A stretch of DNA of 64,000 nucleotides, taken from assembly GCA_017412045.1 (NCBI GenBank), contig JAFQOX010000017.1, forward strand, positions 6,183 through 70,182. The letters run 5' to 3'. Under the pieces are notes generated by a model. It searched no databases. It saw only the letters and a list, made by a program, of their open reading frames with translations, and had not been told where the DNA came from. Each line of letters begins with the position of its first letter. The first letter of the stretch is position 1. This document shows positions 1 to 64,000 of this stretch, one piece after another. This DNA is from Clostridia bacterium. GTDB lineage: Bacteria; Bacillota; Clostridia; Oscillospirales; CAG-272. The position numbers and the translations under genes were made by a program.

Positions 1-390
1 AAACCACGTATATTCCTACAATAAACAGCAGCGCATAAATGATACCGCTCGGACCGTCGTCTGCAAAAGTAAGAGGTTTGCCGAGATATAAAACGATAGG
101 TATATCAAAAGCAAAAGCACCCAAAGCTATTTTTATCAGCACAGATGCGGCTTTGCTGTAAAAAACGCCCTGTTCCGCCTCGGTCCGTTCGTCCCCGGAT
201 TTTGCAATACGGCGAACGAAGCCGATGATCAACGTGATCATTAAGCTGAAATAAATAACCGCATCGGGAAACGCAAACCAATAATAGCGAATCGGGGCGT
301 TTCGCAATAAATTCATCGCATGAATTTGTGCAAGTACGAAGGTTACGGCAAACGCAATCAAGATCGCTCTTTTTGCTATTTTCCCTTTCA
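1..390 (-). CDS. Integral membrane protein, partial (C-terminus lies beyond the left window edge), co-directional with and about 32 nt downstream of the XRE regulator
   Basis: My own minus-strand translation from GTG at ~388-390 gives VKGKIAKRAILIAFAVTFVLAQIHAMNLL...GIIYALLFIVGIYVV with no stop before position 1. It has several hydrophobic spans. It is absent from the ORF track because it has no in-window stop. The start codon is uncertain. Confidence 0.45.
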
Positions 391-422
391 CACTTTCAAT
401 TCTTTCATCATAAAACACAAGA

Positions 423-611
423 TCACCTCCAAAACAAATCATTCAGCGTAACGCCCAGCTCTTTGCATATACGGATGCAAAGCTCGATCGTGGGATTATA
501 CGATCCGTTTTCGATCATATTGATCGTCTGACGGGAAACCCCGATGCGTTTGGCAAGCTCGGCTTGAGATAGCTTCTTTTCCAGCCGCGCCTGTTTCATT
601 TTTTCATTCAT
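423..611 (-). CDS. XRE-family helix-turn-helix transcriptional regulator (62 aa)
   Basis: LSQAELAKRIGVSRQTINMIENGSYNPTIELCIRICKELGVTLNDLF is a textbook Cro/C1-type HTH. GGAGGAAGCC RBS lies just upstream on the minus strand. Confidence 0.9.
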   Translation of the reverse strand: MNEKMKQARLEKKLSQAELAKRIGVSRQTINMIENGSYNPTIELCIRICKELGVTLNDLFWR

Positions 612-620
612 GGCTTCCTC

Positions 621-684
621 CTGTCAATTATATTTGACAATTCTATGATAGCATACGTTTTTCGATTTGTCAATTATATTTGAC
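621..684. promoter_or_regulatory. Two identical copies of the 18-mer TGTCAATTATATTTGACA (inverted arms TGTCAA/TTGACA), a probable operator pair for the adjacent XRE repressor
   Basis: The exact 18-mer occurs at ~621-638 and ~667-684 in the XRE upstream region. The palindromic arms are separated by 6 nt. Confidence 0.55.
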
Positions 685-974
685 AAATTTGCATTTATTT
701 TTTAGGGCTTGTTGTAAAATGCTATTGCAATTTGCGAATTTGTTTTACAAACATATTCCTAAAACAATTGATATTTGCAAATATTTATGGTAAAATATAT
801 ACAGGAAAAGAATATTCTGATCGAAGTGCCGGGCACGATCGCGGAGCAGGAACGCGAAATGATTCGAAATCGTCAGGCAGGCGATGTCGTTGAGCGGCAC
901 AAAAAGAACGAGCTTTTATAAACCGGTTGGTAAAACAATTTAAGAGAAGATATCATAAGAAAGAAGGGAAAAAA

Positions 975-2666
975 ATGAAAGTTGTAATCGTTGGAGGCGT
1001 GGCTGTCGGAGCTACGGCGGCGGCAAGAATTCGCAGATTGGATGAACAAGCGGAAATCGCAGTATTTGAACGAACGGGGTATATTTCCTATGCAAACTGC
1101 GGTTTGCCGTATTATATTGGCGATGTGATCACCGATCCGGAAGATCTGACACTTCAGACACCGGAAAGCTTTTTTACCAGATTCCGGGTTCATATAAAGA
1201 CTTTTCATGAAGTGATTGCAATCAATACGGAGCGCAAAACGGTCTCCGTGAAGAATTTGGAAAACGGAACGGTATTTGAAGAAAGTTACGATAAACTGAT
1301 TCTGTCTCCGGGCGCAAAGCCTGCACAGCCTCGTTTGCCGGGAGTGGAAATGGATAAGCTGTTCACACTTCGCACCGTAGAGGACACGCTGCGCATCAAG
1401 AACTATATTCAGAAGTATAAGCCCAAATCAGCGGTATTGGCGGGCGGTGGCTTTATCGGATTGGAGCTCGCGGAAAATTTGCGGGAATCGGGTATGGACG
1501 TTACCATCGTTCAGCGTCCGAAACAATTGATGAAGCCTTTCGATGCAGATATGGCGGCGCTGATTCATAACGAGATGAGAAAACACGGTGTCAAGCTTGC
1601 GCTCGGTTACACGGTGGAAGGCTTTGAGGAAAGCGGAGATGGCGTAGACGTACTGCTGAAGGATCATGCGCCGCTTCATGCCGATATGGTGGTGCTGGCG
1701 ATCGGCGTGGTCCCCGATACCGCTCTCGCCAAGGAAGCAGGGCTGAAGCTGGGACTCAAGGGCAGCATCGTCGTCAACGACCGTATGGAAACTTCCGAGC
1801 CCGATATATATGCGGGAGGAGATGCAGTTCAGGTAAAGCATTACGTTACGGGTGAGGATACGCTGATTTCTTTGGCAGGTCCCGCCAATAAGCAAGGACG
1901 AATCATCGCGGATAATATCTGCGGTGGGGATAGCCGATATTCAGGCAGTCAGGGAAGCTGTGTAATTAAGGTTTTTGATATGACCGCGGCTGCTACGGGA
2001 ATCAACGAAACCAATGCCAAAGATCTTGGATTGGATGTGGATACCGTAATCCTCTCTCCCATGAGCCATGCAGGTTATTATCCGGGCGGTAAGGTCATGA
2101 CGGTAAAAATTGTTTTTGAAAAAGAAACGTACCGATTGCTCGGCGCGCAGATCGTGGGTTATGATGGCGTGGACAAGCGGATCGACGTATTGGCTACAGC
2201 CATCCATGCGGGTATGAAGGCAACGGAGTTGAAGGATCTGGATCTTGCGTATGCGCCTCCGTATTCCTCTGCCAAGGATCCTGTGAATATGGCAGGGTTT
2301 ATGATCGACAATATTGCCAACGGCACGCTGAAGCAGTGGCATTTGGCAGATGCGAATCAACTCCCGGCAGACGGCAGCGTAACGCTTCTGGATACCAGAA
2401 CGGTTGGTGAATATAGCCGTGGACATATTGAGGGCTTCAGAAATATACCCGTGGATGAACTGCGCGAACGGCTTGATGAAATTGAAAAGGGTAAGCCCGT
2501 TTATGTGATTTGTCAGAGCGGTCTGCGCAGTTACATTGCCTGCCGTATTCTGGAGGGAAACGGTTTTGAAGCATATAATTTTTCCGGAGGCTTTCGTTTT
2601 TACGATGCCGTGATCAACGACCGCGCTCTGATCGAAAGAGCATATTCCTGCGGAATGGACAAATAA
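975..2666 (+). CDS. CoA-disulfide reductase / NADH oxidase-family flavoprotein with C-terminal rhodanese domain
   Basis: MKVVIVGGVAVGATAAARI (FAD Rossmann fold), redox Cys motif SYANCGLPYY, second GGGFIGLE nucleotide-binding site, C-terminal rhodanese loop VICQSGLRS. AAGAAGGGA RBS precedes ATG 975. The track ORF starts at 927 but 975 is preferred. Confidence 0.85.
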   Translation: MKVVIVGGVAVGATAAARIRRLDEQAEIAVFERTGYISYANCGLPYYIGDVITDPEDLTLQTPESFFTRFRVHIKTFHEVIAINTERKTVSVKNLENGTVFEESYDKLILSPGAKPAQPRLPGVEMDKLFTLRTVEDTLRIKNYIQKYKPKSAVLAGGGFIGLELAENLRESGMDVTIVQRPKQLMKPFDADMAALIHNEMRKHGVKLALGYTVEGFEESGDGVDVLLKDHAPLHADMVVLAIGVVPDTALAKEAGLKLGLKGSIVVNDRMETSEPDIYAGGDAVQVKHYVTGEDTLISLAGPANKQGRIIADNICGGDSRYSGSQGSCVIKVFDMTAAATGINETNAKDLGLDVDTVILSPMSHAGYYPGGKVMTVKIVFEKETYRLLGAQIVGYDGVDKRIDVLATAIHAGMKATELKDLDLAYAPPYSSAKDPVNMAGFMIDNIANGTLKQWHLADANQLPADGSVTLLDTRTVGEYSRGHIEGFRNIPVDELRERLDEIEKGKPVYVICQSGLRSYIACRILEGNGFEAYNFSGGFRFYDAVINDRALIERAYSCGMDK

Positions 2667-2952
2667 TATTACGATCATTTTTATAGGAAAAAGGCACAAT
2701 CGGCTATACCGGGTGTCTTTTTCCTATTCTTTTTTCCTTGATTTTTCATGAGATCATGAAAAAATGAGAATGGGAAAAAATTCTTTTCATCTTCTGAATC
2801 GGTAAATTTTTTATGTATGCGCAATCAAAAACGAAAGCTTTATTAAAAAACTGAAAATAAATCAAAAACCCTGTATCATTTTTCCTCTCATTTGAGAGTA
2901 ACAGTATAGACAGGATGCTTGCCTAACAAAATTTGACGGTACATTTCCTTCG

Positions 2953-2977
2953 TGATATCATCCATTGGATGATATCA
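2953..2977. promoter_or_regulatory. Perfect 12+12 bp palindrome TGATATCATCCA-T-TGGATGATATCA about 34 nt upstream of the sigma factor start codon
   Basis: Read directly from the sequence. A TTGACG -35-like hexamer sits ~17 nt upstream (about 2931). Confidence 0.5.
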
Positions 2978-3010
2978 TTTCGTGAATGAATGTGATAAAG
3001 GAGTGTGTAA

Positions 3011-3575
3011 GATGTCGCCATTGTGTTTGGTGTTGATTGATGACGAATATGACAGGATCAATTTTAAGAAAATATACGAGCGGTATGCGGATGATGTGTT
3101 TAAGCGGATATATAAATTGGTAAACAACCGTCAGGATGCAGAGGATATTATGCAGGAGACATGGCTTGCCGTTGCCGAAAATATACAATTTTACCGTTCC
3201 AAGGACGACGCATCTATGCGGGCGTATATATTGAGGATCGCAAAAAACAGAGCGATTACCTTTTATCATACGAGCGAGAAGGAAAAAAGCCGTCGGTGTG
3301 ACACCGAGCTGATGGATTTGGCTGAAAGCAGTGATGACGAAACGCTTCTTTTTGATATGTGTAACAAAATGGACGTCGCCGTGATTTGTGAATGTATCCG
3401 TTCTCTTGATGAAATTTACAGCGACGTTTTGAATTATTATTATTTACACGATCATACCGTAAAAGAAATTGCAAAATTATTCAAATTGAAGGAAGTGACC
3501 GTGAGGGCGAGATTGGCACGCGGCCGCAAAAAATTGTTACAATTGCTCGAAGGGAGGAATCTGAATGAACGATAA
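3011..3575 (+). CDS. Sigma-70 family RNA polymerase sigma factor, ECF-like (regions 2 and 4 only)
   Basis: Region 2: RQDAEDIMQETWLAVAENIQFY...YILRIAKNRAITFYH. Region 4 HTH: YYLHDHTVKEIAKLFKLKEVTVRARLARGRKKL. AAAGGAG RBS lies 7 nt before ATG 3011. The track ORF starts at GTG 2982. Confidence 0.85.
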
Positions 3576-4065
3576 AGAATTATCGGGAAAAAGCCGCTTG
3601 AAGGAAGCTCTGCAATTCAGCGATCAAGCGTACGTTGACAAGCATCCGCCGATGGAGACCGATGTCCGATATTCAAAAAAGCATTTGAAATATATGGCGC
3701 GCCTGACGAGGCAAACGGTATCTCCTATTGGAATTTACGCAAGAAAATACGTTGCGGCGCTGATGGCGGCAGTATTTCTTCTCGTTTGCGGTTCCGTCAC
3801 GATATCCGCAGTCAGAGCGCCTTTAACCGAATTTTTGGAAACGGTTTCTTCCTCCATTTTTAAGGATCCGAATCCCTCTCAATCCGATGATCCGCATACA
3901 GAGCACGATTTTTCCGTTTTGGCAACGGATGATCCCAACAAGCATTATTACCGCTGTGCAGATGAGCGTTGCAAAGAAAGATCGAAAGAGGAATTTCATA
4001 CTTACGTTCCCAATGAAGAAAAACGGCGGTTGGAGTGTTCGGTTTGCGGCAGAGTCGCCAATTGA
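3565..4065 (+). CDS. Putative anti-sigma factor: single-pass membrane protein with a Cys/His-rich C-terminal ectodomain
   Basis: Overlaps the sigma gene by 11 nt (translational coupling). Has one TM (YVAALMAAVFLLVCGSVTISAV). The C-terminus reads KHYYRCADERCKERSKEEFHTYVPNEEKRRLECSVCGRV. The call rests on position and topology only. Confidence 0.55.
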   Translation: MNDKELSGKSRLKEALQFSDQAYVDKHPPMETDVRYSKKHLKYMARLTRQTVSPIGIYARKYVAALMAAVFLLVCGSVTISAVRAPLTEFLETVSSSIFKDPNPSQSDDPHTEHDFSVLATDDPNKHYYRCADERCKERSKEEFHTYVPNEEKRRLECSVCGRVAN

Positions 4066-4087
4066 CGTTGAAAAAGGAGAAGATTTT

Positions 4088-5635
4088 ATGATGAAAAAAA
4101 TCATCGCCGGCATTCTTACAATCATGATGATGCTGTCTTTTACTGCGTGCAACACGGATCCTATTTCCGAAGATCCCATGACGTATGATACCCAAGACAA
4201 AACGAGCCGTACGGAAGCCTCCGCTTCCACAGACAGAAGCCCGTCAACAACCAATCCGTCCGCGCAACCGATTTGGGAAAAGCCTGTCGCGCCGAGCGGG
4301 TGGGAATATCCCGAAATTGATCTTTCCGAGGGCAAATATACGCCGTCGGCGCTCGATCCCGCTGCGCTTGCAAGGAAGCTCGGCTATAAGGACGGAACTT
4401 ATGAATACGAATATTTCCGCGCGCTTTCGGGTCTCTCCTTTTACGCGCGGATCGCAAGCAACAAGGTTTCTTCCGCAACGAAAAATACTGCGGTCAGTTC
4501 TCTTGCAAAGGGATTTTTTGAAGTGATCAGCCGTGATACCTTCCTTGCTCCTTATGAAGATATTCTTTATCATACGTTTTCTCTTTTAAAGAAGTCGGAC
4601 TTTACGCTTTTTGCCGATAACGAAGCGCTGATTGCAGAGTATCAAAATACGCTTTCCTATCAATGGGATAAGCCCACGGAAATTTGGTATACGGCGGCAC
4701 TTTCGTTCACGGATATGGATACGAAGCTGACGGAATACGCGCTTGCGCTGCTAACGCTAAAAGAAAAATATCCCGATTACGCGGGTGAATTCACACTTTC
4801 CGAGGAAGCGATCTCCCAAGCGCAGGCAATCGTTGATTCCTGTAAGGCCGTTGCCGACAGCCGAGATGAGCAATGGGCAGCATGGGAGGAATATTTCAAG
4901 GAATCGACTCCAAAGGTGACGGTAACGTCGGAGATCATTCCCGAAAAAGATGCTGTGAAGCTTATTTTTACGAGCGACCACCCGCTTTCCGTTCAGATCG
5001 ACCCGAAATATATCGCGGATTTCAAGGGCGAGGTGACGCAAAACGGAAACGCTGTCGGTTATCACTATGAACCGATGGAATCTCCCGTCGTTTGCTACGT
5101 TCCGATCGGTCTTTTTTATTCCACGCACGGGGAATTTTCGGTGACGAAATATGTAACCAATGATTTGACGCACACTTATAAAGAAACGGTCACGGCTTCT
5201 GCCGATTTCCATTCGTGCTTTTCCGATGAAGCGATTACGGTTTCCGATCCGTTTTTGGATGCCGTTTTAAAGGCAGAATTCGGCGGCTCCTACAACGAGA
5301 GAGCGCTTTCACGAATCAGAAGCATTTCGGTTTCCTATCGACGAACAGATCGGGAAAACGTGGGCGGAGCGGCATTCAAAAAAGAGCCCTCCGTTCTGAT
5401 CACATATTACGACAAAACGCTCGGCGACGGCGGATCCTCCTATCATACGTATTCCGATTATTATACGGTGGGTTGGACGGGGGACTTTCCCCCGTGCGTC
5501 TGGGAGGATATGGAATATTTTCCGCTTCTGGAAAGCGTTTCGTTCCACCAAGACGGCTCATCCAAAATTCCGCTTCCCGAGGAATATCTCGACCGTATTC
5601 TCATAAAGGAATATACGGCTGACGATTTTTCATGA
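4088..5635 (+). CDS. Lipoprotein of unknown function (~515 aa)
   Basis: MMKKIIAGILTIMMMLSFTAC is a signal peptide plus lipobox (LSFTAC), followed by a Ser/Thr/Pro/Asp-rich linker. GGAGAAG RBS precedes ATG 4088. The track ORF 3887.. overlaps the anti-sigma gene, so the later start is preferred. Confidence 0.7.
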   Translation: MMKKIIAGILTIMMMLSFTACNTDPISEDPMTYDTQDKTSRTEASASTDRSPSTTNPSAQPIWEKPVAPSGWEYPEIDLSEGKYTPSALDPAALARKLGYKDGTYEYEYFRALSGLSFYARIASNKVSSATKNTAVSSLAKGFFEVISRDTFLAPYEDILYHTFSLLKKSDFTLFADNEALIAEYQNTLSYQWDKPTEIWYTAALSFTDMDTKLTEYALALLTLKEKYPDYAGEFTLSEEAISQAQAIVDSCKAVADSRDEQWAAWEEYFKESTPKVTVTSEIIPEKDAVKLIFTSDHPLSVQIDPKYIADFKGEVTQNGNAVGYHYEPMESPVVCYVPIGLFYSTHGEFSVTKYVTNDLTHTYKETVTASADFHSCFSDEAITVSDPFLDAVLKAEFGGSYNERALSRIRSISVSYRRTDRENVGGAAFKKEPSVLITYYDKTLGDGGSSYHTYSDYYTVGWTGDFPPCVWEDMEYFPLLESVSFHQDGSSKIPLPEEYLDRILIKEYTADDFS

Positions 5636-5653
5636 TCCCGCTGAGAGGTGCTT

Positions 5654-6151
5654 ATGAAAAAACTTCTTATCTTGTTTTGTCTTTTTTCCATACTTCTTTG
5701 TTCGTGCGGCAAGGCGGACGAGGTTCTCGACCTCTCCGCCTTTCATGAAAATTTCCGCACGGAGCACGGTGCGCTTTTTGATAACGCAAGCTGTGAACAC
5801 GATCTGCGGTATCGGAATATGCCCGATCCGCTTTCGGATGACGACGTGACCGTTTATCATGAGGTTTCATGCTATTACGGCAATTGCGATTTTGAAACGC
5901 ATTTGGAACCGCATACGGTCTCTTATTCAAACATTCAAGTTCAAAACGGAAATCCCAAATTGAAAGAAAACGGCTGTCTGTATCACCGTTTGGTCGTTCA
6001 ATGCGAATATTGCCGCGTTTATCCGTATTTTTATATCTACGTTTTATGCCCGAACCAAGATACTGCTTGTAAGGGCGGAAAAGAGTGCCTTGCCGGTGCG
6101 GATTGGGAGGAGATCTTATGCGATACGCCTTACGTAATATCGTACGATTAA
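5654..6151 (+). CDS. Cys/His-rich small lipoprotein, copy 1
   Basis: MKKLLILFCLFSILLCSCG is a signal peptide plus lipobox. The mature part has >=12 Cys. It is a paralog of 9459..9977, with shared blocks CEH.L.Y, YH..SC..G.CD.E.H.EPH, KENG.LYH, C.EC, DW.EI...TPY.I. Confidence 0.7.
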   Translation: MKKLLILFCLFSILLCSCGKADEVLDLSAFHENFRTEHGALFDNASCEHDLRYRNMPDPLSDDDVTVYHEVSCYYGNCDFETHLEPHTVSYSNIQVQNGNPKLKENGCLYHRLVVQCEYCRVYPYFYIYVLCPNQDTACKGGKECLAGADWEEILCDTPYVISYD

Positions 6152-7593
6152 AAACGCGGAGCTTTCTGAGCTTTGCCATCGCGTTTGCCATTCTTTTTCT
6201 TTCCATGCTCGGCGTTTTGACCGTTCGGCTCTGCGAGGATAACCGAGAACGCTTTTTCGGTCCGCTCGACGGCGCCTATCACGTAACGGACAGTGCCTAT
6301 ACGCCCTTCCTTTCCTATGAGGCGGCGGAATATCTGGAGAAATATTCCGAAGCGATCACGAAGACCTCCGCCGTGATGGAGCGGACGGTTTCTTTTCCCG
6401 ATATGGAGTATATCGGGAAAAACGATTATGCGAGAGAAACCTTCGGCTGGGAAAGGGCTTACCTTCCCATTGGAACGGCACAAACGGCGTATCACGAGGG
6501 CTTTCTTCTTTGCGCGGTGACCTCTATGGATATTTTGAAGGAGGTCTACGGCGGTGATCTCGTCATGACGGAAGGCACGGCGATCAGTGAAAAAAACAAC
6601 GCCGACGGTGCAAACAAGATCGTGATTTCCTTCTCGGTCGCAGAGAAAAACGGATTGAAGCTTGGAGACCGCGTGCATCTCGATCCGTTTTCCGTTTTCA
6701 GTGAAGAAGAAGGCGCAGTTTCCGCTTACCTTGGATTCTCCGAAGAGTATTCGGCGTATGAATACATCGTCGGCGGTATTTATGAAAACCGTGAGAATAA
6801 CGGAGTTTCCGCTTCGCTTCCGAGTGAGATCAATGAAAATAAGGTTTATATCCCCATCTCGACTCTGACGGAAATGGCGAGAGATCCCTATCTTCTTGAT
6901 TTTGGCATTCGTAACGAAACGGGGCTTTCCGAGGAACCGCCGTCCGTGATTCCCGACAGACTCTATTTTCAGGTAAACAATACGGGAAGCGTAAAAATTT
7001 TAGAGAAAAAAATAAATGAGATCGGTTTTTCGGAGGCGCTTCTGCTTTCGCCCTATATATCCGATGCGGCTTCTTCACCATCCGCAAGACTTTCCGAGAT
7101 CGTTTCCTTGCTTCTTGTCGGTGTGATCGGAATGGGCTTTGCCGTTTTTGCGCTTACGGTGTTTTTTAATATGAAAGCAAGGAACAGAGAGCTTGCCGTG
7201 CTGACGGCACTCGGACAAAAGCGAAGCTGTGTCGTTCTCTCGTTTTTTGCTGAAATCTGTATTCTGACCTTTTTAGCCTTCCTGTGCGGTATTTTTCTTT
7301 TGATGGGAGCGGTCGTGCTTTTGGCTGTTCCGATCTCAAATTACTTGTATGAAGCTGAATTTTCGGCAAAGATTACGCATGAAAGCGCGGATCTCTTTTT
7401 GATCGGAAGCGGAGCGCAATCTGCCGCAACTGAAAAATTGGAGGATTTCGATTTTCTTTTTACTCGATATATCATACCGAGCACCGCGCTTTCCGCATTG
7501 GCGGCGGTCTTGATCCTGCTTCTTATTTTCGGTATCGTAGCTTTTTATGTCCGTAAGATCAACGCATTGTCGGGAGTGGGAGGAAAAGAATGA
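6118..7593 (+). CDS. ABC transporter permease, MacB/FtsX type, 4 TM with large extracytoplasmic domain, copy 1
   Basis: MRYALRNIVRLKTRSFLSFAIAFAILFL (typical FtsX-family N-terminus plus TM1), ~300 aa ectodomain, then TM2-loop-TM3-loop-TM4 (IVSLLLVGVIGMGFAVFALTVFFNMKARNRELAVLTALG...ALAAVLILLLIFGIVAFYV). Overlaps both the upstream and downstream genes. Confidence 0.85.
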   Translation: MRYALRNIVRLKTRSFLSFAIAFAILFLSMLGVLTVRLCEDNRERFFGPLDGAYHVTDSAYTPFLSYEAAEYLEKYSEAITKTSAVMERTVSFPDMEYIGKNDYARETFGWERAYLPIGTAQTAYHEGFLLCAVTSMDILKEVYGGDLVMTEGTAISEKNNADGANKIVISFSVAEKNGLKLGDRVHLDPFSVFSEEEGAVSAYLGFSEEYSAYEYIVGGIYENRENNGVSASLPSEINENKVYIPISTLTEMARDPYLLDFGIRNETGLSEEPPSVIPDRLYFQVNNTGSVKILEKKINEIGFSEALLLSPYISDAASSPSARLSEIVSLLLVGVIGMGFAVFALTVFFNMKARNRELAVLTALGQKRSCVVLSFFAEICILTFLAFLCGIFLLMGAVVLLAVPISNYLYEAEFSAKITHESADLFLIGSGAQSAATEKLEDFDFLFTRYIIPSTALSALAAVLILLLIFGIVAFYVRKINALSGVGGKE

Positions 7594-9350
7594 CGGTTTT
7601 AAAATTTGCTTTTCGGAATTTGATTCGCCTGCCTTGGCGAACTCTTTTATATTTTGCCATCGTATTTTTCATCGTCCTATCCGTCTCGGCTTCTCTTTTC
7701 GTATACGTTGCGTGTGAAAACGCGGGAGAGGCGCTGGATGAAAATTATGTGTTCGTTGCTTCGCTCGTTCCGAGGAAAAAGGATTCCCTCGCCCTTCGGG
7801 ATATCGGATACTGCGCAGACGGAACGGAAATTCTTTCTTTTCACGTGTCCATGTCGGAAAATAACGGCGTGATTCTCGGCGGCGCGTATATGCAAAGGCT
7901 TCCCGAAAAAACGGAGATCGCAAACGCGCCTTCGGCATGGGTGGACGAAATCGGCGCAAGGCTCGTTGCCGTGGAAAATCTGCATCTCGTCCCCTCCTTC
8001 TTTTCGGGAGAATGTACGTTGCAAAGCGGCACGGGTATTACCGAAAAAGGCTATGCGGGCGAACGTGCCGAGCTTGTGATCCCGTGGCGGCTTGCAGAGA
8101 AATACGGTGTTTCCGTCGGTGATACGCTCATCAGACGGTATTACCGCGACGACTACGAAACGTATATTTATTTGGAAAGCGAGATCGTCGGTATTTATAA
8201 AACGAGCGCGATTTCGCCCGATGAAAACGATGATCCCGTATATATTCCTCTTGCCGTTGCGGAATTGGATTATGCCACGCTCATTTCGGAGCGGCAAACG
8301 CCAACCTCCGAGCTGATCATCGAACGCGCGGATTTCGTTTTGAAGGATAGAAACGCATTTGAACCGCTCGTTTTGCAGGCTGGGGCAAACGGACTGGATT
8401 TCCGTAGAGCCGATCTCGTATTCAATAACGGCGCTTACGATACGCTTTCGGGCGAGCTTCGGAGCATTACGTCGATTGCTATGCTCGTTCTGTTCGGTGT
8501 TTTGGCTGTCGGTGTAAGCGTTCTCGTCTTTTTTACGCTCTATCTCTGCCATGCAAGAGACCGCGAAAAAACGTTGCTTTCTGCACTCGGGATGAGCCGC
8601 GGAGGCATCCGCGCCATGCTCACCCTTGAATTGCTCACAGTTGCTGTTTGTGCTTTTCTGATCGGAGGTGTGGCAGGTTATTTTACGGCAGATGCCGTTT
8701 GCGGCTACGTGAACGATTCGGTATTGACCGATGAAGAAATTTCAAGCAAAATCGAAGGCACGGGGCGCGGAAGTCAAACGGATATCACGGCACCCCTTGA
8801 GCAAAACATCAAAATAGAGATTTCCGTGCGCTCCGTTCACGTTTGTGCATCCGGACTCACGGTCAACGAAACGAAAATGCCGAGAGAGGACGAAATCGGT
8901 GTCAGCAGGCATTTGTATTATCGCATCGGCAACGATCTGACGGATATGATGCAGGGAAAGGCTCGCGTGCCGACCTCGGTCGTGGGCATTACGGATATGA
9001 GCGCCGTCAAAACGACCGTTTGGGACGAGTCCTTTTCCGGTATCCGTGTTTTTGTCAGCGAGGATTTTAATATGGGAGCAATGGAGAGTAACCGTATTTT
9101 TCTGACACCTTACGATCAAAACGGGTACGTATCGCTCAAAAAGGATTCTTCTTCGCTCGGCGATGCAAGCTTGCCGAAAAATACGTCTGTGCGAATCGTG
9201 GGAGTCTATGAAGAAAACGAATATTGCTCGGGAAACGATCTGCTCGTCTGCATGGAGGATTATCACAGGCTTTATTCCGAATTTTCCATCACGGACGAAA
9301 GCTTTTTCTTTGAGCGCATCGGCACGGTTTATACAAAAAATGAGCCGTAA
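7590..9350 (+). CDS. FtsX-family permease-like protein, atypical: TM1, ectodomain, TM2, TM3, then ~215 aa hydrophilic C-terminal domain and no TM4, copy 1
   Basis: MTVLKFAFRNLIRLPWRTLLYFAIVFFIVLSV..., FtsX core ITSIAMLVLFGVLAVGVSVLVFFTLYLCHARDREKTLLSALGMSRGGIRAMLTLELLTVAVCAFLIGGVAGYF. No further hydrophobic span is present up to the C-terminus (...VGVYEENEYCSGNDLLVCMEDYHRLYSEF...). ATGA overlap with the upstream gene. Confidence 0.75.
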   Translation: MTVLKFAFRNLIRLPWRTLLYFAIVFFIVLSVSASLFVYVACENAGEALDENYVFVASLVPRKKDSLALRDIGYCADGTEILSFHVSMSENNGVILGGAYMQRLPEKTEIANAPSAWVDEIGARLVAVENLHLVPSFFSGECTLQSGTGITEKGYAGERAELVIPWRLAEKYGVSVGDTLIRRYYRDDYETYIYLESEIVGIYKTSAISPDENDDPVYIPLAVAELDYATLISERQTPTSELIIERADFVLKDRNAFEPLVLQAGANGLDFRRADLVFNNGAYDTLSGELRSITSIAMLVLFGVLAVGVSVLVFFTLYLCHARDREKTLLSALGMSRGGIRAMLTLELLTVAVCAFLIGGVAGYFTADAVCGYVNDSVLTDEEISSKIEGTGRGSQTDITAPLEQNIKIEISVRSVHVCASGLTVNETKMPREDEIGVSRHLYYRIGNDLTDMMQGKARVPTSVVGITDMSAVKTTVWDESFSGIRVFVSEDFNMGAMESNRIFLTPYDQNGYVSLKKDSSSLGDASLPKNTSVRIVGVYEENEYCSGNDLLVCMEDYHRLYSEFSITDESFFFERIGTVYTKNEP

Positions 9351-9382
9351 GACGAAAGCTTCGACAAAGTTTCAAAAATCTC

Positions 9383-9411
9383 TTGACAAGAGCGCCCTCG
9401 GCACTTATAAT
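9383..9411 (+). promoter_or_regulatory. Consensus sigma-A type promoter (TTGACA-17 nt-TATAAT) between the two cassette copies
   Basis: tctTTGACAagagcgccctcggcactTATAATataac, read directly from the only sizeable intergenic gap of the locus (9351-9458). Confidence 0.6.
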
Positions 9412-9458
9412 ATAACTGTACTATTGATGATAATACAGTTGGGCGAAAAGGAGATTTT

Positions 9459-9977
9459 ATGAAAAGATATATTCTGCTTTGCTTGCTTGCGTTTTGCGTT
9501 TTGCTGTTTTCCTCTTGTCACGCGGTTTCCGAAACGCATTTGGATCCATCCCATTACGGTGAGGATTTCAGAATCAAAAACGAAATGCTTTTTCCGAACA
9601 CGGAATGTGAGCATTCCTTGGTTTATACGCCGACGGACGGTACGGAGGCGGATATGTATCACAAGACCTCCTGCAAATGGGGCGGATGTGATTACGAGGC
9701 GCACGGAGAACCGCACGTATTTCTGTTTAAGCAGGGGTATTTGCCGAGCGCGAGAGCGCATTATAAGGAAAACGGATATCTGTATCATTCCTTCCGGATG
9801 GCTTGCGAGGAATGTCACGGAGCGGTCACGCTCCACGTTCTTTGCCGTACGCAGAATGCCGAATGCGGCGCGGGCGAAGGGGCGATCCACGCGCCTGCCG
9901 TATGCTTTGCAGGCTGTGATTGGCAAGAAATCTTTCGGGGAACGCCGTATCGGATCACGGTGCGCTCCGATGCGTGA
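9459..9977 (+). CDS. Cys/His-rich small lipoprotein, copy 2
   Basis: MKRYILLCLLAFCVLLFSSC is a signal peptide plus lipobox. Paralog of 5654..6151. AAGGAG RBS is present. Confidence 0.7.
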   Translation: MKRYILLCLLAFCVLLFSSCHAVSETHLDPSHYGEDFRIKNEMLFPNTECEHSLVYTPTDGTEADMYHKTSCKWGGCDYEAHGEPHVFLFKQGYLPSARAHYKENGYLYHSFRMACEECHGAVTLHVLCRTQNAECGAGEGAIHAPAVCFAGCDWQEIFRGTPYRITVRSDA

Positions 9978-9994
9978 CGGAAGGCGGTGGCGCT

Positions 9995-11467
9995 TTGTAT
10001 TACGCGATTCGAAATATAGGCAGACAGAAGGCAAAAAGCCTTCTTGTTCTTCTGATGGCGTTTGCCGTCCTGTTTCTTTCTCAATTCGGATTTTTTATGC
10101 GCTGTATATCCGAACACGTGAGAGAACGCTTTTGGGGACCGCTTGACGGCTCCGTTCACGTGACGGATGACGATCTTGAGGCGTATCTTACCTACGATGC
10201 CGCCGTTACGCTTGCGAACGATGCGGAGGTGATCACCCGTCTCTCTGCCGTGAAAACCTATACGGGCTTTTTCCGTAACGCCGTTTACGTGGGCTACGGT
10301 AGCTATCAGCGTCCGCAATATGCGGGAGAAACACCGACCGCGGACAGAAAAAGCAATTATCTTACGGGTGTTTGCGTGAAAGCCGTGACCTCCATGGAGA
10401 TTCTTGAGGAGACGTACGGCGGTGTTCTGGCGGTGGTGCAAGGCTCGGCGATCACCGACGAAGACACGGATCTGCGGAAAAACAAGATCGTTGTCTCGGA
10501 AAAATTCGCTGAAGCCAACAACCTGCGGATTGGAGATTCTCTCGTATTGGATACCTTGTCCCTTTATCAGACAGAGGCGGAAGCGGTACGCTTCGGTATG
10601 ACGGATCTGTATGACAAAAATAAATTTACGTATGCATATACCGTGGGCGGTATCTACCGTTTGCATACGGACAATGCGGCGGCAGCTTCTGTTCCGTGGG
10701 AATTGTATGACAATATCGTTTACGTGCCAATGACGACGGCGGAGAATATCTCCGTTTCCGAAGGCGTACGGACGATGTTTGAGAGCGAGGATGTTTTCGC
10801 CTTGAGGACCAATCCCGTTTTGGTTCCCGATGCGCTGTATTTTCATCTTTCGGATATCGGCTGTGCGCAAGCGCTTGCCGAAGAAATGAACGGAATCGGT
10901 TTTTCCGAGCGAATCAGGCTGACGCCGTACGTTTCCGATCTTTCGTCCTCTCCTTCTGCGCGGCTTTCGGAGGTCGTATCGGGGACGCTTGTCGGTGTGA
11001 TCGCGGCGGGTTTTGCCGTATTGCTGTTGACCGCGCTTTTGAATATGAGGGCAAGACGGCGCGAATTTGCCGCCCTGATCGCCATGGGTAAAAAAAGAGA
11101 GTCCGTTGCTTTGTCCTACGCTCTTGAGCTTGGGCTTCTGATCGTCTCGGCGTTTCTTTTGTCCGCCGTAGCGATGACGGTCATCGCCTATCTGTGCGCG
11201 GCACCACTCTCCCGGTATTTGTACGCCGCAGAGGAAGCGGCTTTGTTTCACACCGAAAGCGCGGATCACTATCTTTTTGGCGATTGGAGCGATCCGCTTG
11301 CCGTGCAGGTGCAAGCGTCCATTCCCGCGCTTTTCCGTGAATATATGATGCCGAACATCGTATTTACGGGAGCGGTGACGGCAGTTTTGATGCTGTTGCT
11401 TTGCGGTATGATTTCAGTCTATGTAAAAAACGTACACCCAATGTACGATGCGGGGGGGAAGGAGTAA
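9995..11467 (+). CDS. ABC transporter permease, MacB/FtsX type, 4 TM, copy 2
   Basis: Paralog of 6118..7593 (WGPLDGSVHVTDDD / FGPLDGAYHVTDSA; SPSARLSEVVS / SPSARLSEIVS; NMRARRREFAALIAMG). A TTG start at ~9995 (LYYAIRNIGRQKAK) preceded by GGAAGG aligns with the copy 1 N-terminus. The track ORF begins at 9920 inside the upstream gene. Confidence 0.8.
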   Translation: MYYAIRNIGRQKAKSLLVLLMAFAVLFLSQFGFFMRCISEHVRERFWGPLDGSVHVTDDDLEAYLTYDAAVTLANDAEVITRLSAVKTYTGFFRNAVYVGYGSYQRPQYAGETPTADRKSNYLTGVCVKAVTSMEILEETYGGVLAVVQGSAITDEDTDLRKNKIVVSEKFAEANNLRIGDSLVLDTLSLYQTEAEAVRFGMTDLYDKNKFTYAYTVGGIYRLHTDNAAAASVPWELYDNIVYVPMTTAENISVSEGVRTMFESEDVFALRTNPVLVPDALYFHLSDIGCAQALAEEMNGIGFSERIRLTPYVSDLSSSPSARLSEVVSGTLVGVIAAGFAVLLLTALLNMRARRREFAALIAMGKKRESVALSYALELGLLIVSAFLLSAVAMTVIAYLCAAPLSRYLYAAEEAALFHTESADHYLFGDWSDPLAVQVQASIPALFREYMMPNIVFTGAVTAVLMLLLCGMISVYVKNVHPMYDAGGKE

Positions 11468-11468
11468 T

Positions 11469-13256
11469 ATGACGGTCATCAGAATGGCTTTTCGGAATCT
11501 CGTCCGTTTTCCGAAAAGAACGGTTTTATACGGACTTACGGTTTTTCTTCTCGTCTTTTCCATCACCGTCTCTCTTTTCGTATACCGTGCGTGCGGTCTG
11601 GCGGAAAGCACGCTGGAGGAGCATTATGTTTTCGTCGCTTCTCTGGTCAAAAGAACACAAGGACGCAATATTCCGCTTTCTGAGATCTTCAAATGCACGC
11701 CTTATAAAAAATTGTTGGCATTCAACGTCACCGTTTCGGAGGGAGAGGGCGTATTTCCCGCAGGCTCTGCGCTGACGGAGCTTCCTTCTGCCGATAGGGA
11801 CGAAAATCCGACGGACGTTTGGCTTGAAGGACCGGGCTGTCCCATATACGGCGTAGAAAATCTGGGGCTCGTTTATCCGTTTTTCTCGGGAGAATGTCAT
11901 ATCACGCAGGGAACGGCGCTGACGGAAAAGGGATACTGCGGCGAAGCCGACGAGACGGTGATCCCCTGGTGGATGGCGGAGCGCTACGGACTCAAGGTCG
12001 GCGATACCGTGAACCGCCGTTATCTCCGACAGACGGGAGAATTTGCCTATATTTATATCCCGACGGAGATCGTGGGTATTTATGCGACGTCCTCTCCCTC
12101 GCCGAATATTGAAAATTATCCTGCGTATATTCCGCTTGCCCTGGCGGAGACGGACTACGGCAAAATCTTGCCGAGCGCAACGGATGCCGGGGATATCCGC
12201 GTGGAAAGAGCCGATTTCGTGCTGAAAAACAGGGAGGATTTTGCGGATTTCGTCGCGTTCGCGCAAGCGCAGGGCTTGGATTTCACGTCTGCCAATCTTG
12301 TTTTCAATAACAGCACCTATGACGTGCTGTGCGCCGAGCTTCAAAATATCGGTCATATTGCGCTCCTCGTATTTGCCGCCGCTACTCTCGCAGGTGTCGG
12401 CACGCTGATTTTTCTGACGGTCTATCTTTGCAGAGCGAGAGAAAAAGAAACGGCGATTCTTCGCGCTCTGGGAATGAAAAAAACGAAGATCTACGCTTTG
12501 CGTGCGTTGGAATTTGCTTTGCTCATCGCCGTTTTTTCTTCGGTAGGATTTTTGGGAGGTCGTTTTGCGGCAGGGGCGGTTTGCGATTTCGTCAACGGTA
12601 CGGTTCTGGCGCGTGCCTCCGCATCCGAGGAAATACAAGATCTGAATGCATCGGAAAGTTTTGTCATTACCATGCCGCTCGAAAAAGATTTCAACATGAA
12701 AATATCCCTTTCTCCGTCTCAAATTGCCGATGCCGCCGTTGCGGTGCATTCGTTGCCGAAGCTTTCCGTAAACGAGCTTGGGATCTCGCGCCATCCATTT
12801 TACTTGTTTATGACGGACTCGGAGAATCTGACCGCTACGCCCGAAGCGATGAAGGCGTTTGAAACGAGGGAAAAGCTCCGGATGGATATCGTCGGCGTAA
12901 CGGATCTTTCCGTTTTTGAACTGACGGAAACGAAGGAATTTCCCGAAAATTTCGTCAGGATCTACGTGAATGAAACTTCTCCGTATGCCAATGAAGAGAG
13001 CCTGTTTTTGTCGGCGGACGATTTCGGAGATTACGTTTCGGTTCTTCTGTATGAAGCGGGGATCTCGCCGGACGGAGGCAGATTGGGACAAGTGAAAAGA
13101 TATTATATTGCCGGTACTTATCAGGAAAATGAATATTGCTCGGGCGATGACATCCTTGTTTCCATGGAGGACTATCATAAAATATATTCCGATATATCCG
13201 TCACGGATCACATCAATCATTTTCAGCGCATCGGCGCAGTTTGGGAAAAGGAGTGA
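11469..13256 (+). CDS. FtsX-family permease-like protein, atypical (3 TM plus C-terminal ectodomain), copy 2
   Basis: MTVIRMAFRNLVRFPKRTVLYGLTVFLLVF... Paralog of 7590..9350 with the same architecture and the conserved C-terminal block GTYQENEYCSGDDILVSMEDYHKIYS. The start follows the upstream stop by 1 nt. Confidence 0.75.
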   Translation: MTVIRMAFRNLVRFPKRTVLYGLTVFLLVFSITVSLFVYRACGLAESTLEEHYVFVASLVKRTQGRNIPLSEIFKCTPYKKLLAFNVTVSEGEGVFPAGSALTELPSADRDENPTDVWLEGPGCPIYGVENLGLVYPFFSGECHITQGTALTEKGYCGEADETVIPWWMAERYGLKVGDTVNRRYLRQTGEFAYIYIPTEIVGIYATSSPSPNIENYPAYIPLALAETDYGKILPSATDAGDIRVERADFVLKNREDFADFVAFAQAQGLDFTSANLVFNNSTYDVLCAELQNIGHIALLVFAAATLAGVGTLIFLTVYLCRAREKETAILRALGMKKTKIYALRALEFALLIAVFSSVGFLGGRFAAGAVCDFVNGTVLARASASEEIQDLNASESFVITMPLEKDFNMKISLSPSQIADAAVAVHSLPKLSVNELGISRHPFYLFMTDSENLTATPEAMKAFETREKLRMDIVGVTDLSVFELTETKEFPENFVRIYVNETSPYANEESLFLSADDFGDYVSVLLYEAGISPDGGRLGQVKRYYIAGTYQENEYCSGDDILVSMEDYHKIYSDISVTDHINHFQRIGAVWEKE

Positions 13257-13260
13257 AGAT

Positions 13261-13944
13261 ATGGAAACTTTGCATTTGAAAAACGTATCCTACGATTATA
13301 CGACCAAAGCGGGAAAGGTCCACGCTTTGAGGGATGCGACCGCCGTCTTTGAAGCGGGCGCGGTTTACGCGATCGTCGGACGCTCGGGAAGCGGAAAGTC
13401 CACCTTGATGTCCCTCATGGCAGGGCTGGACATCCCCAAAGACGGTGATATTTTTTATCACGGCGAAAATTTGAGAAATATGGATCGCGATAAGTTCCGC
13501 CGCGAGCATATCGGCATGATCTTCCAGAGCTATTACTTGCTCCCCCAGCTGACCGCCGTGGAAAACGTGGAGCTTTCGCTCGAGCTTGCAAAATACAAGG
13601 GAAACAAGCGTGCCCGCGCCGAGGAAATGCTCTCGCTCGTCGGCATCAAAAGGGAGCAATTCAAAAAGCGCAGTACGCAGTTTTCGGGCGGCGAACAGCA
13701 AAGGATCGCCATCGCCCGCGCCATTGCGGCAGATCCCGAGATCATTCTCGCGGATGAACCGACGGGAAACTTGGATAACGATAACAGCATGAACATCGTC
13801 GGGATTCTCGTCGATCTGGCGCATAAATACGATAAATGCGTGATTGTCATTACCCACGCCGCCGAGATTGCGGAAAGAGCAGACGTCGCGCTGAAGATGG
13901 ACGACGGCGTGCTGAAATGTGATTTCGGGAAAGAAATGGTGTAA
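13261..13944 (+). CDS. ABC transporter ATP-binding protein, MacB/LolD-like (227 aa)
   Basis: Walker A GRSGSGKST, Q-loop, signature FSGGEQQRIAIARA, Walker B ILADEPTGNLD, H-loop VIVITHA. It is the only ATPase in the locus. Confidence 0.9.
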   Translation: METLHLKNVSYDYTTKAGKVHALRDATAVFEAGAVYAIVGRSGSGKSTLMSLMAGLDIPKDGDIFYHGENLRNMDRDKFRREHIGMIFQSYYLLPQLTAVENVELSLELAKYKGNKRARAEEMLSLVGIKREQFKKRSTQFSGGEQQRIAIARAIAADPEIILADEPTGNLDNDNSMNIVGILVDLAHKYDKCVIVITHAAEIAERADVALKMDDGVLKCDFGKEMV

Positions 13945-14023
13945 ATGATTGCAAGTCTATTGATTCTCTTTTATGTTTCCGATATAATAAAATTGTATTC
14001 GTAAGACCCACTGTAGGGCACAA

Positions 14024-14054
14024 GTCGGGAAGATTTTCCCGGCTTTTCTTTTTT
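14024..14054 (+). terminator. Rho-independent terminator closing the ABC locus
   Basis: GTCGGGA-agattt-TCCCGGC hairpin followed by TTTTCTTTTTT. Confidence 0.6.
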
Positions 14055-14108
14055 CCCCATTTCTTCCTCGTCAGAACGAAAGGAAAACGGAAGCGCTTTC
14101 AAGGTCGG

Positions 14109-14150
14109 AGAAAGAAAAAGACCTTGTCTGCCAAAATGGTAAACAAGGTC
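14109..14150 (-). terminator. Rho-independent terminator downstream of the guaA-like gene
   Basis: GACCTTGT...ACAAGGTC hairpin. A T-rich run follows on the minus strand. Confidence 0.5.
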
Positions 14151-14234
14151 TGAAACTATGCGGTTTTATTTTGAACGAAACGATAAACGTTTTTGTTCAA
14201 ATGAGAGTAAAATTGTTTTGCTGTAACAGGTTTA

Positions 14235-15242
14235 TTATTCCCACTCAATCGTGCCGGTAGGCTTGGGAGTGAGATCGTAGAGAACGCGGTTGATGCCTGC
14301 GACCTCGGTGACGATTCTGTTGGTGATTTTGTGAAGAACGGCGTAGGGAATTTCTTCGATGGTTGCGGTCATTGCGTCTTTGGTATTGACGGCGCGGATG
14401 ATGGCGGGCCAGCCTTCGTAGCGGCTTTCATCCTTTACGCCGACGCTCTTGATGTCGGGAATGGCGATGAAATACTGCCATACGGTTTTAGCAAGACCGG
14501 AATTGTCGAATTCTTCGCGGAGGATCGCGTCTGCTTCGCGGAGTGCGTGGAGTCTGTCGCGAGTGATGGCGCCGAGGCAACGAACACCGAGACCGGGGCC
14601 GGGGAAGGGTTGACGGTCAACCATGGAAGAGGGGAGTCCGAGGGTTCTGCCGACAACACGGACTTCGTCTTTGAAAAGGAACTTCAAGGGCTCAACGAGC
14701 TGGAATTTTTCAGCGAGGTCGTCGGGAAGACCGCCGACGTTATGATGGGATTTGACTGCTTTTTTGCCTTCGCCCTGCTTGACGCTTTCCAGAATGTCGG
14801 GATAGATGGTACCCTGCGCGAGGAAGGACACGCCGTCGAGCTTGCGCGCTTCGTCAGCGAATACGTTGATGAATTCTTCGCCGATGATTTTACGCTTGCG
14901 TTCGGGATCCGCAACGTTTGCGAGAAGGTTCAGAAAACGGTCTGTAGCATCGATATAGATGAGATTGGCATCGAGCTGATTGCGGAAAAGTTCGATCACC
15001 GCTTCGCTCTCGTTTTTGCGCATAAGTCCGTGGTTGACGTGTACGCAAATGAGCTGTTTGCCGATTGCCTTCAGAAGAAGTGCGGCAACTACGGAAGAGT
15101 CAACACCGCCAGAGAGTGCGAGCAGGACCTTTTTGTCGCCGACCTGGGCGCGGACCTCTGCGATCTTTTCTGCGATGAAAGCCTCTGCGAGTTCAGGGGT
15201 GGAAATACGAGTCATGGAATCCGGTCTGAGATTGGTATTCAT
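14235..15242 (-). CDS. guaA: GMP synthase ATP-pyrophosphatase (synthetase) domain protein, with no glutamine amidotransferase domain
   Basis: KKVLLALSGGVDSSVVAALL (PP-loop), HHNVGGLP, PFPGPGLGVRCLG and the canonical C-terminus KPTGTIEWE. It is 335 aa, starting where the synthetase domain of fused GuaA begins. Confidence 0.85.
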   Translation of the reverse strand: MNTNLRPDSMTRISTPELAEAFIAEKIAEVRAQVGDKKVLLALSGGVDSSVVAALLLKAIGKQLICVHVNHGLMRKNESEAVIELFRNQLDANLIYIDATDRFLNLLANVADPERKRKIIGEEFINVFADEARKLDGVSFLAQGTIYPDILESVKQGEGKKAVKSHHNVGGLPDDLAEKFQLVEPLKFLFKDEVRVVGRTLGLPSSMVDRQPFPGPGLGVRCLGAITRDRLHALREADAILREEFDNSGLAKTVWQYFIAIPDIKSVGVKDESRYEGWPAIIRAVNTKDAMTATIEEIPYAVLHKITNRIVTEVAGINRVLYDLTPKPTGTIEWE

Positions 15243-15581
15243 ATAGCATTCCTCCTAAAAATAAAAATCAATCATCTTTTTCGTTTTGCGGATTTTTGAG
15301 AAAATCAAACGTGATTCTTCGAAATTGTTGAGTCCAAAAGCGATTTAATGAAAATATTATACAGCGAAAATGTGTGATTTGTCAATAGGATTTTCAAAAA
15401 AACAGAAAAAAATCTCTAAAAATAAACATGAAATATTCATCAAAAAACAATGAATCCTTTTCACGCGTTTTGTTGACAAGTAAAAAGGAAAATGCTATAA
15501 TAATAAAGTATCGAATTGTAATATCATCGGTAAAATATAATATGATCGAAACGGATATAGGACAGAAAGGAACAATGGATT

Positions 15582-17321
15582 ATGACGAAACGAATTCCCA
15601 AAATATCGCTCCGTGCGATGTCGCTTGCCAAGCAATGCGGAATCAGCAGTAAAGATTTGTATTTAATTACGCCGACAGGCGCTGACGGCAGAATCACCGA
15701 AGAGGACGTTTTGCTCGCAGCCAAGGCGAAAATGGATATGGCTTCCGTGGCAGCGCAAAAGCCCGCAGCGGAAAAAGCACCCGTTGCGGAAGAAGTACCT
15801 GTAACGGAAAAAGCGCCCGTTGCAGAAAAAGCACCCGTTGCGGAAGAAGTACCTGTAACGGAAAAAGCGCCCGTTGCAGAAAAAGCACCCGTTGCGGAAG
15901 AAGCGCCCGTGGCGAAAGAAGCGCCCGTGGCAGAAAAAGCACCCGTAGCGGGAGAAGCGCCCGTTGCGGAAGAAGCACCCGTTGCAGAAAAAGCGCCCGT
16001 TGCGGAAGAAGCGCCCGTTGCGGAAGAAGCGCCCGTTGCAGAAAACGCACCCGTAACGGAAGAAGCGCCCGTAGCGGAAGAAGCGTCCGCAGCAGAAGAA
16101 GCGCCCGTAACGGAAGAAGCACCCGTTGCGGAAGAAGTACCCGTTGCAGAAGAAGCGCCCGTAACGGAAGAAGCACCCGTTGCGGAAGAAGTACCCGTTG
16201 CAGAAGAAGCGCCCGTTGCAGAAGAAGCGCCCGTTGCGGAAGAAGTGCCCGTAACGAAAGAAGCGCCCGTTGCGGAAGAAGCGCCCGTTACGGAAGAAGC
16301 ACCCGTAACGGAAGAAGCACCCGTTGCGGAAGAAGTACCCGTTGCAGAAGAAGCACCCGTTGCAGAAGAAGCGCCCGTAGCGGAAGAAGCACCCGTAGCG
16401 GAAGAAGCACCTGTGGCAGAAGAAACTCCCGTAGCGGAAGAAGCCCCCGTGACGGAAGAAGCACCTGTGACAGAAGAAACTCCCGTGGAAGCGCCGGACA
16501 GCGTTGCCATTGAAAAAATCGAGACGGAAAAACAGGAACAAACCGCAATCATTGCCAAACCCGTGATGAACGAAGAAACGATCGGCGATCAGAGCGCAGA
16601 AGGAGAGATCCCGAAGCATGAGACGGTTCATTCCTTTGATTCGGAGGCATACCTTCATACGGACGTCATCATTCCGAGAACGGAAACCGCGCCGGACGGA
16701 ACGCCGATGACGGTCAGTATGTCCTTCGATGCTTCTTCTATCGTGAGATTACATACGATGATCAAGGAGAACGGCGAAGCGATGGGAATTCCTCACGTTA
16801 CGATCAACGATATGATTCTCTTTGCGGCGGCAAAGCTTCTGAAGAAAAACAAAGCGCTGAACGCGCATTTTCTCGGAGACAAGATCCGTTATTTCGACGG
16901 CGTGCATCTCGGATTCGCCGTAGATACCGATCACGGTATGGAGCTTCCCGTGGTATTCGATGCGGATAAGCTTTCCCTCTACGCGCTCACGCAGGTTACG
17001 GATGCTTTGATCAGAGGCGCAAGAGCGGGCAAAATCGCTTCCGGCAAAACGAAGCCCTGCGCTTCCTTCACGGTATCCAATCTCGGCACGCTCGGCGTGG
17101 AATATTTCATGCCGACGCTGAAGGCACCGCAGACCGGAATCCTCGGCGTTTGCGCGTTGCAGAAGAGAGTGAAGGAGGTTGGCGGAAAGGACGTATTCTA
17201 CTCCTGCATCCCGCTCTCCCTGACCTTCGATCCCCGCGCGCTGGATACCACGAGCGCCGCGAAATTCCTGCGCGATCTTTGCGTATCGCTGGAAAATTTT
17301 GAATTGTTGCTGTTGAAATAA
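15582..17321 (+). CDS. 2-oxoacid dehydrogenase E2 (dihydrolipoamide acyltransferase)-like protein with no lipoyl domain, a long Pro/Ala/Glu repeat linker and a degenerate catalytic motif
   Basis: N-terminal E3/E1-binding-like segment ([29 protein letters not shown]), ~240 aa of [AV]PV[AT]E[EK] repeats, and a C-terminal catalytic-domain pattern ([39 protein letters not shown]). Confidence 0.75.
15760..16490 (+). repeat. About 40 tandem copies of an 18-bp coding repeat (GAAGAAGCNCCCGTTGCG-like, hexapeptide APVAEE) with 54-bp higher-order units
   Basis: Read directly. For example, the 54-mer gaagaagtacctgtaacggaaaaagcgcccgttgcagaaaaagcacccgttgcg occurs twice back to back near 15788-15895. Confidence 0.9.
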
Positions 17322-17416
17322 AAGCACGGCACGTTGTAAAAGATGAAATCAAGGCGTCCCGTTTGAAAGGAAAATGCTTTTTGAACGGGGCGCTGACAGA
17401 AAGGCACGGTTATAAC

Positions 17417-19219
17417 ATGGCACAAGAAAGAAAAGATATTGAAGCGCGCTATAAATGGGACCTTACCGTTATTTATCCGAGCGAAACGGAATTTTACGCG
17501 GATTATGACAAGGCGGAAAAAGCGATTGAAGCTTTTTCCAAATATCAGGACGTTATGTGCAACAGCGCGAAGGATCTTTATAATACGTTGAAGAGTCTGA
17601 CGGACATCGAAGCGTTGATCGAAAAGCTTTTCCATTACGCTTCCCTGAACTTTTCCGTGGAGACCTCCAACAATTCCTTCCAATCCCTGAACGCCAAGGT
17701 GCGCAATCTGATGATCAAGGCAGGCACCGCGACGTGGTTCGTCGAGCCCTACGTGCTCCGCATTCCCGAGGAAACGGTGACGGAATGGCTGACGGACTAT
17801 AAGAGACTCGCGACCTTCCGCCGTATGATCGAGAAGATCCTGCGCAGAAAGGACCATACGCTTTCCGACGAATGTGAAAAGCTGATGGCGAAAATGGAGA
17901 ACTGCATCGGCGCGCCGAACGAGGTCCGCAATATTTTCGTCAATTCCGATATGCGCTTCGGTAAGATCAAGGATGAAAACGGCGTTTCCGTCGAGCTGAC
18001 GGATGCAAGCTACGCAAGCTATCTGATGAGCGGCGACCGTAAGGTCCGTAAGTCGGCGTTCACCACGCTCTACAAAACCTACGAGCAGTTCGGCAATACC
18101 TTCGGCACGATGATGAACGCAATGGTGAAGGAAAACGCTACGCTTGCCAAGGTGCAGAATTTTGAGGATGCGCTGACGGCCTCCACCTTCAAGGACGAGG
18201 TCACGCCCGAAATTTATAACAATCTGATCCATTCCGTCAATTGCTCGCTTTCCGTTCTTTACGATTATTACGCCTTGAAAAAGGAAGTGCTCGGACTCAA
18301 GGAGCTGCATCTGTATGATATTTACGCTTCTCTCGTCGGAGAATTGGATCGGAAATATCCTTATGAGGAAGCGGTGGCGGAGGTTCTGGAGACCGTCAAG
18401 GTTTACGGTCAGGAATATTACGAAACCCTGCGCGAGGGTCTGACGGAAAAGGGCTGGGTGGACGTATATCCCTGCCGGGGCAAGAGGGGCGGCGCCTTCA
18501 GCTCCGGCGGTCCTGCTACGGAGCCCTATATTCTGATGAACTATACGGGCACCTTTGACAACGTGGCTACGCTTGCGCACGAGGCGGGACATTCTATGCA
18601 TACTTGGTTCTCCACGCATTACAACAAGCCGTATAACGCCTCCTATACCATCTTCGTCGCCGAGGTTGCTTCCACGGTCAACGAGCTCCTGCTCATGCAC
18701 CGCAAGCTGAAGGCATCCGAAAACGATGACGAAAAGCTCTATATTCTCGATCAGATCATGGAAACCTATAAGGGCACGCTCTACCGTCAGACGATGTTCG
18801 CGGAATTTGAGAAGGATATTCACACGCTGTGCGAGCAGGGCGAGCCTTTGACCGCCGAGCTTCTGAATACGAAATACTACGAGCTCGTTTGCCGCTATTT
18901 CGGAAACGACGTCGTTTGCGATCCGCAGATCGCTTTCGAATGGATGAGAATCCCCCATTTCTATATGAATTTCTACGTTTACAAATACGCGACCTGCATT
19001 TCCGCCGCTTCCGCGATCGTGAAGCGTATTGAAACCGAAGGCGCGTCCTACGTCAAGAAATATATCGACTTTTTGAAATGCGGCGGCTCCAGATCTCCTC
19101 TCGAAAGCCTCCGCGTGGCGGGTATTGATATGACGGATCCTCATATCGTATCGGATGCCATCGAGGATTTCTCTGCCGCTATCGAGCAGTTCAGAGAGAT
19201 TTATCATAATAAAAAATAA
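17417..19219 (+). CDS. pepF: Oligoendopeptidase F (M3B family)
   Basis: MAQERKDIEARYKWDLT N-terminus, zinc motif HEAGHSMH, length ~600 aa. The track ORF starts upstream at 17363. Confidence 0.9.
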   Translation: MAQERKDIEARYKWDLTVIYPSETEFYADYDKAEKAIEAFSKYQDVMCNSAKDLYNTLKSLTDIEALIEKLFHYASLNFSVETSNNSFQSLNAKVRNLMIKAGTATWFVEPYVLRIPEETVTEWLTDYKRLATFRRMIEKILRRKDHTLSDECEKLMAKMENCIGAPNEVRNIFVNSDMRFGKIKDENGVSVELTDASYASYLMSGDRKVRKSAFTTLYKTYEQFGNTFGTMMNAMVKENATLAKVQNFEDALTASTFKDEVTPEIYNNLIHSVNCSLSVLYDYYALKKEVLGLKELHLYDIYASLVGELDRKYPYEEAVAEVLETVKVYGQEYYETLREGLTEKGWVDVYPCRGKRGGAFSSGGPATEPYILMNYTGTFDNVATLAHEAGHSMHTWFSTHYNKPYNASYTIFVAEVASTVNELLLMHRKLKASENDDEKLYILDQIMETYKGTLYRQTMFAEFEKDIHTLCEQGEPLTAELLNTKYYELVCRYFGNDVVCDPQIAFEWMRIPHFYMNFYVYKYATCISAASAIVKRIETEGASYVKKYIDFLKCGGSRSPLESLRVAGIDMTDPHIVSDAIEDFSAAIEQFREIYHNKK

Positions 19220-19246
19220 ACGGAAAAGCATTCTTTTTCGGACGGA

Positions 19247-19297
19247 AACGAGATTTTTTTGATTTTTTACGATCAGAGAAATCTCGTTTTTCTGATC
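19247..19297 (+). terminator. Hairpin cluster / terminator after pepF
   Basis: AACGAGATT...AATCTCGTT and GATCAGA...TCTGATC overlapping hairpins with T runs. Confidence 0.45.
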
Positions 19298-19415
19298 ATT
19301 CGGAGCTTTCTTTTTCGTATTTGACGAAAATATGGAATTATTTTTACGACAGTGAAATAATTTCCGCAGAAAAACGACTATATTATATGAAGAATAATAT
19401 ATAAGGAGGCACGTT

Positions 19416-20669
19416 ATGAAAAAAATAAGTTTGACTTTCATCAGCTTTCTGCTTCTGTGCGCGGTCCTGCTTCATGCTTCGGGTTGCTCGGCGAATATCC
19501 ATGCCGCCGATCTGATGGACGGCGTTACGCCTCGCAAATGGGAAACCGGAACGGATCCCGGTGAGAAAAGCGCCGAGGTGACCGATTTTGCGATCCGTCT
19601 TTTCAGGGCGGTAAACGAGGACGGAAAGAATACGTTGATTTCACCTTTGTCGGTTCTTTGCGCATTGGCGATGACGGCAAACGGTGCGCAGGGAGAAACG
19701 AGAGCGCAGATGGAATCCGTTCTCGGTATGCGTACGGAGGATCTGAATGCGTATCTTTGCGCGTATGTGAACGCCTTGCCGCAGGGGGATCGCTACAAGC
19801 TTCATCTCGCAAACTCCATTTGGTTTTCCGATGAAGACGGTTTTGCCGTCAACCGCGATTTTTTGCAGACGAACGCGGATTACTACGGAGCAGATATTTA
19901 TCAAGCACCGTTTGATAACAGAACGCTCCGCGACGTCAATCGCTGGGTAAGGAACGAAACCGACGGCATGATCCCCGAGGTTCTCGATCGGATCCCTTCC
20001 GAGGCGGTGATGTATCTCGTGAACGCGCTCGCGTTTGAAGCGGAATGGAAAAAGATCTATGAGAAAAAGCAAATCAAGGACGGCACGTTCACAAAAGAGG
20101 ACGGAACGGAGCTGACAGCCAAGATGATGTACGCCACCGAGCACGTCAAATATCTCAAAGATAAAAACGCGACGGGCTTTTTCAAATATTATAACGGGGA
20201 AAAATACGCTTTTGTTGCGCTTCTTCCCGACGAGGGCGTTTCGCTGTCCGATTACGTGAACAGCCTTGACGGGGCGGCTCTGCACACGCTTTTGTCGGAA
20301 GCGGAAACGGCTTCGGTCAGCACGGCGATTCCGAAATTTGAATCCGAATACAGCGCGGAGCTTTCCGAAATTCTGCAATCCATGGGAATGACGCTCGCCT
20401 TTGACGAAAATAACGCGGATTTTTCGGGGATCGGCACCGTAGCGAGCGGGAATCTCTTTATGAGCAGGGTTTTGCACAAGACTTGTATCCGTGTCGATGA
20501 AAAGGGCACGAAGGCGGGCGCCGTAACGGTGATCGAAATGAGCAAAAATTCTGCCGATGCGGGAGGAATCAAGCAGGTTTACCTGGACAGACCGTTCGTC
20601 TATATGCTCGTTGACTGCGAAAACAATATTCCCTTCTTCATCGGTACGGTGACGGACGTGAATGCATAA
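19416..20669 (+). CDS. Serpin-family protease inhibitor, predicted lipoprotein
   Basis: Signal peptide plus lipobox LLHASGC. Serpin blocks NTLISPLSVLCALAMTANGAQGET, VNALAFEAEWK, and hinge/RCL DEKGTKAGAVTVIEMSKNSADAGG followed by DRPFVYML. Confidence 0.85.
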   Translation: MKKISLTFISFLLLCAVLLHASGCSANIHAADLMDGVTPRKWETGTDPGEKSAEVTDFAIRLFRAVNEDGKNTLISPLSVLCALAMTANGAQGETRAQMESVLGMRTEDLNAYLCAYVNALPQGDRYKLHLANSIWFSDEDGFAVNRDFLQTNADYYGADIYQAPFDNRTLRDVNRWVRNETDGMIPEVLDRIPSEAVMYLVNALAFEAEWKKIYEKKQIKDGTFTKEDGTELTAKMMYATEHVKYLKDKNATGFFKYYNGEKYAFVALLPDEGVSLSDYVNSLDGAALHTLLSEAETASVSTAIPKFESEYSAELSEILQSMGMTLAFDENNADFSGIGTVASGNLFMSRVLHKTCIRVDEKGTKAGAVTVIEMSKNSADAGGIKQVYLDRPFVYMLVDCENNIPFFIGTVTDVNA

Positions 20670-20677
20670 AGCCCAAG

Positions 20678-20708
20678 CCCCTGTTCCGCAAGGAACGGGG
20701 GCGTTTTG
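20678..20708 (+). terminator. Rho-independent terminator after the serpin gene
   Basis: CCCCTGTTCC-gcaa-GGAACGGGGG followed by CGTTTTG. Confidence 0.65.
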
Positions 20709-20758
20709 CGTCTAAATGATTGTTTACGGTTCTTTAAGCAAGTGATACCAAAAGGCTC

Positions 20759-20861
20759 GCCCTTTGGGAGAGCTCCGCCGTAGGCGGTGAGAGGGCGTAA
20801 ACTTGCTCAAAAAGCCCTCTCCGTCAGGCTAACGCCTGCCACCTCTCCCGGAGTGAGAGGC
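20759..20861. repeat. Pair of GC-rich REP-like palindromic units in convergent orientation
   Basis: GGGAGAGCT-CCGCC-gta-GGCGG-TGAGAGGGC, and on the opposite strand GGGAGAGGTGG-CAGGC-gtta-GCCTG-ACGGAGAGGGC. Related units occur at 46998-47122. Confidence 0.5.
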
Positions 20862-20939
20862 TTGGGGTTAGACTCGTAAATTTCCGTTTATCGGATCAAA
20901 AAGAAAACGCGGTCGCCCTGAAAAAAGACGTAATTTCCC

Positions 20940-20968
20940 TTGACAAATACCCCTTGGGGGTATATAAT
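20940..20968 (+). promoter_or_regulatory. csoR-copA promoter with an embedded CsoR-type operator
   Basis: TTGACA (20940) -17 nt- TATAAT (20963). The spacer contains the palindrome ATACCCC-TT-GGGGGTAT, the G/C-tract inverted repeat typical of CsoR boxes. Confidence 0.7.
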
Positions 20969-20991
20969 AAAAAAAGAAAGGGTGTGATCCA

Positions 20992-21291
20992 ATGGATAAG
21001 CAATGCTGTTCTCACAAAACGAAAGCCCGTACGGACGACGAATATAAAAAGCTGATTCACCGTCTGAACCGTATCGAGGGACAGATCCGCGGAATCCGCG
21101 GTATGGTGGAAAACGATGCGTACTGTACGGATATTCTGATCCAGGTCAGCGCGGTCAACGCCGCTCTGAACGCGTTCAATAAGGAATTGTTGGCAAATCA
21201 TATCCGCACCTGCGTGACGGACGATATCCGGAACGGGAAGGACGAGGTCGTGGACGAATTGGTCAACACCCTGCAAAAATTGATGAAATGA
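20992..21291 (+). CDS. csoR: CsoR/RcnR-family metal-sensing transcriptional repressor
   Basis: LIHRLNRIEGQIRGIRGMVENDAYCTDILIQVSAVNAALNAF is the classic DUF156 pattern with the Cys/His ligand set. It lies directly upstream of copA. Confidence 0.9.
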   Translation: MDKQCCSHKTKARTDDEYKKLIHRLNRIEGQIRGIRGMVENDAYCTDILIQVSAVNAALNAFNKELLANHIRTCVTDDIRNGKDEVVDELVNTLQKLMK

Positions 21292-21308
21292 AAGGCACGG
21301 TATGACAA

Positions 21309-23807
21309 ATGGAACGGTATAACGTGACGGGTATGAGCTGCGCGGCTTGCAGCGCCCGTGTGGAAAAGGCGGTCTCTGCCGTGGAAGGCGTGAAAAGCTG
21401 CTCCGTCAATCTGCTGACGAACTCCATGGCGGTGGAAGGGACGGCGGCGAAGGAAGCCATTGTCGCGGCGGTGGAAGCCGCAGGCTACGGCGCATCGCCA
21501 AAAACGGAATCCGCAGAACAAGCGCCCGCGTCGAAAAGAGAGGAATTGCGCGACGTGCAAACACCTCTGATGAAAAAGCGATTGATTGCGTCGCTCGGCT
21601 TTCTGGCGCTTCTGATGTATATTTCGATGGGACACGTGATGTGGGGCTTTCCCCTGCCCGCGGTTCTCGCGGAAAATCCGCTTGCCATCGGACTTCTGGA
21701 GCTTTTGCTCTGCGCGATCGTGATGGTGATCAATCAGAAATTCTTTATCAACGGCACAAAGGGCGTTTTGCACGGCGCGCCGAATATGGATACGCTCGTG
21801 GCGTTGGGCTCGGGCGCATCGTTCGTATACAGCGTGTACGTCGTTTTTGCGATGACGGCGGCGCAGATGGACGGAGATCCTTCGGCTGTCATGCACGGCT
21901 TGCATGATCTGTATTTTGAATCGGCGGCAATGATCCTGACGCTGATCACCGTCGGCAAAATGCTGGAGGCGAGAGCCAAGGGCAAAACGACGGATGCACT
22001 CGCAGGTCTGATGGCGCTTGCGCCCAAGACGGCAACGGTCTTGCGCGACGGAGAAGAAACGGTCGTTGCGATCGAAGCCGTAAAAAAGGGTGATATTTTC
22101 ATCGTTCGCCCCGGCGAGCATATTCCCGTGGACGGCATCGTCGTCGAGGGCGGAAGCGCCGTGAACGAATCGGCGCTGACGGGAGAAAGCATTCCCGTCG
22201 ATAAGGCGGTCGGTGATTCCGTTTCTTCGGGAACGACCAACGAATCGGGATTTCTCAAATGCGAGGCGACAAGAGTCGGTGAAGATACCGCGCTGGCACA
22301 GATCGTCCGCATGGTCAGCGACGCGGCGGCAACGAAAGCGCCGATCGCAAAGATCGCAGATAAGGTTTCGGGTGTTTTCGTTCCCGTCGTCATCTCCATT
22401 GCGGCGATCGCCTTCGCGATTTGGATGATCGCGGGAGGATCCGTCGGTTTTGCGCTTTCGATGGGCATTTCCGTGCTCGTTATCAGCTGTCCCTGCGCGC
22501 TCGGTCTGGCAACGCCCGTGGCGATCATGGTCGGAACGGGAAAGGGCGCGAAAAACGGCATTCTTTTCAAAACGGCGACGGCGCTGGAGGAAACGGGCAA
22601 GGTGAAAACCGTCGTTCTCGATAAAACGGGAACGGTGACGAGCGGCGCGCCCAAGGTCGTTTCCGTGCTTCCCGCGTCGGGCGTTTCGGAGGAGACGCTT
22701 CTTTCTCTTGCCTATACGCTGGAGAAAAACAGCGAGCACCCGCTGGCAAGAGCGATCCGCGAACGCGCGGAGGATCTCGGCATGAAGGCAGGGGCGGTTT
22801 CGGATTTTACCGTATTTCCGGGAAACGGTCTTTCCGCAACATACGGAAGCGATACGCTTTTCGGCGGAAATCTCGCCTTCATTGCATCCCGAGCGTCTGT
22901 GACGGAGGATATGCAAGCGCAGGCAAGCGCGCTTGCCGATGAAGGAAAAACGCCGCTTTTCTTTGCAAAAAACGGCAGTATGCTCGGCATCGTCGCCGTT
23001 GCGGACGTGATCCGTGAGGACAGCCCCGCGGCGATCCGCGAACTGCGAGAGATGGGCATCCGCGTCGTTATGCTGACGGGGGACAACGAGCGCACTGCCG
23101 CCGCGATCGCAAGAGAGGTCGGCGCGGACGAGGTCATCGCGGGCGTACTCCCCGACGGCAAGGAAGAGGTGATCCGCAAGCTTTGCGAGCAGGGCAAGGT
23201 CGCCATGGTCGGCGACGGTATCAACGATGCCCCCGCTCTGACGCGCGCGGATATCGGCATCGCCATCGGCGCGGGCACGGATATCGCCATTGATGCGGCA
23301 GACGTCGTGCTGATGAACAGCAGACTTTCCGACGTTCCCGCCGCGATCCGTCTCAGCAGAGCGACGCTGAGAAATATTCATCAGAATCTTTTCTGGGCGT
23401 TCTTCTATAACGCGGTCGGCATTCCGCTGGCGGCGGGCGCGTGGTATCCGCTGTGGCAAATCAAGCTCAGCCCCATGTTCGGCGCGGCGGCGATGAGTCT
23501 TTCCAGCTTCTGTGTGGTCAGCAACGCGCTGCGGCTCAATCTCACGAAGATCCGCAGTACGAAACATAAAAACAAACAACAAACGGAGGAAACCAAAATG
23601 GAAAAAACGATGAAAATCAAAGGTATGATGTGCAAGCATTGCGAAGCGAGAGTTAAAAACTGTCTCGAAGCGTTGCCCGAAGTCAGCGAAGCCGTCGTCA
23701 GCCACAAAAAGGGCACGGCAAAGCTCACGCTCACCGCGGAAATCGCAAACGAAACGCTCAAAAAGACCGTTGAGGATCAGGGCTATCCCGTCATTGACAT
23801 CAAATAA
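21309..23807 (+). CDS. copA: Copper-translocating P1B-type ATPase with an N-terminal and an additional C-terminal heavy-metal-associated domain
   Basis: N-terminal GMSCAACSARVE, TGES, CPCALGLATP, DKTGTVT, GDGINDAP. The last 69 aa form a second HMA domain (KIKGMMCKHCEARV). Confidence 0.92.
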   Translation: MERYNVTGMSCAACSARVEKAVSAVEGVKSCSVNLLTNSMAVEGTAAKEAIVAAVEAAGYGASPKTESAEQAPASKREELRDVQTPLMKKRLIASLGFLALLMYISMGHVMWGFPLPAVLAENPLAIGLLELLLCAIVMVINQKFFINGTKGVLHGAPNMDTLVALGSGASFVYSVYVVFAMTAAQMDGDPSAVMHGLHDLYFESAAMILTLITVGKMLEARAKGKTTDALAGLMALAPKTATVLRDGEETVVAIEAVKKGDIFIVRPGEHIPVDGIVVEGGSAVNESALTGESIPVDKAVGDSVSSGTTNESGFLKCEATRVGEDTALAQIVRMVSDAAATKAPIAKIADKVSGVFVPVVISIAAIAFAIWMIAGGSVGFALSMGISVLVISCPCALGLATPVAIMVGTGKGAKNGILFKTATALEETGKVKTVVLDKTGTVTSGAPKVVSVLPASGVSEETLLSLAYTLEKNSEHPLARAIRERAEDLGMKAGAVSDFTVFPGNGLSATYGSDTLFGGNLAFIASRASVTEDMQAQASALADEGKTPLFFAKNGSMLGIVAVADVIREDSPAAIRELREMGIRVVMLTGDNERTAAAIAREVGADEVIAGVLPDGKEEVIRKLCEQGKVAMVGDGINDAPALTRADIGIAIGAGTDIAIDAADVVLMNSRLSDVPAAIRLSRATLRNIHQNLFWAFFYNAVGIPLAAGAWYPLWQIKLSPMFGAAAMSLSSFCVVSNALRLNLTKIRSTKHKNKQQTEETKMEKTMKIKGMMCKHCEARVKNCLEALPEVSEAVVSHKKGTAKLTLTAEIANETLKKTVEDQGYPVIDIK

Positions 23808-23815
23808 GCCGAAAA

Positions 23816-23845
23816 AGCCGATGCAGAAATTGCATCGGCTTTTTG
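23816..23845 (+). terminator. Rho-independent terminator after copA
   Basis: AGCCGATGCA-gaaat-TGCATCGGCT followed by TTTT. Confidence 0.8.
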
Positions 23846-23920
23846 CTTACTTTTTAGGACTTGTTAAAAAAATGACCGTTTGGGGGTGTGTTGTCATTTT
23901 TCAAACGAGCCCTAATCATG

Positions 23921-24136
23921 TTACCAATATTTATCTTTATTGTCCGTTAAGCCTAACAGATAGTCCGTTGAAACGTCGTAGTATCGAGCCAAAGTGATAA
24001 TATGACGGCACGGAATCTCTTGTATGTCATTTTCATATTTGCTAATCTGTTGTTGCGTTGTATAAAGTAATTCTGCGATTTCCAATTGGCTTGCCTTGCC
24101 TGTTCTTGCTTCTTTCAATCGTGCACCAAGTTTCAC
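23921..24136 (-). CDS. XRE-family HTH transcriptional regulator (71 aa), low-GC gene
   Basis: SQLEIAELLYTTQQQISKYENDIQEIPCRHIITLARYYDVSTDYLLG. GTG start. Visibly AT-richer than its neighbours. Confidence 0.85.
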   Translation of the reverse strand: MKLGARLKEARTGKASQLEIAELLYTTQQQISKYENDIQEIPCRHIITLARYYDVSTDYLLGLTDNKDKYW

Positions 24137-24196
24137 AAATCCTCACCACACTCTCTATATAATCTCTATAAAAAATTATATACCTAATAATTGTTC

Positions 24197-24240
24197 TTGA
24201 CAAACGCCTAAAAAGGTGTATAATATGTAATATACACCTT
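24197..24240 (+). promoter_or_regulatory. Promoter (TTGACA-16 nt-TATAAT) overlapped by the inverted repeat AAGGTGTATA...TATACACCTT
   Basis: Read directly from the divergent intergenic region between the XRE gene and the zinc-ribbon gene. A third half-site, AAGGTGT, follows at ~24243. Confidence 0.6.
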
Positions 24241-24279
24241 ATAAGGTGTTATCAACATTTAAGAAAGAAGGTATTTTCT

Positions 24280-24786
24280 ATGTTTTGTCCTCACTGTATG
24301 AAAAAAATTCCTCAAACCGCCGACACTTGTCCATTCTGCGGTCAGCCTGCTCATGTCCCGATTGCAGGTATGGCGACTCTCAGAATCAGCTGTCGTCCGC
24401 ATCTTCCTGTTTGGATGATGATTATGTACCCCATCAATTATTTTGCCGGATATAATGTATATATTTCCGTAGACGATCAGAATTACATTTTGAAGAGCAA
24501 AAAGTTGCAACTGGACGTGCCCGTTTCCGTCGGCACGCACAAGATCCGCATTTCCTCGATGAGCAAAAAGTCTGCCAAGGCTATGAAATTTGCCGGAGCT
24601 GCCATGATGTTCGCCGGACAGGTTGCGGGCGACACCTCGACCGTATACGCGGGATCTGCTCTGGAGGATTGGGGCAGGGCGTTCTCCGGTGACGGCATTT
24701 CCGTTACCTTTGCTCCCAATGAATTGTATCCCATCGCTGTCAAACTTGGCTGGAACGGTGCGCTGGCAGAGGATAAGCAGAAATGA
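24280..24786 (+). CDS. Zinc-ribbon domain protein of unknown function (168 aa)
   Basis: N-terminal CPHC-x11-CPFC zinc ribbon, followed by a beta-rich region (YISVDDQNYILKSKKLQLDVPVSVGTHKIRIS). Confidence 0.6.
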   Translation: MFCPHCMKKIPQTADTCPFCGQPAHVPIAGMATLRISCRPHLPVWMMIMYPINYFAGYNVYISVDDQNYILKSKKLQLDVPVSVGTHKIRISSMSKKSAKAMKFAGAAMMFAGQVAGDTSTVYAGSALEDWGRAFSGDGISVTFAPNELYPIAVKLGWNGALAEDKQK

Positions 24787-25451
24787 GCTTGAAAGGCGAT
24801 TTGGAGCTCTGTCTGGAGTATGCGGAATCATTGGAAGATAAGCAGGCGCAGCGAGTACAGGCGCAGAATGGTATCATTTTTATACAAAATGAAAGCGAAC
24901 GCTTGAAAAATAAGCTGAAATTCTGCATGACACTGACGGTTCTTGCTGTTATCGGTATCGTGATTCTGGCGCTTGCCATAGTTGCCTGTCGCGACATCCG
25001 AATTGAGCTTTCTATCTTTACGGTCTCTCTGGGGGTCGTGGGCGGCGTTGCTCTTTTCAATTATCTCAAGACGAAGAAGGAATCGGACGAGCTGGAAACC
25101 CGAAAGCCCGTCCTGCTTCAGCAGTATACCGCAGAAGCCGAAACCTGCGAGCGGGATATGGTTGAGCTGCTGAGAGAAATCTATCAAGAGGGCTTGTTTG
25201 ACATCGTCCCGGCAGACTATTTTTCTGTAGCGGCAATTGAATTTTGTCTGAACCAGGTGCGCAAAAAAGTGGCGACTACAGCTCCCGAAGCATTCCGACA
25301 GTTGGATGCCGAGATCAGACGTCTGGAGCATATGGAGCATCTGGAGCAGATGAACAATGCGCAAATGGAAAAATTGGAGGATATTGAGCGGGCGATCAAC
25401 CTCAATACCATTATTACTGCTATGAAAGAGGAAGAGAAGAACAGACAGTGA
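24783..25451 (+). CDS. Membrane protein with two TM helices flanked by coiled-coil-like segments (222 aa), unknown function
   Basis: ATGA overlap with the upstream gene. TMs are MTLTVLAVIGIVILALAIVAC and LSIFTVSLGVVGGVALFNYL. The C-terminus is charged and heptad-like (RRLEHMEHLEQMNNAQMEKLEDIERA). Confidence 0.55.
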   Translation: MSLKGDLELCLEYAESLEDKQAQRVQAQNGIIFIQNESERLKNKLKFCMTLTVLAVIGIVILALAIVACRDIRIELSIFTVSLGVVGGVALFNYLKTKKESDELETRKPVLLQQYTAEAETCERDMVELLREIYQEGLFDIVPADYFSVAAIEFCLNQVRKKVATTAPEAFRQLDAEIRRLEHMEHLEQMNNAQMEKLEDIERAINLNTIITAMKEEEKNRQ

Positions 25452-25469
25452 ATTCGTAGCATGACAAAA

Positions 25470-25508
25470 AACCACACAACAGACTTAAATGTCGTTGTGT
25501 GGTTTTTG
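25470..25508 (+). terminator. Rho-independent terminator
   Basis: AACCACACAAC...GTTGTGTGGTT followed by TTTGTG. Confidence 0.7.
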
Positions 25509-25535
25509 TGCATCCGATGGTAGAATACAGAAAAC

Positions 25536-26300
25536 TCAATTTTTCGGAAACCTCTTTCCGCAGAACATACAGAACAGCGTTTCGGGCGGCGAAAATTCTC
25601 CGCAGGCCTCGCATTTTTTCATGCTCTTGATCCGATTATCGTGAAATTCGCGGATGAGGGTAAGCACGCCCTCGTCCAGAACGCCGTCGATGACGGCGGC
25701 TTCGATGACGGTATCGGAAACGCGGATGTACTTCATCAGAACGGAGAGAAAATGCCAGTCGATCTCTCCGCGGATGATCTTATCAAAGATAGAAAGCTTC
25801 GCGGAGAAATTCATGAAGGGCAGGGTTTTTTCCAGAAGCGCCGTATCGATGCTTTGGAAATCCGAGGATTCGAGCAGCTCCCAGAAGCCTCTGTCGCTCA
25901 TATAGGAAAAGAGCGATGCGAGATTGGAAATGTCAATGCCCTGTGAGGCAAAGCCCTGAATGGCGCGGTCAAGCGCGCTGGGCTTCAGCAGGGGCGCGAT
26001 ATTCTCCAGCTCGTGAATGTTGCAGCGGCAGGTCCCGAGGTCCTTGCCGAGCGCGGCGTTTTTCAGAAGCTCCTGCTCGCCGTCGGTCGGGGCGCCCGCG
26101 CCGATCAGCTCGTCGATGGAAATTTTGAAGATCTCGGCAATTTTGACGAGAATGGAAATATCGGGGAAGCTGTCTCCCTTTTCGTAACGGGAAACCGCCT
26201 GACGCGTGAGATTCAGCTTGTCGGCAAGCTCGGACTGCGTCATATCGGCATTGCGGCGAAGCGTGGAAAGATTCGCACAGAAAAGATCGGCATCAAACAT
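25536..26300 (-). CDS. XRE-family HTH regulator with a C-terminal zinc ribbon (254 aa)
   Basis: MTQSELADKLNLTRQAVSRYEKGDSFPDISILVKIAEIFKISIDELIG. The C-terminus reads CEACGEFSPPETLFCMFCG. Confidence 0.8.
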   Translation of the reverse strand: MFDADLFCANLSTLRRNADMTQSELADKLNLTRQAVSRYEKGDSFPDISILVKIAEIFKISIDELIGAGAPTDGEQELLKNAALGKDLGTCRCNIHELENIAPLLKPSALDRAIQGFASQGIDISNLASLFSYMSDRGFWELLESSDFQSIDTALLEKTLPFMNFSAKLSIFDKIIRGEIDWHFLSVLMKYIRVSDTVIEAAVIDGVLDEGVLTLIREFHDNRIKSMKKCEACGEFSPPETLFCMFCGKRFPKN

Positions 26301-26336
26301 AGAAAAGTCCTTTCGGGCAATGATAATGAACGGTTG

Positions 26337-29300
26337 TTATTTGTAGATCACGGCATCCGATCCGAGGATCGTTTGCAGAAGCTTATACATATTGGGCAGA
26401 AGCTGGGTTTCCCTGCCGACCGCCTTGACGTACTTTTTCGTCGTGCTGTCATAGAAAATCACGGGCGTCGTTCCCTCGAAGATTTCGAGCAGGCTGCAAG
26501 CGCGTCGGCATTCCTCGCTCTGCATACCGGGAACCTTCAGATAGAGCGTTTTGGGCTTCTGCGGAGCGGACGGAGCGGGCGCTTGCACAGGCGCGGATGG
26601 GATCGGCTGCGCATTGCTGTCGGAACGGCGCTTGGCGGCAGCTACGCTGTCGGGGATCTCTCTTTTCTGATAAACGGGCTTTTGCAGGGGTGTTGCTTCT
26701 CCCGTGAAATGCTCCTGTAGGATCTCGACGGCGGAGACGAGGAGCTTGGGTGCGCCGTCCTCCGTGACGGAAAGCTCGCCGATCGCCGCGATCGGCGTAT
26801 CGGGAGAAAGCAGATGCGTGTACTTTTCCAGCACCTTGGGGAAAACGACGAGCTCCATTTCTCCGAATCGGTCCTCGATCGCAATGAAAGCCATCGGCGC
26901 GCCCGTTCTGGTCTGCTTGTTGGTCCTGGAGGTGATCATGCCTCCGACGGTCACGGTCTCGCGATCCCGATAACGGCACGGCTCGTCCTCGGACTCGGAC
27001 GCAAAGCCGCCGAGCGATTCTACGGCGCCGAGCGCGCTTGCGTGCGCCTTATAATCGTCGAACGGATGTCCGGAAAAATACATTCCCATGCTTTCTTTTT
27101 CCTGATAGAGCCTTTCCTTTGTGGAAAGCTCGGGCAGGTCCGGGTAGGCGTAATCGGGCTCGGGATAATCCTCCTCCGCGGTGAAGTTGCCGATGGTGAA
27201 AAGATCGAGCTGACCTTCGACTCTTCCGCGATTCTTTTTGACGTAGATGTCAATGATCCTTTCATATTCCGAGAGGAGCGCCGCGCGTTTGGTTCCGAGG
27301 GAATCGAAGGCGCCGCTTTTGATCAGACCTTCTACCTGCCGTTTGTTCAGCTCGCGGCTGCTCATACGGGAAATGAAGTTTTCAAACGAGGTGAAGCGTC
27401 CGGAGGCGCGCTCGTTCATGACCTCGAGCAGGAAGCTCCTGCCGACGTTTTTGACACCGAGCAGACCGAAGCGGATCGCGCGTTTCCCCTCGTGATCGAT
27501 CACGCTGTAAAGCTCGCGGCTTTCGTTGATGTCGGGGCCGAGAACGTGGATCTTCATTTTTTGCGCCTGATCAATATAGACGGCGGTTTTCGTCATATTG
27601 CCCAGCACGGAGGTGAGCAGGGAGGCGAGATATTCGCAGGGGTAATGCGCCTTCAGATACGCGGTGCGATAGGAGGTATAGGCGTAGGCGGTCGCGTGGC
27701 TCTTATTGAAGGCATAGGCGGCGAAGGACGACATCGTATCGAAAATTTCGTTGGCGACGGCTTCGGAAATGCCCGCGGCGATCGCGCCGTGACAGATCTC
27801 CTTGCCGTTTTCGTCCTTTTCACCAAAGATGAAGGCGTGTCGTTCGTTCTCCATTTCCTGCGCCTTCTTTTTGGACATGGCGCGGCGGATGATGTCGGCT
27901 CTGCCGTAGGAGAAGCCCGCGATATCGCGGCAGATATTCATGACCTGCTCCTGATACAGGATACATCCGGAGGTTTCGTCGAGGATCCTTTTGAGCTGAG
28001 GCGCACTGTATTTGATCTTTTCGGGGTGCGCACGGTATTCGAGAAATTTCGGGATGGAATCCATCGGACCGGGGCGGTAGATGGAGATGGCGAGGATGAT
28101 ATCCTCCAGACAAACGGGGCGCATGGCGGTGAGCATTTTTCGCATACCGCCCGATTCCAGCTGGAAAACGCCGTCGGTCCTGCCCGAGGAGATCAGCTCG
28201 TAGGTCAGCCTGTCGTCAAAGGGTACGCGCCGCAGATCGAAATCGGGCTCGCGCAGACGGATCTGCTTCTCCGTATCGGACATGATCGTGAGATAGCGGA
28301 GCCCGAGGAAGTCGAATTTCAACAGACCGACCCGCGCGACGGTATCCATGGGGAATTGCGTGAGGATCATTTCGTCGTTGACGGCGACGGGGACGTATTC
28401 GTGCACGGGCTTGTCCGTGATGACGATGCCCGCGGCGTGCGCGGAGGGATGGCGCGGCATACCCTCCAGAGCTTGGGAGATATCGACCAGACGGCGGACG
28501 TTCTCGCTCGTTTCGTACATATCGCCGAGCGCGCCCGACATGGCATCCGCGATCGTGACGTGCAGGTCGTTGGGAATGGCTTTGGCAACGACGTCGACCT
28601 CGGCGTAGCTCATACCGAGCACCCTGCCGACGTCGCGGATGACGGCTTTGGCGGCAAGCGTTCCGAAGGTGGAGATGCCGCAGACGTGATCCCTGCCGTA
28701 TTTTTCGGAAACGTATTCGATGACCTCCTGGCGTCGGTCGTAGCAGAAGTCCGTATCAAAGTCGGGCATACTGACGCGCTCGGGGTTCAGAAAACGCTCG
28801 AACATCAGATGGAAGCGGATGGAATCGACGTCGGTGATCCCGACGAGATAGGCGACGAGGCTTCCCGCACCCGAGCCTCGTCCGGGACCCGTGGGGATGG
28901 ACGCGCTCTTGGCGTAGCGGATGAAGTCGGAGACGATCAGATAGTATTCCGCGTAGCCCATGCCCGTGATGACGGACAGCTCATATTCGATGCGCTCGCG
29001 GTAGACGGCTTCGGTGTGCTCCCCGTGAAAGACGATCTCTCCGTCTGACACCTTCTTTTCAAAGCCCTCCATCGTCAGACGGCGCAGATAATCCTCGGGC
29101 GTTTCTCCCGTGGAGGGGCGGAAGCGGGGCAGATAGAGCTTCGTGAAATCAAAATCAAATTGGCAGAGATCGGCGATCCTCTGCGTATTTTCGACGGCGT
29201 TCGGATAATCGCGGAAGAGCGCGGTCATTTCCTCCTCGCTCTTCATATAAAATTCATCCGTCTCAAAGCCGAAGGGTCTGCCGTCGGCAATTTTATTGCC

Positions 29301-29975
29301 CGTCTGTATGCACATCAGGACCGCCTGCGTGTCGGCATCGTTTCTGCGGAGATAATGCACGTCGTTGGTCGCCACGAGCGGGATTCCCGTTTCCCGTGAG
29401 AGACGGAGAAGATCCCGGTTGAGCGCCTTCTGCTCCGCGATGCCGTGATCCTGAAGCTCCAGATAATAGCCGTCCTTGCCGAACAGCTTTTGCATGGAGA
29501 GCGCGTGCGCCTTCGCCTTCTCGTATTCGCCGTTGGAAAGCAGACGGGGAACGTAGCCCGCCAGACAGGCGGAGAGGCAGATCAGACCCTCGCAACGCTC
29601 CTCCAGAAGTTCAAGGTCGATGCGGGGCTTGGAATAGAAGCCCTCCGTATACGCCTTGGAGACCATATAGATCAGATTTTTGTATCCGGTTTCGTTTTTG
29701 GCGAGCAAAACCAGATGGTAACGCGCGCTGTCCGTTTCATGCCGCTTGTCAAAGCGGGAGCCCGCGGCAACGTAGACCTCGCATCCGATGATCGGCTTGA
29801 CACCGTATTCCAGGCAGGCGCGGTAAAAATCCACGACGCCGTACATCGCGCCGTGGTCGGTGATGGCGACCGCCTTCTGACCGAGCTCCGCGGCGCGGCG
29901 GGGAATGTCGCGGACACGGCAGGCGCCGTCAAGCAGACTGTATTCGCTGTGCAGATGAAGATGAACGAACGGCAT
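26337..29975 (-). CDS. dnaE: DNA polymerase III alpha subunit
   Basis: MPFVHLHLHSEYSLLDGA PHP N-terminus, 1212 aa, typical DnaE blocks (PDFDTDF, GLLKFDFLGL). Confidence 0.95.
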   Translation of the reverse strand: MPFVHLHLHSEYSLLDGACRVRDIPRRAAELGQKAVAITDHGAMYGVVDFYRACLEYGVKPIIGCEVYVAAGSRFDKRHETDSARYHLVLLAKNETGYKNLIYMVSKAYTEGFYSKPRIDLELLEERCEGLICLSACLAGYVPRLLSNGEYEKAKAHALSMQKLFGKDGYYLELQDHGIAEQKALNRDLLRLSRETGIPLVATNDVHYLRRNDADTQAVLMCIQTGNKIADGRPFGFETDEFYMKSEEEMTALFRDYPNAVENTQRIADLCQFDFDFTKLYLPRFRPSTGETPEDYLRRLTMEGFEKKVSDGEIVFHGEHTEAVYRERIEYELSVITGMGYAEYYLIVSDFIRYAKSASIPTGPGRGSGAGSLVAYLVGITDVDSIRFHLMFERFLNPERVSMPDFDTDFCYDRRQEVIEYVSEKYGRDHVCGISTFGTLAAKAVIRDVGRVLGMSYAEVDVVAKAIPNDLHVTIADAMSGALGDMYETSENVRRLVDISQALEGMPRHPSAHAAGIVITDKPVHEYVPVAVNDEMILTQFPMDTVARVGLLKFDFLGLRYLTIMSDTEKQIRLREPDFDLRRVPFDDRLTYELISSGRTDGVFQLESGGMRKMLTAMRPVCLEDIILAISIYRPGPMDSIPKFLEYRAHPEKIKYSAPQLKRILDETSGCILYQEQVMNICRDIAGFSYGRADIIRRAMSKKKAQEMENERHAFIFGEKDENGKEICHGAIAAGISEAVANEIFDTMSSFAAYAFNKSHATAYAYTSYRTAYLKAHYPCEYLASLLTSVLGNMTKTAVYIDQAQKMKIHVLGPDINESRELYSVIDHEGKRAIRFGLLGVKNVGRSFLLEVMNERASGRFTSFENFISRMSSRELNKRQVEGLIKSGAFDSLGTKRAALLSEYERIIDIYVKKNRGRVEGQLDLFTIGNFTAEEDYPEPDYAYPDLPELSTKERLYQEKESMGMYFSGHPFDDYKAHASALGAVESLGGFASESEDEPCRYRDRETVTVGGMITSRTNKQTRTGAPMAFIAIEDRFGEMELVVFPKVLEKYTHLLSPDTPIAAIGELSVTEDGAPKLLVSAVEILQEHFTGEATPLQKPVYQKREIPDSVAAAKRRSDSNAQPIPSAPVQAPAPSAPQKPKTLYLKVPGMQSEECRRACSLLEIFEGTTPVIFYDSTTKKYVKAVGRETQLLPNMYKLLQTILGSDAVIYK

Positions 29976-30002
29976 AAGATTTCCTTTCTTTTGACGGCGG
30001 AA

Positions 30003-30890
30003 TCATTCCGCCTGTCGGAGAGATTGATAAAGAGAATAGATTTTTTGCAGGCGCTTGCTGACCTGCGATTTCGAGATGGGGGGATTTTCGAGCGCGGCAA
30101 GCTCTGCGAGCGTGAGCGTATCGTTTTCCATGCGGAGCTTTGCCGTTTGCTTGAGCTCGGGCGGAAGCTTGTCGAAATCGCCGCTTTCCATCAGGCACTG
30201 AATGGCTTCGATATAGATGCCCGAGGCAGTGATGCTTTTTGTGATATTGGCGATGTCGCAATTTTTCTTGCGGTTGACCTCGTTGGTCTTTTCCTTGAGC
30301 ATCTGCGCGTTGATGATGGCGAACGCCGCCTTGTTCGCGCCGATATAGGAAAGAAAATATTCGATGCTTTCCGTATCGCGGTAGTAAATGATCTGATTGC
30401 CGCGGCGGACGGAGAGCTTGGGCAGTCGGAAGTGCCGCGTGAGCGCGGTCGCGCTGTCGCAGGCGACGTCGGCATCGACGGTGGACAGCTCGATGCGTCC
30501 CGGCTTGTCGGGAGGATTGACGAAGCCCGAGGCTAAAAACGCGCCGCGGAAGAACATATTGTCGCATTTTCTGCACGAGAAAAAGCGTGTGATCGTTTCG
30601 TCGCCGTCGGCTTTGACGGTCAGATGGCGGATGCGCTCAAAATTTTCGCCCGAAAGCTCGGTTTTGTAAGCGGCGCCTGCTCTCTTCATTTCCGCTTGCA
30701 CGTCCGCGACGGCGGAAAGCGCGTGAGAGAACATATCGAAAACCTCGCGGGAATCCGTTTTGAAGGTCAGCACGTTTTCCGCCGAGATGGGGGAAAAGTG
30801 GAGCATACCCGCCAGACAGGCGGTCAGACAGCAGCTTTTTTGTATGGATTCCTGCGCGAGAGCGGATTTTGTATCGCCGGAAAAAGACAT
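30003..30890 (-). CDS. whiA: DNA-binding protein WhiA
   Basis: MSFSGDTKSALAQ...CCLTACLAGMLHF N-terminus and C-terminal HTH (LTLAELAALENPPISKSQVSKRLQKI). Confidence 0.85.
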   Translation of the reverse strand: MSFSGDTKSALAQESIQKSCCLTACLAGMLHFSPISAENVLTFKTDSREVFDMFSHALSAVADVQAEMKRAGAAYKTELSGENFERIRHLTVKADGDETITRFFSCRKCDNMFFRGAFLASGFVNPPDKPGRIELSTVDADVACDSATALTRHFRLPKLSVRRGNQIIYYRDTESIEYFLSYIGANKAAFAIINAQMLKEKTNEVNRKKNCDIANITKSITASGIYIEAIQCLMESGDFDKLPPELKQTAKLRMENDTLTLAELAALENPPISKSQVSKRLQKIYSLYQSLRQAE

Positions 30891-30924
30891 TTTACAACTC
30901 CTGATTCTACCGTATTGCTGTATA

Positions 30925-31806
30925 TTACTGTATGTGAATGATTTCGGTCTCCAGAAGGATGCCGAATTGACTGTAAACCCTTTTTTGCGCGGTTTCCGTC
31001 AGACGGAGAATATCGTCTGCGGTTGCGTTTCCGCGGTTGATGATGAAATTGGCGTGCTTTTCGGAAATTTCCGCGCCGCCGATGCGGAGACCCTTGAGTC
31101 CTGCCTGCTCGATCAGCGCGCCGGGGAAGGCGCCCTCGGGACGTTTGAAAACGCTGCCCGCGTTGGGATATTCGAGCGGCTGCTTGGAACGGCGGGATTC
31201 CATGTTCTGCTTTGCCTTCGCGGCGATCGCTTCGGGATCGCCCGGCGTCAGGGTGAATTCTGCCGAAAGAATGACGTCGTCGGTCGAGCGGTAAACGCTG
31301 GTGCGGTAGCCGAAGGCGTGATCCGCCGCCTCTCTGCGGTGAATGACGCCGTCCCGCAGATATTCGCTCGCCGTCAGAACGGCGGAGATCTGTGAGCCGT
31401 AAGCGCCCGCGTTCATATAGACGGCGCCGCCGACCGTTCCCGGAATGCCGAAGGCGAATTCCAGACCGGAAAGCCCCTTTTTGGTTGCTGCGGCGGCAAG
31501 CCCCGTCAGAGAAGCGCCGCATTCGGCGGTGACCGCAGAGCCATTCCAGCTTACGCGGCGCATCGCCGTCGTGAAGATCGCAAGTCCGTCGAAGCCTCTG
31601 TCGGAGAAAAGGATATTGGAGGCGTTACCGACGATGATATAGCGAACGCCGCCCTCCCCCGCTCTTGCGATCAGCGCGGAAAGCTCGTCTGCGCACGTCG
31701 GAAAAGCGGCGAGCGCGGCGGGACCGCCCACGCGCATGGTGCTGTGAGAAGAAAGCGGTTCGTTCTCACGGATGATACGTTGAAAATCTTGAAAAAGCGT
31801 TGTCAT
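30925..31806 (-). CDS. murB: UDP-N-acetylenolpyruvoylglucosamine reductase
   Basis: MRVGGPA, IIVGNASNILFSD, NAGSVFKRP, GGAEISEKHANFIIN. AGGAGG RBS precedes the ATG at 31806. The track ORF extends to 31866. Confidence 0.9.
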   Translation of the reverse strand: MTTLFQDFQRIIRENEPLSSHSTMRVGGPAALAAFPTCADELSALIARAGEGGVRYIIVGNASNILFSDRGFDGLAIFTTAMRRVSWNGSAVTAECGASLTGLAAAATKKGLSGLEFAFGIPGTVGGAVYMNAGAYGSQISAVLTASEYLRDGVIHRREAADHAFGYRTSVYRSTDDVILSAEFTLTPGDPEAIAAKAKQNMESRRSKQPLEYPNAGSVFKRPEGAFPGALIEQAGLKGLRIGGAEISEKHANFIINRGNATADDILRLTETAQKRVYSQFGILLETEIIHIQ

Positions 31807-31996
31807 AGAGCCTCCTGATTCGTACTGACGGAAAAACGTCCTTTTATAAATATATTTCCAATTCATTATATCAAATTATTCAAAAAAAAGATATAGTTTT
31901 TCAAAGATTTTTCAAACTTTTTCTTGACAAAAGCAAAACACCGTGATAGAATGAAAGTGTTCCAAACAGAACAGTTCTGTGAAGGTTGGTGATCGG

Positions 31997-32689
31997 ATGT
32001 TATCAAAAAAGGAAAGAGAATGCAGGGAGAGGGTTCTTCGCGGAACCGCCGTCTTTGCGGAGATGTCTGCGGAAACGGAAGCCGTTCTCGGCGCGCTGGA
32101 GGAGACCGACTTTTCTGCGGGCGAGACGATCGTCGATGCGGAGAACTACGGTTCGTTCCGCGGACTCGGCGTTTTGCTTTCGGGCAAGGCGTGCGTATAC
32201 GGGAAGGGGAGCGATAAGCACATTCTGCTCAACCGTCTCGGCGCATCGGACGTTTTCGGCGCGGCAACGGTGTTCTTTTCCGAGCGCGAGGCGGTCAGCA
32301 CCGTCTGCGCGCAGACGAAATGCCGGATCCTTTTCATAGAACGGAACGTATTGGAAACAATCATCAGAAACGATTTTGCCGTTGCCTCGGCATATATCGC
32401 GTTTCTTTCCGAAAGGATCTTCTTCCTGAACCGAAAGATCACCGGCTTTACGGCAAAACGCGCGGATGCCGCCCTTGCGGGCTATCTTCTGCGCGCGGCG
32501 GACGAAAACGGCGAGCTTTCCGTCAATATGTCGAGGATCGCTTCTTCTCTCGATATCGGCAGAACGACGCTCTACCGCGCGGTCGATATGCTGAAGCTGG
32601 AGGGCGCGATCGCCCACGACGGAAAGAAAATGCGGATTCTGGACAGATCGCTTCTGGAAAGAAAGATCAAGCCGAGAAACGCAAAATAA
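31997..32689 (+). CDS. Crp/Fnr-family transcriptional regulator
   Basis: cNMP-binding-like N-terminal domain and C-terminal HTH (SRIASSLDIGRTTLYRAVDMLKLEGAI). The start could be 31979. Confidence 0.75.
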   Translation: MLSKKERECRERVLRGTAVFAEMSAETEAVLGALEETDFSAGETIVDAENYGSFRGLGVLLSGKACVYGKGSDKHILLNRLGASDVFGAATVFFSEREAVSTVCAQTKCRILFIERNVLETIIRNDFAVASAYIAFLSERIFFLNRKITGFTAKRADAALAGYLLRAADENGELSVNMSRIASSLDIGRTTLYRAVDMLKLEGAIAHDGKKMRILDRSLLERKIKPRNAK

Positions 32690-32716
32690 TGAAAAAATGA
32701 AAGAAAGGTGTATCAC

Positions 32717-33706
32717 ATGAAAAAATTTTTGGCTTTGTTGCTGGCGGCAGTCATGGTGCTTGCTCCGGTATCCTGCAACAACAATAAAGGCGGCGAGGAC
32801 GACGACGTCACGGTCCGCGTACTTGCTCTGAAGGGGCCCACCGGTATGGGTATGGTTCAGCTGATGGAAAACAGCGAGAACGGAACGGCGAAAAACAAAT
32901 ACGAGATCAATCTCGCGGCGGCTCCCGAGGAGGTTTCCGCGGCAGTGATCGCGGGTACGGTCGACATCGCGGCAGTTCCCGTCAACCTCGCTTCCGTGCT
33001 CTTCAATAAGCCCGACGTGGATATCAGCTTTGCGGCGATCAACACGCTCGGCGTTCTCTATATTCTCGAAAACGGTAATACCGTGAACAGCCTTGCCGAT
33101 ATCAAGGGCAAGAAGATCTACGCGACCGGACAGGGCGCGACGCCCCAGTATATCCTCGAGCATCTGCTCAAGGAAAACGGCATCGATCCCGCAACCGACG
33201 TGGAGATCGAATATATCGCGGAGCACGCTGAGCTTGCAACCAAGCTTGCGGCAAACGACGCGGCGATCGGTCTGCTTCCCGAGCCTCAGGTCACGAGCGC
33301 GCTGATGACTGCCAAGAAAAACGGCAACAACGATCTCCGCATTGCGCTCAACGTCACGGAGGAATGGCAGAAGCTGGGCGACGGCGAGCTCGTTCAGGGC
33401 TGCATCATCGTTTCCGACAAATTCAAGAAAGAGCATCCCGAAGCTTTTGCAAAGTTCATGGAAGAATATAAGGCATCCGTCGCTTACGTCGTCGGCAATC
33501 CCAAGGACGCTTCCCTTCTGATCGAAAAGCACGGCATCGTTCCGAAGGCGGCGCTCGCGGAAAAGGCGATCCCGAACTGCAATATCTGCTGCATCGACGG
33601 TGAAAACGGCATTGCGTATATGAAGAACATCCTGAACGTCCTCTATACCGCAAACCCCAAATCCGTCGGCGGTAAGCTTCCCACGGACGAATTTTATGGC
33701 GAGTAA
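32717..33706 (+). CDS. ABC transporter substrate-binding lipoprotein (NMT1/Ssu-like, aliphatic sulfonate/nitrate/taurine class)
   Basis: MKKFLALLLAAVMVLAPVSC lipobox. It sits in the SBP position ahead of an SsuC-like permease and an ATPase. Confidence 0.7.
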   Translation: MKKFLALLLAAVMVLAPVSCNNNKGGEDDDVTVRVLALKGPTGMGMVQLMENSENGTAKNKYEINLAAAPEEVSAAVIAGTVDIAAVPVNLASVLFNKPDVDISFAAINTLGVLYILENGNTVNSLADIKGKKIYATGQGATPQYILEHLLKENGIDPATDVEIEYIAEHAELATKLAANDAAIGLLPEPQVTSALMTAKKNGNNDLRIALNVTEEWQKLGDGELVQGCIIVSDKFKKEHPEAFAKFMEEYKASVAYVVGNPKDASLLIEKHGIVPKAALAEKAIPNCNICCIDGENGIAYMKNILNVLYTANPKSVGGKLPTDEFYGE

Positions 33707-34478
33707 TATTCTGAAAAAGGTTTTGCGCGCGGCGTTCTGCTTTGTTTTCTGGATATTGCTGTGGCAAGCTTTTTCGGCGGTGTTGGCGCGCCCCACGGTG
33801 TTGCCGACGCCGCTTGCCGTTTTTCGGAAGCTGTGCGAGCTGATGGGAACGAGCCGCTTTTATCTGGACTGTCTGTATTCGCTGGGCAGAATTTTCGCGG
33901 GGCTGATCCTCGGTATCCTCGGCGGTGCGCTGATCGCCTCGCTCTGCGCATGGCTCGGCATATTTGACGGCGTGCTTTCGCCCGCCGTTTCCGTGATCAA
34001 GGCGACGCCTATCGCTTCGATCATCATTCTCATGCTCTTCGTGATGGAGAAAAGCTACGTTCCGATGGTATCCGCCATGCTCATGGCGCTCCCGATCGTC
34101 TTTTCCAACGTCAGAAAGGGCATCTCCTCCGTTCCGATGGAACTGCGGGAGGTGGCGGACACCTTCGGCTTCGGCTTCGGAAAGCGGCTCCGATACTGTC
34201 TGCTTCCGTCCGTGATCCCCTATTTCTCGGCATCCTGCCGTTCCTCCCTCGGTCTGGCGTGGAAGGCGGGCATTGCGGCGGAGGTCATCTGTACGCCGAA
34301 ATATTCCATCGGGCTCAATCTCAACAGCGCGAAGGTCTATCTGGAATCGGAGGAGCTGTACGCGTGGACGATCGTGGTCGTGATCATGAGCGTTCTGATC
34401 GAAAAGGGCGTGATCCGCCTGTTGGATTGCATGGTGAAGAACGGAGGGATGAAAAATGTTAAAGCTCTTGAAGATTGA
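33696..34478 (+). CDS. ABC transporter permease (SsuC/TauC-like)
   Basis: Six hydrophobic spans and a BPD-transport EAA-like loop (ELREVADTFGFGFGKRLRY). Overlaps its neighbours. Confidence 0.8.
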   Translation: MASNILKKVLRAAFCFVFWILLWQAFSAVLARPTVLPTPLAVFRKLCELMGTSRFYLDCLYSLGRIFAGLILGILGGALIASLCAWLGIFDGVLSPAVSVIKATPIASIIILMLFVMEKSYVPMVSAMLMALPIVFSNVRKGISSVPMELREVADTFGFGFGKRLRYCLLPSVIPYFSASCRSSLGLAWKAGIAAEVICTPKYSIGLNLNSAKVYLESEELYAWTIVVVIMSVLIEKGVIRLLDCMVKNGGMKNVKALED

Positions 34479-35067
34479 GAAATCCTTCGGAGAGAAAAAG
34501 GTGCTTTCCGACGTTTCTCTCACCGTGGAAAAAGGTGAGTGCGTCATGCTCTTCGGCGCATCGGGATGCGGAAAAACGACGCTTCTCCGCATTGCCGCCG
34601 GGCTTGAAGGGCAGGACGGCGGAGCCGTTGAGAAAAGCGGAAAAACGGCGGTCGTGTTCGCGGAGCCCCGTCTGTTTCCGACCGCGACGGTGCTGGAAAA
34701 CGTGACGGCGGTCATGCGCCGCGGCAAAAAGGAGCGGAAGGATGCAGAGAGAAGGGCGGCGGAGATCCTGGCGGCGTTCGGACTCGGCGGCGCGGAGGCG
34801 CTCTATCCGGCGGAGCTTTCCACGGGCATGGCGGCGAGAGTCTCTCTGGCGCGCGCGGTGGCGTACGATGCGGACGTTTATCTGATGGACGAGCCCTTCA
34901 AAAGCCTCGATGCCGGGATCAAGCAGACGGTCGTATCGTACCTGCGCGGATTCCTGTCGGATAAGACGGCTCTGATCATCAGCCACGACAGCGCGGAGGC
35001 GGCGCTCATGGGCGCGGACGTGTATCGGATGGAAAACGGTATGCTCGTAAAACCGGAAAATGCGTAA
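34456..35067 (+). CDS. ABC transporter ATP-binding protein (short, 203 aa)
   Basis: Walker A GASGCGKTT, Walker B VYLMDEPF. The signature loop is degenerate (LSTGMAARV). Confidence 0.8.
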   Translation: MLKLLKIEKSFGEKKVLSDVSLTVEKGECVMLFGASGCGKTTLLRIAAGLEGQDGGAVEKSGKTAVVFAEPRLFPTATVLENVTAVMRRGKKERKDAERRAAEILAAFGLGGAEALYPAELSTGMAARVSLARAVAYDADVYLMDEPFKSLDAGIKQTVVSYLRGFLSDKTALIISHDSAEAALMGADVYRMENGMLVKPENA

Positions 35068-35092
35068 AATACGAAAAAATTGTCGTTTTGCG

Positions 35093-35126
35093 GCGAGATG
35101 TGAACTACATCTCGCTTTTTCTTTTT
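35093..35126 (+). terminator. Rho-independent terminator
   Basis: GCGAGATG-tgaacta-CATCTCGC followed by TTTTTCTTTTT. Confidence 0.75.
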
Positions 35127-35360
35127 CAAATATAGCGGTATTATAGTGATTTTGAACAAAAATATGGGGGCGTGTGCTGAATTTCTTTAATCAACCTTGC
35201 TTTTTTTGATAAATTCATATATAATTATTTTAGTCTAACTATGCCGTATGGGCGGCGTGCGCCCGTGCGTATTGTCTGATTCGCTTTTTGCGTGTTTTTC
35301 CGCAGATAAAAAGCGCGCAAACGAGCATTTTTATCATAAAACGAAAGGCAGGAAATTCTC

Positions 35361-36563
35361 ATGTTCCAGAAAAAAGAATGTATCGCAATGCTTCTTGCGG
35401 GCGGTCAGGGAAGCCGTCTCTACACGCTGACGGAAAAAACGGCGAAGCCGGCGGTTCCTTTTGGAGGTAAATACCGTATCATTGACTTCCCGATGTCAAA
35501 CTGCGTGAATTCCGGCATTGATACCGTCGGCGTTCTGACGCAGTACCAGCCTCTTGTTCTGAACGAATATATCGGTAACGGTGAACCTTGGGATCTCGAC
35601 CGCACCCGCGGCGGCGTTACGGTCCTCTCTCCCTACGAAGCGAAGGGCGGTAAGGATTGGTATCGCGGCACCGCGAACGCGATCTATCAGAACCTGACGT
35701 TCATCGAGCGCTACGACCCCGAATATACTTTGATTTTGTCCGGCGACCATATCTACAAAATGGACTACAGCAAAATGCTTGACGAGCACAAGAAAAACGG
35801 TGCGGATTGCACGATCGCCGTGCTTGAGGTTCCGATGGAGGAGGCAAGCCGCTTCGGTATCCTCAATACCGACGAAAATAACAAGATCGTGGAATTTGAA
35901 GAAAAGCCCAAGCAGCCCAAGAGCAACAAGGCCTCCATGGGCATCTACATATTCACGACCAAGGTCCTGAAAAAATACCTGATCGAGGACGAAGCCAATC
36001 CCGCATCCTCCAACGACTTCGGTAAAAATATCATCCCCAATATGCTGAATGACGGCTGCCCGATGTATACCTACGCGTTCCAGGGCTATTGGAAGGACGT
36101 CGGTACGCTGACCAGCCTCTGGGAAGCCAATATGGATCTGCTCGGCAATCCTCCTGCCTTTGACCTTTACGATCGCAATTTCCGCATCTTCTACCGCCAC
36201 GAGGCGTATCCGCCGCACAGGATCGGCGCGGATTCCTCGATCAGAAATTCGATGATCACCGAGGGCTGTGTGATCGACGGTACCGTGGAAAACTCCGTCC
36301 TGGCAAACGGCGTCGTCGTGGAAAAGGGCGCGGTCGTCCGCGATTCCGTGATCATGAGCGACGTGCGTATTTGCGCGGGCGCAAAGGTGGAATACGCGAT
36401 CGTTGACAGCGATACCGTGATCGGTGAGAACAGCGTGATCGGAGAAAGCAAGGAAAGCGAAAAGCTCCTGCTCGTCGGCGCGGGTCTGAAATTCCCCGTA
36501 AACAGCGAGATCGGCGGCGGCGCCATGATCGATGCCGCCAACATCAAAGATTATATTGCTTGA
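35361..36563 (+). CDS. glgC: Glucose-1-phosphate adenylyltransferase
   Basis: [45 protein letters not shown]. 400 aa. Confidence 0.95.
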
Positions 36564-36576
36564 GGAGGTAACGAAA

Positions 36577-37710
36577 ATGTCTGTAACAGGTATTATTTTT
36601 TCCAATCTTCACGATAACGAGATTTCGGAGCTGACGAGAGTCCGCACCCTCGCATCCGTTCCCTTCGGATGCCGCTACCGTCTGATCGACTTCCCGCTCT
36701 CCAATATGGTGAACTCCAATATCAGCAATATCAACGTCATCACGCAGTACAATTACCACTCCCTGATGGACCACATCGGAACCGGTAAGGACTGGGATCT
36801 CGCGCGCCGCTCCGGCGGTGTCAAGATCCTTCCGCCCTACATCAATTTCGACGGAAGCACGAGAAACAATCTTTCCAACACCCGATTGGAGGCGCTCAAG
36901 AGCGTGGGCTATTCCATCGCCCAGATGACCTCCGATTACGTCGTGATGGCGGACTGCAACGTGATCTGCAATATTGACTTCAACGACGTGCTCAACGATC
37001 ATATCGAAAGCGGCGCGGACGTGACCATCGCCGTCAAGCGCATGGAGCTTGACCGCGCGACCGCGAAGGCCAATACGCTCGTTTTCTCCAGCAAGGACGG
37101 CAGGATCACCGACCTGCTCCCGAATCCCACCAATTTCGACGGCTATGCGGACGTCAGCCTGAACATCATCGTTCTGAACCGTAAATATCTCCAGGATTTC
37201 GTTCTGGACTCCATCGCGCACGGCTATACCAGCATTACGCGCGACGTATTCCTCAAGAGCCTGTATACGAGAAACTTCCGTATCTACAGATACGACGGCT
37301 ATTTCGCTTGCATTTCCTCCTTCGAGGATTATTTTGCCTGCAATATGCAGCTGATCGAAAATCAGGAAATGTTCGATTCTCTCTTCGGCGTGGAGGAAAG
37401 ACCGATCTTCACGAAGGTCCGCAACTCCGCCCCCGCATACTACAGCGAGGACTCCCGGGTGAAGAATTCCCTGATCGCCGACGGCTGTGTGATCGAGGGT
37501 ACCGTTGAAAACAGCATTCTCTTCCGCGGTGTCAGAGTCGGCAAGGGCGCCGTCGTGAAGAACAGCATTCTTTTCCAGGATACCATCATTTCCGATACGG
37601 CATCCGTCGCGTATACGGTCTGCGACAAGAACGTCGTGATCCGCAACAACGTGAACATTTCCGGACATTCCACTCTGCCGCTCTATATCGACAGAGGTAA
37701 GATGGTCTGA
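36577..37710 (+). CDS. glgD: Glucose-1-phosphate adenylyltransferase regulatory subunit GlgD
   Basis: GIIFSNLHDNEISELTRVRTLASVPFGCRYRLIDFPLSNMVNS is the Firmicutes-type GlgD, and the gene follows glgC. Confidence 0.9.
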   Translation: MSVTGIIFSNLHDNEISELTRVRTLASVPFGCRYRLIDFPLSNMVNSNISNINVITQYNYHSLMDHIGTGKDWDLARRSGGVKILPPYINFDGSTRNNLSNTRLEALKSVGYSIAQMTSDYVVMADCNVICNIDFNDVLNDHIESGADVTIAVKRMELDRATAKANTLVFSSKDGRITDLLPNPTNFDGYADVSLNIIVLNRKYLQDFVLDSIAHGYTSITRDVFLKSLYTRNFRIYRYDGYFACISSFEDYFACNMQLIENQEMFDSLFGVEERPIFTKVRNSAPAYYSEDSRVKNSLIADGCVIEGTVENSILFRGVRVGKGAVVKNSILFQDTIISDTASVAYTVCDKNVVIRNNVNISGHSTLPLYIDRGKMV

Positions 37711-37733
37711 TTCCCGATCCATATCCCCGAACA

Positions 37734-37819
37734 CCGATACGGGCGTCCGCGCCCGTATCGGAATGGAAGTAAGACGTAAGGGGGAATGCGGATTTCCTTT
37801 TACCTCTTGCTTCCATTCC
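37734..37819 (+). other. Two strong inverted repeats between glgD and glgA
   Basis: A perfect 12-bp stem CCGATACGGGCG-tccg-CGCCCGTATCGG (37734-37761) without a T tract, then a 10-bp inverted repeat GGAATGGAAG...CTTCCATTCC (37760-37819). Confidence 0.4.
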
Positions 37820-37896
37820 GAAAGCCCGGATGCATATACAAGGATTGACGTTTTAACGTGTTTTTGAATGAACCCAGAAAGGAAAGGTCATTATAT

Positions 37897-39348
37897 ATGA
37901 ATATGAAAAAGATTTTGTATGCAGGCAGCGAAGTTATGCCCTTTGCGGCAACGGGAGGCTTGGGAGACGTTCTCGGCTCTCTTCCCGCCGCAGTCAAACA
38001 GAAAAATCCGGAATGCGACGTTCGCGTGGTTATGCCGTATTACGGACAGATCAAGGCGGAATGGCGCAGACAGATGACGTACGTCAAGCATATGATGGTG
38101 CCGCTCGCATGGCGCAAGCTGTACTGCGGTATCTACTCGCTGGAAAAGGACGGCGTGACCTACTATTTCCTCGACAACGAATATTACTTCAGAAGAAGCA
38201 GCCTTTACGGAAGCTTTGACGATGCGGAACGCTTCGCGTTCTTCTCCGTCGCCGTTCTCGAGCTGATGAGCGCGGTGGATTTCTATCCCGACGTCTTCCA
38301 CGCAAACGACTGGCAGACCGCTCTCGCCGTCATCAAGCTCAAGAGAAGCTACACCCTGATCCCCGAATATTTCCGCATCCGCGCCGTATACACCATTCAC
38401 AACATCGAATACCAGGGCGTATACGATATGAATATGATGGAAGATATCTTCGATCTCGCGGGCTCGGATAATCTGATCGTGGAATATAACGGTATGCTCA
38501 ACCTCACCAAGGGCGCTGTCGTCTGCGCGGATTACGTCACGACGGTAAGCCCGAATTATTCCAAGGAGATCCAGACGGATGCTTACGGCTGCGGCTTGCA
38601 GAACATTCTCCGTCAGTACAACGATAAGATCGGCGGTATCGTCAACGGCATCGATACGGCTTACAACAATCCCGCCTCGGATCCCGAGCTGCCCTTCGCT
38701 TACAGCGCGGACGATCTGACGGGCAAGCAGAAAAACAAGGAAGCGCTCCAGAAGAGATTCGGTCTGGACATCAATCCCGACGTTCCCGTGATCGCCATGG
38801 TTTCCAGATTGGCTTCCCACAAGGGCTTTGACCTCGTGCTCGCGATCTTCAACGAGCTGATGAAGGACAACGTACAGTTCGTTCTTCTCGGAACGGGCGA
38901 AAAGGGCTACGAAAACTTCTTCTCCTCCATGTCGGCGCGTTATCCCGGCAAGGCTTCCATCAATCTGATCTACGACCGCGCGCTGTCCAAGCTGATCTAC
39001 GCGGGCGCAGATATGTTCCTCATGCCCTCCAAGAGTGAGGCGTGCGGACTTTCCCAGATGATCGCTTCCCGCTACGGCACCGTGCCGATCGTTCGTGAAA
39101 CGGGCGGTCTTTACGATACCATCAAGCCCTACGGCTTTGACGGAAGCGGTAACGGATTTACGTTTTCCACATATAATGCTCACGATATGCTCCACGTCAT
39201 CCGCGAAGCGGAAGCGCTTTATGAAAACGGCGAAAAATGGACGGAGCTTGTCAAAAAGGTCATGCGCGTAGACTTCTCTTGGGATGCGTCTGCCGCAGAC
39301 TATATTTCTTGCTACGAGAACCTGCTTGCTGTCAAAAGAGGCAGATGA
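37897..39348 (+). CDS. glgA: Glycogen synthase
   Basis: KKILYAGSEVMPFAATGGLGDVLGSLP. 480+ aa GT5 pattern. Confidence 0.95.
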   Translation: MNMKKILYAGSEVMPFAATGGLGDVLGSLPAAVKQKNPECDVRVVMPYYGQIKAEWRRQMTYVKHMMVPLAWRKLYCGIYSLEKDGVTYYFLDNEYYFRRSSLYGSFDDAERFAFFSVAVLELMSAVDFYPDVFHANDWQTALAVIKLKRSYTLIPEYFRIRAVYTIHNIEYQGVYDMNMMEDIFDLAGSDNLIVEYNGMLNLTKGAVVCADYVTTVSPNYSKEIQTDAYGCGLQNILRQYNDKIGGIVNGIDTAYNNPASDPELPFAYSADDLTGKQKNKEALQKRFGLDINPDVPVIAMVSRLASHKGFDLVLAIFNELMKDNVQFVLLGTGEKGYENFFSSMSARYPGKASINLIYDRALSKLIYAGADMFLMPSKSEACGLSQMIASRYGTVPIVRETGGLYDTIKPYGFDGSGNGFTFSTYNAHDMLHVIREAEALYENGEKWTELVKKVMRVDFSWDASAADYISCYENLLAVKRGR

Positions 39349-39399
39349 TACGGGTAACGTAGCGGCGCATACACTTTTACTCAGAAGGAGATCAAAACA

Positions 39400-41844
39400 A
39401 TGGATCAGTTTAACGTAAACGGAAATTATACGGAGCAGGATATCAAGGACATTCTTGAGAGTAAAATTTCCAGATATTTCGGCGTTCGTCCCGAAGAAGC
39501 GACGAAATCGCAGGTTTATAAGGCGGTGATTCTTACCGTAAAGGATATGCTGACGGAGAAGCGCTCCGCATATCGCCGGCTTGTGAAAAGAGACGGCGCG
39601 AAGCGCGTCTACTATATGTGCATGGAGTTCCTGATCGGACCCTCTCTCAAAAATAACCTGCGCAATCTCGGCATTGAGGACGCGTACGCCTCGGCAGTGA
39701 AGGCACTCGGCTACGATATCCGCGATCTTTACGAAGCCGAGCCCAACCCCGGACTCGGCAACGGCGGTCTCGGCAGACTCGCCGCGTGCTTCATGGATTC
39801 TCTCACGACCCTGGATTACCCTGCGACGGGATTTTCCCTGTGCTACGAATACGGCCTTTTCAAGCAGAAGATCATCGAAGGCAGTCAGGTGGAGCTTCCC
39901 GATATCTGGATGCCCGATTCCGAAGGCTGGCTCGTCCCCAGAACGGACAAATCGTTCTCCGTCCGCTTCGGCGGCAGAGTCTGCGAGGAATGGGAAAACG
40001 GAAAGCTCAATATCAATCACGTGGATTACGACGAGGTACAGGCGATTCCCTACGATATCATGATTTCCGGTTACAACAATACCGCGGTCAACAACCTCCG
40101 TCTCTGGAAGGCGCAGGACATCAAAAACTTCAACATGAAGCTTTTCACCCAGGGACAGTATATGCAGGCTGTCGAGCATAACACCAACGCGGAAGCGCTG
40201 ACGAAGATTCTGTATCCCTCCGACGACCATATGGAAGGTAAGATCCTCCGCCTCAGCCAGCAGTACTTCCTCGTTTCCGCATCCCTTCAGAATATCATCG
40301 CGGATCACCTCGGTCAGTACGGCACGCTTGCCAACTTCGCCGAGAAGAACTGTATCCATATCAACGATACGCACCCCGCGCTCTGTATCCCCGAGCTGAT
40401 GAGAATCTTCATGGATACCTATTCCTTCTCGTGGGAAACCGCGTGGGAAATGATCACGAGAGTCGTTTCTTACACCAATCACACCGTTATGCCCGAGGCG
40501 CTGGAATGCTGGAACGAGGACATCTTCCGCCTGCGTCTGCCCCGTATCCACAATATCGTTTGCGAGATCAACCGCCGCTTCTGCGCTGACCTCTGGAATC
40601 TCTATCCCGGAGATTGGGACCGCATCTCCCGTATGTCCATCATGGGCAACGGTCAGGTTCGTATGGCGAACCTCAGCGTCGTCGGCTCTCATACCGTCAA
40701 CGGCGTTTCCAAATTGCACTCCGATATTCTCAAGGCGACCGTATTCCACGACTTTTATAAGGCGACGCCCGAAAAGTTCACCAACGTGACCAACGGCATC
40801 GCGCACAGACGCTGGCTCTGCTATTCCAACCCCGGCCTTGCCGCCCTCCTCGATCAGACGATCGGCGACGGTTACCGCAAGAATCCCGAAACGCTCTCTG
40901 AATTTGCGAAATACGCAGGCGATGCCGGCGTGATCGAGGAGGTTCGCTCGATCAAGCACAAAAATAAGGAAAGCTTCGCGGAATGGTTCTGCGGCCGTAC
41001 GGGTGAAAAGCTCGATACGCACTCCGTTTTCGACGTACAGGTCAAGCGTATTCACGAATACAAGCGTCAGCTTCTCAACGTTCTGAAGATCGTCGCTCTC
41101 TACGACGAGATCAAGACCAATCCGAATGCCGATATTACGCCCCAGACCTTTATTTTCGGCGGTAAGGCGGCAGCAGGCTACTATATGGCGAAGGATATCA
41201 TCCGTCTGATCTGGAAGCTCGGCCGCGAGATCGATGCCGATCCCATCGCCAGAGAAAAGATCCGCGTGGTATTCCTCGAGGATTACAACGTCAGCACGGC
41301 GGAGATCCTCATGCCCGCGACGGATATTTCCGAGCAGATCTCTCTTGCCGGCAAGGAGGCCAGCGGTACGGGCTGTATGAAGTTCATGATCAACGGTGCG
41401 ATGACCGTCGGTACGCTGGACGGCGCGAACGTGGAGATGGCGGAAGCCGTCGGCAAGGACAATATCTACATCTTCGGTCTGAACGCCAAAGAGGTAGAGG
41501 AGCTCTGGAGAAACGGATATTCCGCGATCGAGTACTATGCGAACGATCCCAGACTCAGAGCGGTGATCGACCGCATTTCCAAGGGCTTCGCGGGCGAAAG
41601 CTTCTCGAATATCGCAAGCTATTTCATTACGGGTAACTACAACATTGCCGATCCGTATATGTGTCTTGCAGATTTCGAATCCTATTACAGAATGTATCAC
41701 ACTGCGCTGGATGATTACAAGGACAGATCCGCATGGACGTCCAAGGCGATCCTCAATATTGCGGGAGCGGGTCACTTCGCATCCGACCGCAGTATCCGCG
41801 AGTATGCGGAAAATATCTGGAACCTCAGAAGCGTAACGGAATAA
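39400..41844 (+). CDS. glgP: Glycogen/alpha-glucan phosphorylase
   Basis: 814 aa. GLGNGGLGRLAACF, and the PLP-lysine block EASGTGCMKFMINGA. Confidence 0.95.
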   Translation: MDQFNVNGNYTEQDIKDILESKISRYFGVRPEEATKSQVYKAVILTVKDMLTEKRSAYRRLVKRDGAKRVYYMCMEFLIGPSLKNNLRNLGIEDAYASAVKALGYDIRDLYEAEPNPGLGNGGLGRLAACFMDSLTTLDYPATGFSLCYEYGLFKQKIIEGSQVELPDIWMPDSEGWLVPRTDKSFSVRFGGRVCEEWENGKLNINHVDYDEVQAIPYDIMISGYNNTAVNNLRLWKAQDIKNFNMKLFTQGQYMQAVEHNTNAEALTKILYPSDDHMEGKILRLSQQYFLVSASLQNIIADHLGQYGTLANFAEKNCIHINDTHPALCIPELMRIFMDTYSFSWETAWEMITRVVSYTNHTVMPEALECWNEDIFRLRLPRIHNIVCEINRRFCADLWNLYPGDWDRISRMSIMGNGQVRMANLSVVGSHTVNGVSKLHSDILKATVFHDFYKATPEKFTNVTNGIAHRRWLCYSNPGLAALLDQTIGDGYRKNPETLSEFAKYAGDAGVIEEVRSIKHKNKESFAEWFCGRTGEKLDTHSVFDVQVKRIHEYKRQLLNVLKIVALYDEIKTNPNADITPQTFIFGGKAAAGYYMAKDIIRLIWKLGREIDADPIAREKIRVVFLEDYNVSTAEILMPATDISEQISLAGKEASGTGCMKFMINGAMTVGTLDGANVEMAEAVGKDNIYIFGLNAKEVEELWRNGYSAIEYYANDPRLRAVIDRISKGFAGESFSNIASYFITGNYNIADPYMCLADFESYYRMYHTALDDYKDRSAWTSKAILNIAGAGHFASDRSIREYAENIWNLRSVTE

Positions 41845-41942
41845 GAAAAAATCGGATTCCGCGCGTTTTCTGATCGGTTAAAAAGCTTTTTCTTCGAGGC
41901 AATGCCGCGGAAGCTCCGCGGTATTGCCAAAAATAAAAGGGA

Positions 41943-43889
41943 ATGGTCACTATTATGGCGGGTTTTTCAAGATTCGGCGCCGTTGCCAAACGGCTGGAGC
42001 AAAAATTCATAAAAGGAAATCCTGTTACGGAGCGGAGCGCGTTTTCAACTGCGGATGCCGTTGAATTCCGTATCAGAGTTCCCGAATCCACCGTCCGTGT
42101 GACGATGGAGATCTTTTCGGATGCGACGGGAAAGCGGAAGCGTTATCCCATGACACAGGAGAAAGGAAGATATTCCCTGACGCTGGATATGTCCAAGCTG
42201 GGCGGCGACAGAAAAACGGGGCTCTTCTATTATAAATACCGCGTTCAAACGGAAATGGGCGTCTTTGATATGAAAAAGAAGGAGCGCGATTTCACGGAGA
42301 CTTACGAGGCGGCGGACGAAGCGTGCGGTGATTTTCAGCTTCTGGTATATGAAAAGAGAAAACATCCGCCGACGTGGCTGTACGGCGGCGTTTTTTATCA
42401 GATTTTCCCCGATCGCTTCTTTTCCGCGGGCAACCTGCCGCCGAAGGAGGACGCCGTTTTATGCAGGGATATCAAAGCGTTTCCCGAGCATTTGCGCGAA
42501 AAGGCGGTCAATAACAAAAACAACGTGTTTTTCGGCGGCGATCTTGCGGGCATTACGGCGAAGCTGGATTATCTGGAATCGCTCGGCGTGACCTGTCTGT
42601 ATCTGAATCCGATCTTCGAGTCGTCGTCCAATCACCGATACAATACGGCGGATTACAGCCGCGTGGATTCCATGCTCGGTACCCGCGAGGATCTGCAAAC
42701 GCTGATCGACGAGGCGAAAAAGAGAGGAATCGGCATCATCCTGGACGGCGTTTTCAACCATACGGGCAGCGACAGTATTTATTTCAACAAAGACGCGAAT
42801 TATCCCTGCATCGGTGCGGCACAATCGGAGAAATCCCAATATTCCTCCTGGTATACCTTCACGAAATATCCCACCAAGTACGAGTCCTGGTGGGGCATAG
42901 AGACCCTCCCGCGCGTGAAATCCGACGATCCGACCTACCGTCATTTCCTGTTCGGCAGAAACGGCATCGTCCGCCGTTATACGCGTATGGGCATTGCGGG
43001 ATGGCGCCTTGACGTGGCAGACGAGCTTTCCGATGCCTTTCTGGCGGAGCTTTCCTCCACCGTAAGGCAGGAAAAGGCGGATGCCGTCGTGGTCGGCGAG
43101 GTCTGGGAGGACGCGACGAATAAAATATCCTACGGTCTGCGAAAGCAGTATTTCAACGGAAGAGAATTGGATTCCGTGATGAATTATCCCGTGCAGAAGG
43201 CGGTCATCGCGTATCTTTCCAAGGGCGATTTCGCATTTCTGCGGAGCACGCTGGAATCCATCTATTCCCACTATCCGCCCGAGGCGGCGAACGCGCTCAT
43301 GAATCTGCTCGGCTCTCACGATACCGAGCGCATCCTGACCATGCTCGGCGATCAGGAGGTGGAGAAGCTTCCTTATGAAAAGAGGGCGGGCTATCGGATG
43401 TCCGCGGCTTCCCGTAAGCGCGCGCTTGCGAGATTGCGACTGGCGGTTTGCATTCAGATGAGCGTTCCCGGCATTCCGATGATCTATTACGGAGACGAGG
43501 CGGGCATGGAGGGGCATAAGGACCCGTTCTGCCGTCTGCCGTTCCCATGGGGATCGGAGGACCGCGCTCTGACGGAATTTTACCGCAAGGTCGTGAAGGC
43601 AAGAAGGAGCGAGACGGTATTCCGCGAGGGCTCGTTTTCCTTCGTATACGCGGATGCGGACGTTCTCTGCTACGAGCGCCGAGACGGCGGTGAAAAGGTC
43701 GTCGTCGTGCTGAACCGCGGAAGTGACGAATACGAGATCAAGACCGCAGAGGTCGGAAAAGACGTGATCACGGGCGCGCAGGGAAAGACCTTCTCTCTGA
43801 AGGGACAGTCCTTCATCTGGATCCACCTGCCCGATGCATCCGATTATAACGCGTTCGTCAAAATACCGAAATCACGCGATCGGAAATAA
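41943..43889 (+). CDS. GH13 alpha-amylase-family glycosidase (neopullulanase/cyclomaltodextrinase-like)
   Basis: Conserved regions DGVFNHTG, GWRLDVADEL, VVGEVWED, LLGSHDTERI. The start codon is uncertain. Confidence 0.85.
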   Translation: MVTIMAGFSRFGAVAKRLEQKFIKGNPVTERSAFSTADAVEFRIRVPESTVRVTMEIFSDATGKRKRYPMTQEKGRYSLTLDMSKLGGDRKTGLFYYKYRVQTEMGVFDMKKKERDFTETYEAADEACGDFQLLVYEKRKHPPTWLYGGVFYQIFPDRFFSAGNLPPKEDAVLCRDIKAFPEHLREKAVNNKNNVFFGGDLAGITAKLDYLESLGVTCLYLNPIFESSSNHRYNTADYSRVDSMLGTREDLQTLIDEAKKRGIGIILDGVFNHTGSDSIYFNKDANYPCIGAAQSEKSQYSSWYTFTKYPTKYESWWGIETLPRVKSDDPTYRHFLFGRNGIVRRYTRMGIAGWRLDVADELSDAFLAELSSTVRQEKADAVVVGEVWEDATNKISYGLRKQYFNGRELDSVMNYPVQKAVIAYLSKGDFAFLRSTLESIYSHYPPEAANALMNLLGSHDTERILTMLGDQEVEKLPYEKRAGYRMSAASRKRALARLRLAVCIQMSVPGIPMIYYGDEAGMEGHKDPFCRLPFPWGSEDRALTEFYRKVVKARRSETVFREGSFSFVYADADVLCYERRDGGEKVVVVLNRGSDEYEIKTAEVGKDVITGAQGKTFSLKGQSFIWIHLPDASDYNAFVKIPKSRDRK

Positions 43890-44002
43890 GCGTATGCCGC
43901 AAGCGCGGCAAAAAATAAAGGGTGAGGAGCGTTTGCACGGCGTTCCTCCCGATCATCAAACCATCAAAACAAACGAATTTGGAAAGGAAGGCTTTGGAAG
44001 CG

Positions 44003-46225
44003 ATGAAAAAGGAATTTGCCTTTGGAGAAAAAAGAATGGAGATCGTCGCGTATGCCGACAATATGATCCGCGTTCGCTGCGCGGCGGAGGGAAGCGAATC
44101 GCTTTTCGACCGTTACAATCTTCTGCTCAAGCCGGAGGAGAACTGCGGAACGGACATTGAAAACGGCGTTGCGGCGGGCGATCTCAGCGTGACCTACGAA
44201 AACGGTGTGATCACCTTCAGAACGGGCCGCGCAGAACGCACGATTGATTTCAACAATCCCGAAACGGAAGCCGTCAAGGCGTATTTCAACGAAGCGCTCG
44301 GCGGTATGCGCCCCGAGCCCAAGCAGATCATCGGCGAGGATGCGAAACGTAGCTACGGCACCGTGGATTTCCAGCAGAATCCCAAGTATTTTACCGTCAG
44401 AGGAATCGAGGACGAGCTTTTCTACGGCGGCGGCGCGGCGAATACCGACAGACTCGTGCTCAACGGCAAGGCTTATCTCCAGCGCGTCGTATATCAGAGC
44501 AACGAGATGCCCGTCCCCTTCGTCATGACGAAGGCGGGATACGGTATCCTTTGCAACACGACCTGGTGGCACGGCATTGACGTCTGCGCGAAAAACGCAA
44601 ACGAGATCGTATGGTATCTGCCCGATGGTGATATTGACGTAACGATCTTTGCGGGCGACACGCTTGCGGATCTTCTGGAGCGCTTTACATATTTCACGGG
44701 CCGTCCCGCGCTTCTTCCCAAATGGGCGCACGGTCTGGCTTTCCTCGATCAGTACACCGCCGATCAGTACGAGGTTATGAGAAACGCGGCGCAGTTCCGC
44801 TCCTCCGGCTTGCCCTGTGACTCCATCAGTCTGGAGCCCGGCTGGATGGAAAAGCGCTACGACTTCTCCGTCAATAAGAAATGGAGCAACGGTCCTCGCG
44901 GCAAGTTCCTGATCGAAGAATGGGCGAGAAGCAAGGAATACGGCAAGATCAATCCCAACTTCTTCACGGCGGCGCTCGCGCGCTACGGCTTCAAGCTTCA
45001 CCTCTGGCTCTGCTGTCAGCACGACTTCACCGCAGAGGAGGAACGCCGCATCGGCAACGAGGTCGCTCCCGAGATCCCCGATTGGTTCGACCACCTGAAG
45101 CAGTTCATGAACGACGGTGCATCCTCCTTCAAGCTCGACCCCTGCCATACCGTTGACAATGCCGACGAGGGAAGAATCTACGCAAACGGCAAGGGCGATC
45201 CCGAAATGCACAACCTCATTCAGACGATCTTCATGCGCGATATGGCGAGAGGCTCCTCCGAATATACGGGCAAGCGCGCGATGCACCACTATTGCGGCGG
45301 CTATACCGGTACGGGCGCGTACGGCGCTTCCAATACGGGTGACAACGGCGGCGGTCTTTCCACCCTCGCATGGACGCTTAGCTGCGGTATGTCCGGTATC
45401 TCCAACCTGACCTGCGATATGGATATTTTCAAGAAGGACGGTCTGCATTACTGCTTCTTCACCGCATGGTGTCAGCTCAACAGCTGGTACGGCTTCTCTC
45501 ATCCCTGGTGGGCGGGCGAAGAAATGGAGGGAATCTTCGAATATTACGATAAGCTCCGTTACCGTTTGCTTCCTTACATTTACTCCACTGCGATCACGGC
45601 GAATATGACGGGTATGCCCGTTTGCCGCTCCATGCCTCTCGTATACGATGAGGAAAGATTGCAGAACGCCATCACGCAGTATATGTTCGGTGAAAACTTC
45701 CTCGTCGGCGCGTTCTCCGATGAGATCACGCTTCCCGAGGGCTATACCTGGATCGACTACTGGACCGGCAAGGTCTACGAGGGCGGTCAGGTCATCAAGG
45801 GTCAGATCCCCGAAAACCGCGGCGGTTATCTCTTCGTTCGCGGCGGCGCGATCATTCCGACCGACGAGCCCAGACAGCATACAGTCCCCGGCGATACCAA
45901 GCACATCATCCTTGAAATGTATCCCAAGGGAGCTTCCTACTACGACTTCTACGAGGACGACGGCGAAACGCTCGAATATAAGGACGGCAAGCGCGCGGTG
46001 ACCAGAATCTCCATGGTGGAAGCAGACGGCATCTGCAATATCGGCATCGGTGACCGCGAGGGTGAATTCAAGGGCATTGGCGAACGCGTTTATACCGCTC
46101 GCGTATTCGCGGCGACAGCGCCGAAGTCCGTCACCGTCGGCGAAAACGAAGTGGAATTCACCTATGACGGTCAGTTCATTACGTTTGCGCTCGGCGCGGA
46201 AAAGGAAGCCGCAATCGTATTTTAA
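44003..46225 (+). CDS. GH31-family alpha-glucosidase/alpha-xylosidase
   Basis: About 740 aa. Has the SFKLDPC acid/nucleophile-region pattern and an NTGDNGG block (GH31 signature-like). The start MKKEFAFGEK is preferred over the track start 43922. Confidence 0.75.
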   Translation: MKKEFAFGEKRMEIVAYADNMIRVRCAAEGSESLFDRYNLLLKPEENCGTDIENGVAAGDLSVTYENGVITFRTGRAERTIDFNNPETEAVKAYFNEALGGMRPEPKQIIGEDAKRSYGTVDFQQNPKYFTVRGIEDELFYGGGAANTDRLVLNGKAYLQRVVYQSNEMPVPFVMTKAGYGILCNTTWWHGIDVCAKNANEIVWYLPDGDIDVTIFAGDTLADLLERFTYFTGRPALLPKWAHGLAFLDQYTADQYEVMRNAAQFRSSGLPCDSISLEPGWMEKRYDFSVNKKWSNGPRGKFLIEEWARSKEYGKINPNFFTAALARYGFKLHLWLCCQHDFTAEEERRIGNEVAPEIPDWFDHLKQFMNDGASSFKLDPCHTVDNADEGRIYANGKGDPEMHNLIQTIFMRDMARGSSEYTGKRAMHHYCGGYTGTGAYGASNTGDNGGGLSTLAWTLSCGMSGISNLTCDMDIFKKDGLHYCFFTAWCQLNSWYGFSHPWWAGEEMEGIFEYYDKLRYRLLPYIYSTAITANMTGMPVCRSMPLVYDEERLQNAITQYMFGENFLVGAFSDEITLPEGYTWIDYWTGKVYEGGQVIKGQIPENRGGYLFVRGGAIIPTDEPRQHTVPGDTKHIILEMYPKGASYYDFYEDDGETLEYKDGKRAVTRISMVEADGICNIGIGDREGEFKGIGERVYTARVFAATAPKSVTVGENEVEFTYDGQFITFALGAEKEAAIVF

Positions 46226-46248
46226 TATTTGATATAAGGTAATTATAT

Positions 46249-46872
46249 ATGTTGGAAATTTCAAAAACGAGCGTCATGAATATTGATAACGCGATTCGCG
46301 GCGCGAGAAATCCGATGAACAGCTGGGCGAAGAGCGACAGCTATTACGACGAAAACGGAGAATTTCATCTCGGAGAAGCGGATATCAGTCTGGGCGCAAG
46401 GCTTTGCCATGCGGGCTCCGATCACAGAAAATTCATCCGACAGATCTTCGTCAGCGTGGATATTCTGGCTCCTCTGTATTGGTGGAAGGAATTCGATACC
46501 TATAAGGTCGGCACGGTTGCCAATTCCACGAGCACCATGCACAAGATCCAGGCAAAGGCGTTTTCGAGAGATGATTTTTCTCACGATCATATGAGCGACG
46601 TTGCGCTTTCCTGTCTGGACGCGACGATTGCCTGCCTGGAGGAGCGCAGACTGAAATTCCTGGAAACGAAGGACAAATCGTATTGGTACGACATGATTCA
46701 GCTTTTGCCGTCGAGCTACAATCAGCTTCGCACGGTGACCATGAATTATGAAAACCTGATGAATATTTATTACGCGAGACGCTTCCACAAGCTGGACGAA
46801 TGGCACGTCGTCTGCGATTGGATCGAATCGCTTCCTTACGCAAAGGAATTTATTCTTGACGTAAAAGAATAA
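46249..46872 (+). CDS. ThyX-fold-like protein lacking the ThyX signature motif, function unknown
   Basis: GSDHRKFIRQIFVSVDILAPLYWWKEFDTYKV and LPSSYNQLRTVTMNYENLMNIYYARR resemble the ThyX (Thy1) core layout, but there is no RHR...S..R(Y) motif. This is recognised from memory only. Confidence 0.4.
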   Translation: MLEISKTSVMNIDNAIRGARNPMNSWAKSDSYYDENGEFHLGEADISLGARLCHAGSDHRKFIRQIFVSVDILAPLYWWKEFDTYKVGTVANSTSTMHKIQAKAFSRDDFSHDHMSDVALSCLDATIACLEERRLKFLETKDKSYWYDMIQLLPSSYNQLRTVTMNYENLMNIYYARRFHKLDEWHVVCDWIESLPYAKEFILDVKE

Positions 46873-46883
46873 GGAACAGCGAA

Positions 46884-46933
46884 AAATCGAAATTCATATT
46901 GCGGTTTTCCGCTTTGTGAATTTCGATTTTTTT
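46884..46933 (+). terminator. Rho-independent terminator
   Basis: AAATCGAAATTCA...TGAATTTCGATTT followed by TTTTT. Confidence 0.7.
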
Positions 46934-46997
46934 ATAAGGATCGTTTGAAAAAAGATAAATTTTTGTTTATCGCTCTGTTGGCGCATAAGCCGGCAAG

Positions 46998-47122
46998 CCT
47001 CCCTTGTTGTACAGGCAGTAGCACGCTTTGGCGTGACGGAGGGAGTGTTTCAAAAAAGATAGAAAATGCAAGAACAATCCCCCACCCGGCTTTGCCGGGA
47101 GCCCCCTTTGCACAAAGGGGCC
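46998..47122. repeat. Two GC-rich REP-like palindromic units, related to 20759-20861
   Basis: CCTCCC...CACGC-tttg-GCGTG-ACGGAGGGAG, and CCCCCAC-CCGGC-ttt-GCCGG-GAGCCCCC followed by the CCCCTTTG-caca-AAGGGG hairpin. Confidence 0.45.
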
Positions 47123-47219
47123 TTTCAGAATCTTATCTTTGTCAATCTCTTTGCATCGCTAAACAAGGATTTATCAAACAAATCTATCCCGGGATGATTG
47201 AAAATAAGAGGAATTAAAA

Positions 47220-48542
47220 ATGGAAAAGAGAATCACACCCCAAGAATATAAGGAATTTACCATGGCGACGAAGGAGCGTCGCATCGAATGGTTCCGTGAC
47301 GCGCGTTTCGGAATGTTCATCCATTACGGACTGTATTCTTCCCACGGACTCGGCGAATGGGCGCAGGTCTGGGAGGACATCAAGATTTCGGATTATGAGA
47401 AATTCGCAGAAGATTTTTGTCCGAAGGAGGGCTGCACGGACGACTGGTGCAGGCTTGCCAAGGAAGCGGGCGCGAAGTACGCGGTTCTGACCACGCGCCA
47501 TCACGAGGGTTTTTCGCTCTGGGACTCCAAGGTCAATCCCTTCAACTCCGTCAATTACGGTCCCCATCGCGACATCGTGAGAGAATTTACGGATTCCTGC
47601 CGTAAATACGGACTGAAAATCGGTCTGTATTCCTCCCTGATGGATTGGCGACATCCCGATGCATGGAAGTGCATGACGGACGAGGATGCACGCCTCCGTT
47701 TCACGAAATATATTGAGGATCTCAATACGGAGCTTCTGACCAATTACGGAAAGATCGACATTCTCTGGTACGATATGCCCTGGCCGCGCATGAGCACAAG
47801 AGATTGGGATTCCGTTGGCAGAAACTACAGACTCCGTCAGCTTCAGCCCGATCTGCTGATCAATAACCGAAGCCGCATGGCGGAGGACTTCTTTACGCCC
47901 GAGGACGCGCTGAACGCGGAGGAGGATGCGGACTGGGAGGCTTGCATGACCTTCAACGGCATTTCCTGGGGATACATTGACGAAGAGCAGGTCAAGCCCT
48001 ATTCCTATACCGAAAACGAGATCGTCCGTATGATCCGTAAATGCTCGGCGCTCGGCGGCAATCTTCTTCTCAATATCGGTCCGAAGGCGGACGGCTCGAT
48101 TCCCGCAGAAGCAATTGAGCCTCTGAAAAAGGTCGGCGCGTGGCTCGCGCAGAACGGGGAAGCGGCGTACGGTAAGAAGAGAAAGCTCAGAGGAGATGCG
48201 AACTGCGGCGCGAATAACGTCAGCCACTGTACCGCCTCCGCCGACGGAAAGACCGTCTACGTCTGGAATTACATCTGGCCGTCCAAGGGAACGATGGTCT
48301 ACGGCGGTTATCGCAATGCGCCCCGCAGGATCACGCTGATGGCGACGGGTGAAGCCGTTGATTTCGAGCATAACGGACACCGTCTGATCCTCAAGAATCT
48401 TCCGAAGGAAAACCCGGATAAGATCATGGGAATTCCCGTTGTGAAAATGGAATTTGACGAGCCCTACAGCTATTGCTACGGAAGCTATTATCCGCAGGTA
48501 CACGAGGGCGTAGACAAATCGGAAGGTCTCGGCAATCCCTGA
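47220..48542 (+). CDS. GH29 alpha-L-fucosidase
   Basis: RIEWFRDARFGMFIHYGLYS, AKYAVLTTRHHEGFSLWDS, LWYDMPW. Confidence 0.9.
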   Translation: MEKRITPQEYKEFTMATKERRIEWFRDARFGMFIHYGLYSSHGLGEWAQVWEDIKISDYEKFAEDFCPKEGCTDDWCRLAKEAGAKYAVLTTRHHEGFSLWDSKVNPFNSVNYGPHRDIVREFTDSCRKYGLKIGLYSSLMDWRHPDAWKCMTDEDARLRFTKYIEDLNTELLTNYGKIDILWYDMPWPRMSTRDWDSVGRNYRLRQLQPDLLINNRSRMAEDFFTPEDALNAEEDADWEACMTFNGISWGYIDEEQVKPYSYTENEIVRMIRKCSALGGNLLLNIGPKADGSIPAEAIEPLKKVGAWLAQNGEAAYGKKRKLRGDANCGANNVSHCTASADGKTVYVWNYIWPSKGTMVYGGYRNAPRRITLMATGEAVDFEHNGHRLILKNLPKENPDKIMGIPVVKMEFDEPYSYCYGSYYPQVHEGVDKSEGLGNP

Positions 48543-48568
48543 GTCGGAAAGAAAGGTACGGTCTTATC

Positions 48569-49741
48569 ATGAAATACGATTTTGATACTCTGGTAAAAAG
48601 AAACGGCGTGGGCGCTTACAAATGGGACGCGATGAAAAGACAGAATCCCGCGCTTCCCGAGGATATCGTCCCCTTTTCCGTTGCCGATATGGAATTTAAA
48701 AACGCGCCCGAGATCGTGGAAGGGCTGAAGGAATATCTGGATACCGCCATTCTCGGCTATACGGGACCAACGGAGGCTTATTTCCGGGCGGTCATCGGCT
48801 TTATGGAGAGAAATCACGGATTTTCTCCCAAAAAAGAATGGTTCATGGAGTTTGCGGGCATCGTTCCCGCTCTCCGTCAGATCATCGGCGCGTTGACCGA
48901 GCCCGGCGACGGCGTCATGATCCAGACACCCGTCTACCATCAGTTCCGCAACGTCATCGAGTTCAACAAATGCGTTGTCGTGGAAAACGAGCTGATCGAA
49001 AAGGATGGCGTATATACGATCGACTTTGAGGATTTCGAGCGGAAAGCCGCAAGAGAGGACGTAAAGCTCTTCGTTCTTTGCAGTCCGCACAATCCCGTCG
49101 GACGTGTCTGGACGCAAGAAGAGCTGACGAGGATGGCGGAGATCTGCATGAAGCATAACGTCTATATTCTGGATGATGAGATCCATTTCGACCTGATCAT
49201 GCCCGGATACAAGCACGTTTCCATGCTTGCCATGGATGAAAAATATTGGCAGAACTGCCTCGTTTGCACCTCTCCCGGAAAGACCTTCAATCTGGCGGGC
49301 TTGCAGGCATCGAATATCTTCATTCCCGACGAAACCGTGTATAAGAAGATCCAGAAATACAGAGGCGGCGGTGGCTTGAATGCGCTGAGCTACAAGGCGG
49401 TGGAATTCGCGTACGACCGCTCTGAGGGCTGGATGAAGGAAATGGTCGCTTACGTCAATGAAAACAAAAACTTCGTTTGCAATTTTCTCGCAGAGCATCT
49501 CCCGATGATTACGGCTTCCGAAATGGAAGGCACGTATCTGATCTGGCTGGATCTCCGCCGTCTCGGTCTGACGGCAGAGGCGCAGGAGGAGCTGCTTCAG
49601 AAAAAGGCGTATATTTTCTCGGATGCGGGCTATATCTTCGGCAAGGGCGGAGAAGGCTTTGAGCGAATCAATCTCGCTTGCCCCCGTCACGTTCTGAAGG
49701 CGGCAATGGAGCGTCTGGAGCAGGCGGTCAAGGAAATGTGA
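48569..49741 (+). CDS. MalY/PatB-family PLP-dependent C-S lyase (cystathionine beta-lyase-like aminotransferase)
   Basis: MKYDFDTLVKRNGVGAYKWD N-terminus, LCSPHNPVGRVW, PLP-Lys block TSPGKTFNLAGL. Confidence 0.85.
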   Translation: MKYDFDTLVKRNGVGAYKWDAMKRQNPALPEDIVPFSVADMEFKNAPEIVEGLKEYLDTAILGYTGPTEAYFRAVIGFMERNHGFSPKKEWFMEFAGIVPALRQIIGALTEPGDGVMIQTPVYHQFRNVIEFNKCVVVENELIEKDGVYTIDFEDFERKAAREDVKLFVLCSPHNPVGRVWTQEELTRMAEICMKHNVYILDDEIHFDLIMPGYKHVSMLAMDEKYWQNCLVCTSPGKTFNLAGLQASNIFIPDETVYKKIQKYRGGGGLNALSYKAVEFAYDRSEGWMKEMVAYVNENKNFVCNFLAEHLPMITASEMEGTYLIWLDLRRLGLTAEAQEELLQKKAYIFSDAGYIFGKGGEGFERINLACPRHVLKAAMERLEQAVKEM

Positions 49742-49748
49742 AATTCCG

Positions 49749-50111
49749 ATGAGCCGTCATGATAAAACGTACGATCGGATCATTGCGCTGGCGTATTTTC
49801 ATCGGTACGGATTGAGCTTGTTTCTGCTTTTGATGGTGCTGATTGCCGGTAAGATTAACGGTGAGATTGGCGCTAAGATCTTTGCATTTGCCTGGACGGG
49901 CGGATTTATTTCATATGACGTATGGACGCTCGTCGGATATCGGCGCAGATGGAGACATATTTTCTGCTCGTTTCAAAACGCTCACCGTGAAAGAATGACG
50001 CCCTATAACACCGCGTGGGGACGGATCAAAAAATCGGAGATCTACGGAACTGTTTGCGGTTCTGTGATTTTGGGTCTGTTGTTCCTGTTTTGTTTGATCG
50101 CGTTTTTATAA
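49749..50111 (+). CDS. Small membrane protein, unknown function
   Basis: Three hydrophobic spans. No recognisable motif. Confidence 0.5.
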   Translation: MSRHDKTYDRIIALAYFHRYGLSLFLLLMVLIAGKINGEIGAKIFAFAWTGGFISYDVWTLVGYRRRWRHIFCSFQNAHRERMTPYNTAWGRIKKSEIYGTVCGSVILGLLFLFCLIAFL

Positions 50112-50116
50112 TGTAA

Positions 50117-50160
50117 AAACAGCAAGAATGAGAGGAAATCTCTTGTCCTTGCTGTTTTAT
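50117..50160 (+). terminator. Rho-independent terminator
   Basis: AAACAGCAAG...CTTGCTGTTT followed by TATTT. Confidence 0.65.
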
Positions 50161-50178
50161 TTATCTTTCCAACCCACA

Positions 50179-50257
50179 AAAAAGTAAATGCTGAGACCGG
50201 AGAGTTAACCGAGGCAACAGGAAATTTCTTGACAAAAGAAATTTCCCGTGATATAAT
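50179..50257 (+). promoter_or_regulatory. 15-mer AAAAAGTAAATGCTG, then a consensus promoter TTGACA-17-TATAAT whose -35 sits inside a perfect 11-bp inverted repeat
   Basis: Motif 50179-50193. GGAAATTTCTT-gacaa-AAGAAATTTCC at 50220-50246. -35 at 50229, -10 at 50252. Confidence 0.6.
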
Positions 50258-50291
50258 AAATTTATCTTATATAGAATGAAAGGTTTTTTCT

Positions 50292-50945
50292 ATGTCGAAA
50301 TTTTTGAAATGGCTTGATAATTATTGGTACCATTATAAATGGCACACGATCATCGTTTCCTTTTTTCTGCTCATCGGTACCATTTCGATGGTTCAGATCT
50401 TCAACAGAGAAACGTATGATGCCTACGTGATGTACGTGGGAGATGCGGTAATTCCCGATACGCAATATTACGATATCATGCAGTCGCTCAAAGAGGTTTC
50501 CTCAGATTACGACGAAAACAAGGAGCATAATATCAATTTTTCGAAAACCGCGTTTATTACCGATCCCGAAAACAAGATGGCTTCCAGCATCAACGCTTCG
50601 GCGATCCAATATCTCTCCAATCTCGTCGTCCAACCGTATTATATCTATCTGATGGACGAAGAGGTTTATAAGCTCTATAAGGATAGCGATATTTTCGTCC
50701 CGATCTCCGAGATCGTTTCCGATCTGCCTGCCGATTGGTATTACGACGACACAGCGGTCTACTTTGACAGAACGGATTACGCGAACAGCTTCCCGGGCGT
50801 GGATAATCTCGGCGAAAACACCCTGCTCGTGATCAAGATCATGCCGTATTCCTCCTCCAAACGCGTAATGGAACGGGAGCGCGGTTATTACGACGACCAT
50901 CTGGATATGTTGAAAAATATTCTTTCCTACAGAAAGAACGGATAA
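50292..50945 (+). CDS. N-terminally membrane-anchored protein, unknown function
   Basis: One TM (WHTIIVSFFLLIGTISMVQIF) and then an acidic, Tyr-rich ectodomain. Confidence 0.5.
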   Translation: MSKFLKWLDNYWYHYKWHTIIVSFFLLIGTISMVQIFNRETYDAYVMYVGDAVIPDTQYYDIMQSLKEVSSDYDENKEHNINFSKTAFITDPENKMASSINASAIQYLSNLVVQPYYIYLMDEEVYKLYKDSDIFVPISEIVSDLPADWYYDDTAVYFDRTDYANSFPGVDNLGENTLLVIKIMPYSSSKRVMERERGYYDDHLDMLKNILSYRKNG

Positions 50946-50965
50946 TACAGAAAGGAATCATCATT

Positions 50966-51706
50966 ATGAAAATTCTTGCAATCGGTAACAGCTTTTCCCA
51001 GGATGCGACGACCTATATCGAAGACATCGCCAATTCCATGGGCATCGAGGACATCACGGCGGCAAACCTCTACATTCCCGGCTGTCCCCTGACCAAGCAC
51101 GCGGAAAACCTGAAAACGGATGAACTCGAGTACGAATATCAGCTCCGCGGCAAGGGAATCTACAAAACCTCCATCCACGCGGCGCTCGCAAGCGACGATT
51201 GGGACGTGATCACCATGCAGCAGGTCAGCGGCGACTCCGGTCTCTACGAAACCTTCCACCCCTATATCGACGAGCTTTATGCAGAAGTCAAGCGCCTCTG
51301 CCCCAACGCCAAGGTCCTCCTGCACCGCACCTGGGCGTATGAAGAAAAAAGCGGACACAACCGTTTCATCGACTACGGCAGAAGTCACGACACCATGAAC
51401 GCCGCGATCGAGGAGACCTCTCAGAAGATCGCTTCCGAGCTCGGCATCGATATCATCCCCTCCGGCAAGGTCGTTCACGAGATCAAAAAGAATATTCCGG
51501 AATTCGACGTTCTCAACGGCGGCGCTTCCCTGTACCGCGACCGCTTCCATATGGGCAATTGCTACGGCAGATATATCGTCGCCTGCGTATGGCTGAAGAA
51601 GGTTTGCGGCATCCGCGATATTTCTTCTGCGAGATTCATTCCCAACGAAGCGTACCCTCCTCTCATCAAAAAACTCAACGAATATATCAATCAGATTCAA
51701 TTTTGA
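50966..51706 (+). CDS. SGNH/GDSL-like hydrolase (DUF4886-like)
   Basis: MKILAIGNSFSQDAT (block I GNSFS) and C-terminal DRFHMGN (Asp-x-x-His block). Confidence 0.65.
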   Translation: MKILAIGNSFSQDATTYIEDIANSMGIEDITAANLYIPGCPLTKHAENLKTDELEYEYQLRGKGIYKTSIHAALASDDWDVITMQQVSGDSGLYETFHPYIDELYAEVKRLCPNAKVLLHRTWAYEEKSGHNRFIDYGRSHDTMNAAIEETSQKIASELGIDIIPSGKVVHEIKKNIPEFDVLNGGASLYRDRFHMGNCYGRYIVACVWLKKVCGIRDISSARFIPNEAYPPLIKKLNEYINQIQF

Positions 51707-51753
51707 GAGGTTGAAAGAATTTAAATTTTTTTGAAAAAATTTCAAAAAAACTA

Positions 51754-51782
51754 TTGACATTTCAAAAGTAATGTGATATTAT
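51754..51782 (+). promoter_or_regulatory. Promoter of the tRNA cluster (TTGACA-17-TATTAT with TG extension)
   Basis: ctaTTGACAtttcaaaagtaatgtgaTATTATat, about 35 nt upstream of the first tRNA. Confidence 0.6.
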
Positions 51783-51815
51783 ATATGAGCGGTCAACGAG
51801 AGAACCGCTCACAAC

Positions 51816-51889
51816 GCGGGTGTAGTTCAATGGTAGAACTCCAGCCTTCCAAGCTGGTCGCGTGGGTTCGATTCCCATCATCCGCTCCA
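51816..51889 (+). tRNA. tRNA-Gly (anticodon UCC), CCA encoded
   Basis: Acceptor GCGGGTG/CATCCGC, anticodon arm CCAGC-CTTCCAA-GCTGG, T arm GTGGGTTCGATTCCCAT. Confidence 0.9.
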
Positions 51890-51966
51890 GTGCCTTTAGC
51901 TCAGCAGGATAGAGCAACTGCCTTCTAAGCAGTAGGTCGAGGGTTCGAATCCCCCAAGGCACGCCA
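51890..51966 (+). tRNA. tRNA-Arg (anticodon UCU), CCA encoded
   Basis: Acceptor GTGCCTT/AAGGCAC, anticodon arm ACTGC-CTTCTAA-GCAGT, T loop GGTTCGAATCC. Confidence 0.9.
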
Positions 51967-51971
51967 GTTAT

Positions 51972-52049
51972 GGTGGATATGGCTCAGTTGGTTAGAGCGC
52001 CAGGTTGTGGCCCTGGAGGCCGTCGGTTCGAATCCGATTATCCACCCCA
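51972..52049 (+). tRNA. tRNA-His (anticodon GUG) with encoded G-1, CCA encoded
   Basis: G-1 plus GTGGATA/TATCCAC-C, anticodon arm CCAGG-TTGTGGC-CCTGG, T loop GGTTCGAATCC. Confidence 0.9.
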
Positions 52050-52056
52050 CAGAAAA

Positions 52057-52087
52057 AAGCAAGTCGATTTTCGACTTGCTTTTTTGT
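52057..52087 (+). terminator. Rho-independent terminator of the tRNA operon
   Basis: AAGCAAGTCGA-ttt-TCGACTTGCTT followed by TTTTG. Confidence 0.8.
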
Positions 52088-52148
52088 TTTATATCCGTGA
52101 ATCTATTTCAAAAAACAGAATAATTCGATAAAAAATCTTATTAAAATA

Positions 52149-52275
52149 AAAAAGCGGGCAACGCCCGCTGGAAAACTGCTTGCTCTGCAAGCTGTGTGCT
52201 CGCCTACCGCAGTTTAGCCTGTATTCAAACAATACAAAACGGCGAGGTCGAATTTGCGCAATTTCCTATGGTATA
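52149..52275 (-). repeat. Structured ~125-nt intergenic repeat, copy A (reverse orientation), ending in a terminator-like hairpin GCGGGCAACGCCCGC
   Basis: The reverse complement aligns with copy B (53216-53347). The hairpin-proximal ~45 nt are identical and the remainder is roughly 85 percent identical by eye. Confidence 0.75.
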
Positions 52276-52346
52276 AAAAAGTAAATGCTGTCGATCTATC
52301 AATTTACCGCACGGGTCTTGACGAAACGTTTTTTCGAGGCTATAAT
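52276..52346 (+). promoter_or_regulatory. 15-mer AAAAAGTAAATGCTG followed by the promoter TTGACG-17-TATAAT of the PHP gene
   Basis: Motif 52276-52290, -35 at 52318, -10 at 52341. Confidence 0.6.
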
Positions 52347-52444
52347 GACATTATAGGCTATGCTGTTATCATGCGAAATAATTTTTGAAGTAAACGAACG
52401 GCATATATAGAATCAACCTCGGAAAAGCAATGAAAGGAAGGCTC

Positions 52445-53146
52445 ATGACCATGGTAAAAAAAGATTTTTATTGCTATGAAACGCATTTACATACCTCCCC
52501 CGTCAGCAAATGCGCCCACGCGACGGTCAGGGAAACGCTGGAAGCTTACGCGCGATTGGGTTATGACGGTGTTTTTATCACCAATCATTTTTTAGGGGGC
52601 AATATTCTGCGCGATCCGTCCTGGTCCTACGAGGAAACGGTGCACTTCTATTTTTCGGATTACGAAGAAGGCGTCCGCATCGGTAAAAGCTTGGGGCTCG
52701 CGGTTTTTTGCGGCATTGAATTGTCTTATCACGGAACGGATTTTCTGGTTTACGGGCTCGGAAAAGATTGGTATCTGGCGCACCCCGAGATCGAATCCAT
52801 GAAAATTTCCTCGTTGCTCACGTTTCTTGCGGAGGCAGGCGCGCTGATCATTCACGCCCATCCCTTCCGTGAGGCGTCGTATATCGACCATATCCGACTG
52901 TTCCCCCGTCATATTCACGGAATCGAGACTTATAACGCTTGCCGTACTCCCTTTGAAAACGGCATGGCGGAAATGTACGCGCAATATTACGGTATGCCCA
53001 CGTTTTCGGGATCCGATAATCATAACGCCGGTATGCAGAAGAAATTCGGCGGTATGCAATCGGATACGCCGCTCCGCGACGAGGCGGATTTCATCGGACG
53101 CTACAGAAGGGGCGAATTGCGTTTGATCCGCATGGAGCTTGCATAA
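52445..53146 (+). CDS. PHP-domain metal-dependent phosphoesterase (histidinol-phosphatase-like)
   Basis: YETHLHTSPVSKCA, GVFITNHF and IIHAHPFRE His/Asp motifs. AAAGGAAGG RBS favours ATG 52445 over the track start 52430. Confidence 0.75.
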   Translation: MTMVKKDFYCYETHLHTSPVSKCAHATVRETLEAYARLGYDGVFITNHFLGGNILRDPSWSYEETVHFYFSDYEEGVRIGKSLGLAVFCGIELSYHGTDFLVYGLGKDWYLAHPEIESMKISSLLTFLAEAGALIIHAHPFREASYIDHIRLFPRHIHGIETYNACRTPFENGMAEMYAQYYGMPTFSGSDNHNAGMQKKFGGMQSDTPLRDEADFIGRYRRGELRLIRMELA

Positions 53147-53174
53147 GAATGACGGTTTTCGGCTTTACCGAAAA

Positions 53175-53221
53175 AAGAGTAAGAATGAAAGGGTTTCCGC
53201 CCTTGATTCTTACTCTTTTTT
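53175..53221 (+). terminator. Bidirectional-looking terminator after the PHP gene
   Basis: AAGAGTAAGAAT...ATTCTTACTCTT flanked by A and T runs. Confidence 0.65.
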
Positions 53222-53347
53222 ATCGCATAGGAAATTGCGCAAATAGAACCTCGCCGTTTATATCGTTTGGATACAGTCTTAACTGCGATAGGCGAGCACA
53301 CAGCTTGCAGAGCAAGCAGTTTTCCAGCGGGCGTTGCCCGCTTTTTT
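53216..53347 (+). repeat. Structured ~125-nt intergenic repeat, copy B
   Basis: TTATCGCATAGGAAATTGCGCAAATAGAACCTCGCCGTTTATATCGTTTGGATACAGTCTTAACTGCGATAGGCGAGCA..., then GCTTGC-aga-GCAAGC, then GCGGGCGTTGCCCGC followed by TTTTTT. Confidence 0.75.
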
Positions 53348-53360
53348 CGTAATGGGAATT

Positions 53361-53936
53361 TTACAGAAGCATTTCCGAAAGATCGATAAATTCAGAAAGC
53401 TTTCCCGTAAATTTGTGATCGGTATCGGGAACGCTGACGATCTTCATGCGCGCGCTTTTCCCTTCCAGAAAAACGGCATAGCGGAATGAAATATCTCTTT
53501 CTCCGAATACGGCGATCACCTCGGTTTCGGGAATGGCGGAAAGGAATTGCTTCGTTTTGTGAAAATTGATGGTCAGAGGCATATTGACGAGAACCATCCG
53601 ACGGAATGGAATTTCAGCCGCCAGCGCAAGTCCCTTCTGACAGCCGTTGGAATTGCCGAAAAGATACAGCTCGGGATTTTCGATGCCGCATTTCCGAAGC
53701 GCTTCCGAAAGAACGGCGCGGTCGTCCTTTACGCCGAACCGATTGTCGTTCGGGTTGGAAACGCTGATCACCGTACAGCCGTGCTTTTCATGCAGATTGC
53801 GGGCGATCCGCAGATATTTATTTTCATATCCCGTATAATTTCCGCCGAGTCCCGCCTTGATGAAAACGACCTTTTCGTTGCCGGGGAGATAGCCGTATTC
53901 CAAATCGCCTGCGACGCGGATAAAATCAACGTTCAT
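53361..53936 (-). CDS. Alpha/beta-hydrolase-fold protein, unknown substrate
   Basis: Nucleophile elbow LFGNSNGC (GxSxG) and C-terminal PDTDHKF. GGAGG RBS lies 8 nt before the ATG at 53936. The track ORF extends to 53951. Confidence 0.6.
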   Translation of the reverse strand: MNVDFIRVAGDLEYGYLPGNEKVVFIKAGLGGNYTGYENKYLRIARNLHEKHGCTVISVSNPNDNRFGVKDDRAVLSEALRKCGIENPELYLFGNSNGCQKGLALAAEIPFRRMVLVNMPLTINFHKTKQFLSAIPETEVIAVFGERDISFRYAVFLEGKSARMKIVSVPDTDHKFTGKLSEFIDLSEMLL

Positions 53937-54643
53937 GTTTCCAGCCTCCATCCGCAGTCTCCGTGATAGATCATCTGTCTCGTCATGCCGCCGTCGACGC
54001 AGATGTTCTCGCCCGTGATGAAGCCCGCCATATCAGAGCAAAGAAAAAGCACCGTGTTGGCAATATCGGGCGGATTTCCCACCCGTCCAACGGGTTGCTG
54101 GACGGCATCCGCGCCATCGTAAACGGTATAGGCGTTGTCGATCCAGCCCGGCGAGACGGAATTGACTCTCGCCTTTCCCGCGAGACTGACGGCGAGCGCG
54201 TGAGTCAGCGCGGAAATTCCGCCTTTTGCCGCCGTATAGCTCTCCGTCTGCGGCTGGCTCATGCGATCGCGCGAGGAAGAGATATTAACGATAGCGGCAT
54301 CCTTTCCGAAATAAGGCGCGAGGAGCTTCGTCAGATAAAACGGTGCAGTCACGCCAACGCGCAGGGCGTTTTCAAAATCCTCGTAGCTTCCGTTTTCAAT
54401 GCCGCGTGAGAGAGGGGCGGCGTTGTGGATCAGATAATCCACTCTGCCGTATTCCGCAATGATCTTCGCGGCAAACGCCTCCAGAACGGCTTTCTCAGCC
54501 AGATCTCCAACGAAATAGTCGTTGGGAAGCAGGTCAATGACGAGCACCGTCGCGCCTGCTTTTTCAAATTCTTCGCGGATGCATTTTCCGATGCCCCGCG
54601 CACCGCCCGTTACGACGGCGATTTTATTTTTAAAATCAAACAT
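53933..54643 (-). CDS. SDR-family oxidoreductase
   Basis: VVTGGARGIGK cofactor motif, NISS, catalytic YTAAKGG. Confidence 0.9.
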   Translation of the reverse strand: MFDFKNKIAVVTGGARGIGKCIREEFEKAGATVLVIDLLPNDYFVGDLAEKAVLEAFAAKIIAEYGRVDYLIHNAAPLSRGIENGSYEDFENALRVGVTAPFYLTKLLAPYFGKDAAIVNISSSRDRMSQPQTESYTAAKGGISALTHALAVSLAGKARVNSVSPGWIDNAYTVYDGADAVQQPVGRVGNPPDIANTVLFLCSDMAGFITGENICVDGGMTRQMIYHGDCGWRLET

Positions 54644-57035
54644 TGTAATCTCCTGTCCGCAGAACGATAGTTCCGTCTACCGTGAATTTGACGAAGCGCA
54701 TACTGTCCGTGAGGGTGTAGGCGGGCGCGTCGGGATTATCGGTATAGCCGCCCCTGCCGAAAAAGGTGTCGGGCGAGGTCAGGCGGAAGTCGCCGAGATA
54801 GTAGCGATGCGGTCCGTAAGCGTTATAGGTGCTCGGCGCGGCTTCGACCGTGAGCAAATGCTCGCCAGCCGTCAGCGTGACGGCAAGCGTCCGATGCTTC
54901 CACCACCAGCCGATCGGCTTACCGTCCAGAATCACGCGCGCGGCTGTGACGGACAGCCCTTCAAAATCCAGCTCGCCGACGAAAGCATCCTTCAATACGA
55001 AATATTTTTGCGCCGTCAGAAGCCCCTCAAAGAACGGCAAGCCCTGCGAAACGAGTTCTCCCGCGCGAAGCTGCTTTCGTTCTCCCGAGCCGTCGAGGAT
55101 AAAGCGACCCTTACAGATCAGCTGATTCTCGTCAAACGCGCGCCATCCGTCCTCGGACAAAACGGAGAACGTACCCTTCAGCCATGCAAATGGGAGCGCT
55201 TCGGCGGGCGCGGGCATAACATCCAGAGTCAACTTTTCAGGCAAGCCAAAGAGCGAGAACCGCGTTTCCGATTCGCGCACCGTCCGCGCGGCGTTCGTCC
55301 GCAGATCCGCGATCGGGTCGGAAAAGGCGAGTGTGACGGAGGCGCCCATCCGTTTCATATCGACGGAAGCGCAGAGCTTGCCGTCGGGCATCGCGCGCCA
55401 TTCGATCAAAAATTGATTTTGCATCGGGAAGTTTGGCATCCAAGCACTCTGCTCGGGCAGTATGTGCGGTCTCGTCGGCTTTTCGGCTGCTTCTTCCGCC
55501 TTTTTGGGCGAGGGGAGCAACATCCCCTGCGCGCGCATTTCGTCGATCAGAGCTTGCTCCTCGTGCTCAAAACGGCAGCCTTCGGGGATCAGCACCTTTT
55601 CGTACGCCATCGCGCCCAGATGAAGCCTTCCGTCCCGCAGATACGCGCCCTTCAGCTCGCGCTCCTCCGTAAAATGATACCGCAGTCCCTGCGCGTAGCA
55701 GCTTTCCACCGTTTCCAGAAAATCGGCGTTGATGTTTGCGGACTTGCCTTCCGGGATACCGCTTCCGTCGTGCAGATTGACCGCGGATGCACCGTGCGGA
55801 CGGTAAGAAGCCATGATGCCTCGCGTCGGCGTGACGATGAGAAGCTTCGGCGCCTCCCAAGCGGCTTGCAGAATGGGCGAGGTCGTTTCTCGGATATCCG
55901 AGAGCAGATCTGCAAAAGCCCCGCTCCAGCTCAGATGCAACGGTACGGACGGCGGCCAGTCGCGAATGGCTCTCGCTTTCAAACGGAACTGACTCAAGTG
56001 CAGAACCACACGCTCCACACCCGCTTCCGCCAGCCAGATCATATATCGCTTGACGTCGTCGGGCGCAACGCCCCATCCCGCGCCTCCCATCGCCTCCGCC
56101 AGACAGCCGCTTCTGCCGTTCTGCGCCGCGACGGAGGAAAGCAGATAGGGGAAGAAATGATTGCCGTGATTACGCTCCAGCGTGTCGATGGCAGGCAGAG
56201 AGAGCCATTTCAGCTGAGTGAAGCAGGATCCGCTGAACATCAACTGAAAGTACGGACTTTCCTCTCCCTTGAGATGCCCCGTGAAAAGCTTTCCGTGTCT
56301 TTCGCACCAATCGAGATACGGTCGGTAAAAATTCCGCGCGATCAGATCGCCCGCCGTTTCCCAGAAACGGATTTTGTATTCTTCATGCTCCTCCGCGCGG
56401 TCAAAGAGCTTCCAAAGCCCGTCGCAGGGAGAAACGCCGTATTTTTCGATGTAAAATTCTTCAAATTCCTCGCACCACGGCACTGCGCCCTCGGAGAGCA
56501 GATGACCCGGAAAGTAGTCTACTTCGTCGCAGAAAAAGCCCGTTACGTAGTCGAACGCCTCCTTGGGAAGCTCTTTTGCGTACCGCTCATGCGTGAGTAA
56601 GAGAAAAGTGTCCGTCGTTGCGCGGCAGAGCGGACTGATTCCCGTTTCTCCGCGCGCGACGATCGCTTCTTCACCGTGAAGGCATAAAAGGCGGTCGTCC
56701 TTTTGCACGTCTTTTTCTTTGACGCAGGCAAGCCCCCAACGCTTGGAATCCGGATGGATCTTCAGGACCTGCCCGTCAGCGGAGCCCGAAGGCCAGCCGT
56801 TCTCGTCGTAGAGCCAGAATTCCATGCCGATCGACTTGGCGTGGAAAATGACCTCTGCCGTCACGCGGATAAATTCCTCCGTCATATATCCGGGATCGCC
56901 GGGATAAAAGCGCGGATGATAAACGACGCCCTCGATCCCGTGCGCGCGCATTTGGTCCATCTGATGGCATAGCGGCTCCGCGCGTACGCCGTCGTTGATC
57001 GACCAGAAGCTCAGAAATTTCATTTTTCGTTCCAT
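54636..57035 (-). CDS. Putative glycoside hydrolase, family not recognised (~800 aa)
   Basis: N-terminal FWSINDGV...MRAHGIEGVVYHPRFYPG...EFWLYDENGWPSGSADG resembles uncharacterised TIM-barrel glycosidases, and the C-terminal half is beta-rich. RBS AGAAAGGAA precedes the ATG at 57035. The track ORF extends to 57188. Confidence 0.5.
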   Translation of the reverse strand: MERKMKFLSFWSINDGVRAEPLCHQMDQMRAHGIEGVVYHPRFYPGDPGYMTEEFIRVTAEVIFHAKSIGMEFWLYDENGWPSGSADGQVLKIHPDSKRWGLACVKEKDVQKDDRLLCLHGEEAIVARGETGISPLCRATTDTFLLLTHERYAKELPKEAFDYVTGFFCDEVDYFPGHLLSEGAVPWCEEFEEFYIEKYGVSPCDGLWKLFDRAEEHEEYKIRFWETAGDLIARNFYRPYLDWCERHGKLFTGHLKGEESPYFQLMFSGSCFTQLKWLSLPAIDTLERNHGNHFFPYLLSSVAAQNGRSGCLAEAMGGAGWGVAPDDVKRYMIWLAEAGVERVVLHLSQFRLKARAIRDWPPSVPLHLSWSGAFADLLSDIRETTSPILQAAWEAPKLLIVTPTRGIMASYRPHGASAVNLHDGSGIPEGKSANINADFLETVESCYAQGLRYHFTEERELKGAYLRDGRLHLGAMAYEKVLIPEGCRFEHEEQALIDEMRAQGMLLPSPKKAEEAAEKPTRPHILPEQSAWMPNFPMQNQFLIEWRAMPDGKLCASVDMKRMGASVTLAFSDPIADLRTNAARTVRESETRFSLFGLPEKLTLDVMPAPAEALPFAWLKGTFSVLSEDGWRAFDENQLICKGRFILDGSGERKQLRAGELVSQGLPFFEGLLTAQKYFVLKDAFVGELDFEGLSVTAARVILDGKPIGWWWKHRTLAVTLTAGEHLLTVEAAPSTYNAYGPHRYYLGDFRLTSPDTFFGRGGYTDNPDAPAYTLTDSMRFVKFTVDGTIVLRTGDYNV

Positions 57036-57232
57036 CTGTGAAGATTCCTTTCTCATTTTTTCGTATCGAAAGATCGTTTCCTTGAAAACTTCTGCTTGTA
57101 TTATATCACAATCCGTTTTATTTGTAAAGATAAACGGAAATTTACGCAACAGACAGAGCTTTTTTATTTTAATATGATTTTTTATCAAATATGAAAAAGA
57201 TAAGATTTTTCATATTCAGAAAATCTTAAAGC

Positions 57233-57303
57233 AAAAAGTAAATGCTGTTGCCCCGGACGAAAAAATTGCTTTGCTTGACAAAAGGCGGATTTTGTGTTAT
57301 ATT
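57233..57303 (+). promoter_or_regulatory. 15-mer AAAAAGTAAATGCTG followed by the promoter TTGACA-17-TATATT of the LRR surface protein gene
   Basis: Motif 57233-57247, -35 at 57275, -10 at 57298. Confidence 0.6.
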
Positions 57304-57326
57304 AAAATCAGTTTTTTATCGGTTGC

Positions 57327-59222
57327 GTGGAGGATAGAATGAATTCAAATATATACAGTCACAAACGGAAAAAGCTTTTTCTGATCGGGGGAATCTCTTT
57401 GGCGGCGCTGATCGTCATATTGGCGCTTGCTTTTTTTCTGATGGGTAAATGCAGGCACAAGGAAGCGGTCGTTGAGGCAGTTGCGCCCACCTGCACGCAG
57501 GAGGGCAGAACGGAGTGGAAATATTGCGCGCTCTGCGAGGAGATTCTCGTTCCTGCCGAAATCATTCCCGCGCTTGGTCATACACCCAACGGAGAGATCA
57601 CCTGCGCAGGACCGCAAACGTGCGCCATTTGTCATACGGAGCTTGCGCCCGCGCTCAGCCATACGCCGGGACCGCCTGCCGACTGTAAGTCGGGACAGTT
57701 TTGTCTGGTCTGCAAGGAGGAGCTTGCGCCCGTGAGCCACGTTCCCGGATCTCCTGCCACCTGTACGGAGGCGCAAACCTGCGCTTTGTGCGGCTTTATT
57801 CTGAATCCTGCGGGACATCGGGCAGAGCCTGCCACCTGTACGGCCGGAAGCTACTGTACCTTGTGCTACGAGGAGCTTTCCGAGCCGTTGGGACATGAGC
57901 CCGGCGATCCGCCCACCTGTACGAAGGGGCAGTCCTGCAACCGTTGCGGACTGGAGCTGGCACCCGATAACGGACATACGCCGGACGGTGACGTCAGCTG
58001 TACGAAGGATTCCGTTTGTCTGACGTGCGAGGAGGTGCTGGAAAAGGCAACGGGGCATAAGATGAGCGCGTTTATCTCCTGCACGGAGGCGCAATACTGC
58101 CTGACTTGCTACGAAACCTTGGTTTTTGCGACGGAGCACACGCCCGGACCGCCCGCTACCTGCACGGAGGGGCAGGGGTGTCTTGCTTGCAATACGGAAT
58201 TGGAGAAGCCTCTCGGACACAGCATTCAGAAATGGACGGTCGAAAAAGAACCCTCTCTCGGCGTGGCGGGAAGCCGATACGGTGTTTGCTCCCGCTGTGA
58301 AGAAACCGTGCGCGAGGAGATCGAGGCGCTGTATTCCGAAGGGCTGGATTACTTGCTGAAGGATGACGGTACGTATGCCGTCGTCGGCGCGGGCGCTTGT
58401 ATGGACGAGTGGATCGTTCTGCCTGCCGTTTACGAAGAAATTCCCGTCACCTCAATCGCAGACAACGCCTTCTATAATTGCCCGACACTGAGAAAGCTAT
58501 CCGTTCCCGTCGGTGTGACGGATATTGGCAACCGTGCTTTTTATCTTTGTCAAAATCTGGAGACCGTTTCTTTGCCGACAGGCTTGAGAAGGATCGGAGA
58601 GTCCGCTTTTTACGGCTGCGCCGAGCTGAAGTCCGTGGACGTACCGCTTGGCGTGACAGCGATCGGAAATCAAGCGTTTTCGGGCTGCGGAAAGCTGGAG
58701 AGCGTTTCGCTTCCGTACGGACTCGTGAGTATGGGAAACGCGGTTTTTGCAAACTGTGTCAGTCTGACGGGCATTGACATTCCGCAGGGTGTGACCGTGA
58801 TTGGCGAACGGACTTTCTACTATTGCGTGAAGCTGAGCAAAGCCGTTCTGCCCGACAGCGTGAAGGAGATCGGCGCGCAGGCATTTTATTTTTGTAACGA
58901 TTTGCAAGCAATCACCCTTCCCGTCGCGTTGCAGACCGTCGGAGCATTCGCTTTTTACCGTTGCACCGCTCTGACGGCGCTCGCGCTTCCCGAAGCCGTA
59001 ACGGAGGTCGGCGATTGCGCATTTGCGCTTTGCATCGGTCTTGAAAGCGTTTCTCTTCCCGAAACGCTCGTCGGGATCGGCGAGCGGGCGTTTGCAGACT
59101 GTCGGAGTCTGAAGGAGATTTCCTTCGGCGGTACCGAAGCGCAATGGGAAGAGGTTCTGCTCGGCGAGGAATGGCGCGTGGGCGTTCCCGCGGAAAGGAT
59201 TGTTTGTTCCGATAAAGAATAA
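57327..59222 (+). CDS. Membrane-anchored surface protein: about nine Cys-rich ~33-aa repeats followed by BspA-type leucine-rich repeats
   Basis: TM LFLIGGISLAALIVILALAFFLM. Repeats have the form C-T-x2-Q-x-C-x2-C-x3-L-x-P-x2-GH-x-PG-x-P (e.g. ATCTEAQTCALCGFILNPAGH). The LRR part reads IGNRAFYLCQNLETVSLPTGLRRIGESAFYGCAELKSVDVP... The start may be ATG 57339. Confidence 0.75.
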   Translation: MEDRMNSNIYSHKRKKLFLIGGISLAALIVILALAFFLMGKCRHKEAVVEAVAPTCTQEGRTEWKYCALCEEILVPAEIIPALGHTPNGEITCAGPQTCAICHTELAPALSHTPGPPADCKSGQFCLVCKEELAPVSHVPGSPATCTEAQTCALCGFILNPAGHRAEPATCTAGSYCTLCYEELSEPLGHEPGDPPTCTKGQSCNRCGLELAPDNGHTPDGDVSCTKDSVCLTCEEVLEKATGHKMSAFISCTEAQYCLTCYETLVFATEHTPGPPATCTEGQGCLACNTELEKPLGHSIQKWTVEKEPSLGVAGSRYGVCSRCEETVREEIEALYSEGLDYLLKDDGTYAVVGAGACMDEWIVLPAVYEEIPVTSIADNAFYNCPTLRKLSVPVGVTDIGNRAFYLCQNLETVSLPTGLRRIGESAFYGCAELKSVDVPLGVTAIGNQAFSGCGKLESVSLPYGLVSMGNAVFANCVSLTGIDIPQGVTVIGERTFYYCVKLSKAVLPDSVKEIGAQAFYFCNDLQAITLPVALQTVGAFAFYRCTALTALALPEAVTEVGDCAFALCIGLESVSLPETLVGIGERAFADCRSLKEISFGGTEAQWEEVLLGEEWRVGVPAERIVCSDKE

Positions 59223-59254
59223 CATAAGACAGACATGAAAAAGAAAGGAGATGG

Positions 59255-60061
59255 ATGGAAACGATGAAGCATTACGTTGTTGCCGATCCGCACGGATATT
59301 ATACGCATTTGGAAAGAGCGCTCCGCGAAGCCGGTTTTTTCGATGAGACCGAGCCGTGTAAGGTGGTGGTTTGCGGCGATCTTGCGGACAGAGGAAAAGA
59401 AGCCAATGCAATGATTGATTTTATGCTTCGGCTGAAGGAGGAGGGGAAGCTCGTCTATATTCTCGGCAATCACGAGGATCTGCTCGTACAATGCCTGCAT
59501 AAGATCGCGGGCGGCGGCGTCCACGAGGTTGCCAGCGGGATGTCCCACCATTACCATAACGGGACTTGGGATACGCTTTTGCAAATCAGCGGTATGGATG
59601 AATTGAGCGCCTATAATAATCCGTACGCAATGGTCAAGGAGGTGCTGTATTCTCCGTTTTACAGAGAACTGCTCCCCTTCGGCGTGGATTACTACGAAAC
59701 GAAGCGTTATATTTTTACACACGGCTGGATCCCTTGCTTCGTCAGAGGGAACCGTCCGTATCTGCAATACGAATACAATCCCGATTGGCGTTCGGAGGAG
59801 ACCGTCATATGGCAGCGCGCCCGTTGGTTCAACGGTATGGAGCTTGCCTGCAAGCACGGTATCACCGTGCCCGAAAAAACGGTCGTTTGCGGACATTGGC
59901 ACACCTCCTACGGTCACGCGCTGATCGAAAATAAGGGAACGGAATTCGGAAGCGACGCGGATTTTTCCCCTTTTTATGCGGAGGGGATCATCGCGCTCGA
60001 TGCCTGTACGGCGCGCAGCAGAAAGGTCAACTGCATCGTGATCGAGGACGATCCGATCTGA
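59255..60061 (+). CDS. Metallophosphoesterase (PPP/ApaH-like Ser/Thr phosphatase family)
   Basis: VVADPHGYY, VVCGDLADRG, LGNHED, VCGHWHT motifs. Confidence 0.85.
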   Translation: METMKHYVVADPHGYYTHLERALREAGFFDETEPCKVVVCGDLADRGKEANAMIDFMLRLKEEGKLVYILGNHEDLLVQCLHKIAGGGVHEVASGMSHHYHNGTWDTLLQISGMDELSAYNNPYAMVKEVLYSPFYRELLPFGVDYYETKRYIFTHGWIPCFVRGNRPYLQYEYNPDWRSEETVIWQRARWFNGMELACKHGITVPEKTVVCGHWHTSYGHALIENKGTEFGSDADFSPFYAEGIIALDACTARSRKVNCIVIEDDPI

Positions 60062-60066
60062 AAAAT

Positions 60067-60101
60067 AACCGCCCCTGTCAGACGTGACAGGGGCGGTTTC
60101 T
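60067..60101 (+). terminator. Rho-independent terminator
   Basis: AACCGCCCCTGTCA-gacg-TGACAGGGGCGGTT followed by TCTT. Confidence 0.75.
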
Positions 60102-60207
60102 TATCGCATAGGAAATTGCGCAAATAGAACCTCGCCGTTTATATCGTTTGGATACAGTCTTAACTGCGATAGGCGAGCAACCTCCGGCGGGCGTTGCCCG
60201 CTTTCTT
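60100..60207 (+). repeat. Structured intergenic repeat, copy C (short form)
   Basis: The first ~79 nt are identical to copy B by eye. It lacks the internal GCTTGC-aga-GCAAGC hairpin and ends with the same GCGGGCGTTGCCCGC hairpin. Confidence 0.75.
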
Positions 60208-60209
60208 GA

Positions 60210-61394
60210 TCATACGTTTTTGGGTTTATCCTTTAAAAAGAAAAGACAGCAAAGCAAAATGACGGGGAAAATGACGGCACAAAGAATACCGTGCCGGAGG
60301 TTTCCGCCGAAAAGAGCTGCCATCCATCCTGCGACGGTCGGGCCGGAGGAGCATCCGAGGTCACCCGAAAGCGCAAGGAGCGCGAACATCGTCGTTCCGC
60401 CGAATTTGACGCTCTCCGTAGCAAGGGAGAACGTACCGGGCCAGAAAATACCGACGGAGAAGCCGCAGAGGATGCAGCCGATCAACGCCAATACGGGATA
60501 GGGAGAAAGACCAATGATCAGATAACTGACGATGCAGAGCACGGAGCAAGCCATCGTCGCGTATTTCATGGGGATCTTTTCGCTGAATCTGGCGTAAAGC
60601 ACGCGGGCGATGCCCATCGTGACGGCGAATCCGCAAGCGCCGAGAAGGTCGCCCGTCGTTTTGTCTACGGCAAGCGCGCTTTCCGCGAAGGAGGAAGCCC
60701 ACTGCGCGACGGCAAGCTCGGAAGCGCCCGAGCAGACCATCATGATCAGCATGAGCCAGAATATTTTCTGCGAGAACAGCTTTTTATAGTTGGGCGCATC
60801 GTTTTCTTCCTCCCCGATCGGATAGAGTGGGACGACGGAGAAGAAAAAGACGTTTAAAAAGGGAACGAGCGCAAACAGACAGGCGAGCAAACGCCAACGC
60901 TCGATTCCGACGAAAACGAAAAACGCCGTGCTGAGCAGAATGGTAGCCACGACGCCCCAGCAATAAAAGGAGTGCAGAAGGCTCATGATGCCCGCCTTAT
61001 TTTTGGAGGGACAGGACTCGACGATCGGGCTGACGAGAACCTCCAGCAGTCCGCCGCCGACCGCGTAGATCATCGTGGAGATCAAAAGTCCCGCGAAGCT
61101 GTTGATCACGTCGGGCAGAACCGCCATGCAGACCAGACCGAGCGCGCAACAGATATGCGCGAGCAGGATCGCCCTCCGATAGCCGATCTTCTGAACGTAT
61201 TCGGAAGCCAGCAGATCCGTCAGCAGCTGCGTAACGAAATTGATCGTAATGAGCAGTGTGATCTGCTCCAGGGGGATCTCGTACGTTTCACTGAACGTCA
61301 AGAAGAGGAGCGGAGCAAAATTGACGATGATCGCTTGCGAGATATAGCCGATGAAGCAAGCGAAAATCGTATGTTTATGGGTAAGCTTTTTCAT
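60210..61394 (-). CDS. MFS transporter
   Basis: About 12 hydrophobic spans. MKKLTHKHTIFACFIGYISQAIIVNFAPLLFLTF N-terminus. The track ORF extends to 61460. Confidence 0.8.
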   Translation of the reverse strand: MKKLTHKHTIFACFIGYISQAIIVNFAPLLFLTFSETYEIPLEQITLLITINFVTQLLTDLLASEYVQKIGYRRAILLAHICCALGLVCMAVLPDVINSFAGLLISTMIYAVGGGLLEVLVSPIVESCPSKNKAGIMSLLHSFYCWGVVATILLSTAFFVFVGIERWRLLACLFALVPFLNVFFFSVVPLYPIGEEENDAPNYKKLFSQKIFWLMLIMMVCSGASELAVAQWASSFAESALAVDKTTGDLLGACGFAVTMGIARVLYARFSEKIPMKYATMACSVLCIVSYLIIGLSPYPVLALIGCILCGFSVGIFWPGTFSLATESVKFGGTTMFALLALSGDLGCSSGPTVAGWMAALFGGNLRHGILCAVIFPVILLCCLFFLKDKPKNV

Positions 61395-61427
61395 TAAAAT
61401 ATACGACCTTTCTGAAGCGTTTTGTAT

Positions 61428-61497
61428 TTTATACCATAAACGAGAGAAAAAGTCAAGCATTTAACTGAGAATTCTTTGGCAATCGCATTTACTGTTT
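61428..61497 (-). promoter_or_regulatory. Promoter of the MFS gene (CTTGAC-18-TATAAA) preceded by a degenerate copy of the GTAAATGC motif
   Basis: The minus strand reads AAACAGTAAATGCGATTGCC, then ~25 nt, then CTTGACT. Compare AAAAAGTAAATGCTGTTGCC at 57233. Confidence 0.45.
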
Positions 61498-61509
61498 CAG
61501 AAATTTATT

Positions 61510-62004
61510 TTACAGCTCCCGCAGAGCCCTCTCTCTGTATTTTTCAATACGCGAAAGGAATTCGTATTCTGTCAGCACGGTTTTTCGCGTATCGTGCTTT
61601 CCGACGCCGTGCGTGAGCGTTCTGCCCTTTGCGCGGATCAGAGCCTTGACGAAATCTCCGTTGGTATACAGCGCGTCGTAAGCACGGTCCAGGAAATGCT
61701 GATACTCGTCGCTTCCGCGGCGCATCGCCTTGCCCTGCCAATAGAGAATGCCCGTCAGCTTCCATCTTACGTTCTGCCATTTTTTCTCAAACGAACGCTT
61801 CGCAGCCATACCGGATCGCAGGCAGATTTCCTTCTGCAATTTGATATTTTTCGTTTTCAGTGATTGGAGCAAGCCCTCCATCGAAGCGCAGGGAACGCCG
61901 TCCAGAACGAAAGCGTAATTTTTAAAATTGGAGAGCATCTGCCGCTCCTCTTTATCTTCGCCCTCGGCGGTTCCCTTGATATCAAGAACCTTTTGATTCT
62001 CCAT
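61510..62004 (-). CDS. Hypothetical protein with a NADAR (YbiA/DUF1768)-like N-terminal motif
   Basis: LSNFKNYAFVLDGVPCASMEGLLQSLK...SGMAAKR resembles the NADAR block SNF...DG....sEh..Qa.K. The C-terminal half diverges. GGAGGTG RBS precedes the ATG at 62004. Confidence 0.35.
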   Translation of the reverse strand: MENQKVLDIKGTAEGEDKEERQMLSNFKNYAFVLDGVPCASMEGLLQSLKTKNIKLQKEICLRSGMAAKRSFEKKWQNVRWKLTGILYWQGKAMRRGSDEYQHFLDRAYDALYTNGDFVKALIRAKGRTLTHGVGKHDTRKTVLTEYEFLSRIEKYRERALREL

Positions 62005-62108
62005 CTTTTCACACCTCCAAAAATACGGATATTGAAAACAGAAATCTTTCCCCTCGTAAGGAAGGGAAAGATTTTCGCATAGCATAATAAAATTGTTGAT
62101 CGCCGCGC

Positions 62109-63632
62109 TTATTGCGTAATAAAGCTCTGGAAAGGATAGGTCGCATTTTCAAGCGCCTTCAGAACCGGGATCAATGAAGCGCGCGTCGTATTCGCGTCCA
62201 CGGTCATTGCTTCCGCTTCTGCCGTGATCTGCCGCAGAGTCGCGACCGGTTGCGCGTATTCCGCGATCTTGAAATAATCGCTGTTGGCATCGATATAAGC
62301 GATTTCGTCCTGCGCCAGACGGAGCAATCGCGCAAACTCATTATTTGCGTTATTGTCCTTCGCCTGCACGAGCGTGTCGATATCTACGTTTGCCGCGACG
62401 TTATAGCTGTAATTTTCCGTTACGCGGTACGTTTTTGCTACGGATTTCCAGTTATCCGTAACGAACGAGCCTTTTCCGTTGCCGTCGCCTTCGTAGCTGA
62501 CGATATTGGCAATGCCCTCGTAAATATCGCCGATCTGATACCATTCGCCGAGAATCGTGTAATTTCCGGTCCTGTTATCAATCATACCGCTGTTCGTACA
62601 GGTAGAAACCGAAACGTAGACCTCCGCCCATTTCTGGGTGTCCCACCAATTGTTGGAATATTCACCCTCGTCATCCACTCTGTCCAGGTTGTTCGGCGTC
62701 ATATAGATCGTCATTTCACAGCCGCGCCCCTTAGTTGTGCTTCCTCCGTTCGTCGCCGTGTAAGCGTCGCCCGTTCTCTCGTTATTATCGAGATTTTCTC
62801 GCTTGATCATGACCGTTACTTTTTTCTCGACGCCGTCTACCGTCAGCGTCAGACCGCTGCCGATCAGACTTTCCACGATCACGGCATCCGCCTTTGCTTG
62901 CTCCGAGGCGGAGTTGTCGCCCGCCTGGCTAACGTTTCCGATATAGTTTGCCTGCCAATCCGCATTCGTATATTTATTATCAATATTAACGATCAGGGTA
63001 TTATAATTTTCCGGTGTATTCAAGGCTCCCAAAAATGAAGTCATCGTTTTCTCGACCGCCATTTCACCCATAGACTCTACGTGAACGCCGAATTTATAAT
63101 TCATCAGAAACGAAAGCTCGCGCGTTCTGTCTACAGCGTTTCCGAAGCTGTACGTCGCGTAAACCACGACCTCCTCCTGCGGACCGATCGAGGTACCGGC
63201 AGTAAAATTGGTCACGTTATTCGATTTTTTCAGCGAAATGGTAAATTTATCGCTTGCCGCTGTCGTGCTGTAAAGATCGTGATCGTAATCGCTGAACACC
63301 GTCATGCATTCAACCCCCTTAAAGGTATACGTATAACGGTAAGACATATTTTTGAAGGTAATTTTATATCTGACCGACGCGCCGTTTCCCGTGACGGTCA
63401 CGGCGTTTTCCAGATTCGTCGGAAATACGGCCTCATACGCGCCTGCGGTCAGATTGGAGGCGGAGCCGTCCACCATCGTCACGTCGCTGATACAAACGTA
63501 ATCGGTCGACTTCTGATAACTCAGATCGCCTGTCACCGTCAGCGTTTCAGCCAACTGGGCATATCCCGTACAGATAAACAAAAATAAAAAAGAGAATACG
63601 ACACACAGCACTCTCTGTCCCCGTTTTTGCAT
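62109..63632 (-). CDS. Secreted protein of unknown function (~507 aa)
   Basis: N-terminal signal peptide (RVLCVVFSFLFLFICTGYAQLA). The mature part is beta-rich and Asn/Thr/Tyr-rich, with no sorting motif seen. AAAGGAGGG RBS favours the ATG at 63632. Confidence 0.55.
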   Translation of the reverse strand: MQKRGQRVLCVVFSFLFLFICTGYAQLAETLTVTGDLSYQKSTDYVCISDVTMVDGSASNLTAGAYEAVFPTNLENAVTVTGNGASVRYKITFKNMSYRYTYTFKGVECMTVFSDYDHDLYSTTAASDKFTISLKKSNNVTNFTAGTSIGPQEEVVVYATYSFGNAVDRTRELSFLMNYKFGVHVESMGEMAVEKTMTSFLGALNTPENYNTLIVNIDNKYTNADWQANYIGNVSQAGDNSASEQAKADAVIVESLIGSGLTLTVDGVEKKVTVMIKRENLDNNERTGDAYTATNGGSTTKGRGCEMTIYMTPNNLDRVDDEGEYSNNWWDTQKWAEVYVSVSTCTNSGMIDNRTGNYTILGEWYQIGDIYEGIANIVSYEGDGNGKGSFVTDNWKSVAKTYRVTENYSYNVAANVDIDTLVQAKDNNANNEFARLLRLAQDEIAYIDANSDYFKIAEYAQPVATLRQITAEAEAMTVDANTTRASLIPVLKALENATYPFQSFITQ

Positions 63633-63673
63633 ACGCGATACCCTCCTTTTCTGCATATCATTTTAATAGAAAG

Positions 63674-63704
63674 AGAAGTCTCCGGTTTTTACCCGGAGAC
63701 TCCG
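63674..63704 (-). terminator. Rho-independent terminator between the partial upstream gene and the secreted-protein gene
   Basis: GGAGTCTCCGGG-taaaaa-CCGGAGACTTC on the minus strand, followed by a T-rich run. Confidence 0.6.
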
Positions 63705-63721
63705 TTTTATTGGATTTTGTC

Positions 63722-64000
63722 TCAGGATTCCCCGTCATCCTTAGGCATAAGAGCTTCTTCTGCCTTACGCTTGAAGATACCGATCACCTTTCTCAACGGG
63801 CTGTCAAGGCTTTCGGCGTTGACCTTATGGTTTGCGCGGGCAACCGTCGCTTTGCGGAGCACGTCTTTATCCAGCGCCTCATCCTTATCGGGAACCAGAA
63901 TAATATCACCCGTATCGGCAAATTCTCCGTTGGGATCATAACGGTAGAGCTTCTTGCGAAGCGGCCATGCAACGCCAACGGCTTCCACGCCGTCCTCGTC
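63722..64000 (-). CDS. C-terminal part of an unidentified protein (N-terminus beyond the right window edge)
   Basis: The reading frame is open to position 64000 (…DEDGVEAVGVAWPLRKKLYRYDPNGEFADTGDIILVPDKDE…). No family recognised. Confidence 0.4.
   Translation of the reverse strand, partial: DEDGVEAVGVAWPLRKKLYRYDPNGEFADTGDIILVPDKDEALDKDVLRKATVARANHKVNAESLDSPLRKVIGIFKRKAEEALMPKDDGES

Follow-up and report, generated by a model that had tools for sequence, protein, structure and literature searches.

A family of small non-coding repeats, probably mobile, at terminator T-tracts in uncultured gut Clostridia

The window, i.e., the whole 64-kb stretch of DNA analysed here, contains a gene for a PHP-family phosphoesterase (52445-53146, + strand; 233 aa from an ATG after the ribosome-binding site AAAGGAAGG) with its own host terminator hairpin (53177-53215, + strand; -19.4 kcal/mol). 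The neighbouring context consists of tRNA-Gly(TCC), tRNA-Arg(TCT) and tRNA-His(GTG) (51816-52049, + strand) and the terminator of this cluster (52053-52085, + strand). Further downstream lies a metallophosphoesterase gene (59255-60061) with a host terminator hairpin at 60069-60096 (+ strand; -25.4 kcal/mol). Because an A-run precedes this hairpin and a T-tract follows it, the terminator is probably bidirectional, serving the convergent MFS gene as well. Three copies of a structured repeat were present beside these genes. The body of copy A (52154-52274, - strand, 121 nt) is flanked, in element orientation, by T6 runs at 52275-52280 (5′ side) and 52148-52153 (3′ side). The tRNA terminator ends approximately 62 nt before this copy (~60 nt in an earlier sequence-only reading of the window), a nearness considered incidental. 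Copy B (53222-53341, + strand, 120 nt) sits at the T-tract of the PHP terminator, with the T6 of that terminator (53216-53221) directly 5′ and a second T6 (53342-53347) directly 3′. Copy C (60103-60201, + strand) has a body of 99 nt.

The three copies, with A in reverse orientation, had been recognised in the sequence-only reading and were recovered by repeat search, alignment and a covariance model. Repeat search and alignment gave inverted-repeat pairs (I1/I2; 52148-52281 vs. 53215-53347) that were 89-93% complementary and a direct repeat (D5; 53216-53298 vs. 60097-60179) with 99% identity. Copies B and C were identical over their first 77 nt, close to the ~79 nt first estimated, and copies A and B over their last 59 nt, with 12 of 12 differences falling in the first 69 nt. 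Copy B was therefore a mosaic, its first 77 nt as in C and its last 59 nt as in A, a pattern suggestive of gene conversion among copies. Scanning the window with the covariance model with filters off returned exactly three copies (104-118 bits; next match 13.7 bits), and the 17-mer ATAGGAAATTGCGCAAA, allowing up to 3 mismatches, occurred three times vs. 0.36 expected. A chance origin of the three repeats is excluded. Their GC content was 43-50%.

From 5′ to 3′, the element is composed of a variable tip of 2-6 nt, the invariant 17-mer (B 53227-53243, +; A 52253-52269, -; C 60108-60124, +), a conserved 6-bp stem, a small hairpin and a 3′ GC hairpin, GCGGGC-GTT-GCCCGC (B 53327-53341, +; A 52154-52168, -; C 60187-60201, +). 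An optional hairpin, GCTTGC-AGA-GCAAGC (B 53303-53317, +; A 52178-52192), lies in a block of 21 nt (22 nt by the first count) that is missing from C, as had been noticed, and in one variant (L033) another hairpin takes this position. Body sizes in the family were accordingly 99 nt, ~120 nt with the optional module and ~200 nt in one variant. Sequence conservation peaked in the subterminal 17-mer and the 6-bp stem, while compensatory changes were several in the small hairpin and in the 3′ GC hairpin (98% paired across copies, 3 pairs with such changes) and one in the 6-bp stem. Among 17 full-length copies, 93.5% of cells were paired in the tested structure, 7 pairs had changed on both sides, slid controls were 34-45% paired, and 0 of 500 shuffles reached the covariation score; with 17 aligned copies that are related to each other, these statistics are indicative only.

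Among the inverted repeats listed from the sequence alone, CTCGCC...GGCGAG was kept across the family, whereas ATCGCA...TGCGAT was confined to the B/C subtype and was discarded as a family-wide pairing; TTGCGCAA falls within the invariant 17-mer. An alternative long-range inner helix was also discarded, being weaker than the local hairpin, and the 5′ part of the element formed no stable hairpin. Terminal inverted repeats were absent from the element, whose ends (ATCGCATAGG... and ...GCGGGCGTTGCCCGC) are not complementary. A weak, imperfect complement of 9 nt in subterminal position (GGAAATTGC/GCAAYTTCC) was present; 68% paired and free of covariation, it is at most a candidate for an inverted repeat or for a helix closing the structure (GGAAAUUGC/GCAACUUCC).

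The repeat had been described as encoding no protein and resembling no known RNA family, and both statements held. Direct reading revealed no conserved ORF in the element, tiny ORFs included, and no coding potential. In the Rfam scan of the window, tRNAs alone passed the gathering threshold; at E ≤ 10 the best matches within the repeats scored ~12-13 bits, where the gathering score is 80, with none of note, and no group II intron match was obtained in the element at gathering or permissive thresholds. Terminator-like sites consisting of GCGGGC-GTT-GCCCGC and a T-run were called at A and B, facing outward as previously claimed. Judged by its sequence, the 3′ GC hairpin together with a T-tract derived from the target (see below) has the form of an intrinsic-terminator motif.

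An unpaired invariant 17-mer, stems with compensatory changes and a terminator also make up a layout like that of a small RNA, and a small-RNA family ending in a terminator was one suggestion of the sequence-only reading. The copies would then be multicopy small regulatory RNA genes in which a conserved 5′ seed (AUAGGAAAUUGCGCAAA) stays single-stranded and is followed by stem-loops and a Rho-independent terminator, and their dispersal would be secondary. The conserved structure agrees with this suggestion, as do the tandem copies found (see below), and MITE-derived sRNAs are known from Coxiella (review PMC10969869). However, conservation begins 2-6 nt before the 17-mer, and the sequence upstream is unrelated between copies and is usually a host terminator, so that the element brings no promoter along; neither direct reading nor a promoter scan revealed a conserved -35/-10 on either strand, and the 3′ U-tract is target-derived. 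Regulatory RNA genes, which would in any case be compatible with mobility, were thus considered an unlikely explanation.

The repeat was not limited to the window. Approximately 20 further copies occurred in other contigs, which represent a minimum of three additional metagenome lineages of Oscillospiraceae/Clostridia. The carriers included two MAGs from different species (Oscillospiraceae SIG642 and Clostridia RGIG4737), metagenome contigs, L022 and L033. The covariance model gave 18 matches in other contigs, at 37-123 bits. The genes flanking these copies were unrelated housekeeping genes, e.g., argG/argH, dapB/lysA-like and GH92. Pfam scans detected housekeeping genes only, and no transposase, integrase or RT, among the ORFs beside the copies in L001 and L005, and none of these three kinds of domain in the ~40 ORFs of the 64-kb window. 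BLAST of the element against plasmid and phage collections and a pattern scan of viral contigs gave no match. Templates or variable repeats of a diversity-generating retroelement were rejected (copies outside ORFs, no RT, differences not adenine-specific), and so were attC or dif-like sites, the conserved motifs of which are missing.

A T-tract abutted the 5′ end on the element strand in all of the ~20 copies and was itself preceded by a hairpin in about 13 of 20. Two tandem pairs were found, in which the second copy sits on the hairpin and T-run of the first. The T-runs on the two sides were of unequal length in several copies, and the fragments L003 and L009 (~1373-1417) had kept the 5′ end and lost the 3′ end. 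Contigs ended inside copies in three cases (L007, L016 and L017), as is expected of dispersed repeats.

The sequence-only reading had proposed looking in relatives for empty sites and target-site duplications, and both were found for copy C. Two contigs that were 98.4-98.8% identical to the window (L031/L032) contained a clean empty site, at which GGGGCGGTTTCTT is joined directly to GATCATACG (in longer context, ...GACAGGGGCGGTTTCTT to GATCATACG). In the window, ...GGTTTCTT is followed by the body (ATCGCATAGG...GCGGGCGTTGCCCGC), by TTTCTT and by GATCATACG. The insertion amounts to 105 nt and the 6-nt T-tract TTTCTT is duplicated: the left copy (60097-60102, +) is the T-tract of the metallophosphoesterase terminator, and the right copy (60202-60207, +) now supplies the element's own hairpin with a T-tract. 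Copy C was therefore inserted directly 3′ of an intrinsic-terminator T-tract, with TTTCTT on both sides. Two near-identical copies (L001b and L002) have a 3′ end of TTTTTT instead of TTTCTT, which together with the empty site indicates that the 3′ T-run is derived from the target; it had previously been taken as part of the repeat. As the body ends exactly with the GC-rich hairpin and the T-tract is duplicated, a second terminator motif would be formed. Copy C provides the one clean empty/filled pair, and at other sites the duplication length is compatible with 4-8 nt, since the flanks there are plain T-runs and uninformative.

A 3′ T-run taken from the target and strictly strand-specific insertion at T-tracts would also be features of a retroposon comparable to a SINE, in which the U-tract of a transcript anneals to the A-tract opposite the host T-tract and target-primed reverse transcription generates the T-tract duplication. 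The unequal T-runs, the variable 5′ tip, the absence of terminal inverted repeats and the maintenance of pairing rather than sequence in the 3′ hairpin, which would define the RNA 3′ end, are in line with such a process. However, the element carries no promoter, the window and the inspected loci contain no RT gene, and the two fragments with a 5′ end and no 3′ end are the reverse of what target-primed reverse transcription would leave. To our knowledge, retroposons of the SINE-like kind have no precedent in bacteria, and we regard this origin as very unlikely.

Transposition as ssDNA by a Y1 HUH transposase would likewise not involve terminal inverted repeats. An IS200/IS605-type PATE moved in this way would insert 3′ of a short target, e.g., TTTAT, without duplication, and the hairpin near the 3′ end and the strand-specific position always 3′ of a T-rich sequence (TTTTTTAT in many copies) are in agreement with it. 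Peel-and-paste would carry the element's own 3′ end, whereas TTTCTT is present on both sides of copy C and TTTTTT in source-like copies. Moreover, the 5′ region of the element is unstructured, its two hairpins show no sequence relationship to each other, and genes for TnpA or TnpB are missing from the surroundings. A PATE is therefore highly improbable, even with the one further point in its favour from copy A given below.

Copy A was missing from two sister-strain contigs (L016/L017; 97.2-98.9% identical), both of which contain copy B. The missing block of 152 nt (52121-52272 in the window) comprises the element with its duplicated T-run plus 25 nt of AT-rich flanking sequence, and in comparison with L016 no duplication was present at its boundaries, as a PATE would have it. 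The difference could reflect imprecise deletion in the sister strains instead of insertion in the window. Given a paralogous 31-mer at 57160-57190, the AT-rich stretch adjoining copy A (52121-52147, - strand), which is also gone in L016/L017, is probably native promoter-upstream sequence outside the element. A similar TTGATAAAAATCA was found upstream of PHP in the relative L024, where no element occurs. Assignment of the 27-nt tail of copy A and its near-copy at 57160-57190 to the element, as a part or remnant, was rejected because the other copies do not have the tail. A remnant copy at 57.1 kb was rejected too: the covariance model finds nothing there, and a like motif stands upstream of PHP in the element-free relative.

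These strain comparisons also bear on the earlier proposals that the PHP gene and its bracketing repeats form a composite unit and that the repeats are a recombination substrate able to invert PHP. Copies A and B would then be a functional pair that inverts or mobilises a PHP cassette, whether as an inverton, a dif-module-like unit or a composite transposon. They are inverted, 1 kb apart and share 59 identical nt, enough for occasional RecA-dependent inversion, and the mosaic copy B suggests past exchange between copies. However, the sister-strain contigs without A hold PHP in the same place and orientation; one orientation was seen, with no inverted arrangement, and no recombinase gene is nearby. 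PHP homologues in relatives of other species lie in other, varied neighbourhoods, where the sole element copy (L022, 5878-5985) is located ~2.4 kb away from PHP instead of flanking it, and the same element is single at many unrelated loci. We found no evidence for a composite unit and consider a functional pair extremely improbable. A and B represent one insertion each, at distinct T-tracts, PHP is a host gene and not element cargo, and its flanking by two copies looks incidental.

We interpret the repeats as members of a mobile-element family not previously described, small, non-coding and non-autonomous, which occurs in uncultured gut Oscillospiraceae/Clostridia and inserts one-way 3′ of terminator T-tracts with duplication of the T-tract, at a probability of approximately 0.72. 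The element would land right after a terminator T-tract, always in one orientation, and duplicate it; the 3′ hairpin of the body would thereby gain a T-tract and act as a second terminator motif, leaving the host terminator intact. Gene ends and convergent intergenic gaps would constitute safe landing sites. Recognition or use of the element probably involves a single strand (ssDNA or RNA) rather than terminal inverted repeats, and the enzyme would act in trans. Copy B would have landed on the PHP terminator and is likely the older insertion, as it is common to the two other strain contigs recovered, while copy A would be a strain-specific insertion at an opposite-strand T-tract just upstream of the PHP promoter.

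A further, rather unlikely claim is that the mechanism is new for bacterial miniature elements, i.e., a strand-specific, structure-reading, ssDNA or RNA-templated process that reads terminator T-tracts and integrates a hairpin-ended body without terminal inverted repeats, each insertion making a new terminator. In that case, the invariant 17-mer and the covarying stems would be recognition signals for a trans-acting enzyme. The mobile family as such would account for a type of intergenic repeat that lacks annotation and breaks assemblies in abundant uncultured gut Clostridia and would offer a sequence-level example of a safe-site strategy in which the terminator T-tract is targeted and the host terminator spared. 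Insertion would add tandem terminators at gene ends and lengthen the 3′ UTR of a convergent gene. The missing terminal inverted repeats, the orientation specificity and the conservation of pairing over sequence, notably in the 3′ hairpin, make the element an accessible starting point for studying a transposition mechanism possibly distinct from the usual DDE-transposase MITE model, and the insertions could be used as strain-level markers in metagenomes.

Among known repeats, REP and REPIN sequences are built on a palindrome of 20-40 bp tagged GTAG or CGTC and are associated with a RAYT gene; the architecture here is different, and no Y1 transposase domain was found in the window. Classical MITEs (Correia, RUP, ERIC; PMC10969869) share more features with the element, being repeats of 100-200 bp with no ORF, dispersed copies, strain polymorphism and target duplication that may carry terminator-like structures. 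The Clostridia element is short (<300 bp; body 99-121 nt), non-coding and multicopy, with a duplication at C and strain polymorphism at C (L031/L032) and A (L016/L017). The MITE-like mobile repeat offered in the sequence-only reading thus stood as to mobility, supported by the empty site at C, the polymorphism at A and the copies elsewhere, but not as to terminal inverted repeats, which are missing; no parent or related IS was found. A variable 5′ tip and strictly orientation-specific insertion further distinguish the element from classical MITEs. The bcr1 repeat of the Bacillus cereus group is also a structured Firmicutes repeat, of ~150 bp, and its mobility is tied to TTTAT, a T-rich pentanucleotide with possible duplication, with no transposase assigned (PMC6199540). 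It belongs to another host clade and is not known to target terminators or to end in a hairpin that borrows a target T-tract.

As described terminator-targeting elements of comparable kind, the literature on miniature elements yielded SPRITE and group IIC introns as the sole analogues. Group IIC introns are likewise located directly downstream of terminator motifs (inverted repeat and T's) in one orientation, an equivalent safe-site logic, but are ribozyme retroelements of ~0.7-2 kb that usually encode an RT (PMC1702495), compared to 100-120 nt here; the Clostridia element duplicates its target, which reverse splicing of these introns does not. Pneumococcal SPRITE is the closest known analogue. 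It is a non-coding interspersed repeat with a terminator-like fold, located near gene 3′ ends and enriched between convergent genes, for which no partner IS is known and which is viewed as parasitic and non-autonomous (PMC3049150). Both are small non-coding repeats at gene 3′ ends that fold as a Rho-independent-terminator-like stem and U-tract. SPRITE has 28% GC vs. 43-50% here, a comparison made by published description with no sequence relationship expected, and its 18-bp stem, long U-rich tract and AAAA/TTTT ends differ from the 6-7-bp hairpin and target-derived T-tract of the present element (PMC3049150). Unlike SPRITE, the Clostridia element has a conserved 5′ domain, the 17-mer and 6-bp stem, before the hairpin. 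Finally, neither target duplication nor an empty site could be established for SPRITE (PMC3049150), whereas copy C of the Clostridia element provides both.

A repeat search of the window returned inverted pairs on either side of the PHP phosphoesterase gene (52445–53146, +), at 52148–52238/53257–53347 (93% complementary) and 52237–52281/53215–53259 (89%), and a direct repeat at 53216–53298/60097–60179 (99%). Together with the alignments, this bore out the sequence-only reading of an inverted pair, copies A (52154–52274, −) and B (53222–53341, +), and a third copy, C (60103–60201, +), downstream of a metallophosphoesterase gene (59255–60061). The same reading had placed outward-facing terminator-like hairpins in A and B beside a tRNA cluster; a consensus scan called such hairpins at the outer ends of both copies, ARAGORN and Rfam found tRNA-Gly/Arg/His (51816–52049), and the consensus scan its terminator (52053–52085). 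Three-way and pairwise alignments confirmed that C lacks an internal hairpin, GCTTGC-AGA-GCAAGC, which lies in a missing 21-nt block. The first 77 nt of B were identical to C and its last 59 nt to A; since the 12 differences between A and B were all confined to the first 69 nt, B is a mosaic of the two subtypes, pointing to sequence exchange among copies. With filters off, a covariance model trained on 17 copies picked out three copies in the 64 kb and no more (104–118 bits; next match 13.7 bits), and the Rfam comparison proposed earlier matched no family, whether the cut-off was the gathering score or E ≤ 10. The element is a genuine feature, beyond chance and so far uncatalogued in Rfam.

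The element opens with a 5′ tip of 2–6 nt, varying in length and sequence by subtype (ATCGC, ATACC, ATTGC, AAAC, ATGC, and others), directly followed by an invariant 17-mer, ATAGGAAATTGCGCAAA. A 6-bp stem (CUCGCC/GGCGAG) then encloses approximately 36 variable nucleotides, including a small 5-bp hairpin, and leads into a short linker that in some copies carries an extra hairpin (one kind in A and B, another in the comparison locus L033); the body terminates with a GC hairpin. For the stem, small hairpin, and 3′ hairpin, 93.5% of cells were paired, vs. 34–45% in slid controls, seven pairs were changed on both sides, and the observed covariation score was reached by none of 500 shuffles, statistics that are indicative only, as they derive from 17 related sequences. 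Compensatory variants were seen in the 3′ hairpin (GCGGGC/GCCCGC, GUGGGC/GCCCAC, GCGGCG/CGCCGC, and GCGGCA/UGCCGC) and, at locus L022, in the 6-bp stem (CUUGCC/GGCAAG). The ends of the element are not inverted repeats of each other. Most copies do have complementary subterminal stretches, GGAAATTGC/GCAAYTTCC, but these are only 68% paired and show no covariation. This structure would also be compatible with a small-RNA gene family, which does not preclude mobility, but the element is without a promoter.

Comparison of strains at copy C gave the decisive evidence of mobility and target, and showed insertion at a terminator T-tract with duplication of that tract. Empty sites and target duplications had been named beforehand as a check, and both were found: in contigs L031 and L032, 98.4–98.8% identical to the window on both flanks, the site is empty (...GACAGGGGCGGTTTCTT|GATCATACG...), and in the window it is filled (...GGTTTCTT-(99-nt body)-TTTCTT-GATCATACG...), the insert being 105 nt. 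TTTCTT, the interrupted T-tract of the metallophosphoesterase terminator, flanks the insert on both sides, and by this comparison the duplication must comprise at least CTT and at most 6 nt. Near-identical copies from another species (L001b and L002) end in TTTTTT, which, together with the flanks of C, indicates that the T-run 3′ of the hairpin is target-derived rather than element-borne. An element of the IS200/IS605 type would account for the strand specificity and the missing terminal inverted repeats, but it should bring its own 3′ end and leave the target unduplicated, and copy C contradicts both predictions. The suggestion of a MITE-like mobile repeat stood as regards functional behavior (empty C site, duplication) and fell as regards structure, a classical MITE having the terminal inverted repeats that are absent here.

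Read on the element's own strand, a T-tract adjoined the 5′ end of every copy, and at 13 of 20 sites a hairpin preceded it, forming an intrinsic-terminator motif; two of these 13 hairpins were the 3′ hairpin of the preceding copy in a tandem pair. All 20 had one orientation (probability approximately 2^−19 if orientation were random), which shows that insertion orientation is constant across some 20 copies. Several copies, including B and C, occupy intervals between convergent genes, and others lie inside gene clusters, e.g., argG-argH, with a degenerate 3′ T-run. The argG/argH copy (L005, 2527–2634, −) is diverged and lies between the two genes on their coding strand, preceded by a hairpin resembling a terminator; the T-tract of the copy itself is a degenerate TTTG, as might be expected if selection acted against full termination within the cluster.

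Copy A was absent from the sister-strain contigs L016 and L017 (97.2–98.9% identical), both of which contained copy B. The difference was not clean: the 152 nt absent (52121–52272) took in, besides the body, one T-run/AT and a further 25 nt of AT-rich sequence alongside it. This flank has a paralogue at 57160–57190 (+), where the AT-rich 31-mer TTTTTTATTTTAATAWGATTTTTTATCRAAT of 52123–52153 (−) is found a second time, and TTGATAAAAATCA, resembling the flank, lies upstream of PHP in L024, an 80%-identical relative without the element; the flank was therefore regarded as native, and looks like a promoter-upstream motif outside the mobile element. A single loss of 152 nt in the sister strains, or else two separate events, could account for the difference. 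The proposal that PHP forms an invertible or composite cassette was not supported, since its place and orientation were the same in contigs without copy A, and in more distant relatives its neighborhoods differed and no element copy flanked the gene. The 59 identical nt common to A and B could allow rare homologous inversion, and the mosaic B points to exchange between copies; such an inversion would be incidental rather than functional.

The PHP neighborhood (52.4–55.4 kb) was rearranged in relatives at 76–80% nucleotide identity (L018, L019–L021, and L024/L025): the gene at 53361–53951 lies on PHP's strand in L019 and upstream of PHP in L018, and L024 has an additional gene between PHP and the counterpart of this gene. 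A 16-mer, AAAAAGTAAATGCTG[T/A], occurs at 50179–50194, 52276–52291, and 57233–57248 (+), in each case 26–34 nt upstream of a TTGAC −35 box; when as many as 3 mismatches were allowed, it had 9 matches vs. 0.45 expected, and it may be a common regulator-binding or UP-type motif. The A-run opening one of these sites is the insertion point of copy A. Three similar segments that look like promoters (TTTCTTGACAAAAG...GATAnAAT) were found at 31920–31955, 50225–50260, and 57271–57306, and a 31-nt inverted match (81%) including GATAAACGGAAATTTACG, between two intergenic regions (20875–20905/57116–57146), could be an operator-like site. Elsewhere, an ORF (15524–16558, −) that matched nothing in Pfam contains an extended array of tandem 18-nt repeats (15636–16457; at least 38 registers), and its product is probably a protein with hexapeptide-type repeats. 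Two neighboring pairs of paralogous FtsX/MacB-type permease genes (6085–9350 and 9920–13256; approximately 3.9 kb apart) share patches of 71–83% identity, and an ORF at 61510–62085 (−), in surroundings that are otherwise chromosomal, matched Pfam Phage_30_3 (bacteriophage GP30.3; E = 3e-43).

Beyond the window, and beyond a 133-kb ENA metagenome scaffold 100% identical to it (L006), copies turned up in two MAGs when one genome per species was scanned for the exact pattern (Oscillospiraceae bacterium SIG642 and, from roe deer rectum, Clostridia bacterium RGIG4737), and a metagenome scan found eight further contigs; a viral scan found none. Near PHP or metallophosphoesterase homologues of other species, L022 carried a copy and L033 a 200-nt variant (2335–2537, −); in this variant, approximately 70 nt are inserted within the loop that the 6-bp stem closes, and the linker position of the A/B module is taken by a different extra hairpin, indicating that the element tolerates modular insertions at two points. 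In total, the fetched loci gave 18 model matches (37–123 bits). Several short-read contigs (L007, L016, and L017) terminated inside a copy, and such breaks are typical of dispersed repeats.

From the insertion and T-tract duplication shown at copy C, it follows by sequence that the host terminator is left intact, and that the element's terminal hairpin acquires a T-tract and becomes a terminator motif. Where convergent genes shared a bidirectional terminator, the antisense element extends the opposite gene's 3′ UTR. The missing terminal inverted repeats, the variable 5′ tip, the 3′ hairpin's conservation of pairing over sequence, and the strand-specific insertion argue against a classical TIR-binding transposase, and suggest that a trans-acting enzyme would recognize single-stranded DNA or RNA in folded form. 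No transposase, integrase, or RT domain was detected in the approximately 40 window ORFs, which were housekeeping or of unknown function (e.g., DnaE, WhiA, MurB, a GMP synthase domain, a sigma factor, FtsX permeases, glycosidases, and a serpin); ORFs adjoining copies in other loci were housekeeping as well and included no candidate enzyme. An RNA-templated, SINE-like route would neatly explain a target corresponding to a transcript's U-tail and a target-derived 3′ T-run, but no promoter is carried along with the element, no RT was seen, and in both fragments found it is the 5′ end that is retained and not the 3′ end. The PHP locus itself is biologically unremarkable, but the element offers a promising route to an unassigned mechanism of transposition.

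We classify the element among small non-autonomous interspersed repeats. Its nearest described analogue is SPRITE of S. pneumoniae, a small interspersed repeat that resembles a terminator, is enriched where convergent genes end, and has neither a partner IS nor an established duplication (PMC3049150). Like the element, bcr1 of the B. cereus group combines a T-rich duplicated target (TTTAT) with an unknown mechanism (PMC6199540). Group IIC introns share the position directly downstream of terminator motifs (PMC1702495), but they are large ribozymes, to which the element had no match. Its distinctive traits are the documented terminator T-tract target, the borrowed T-tract, the absence of TIRs, and the conserved single-strand structure.
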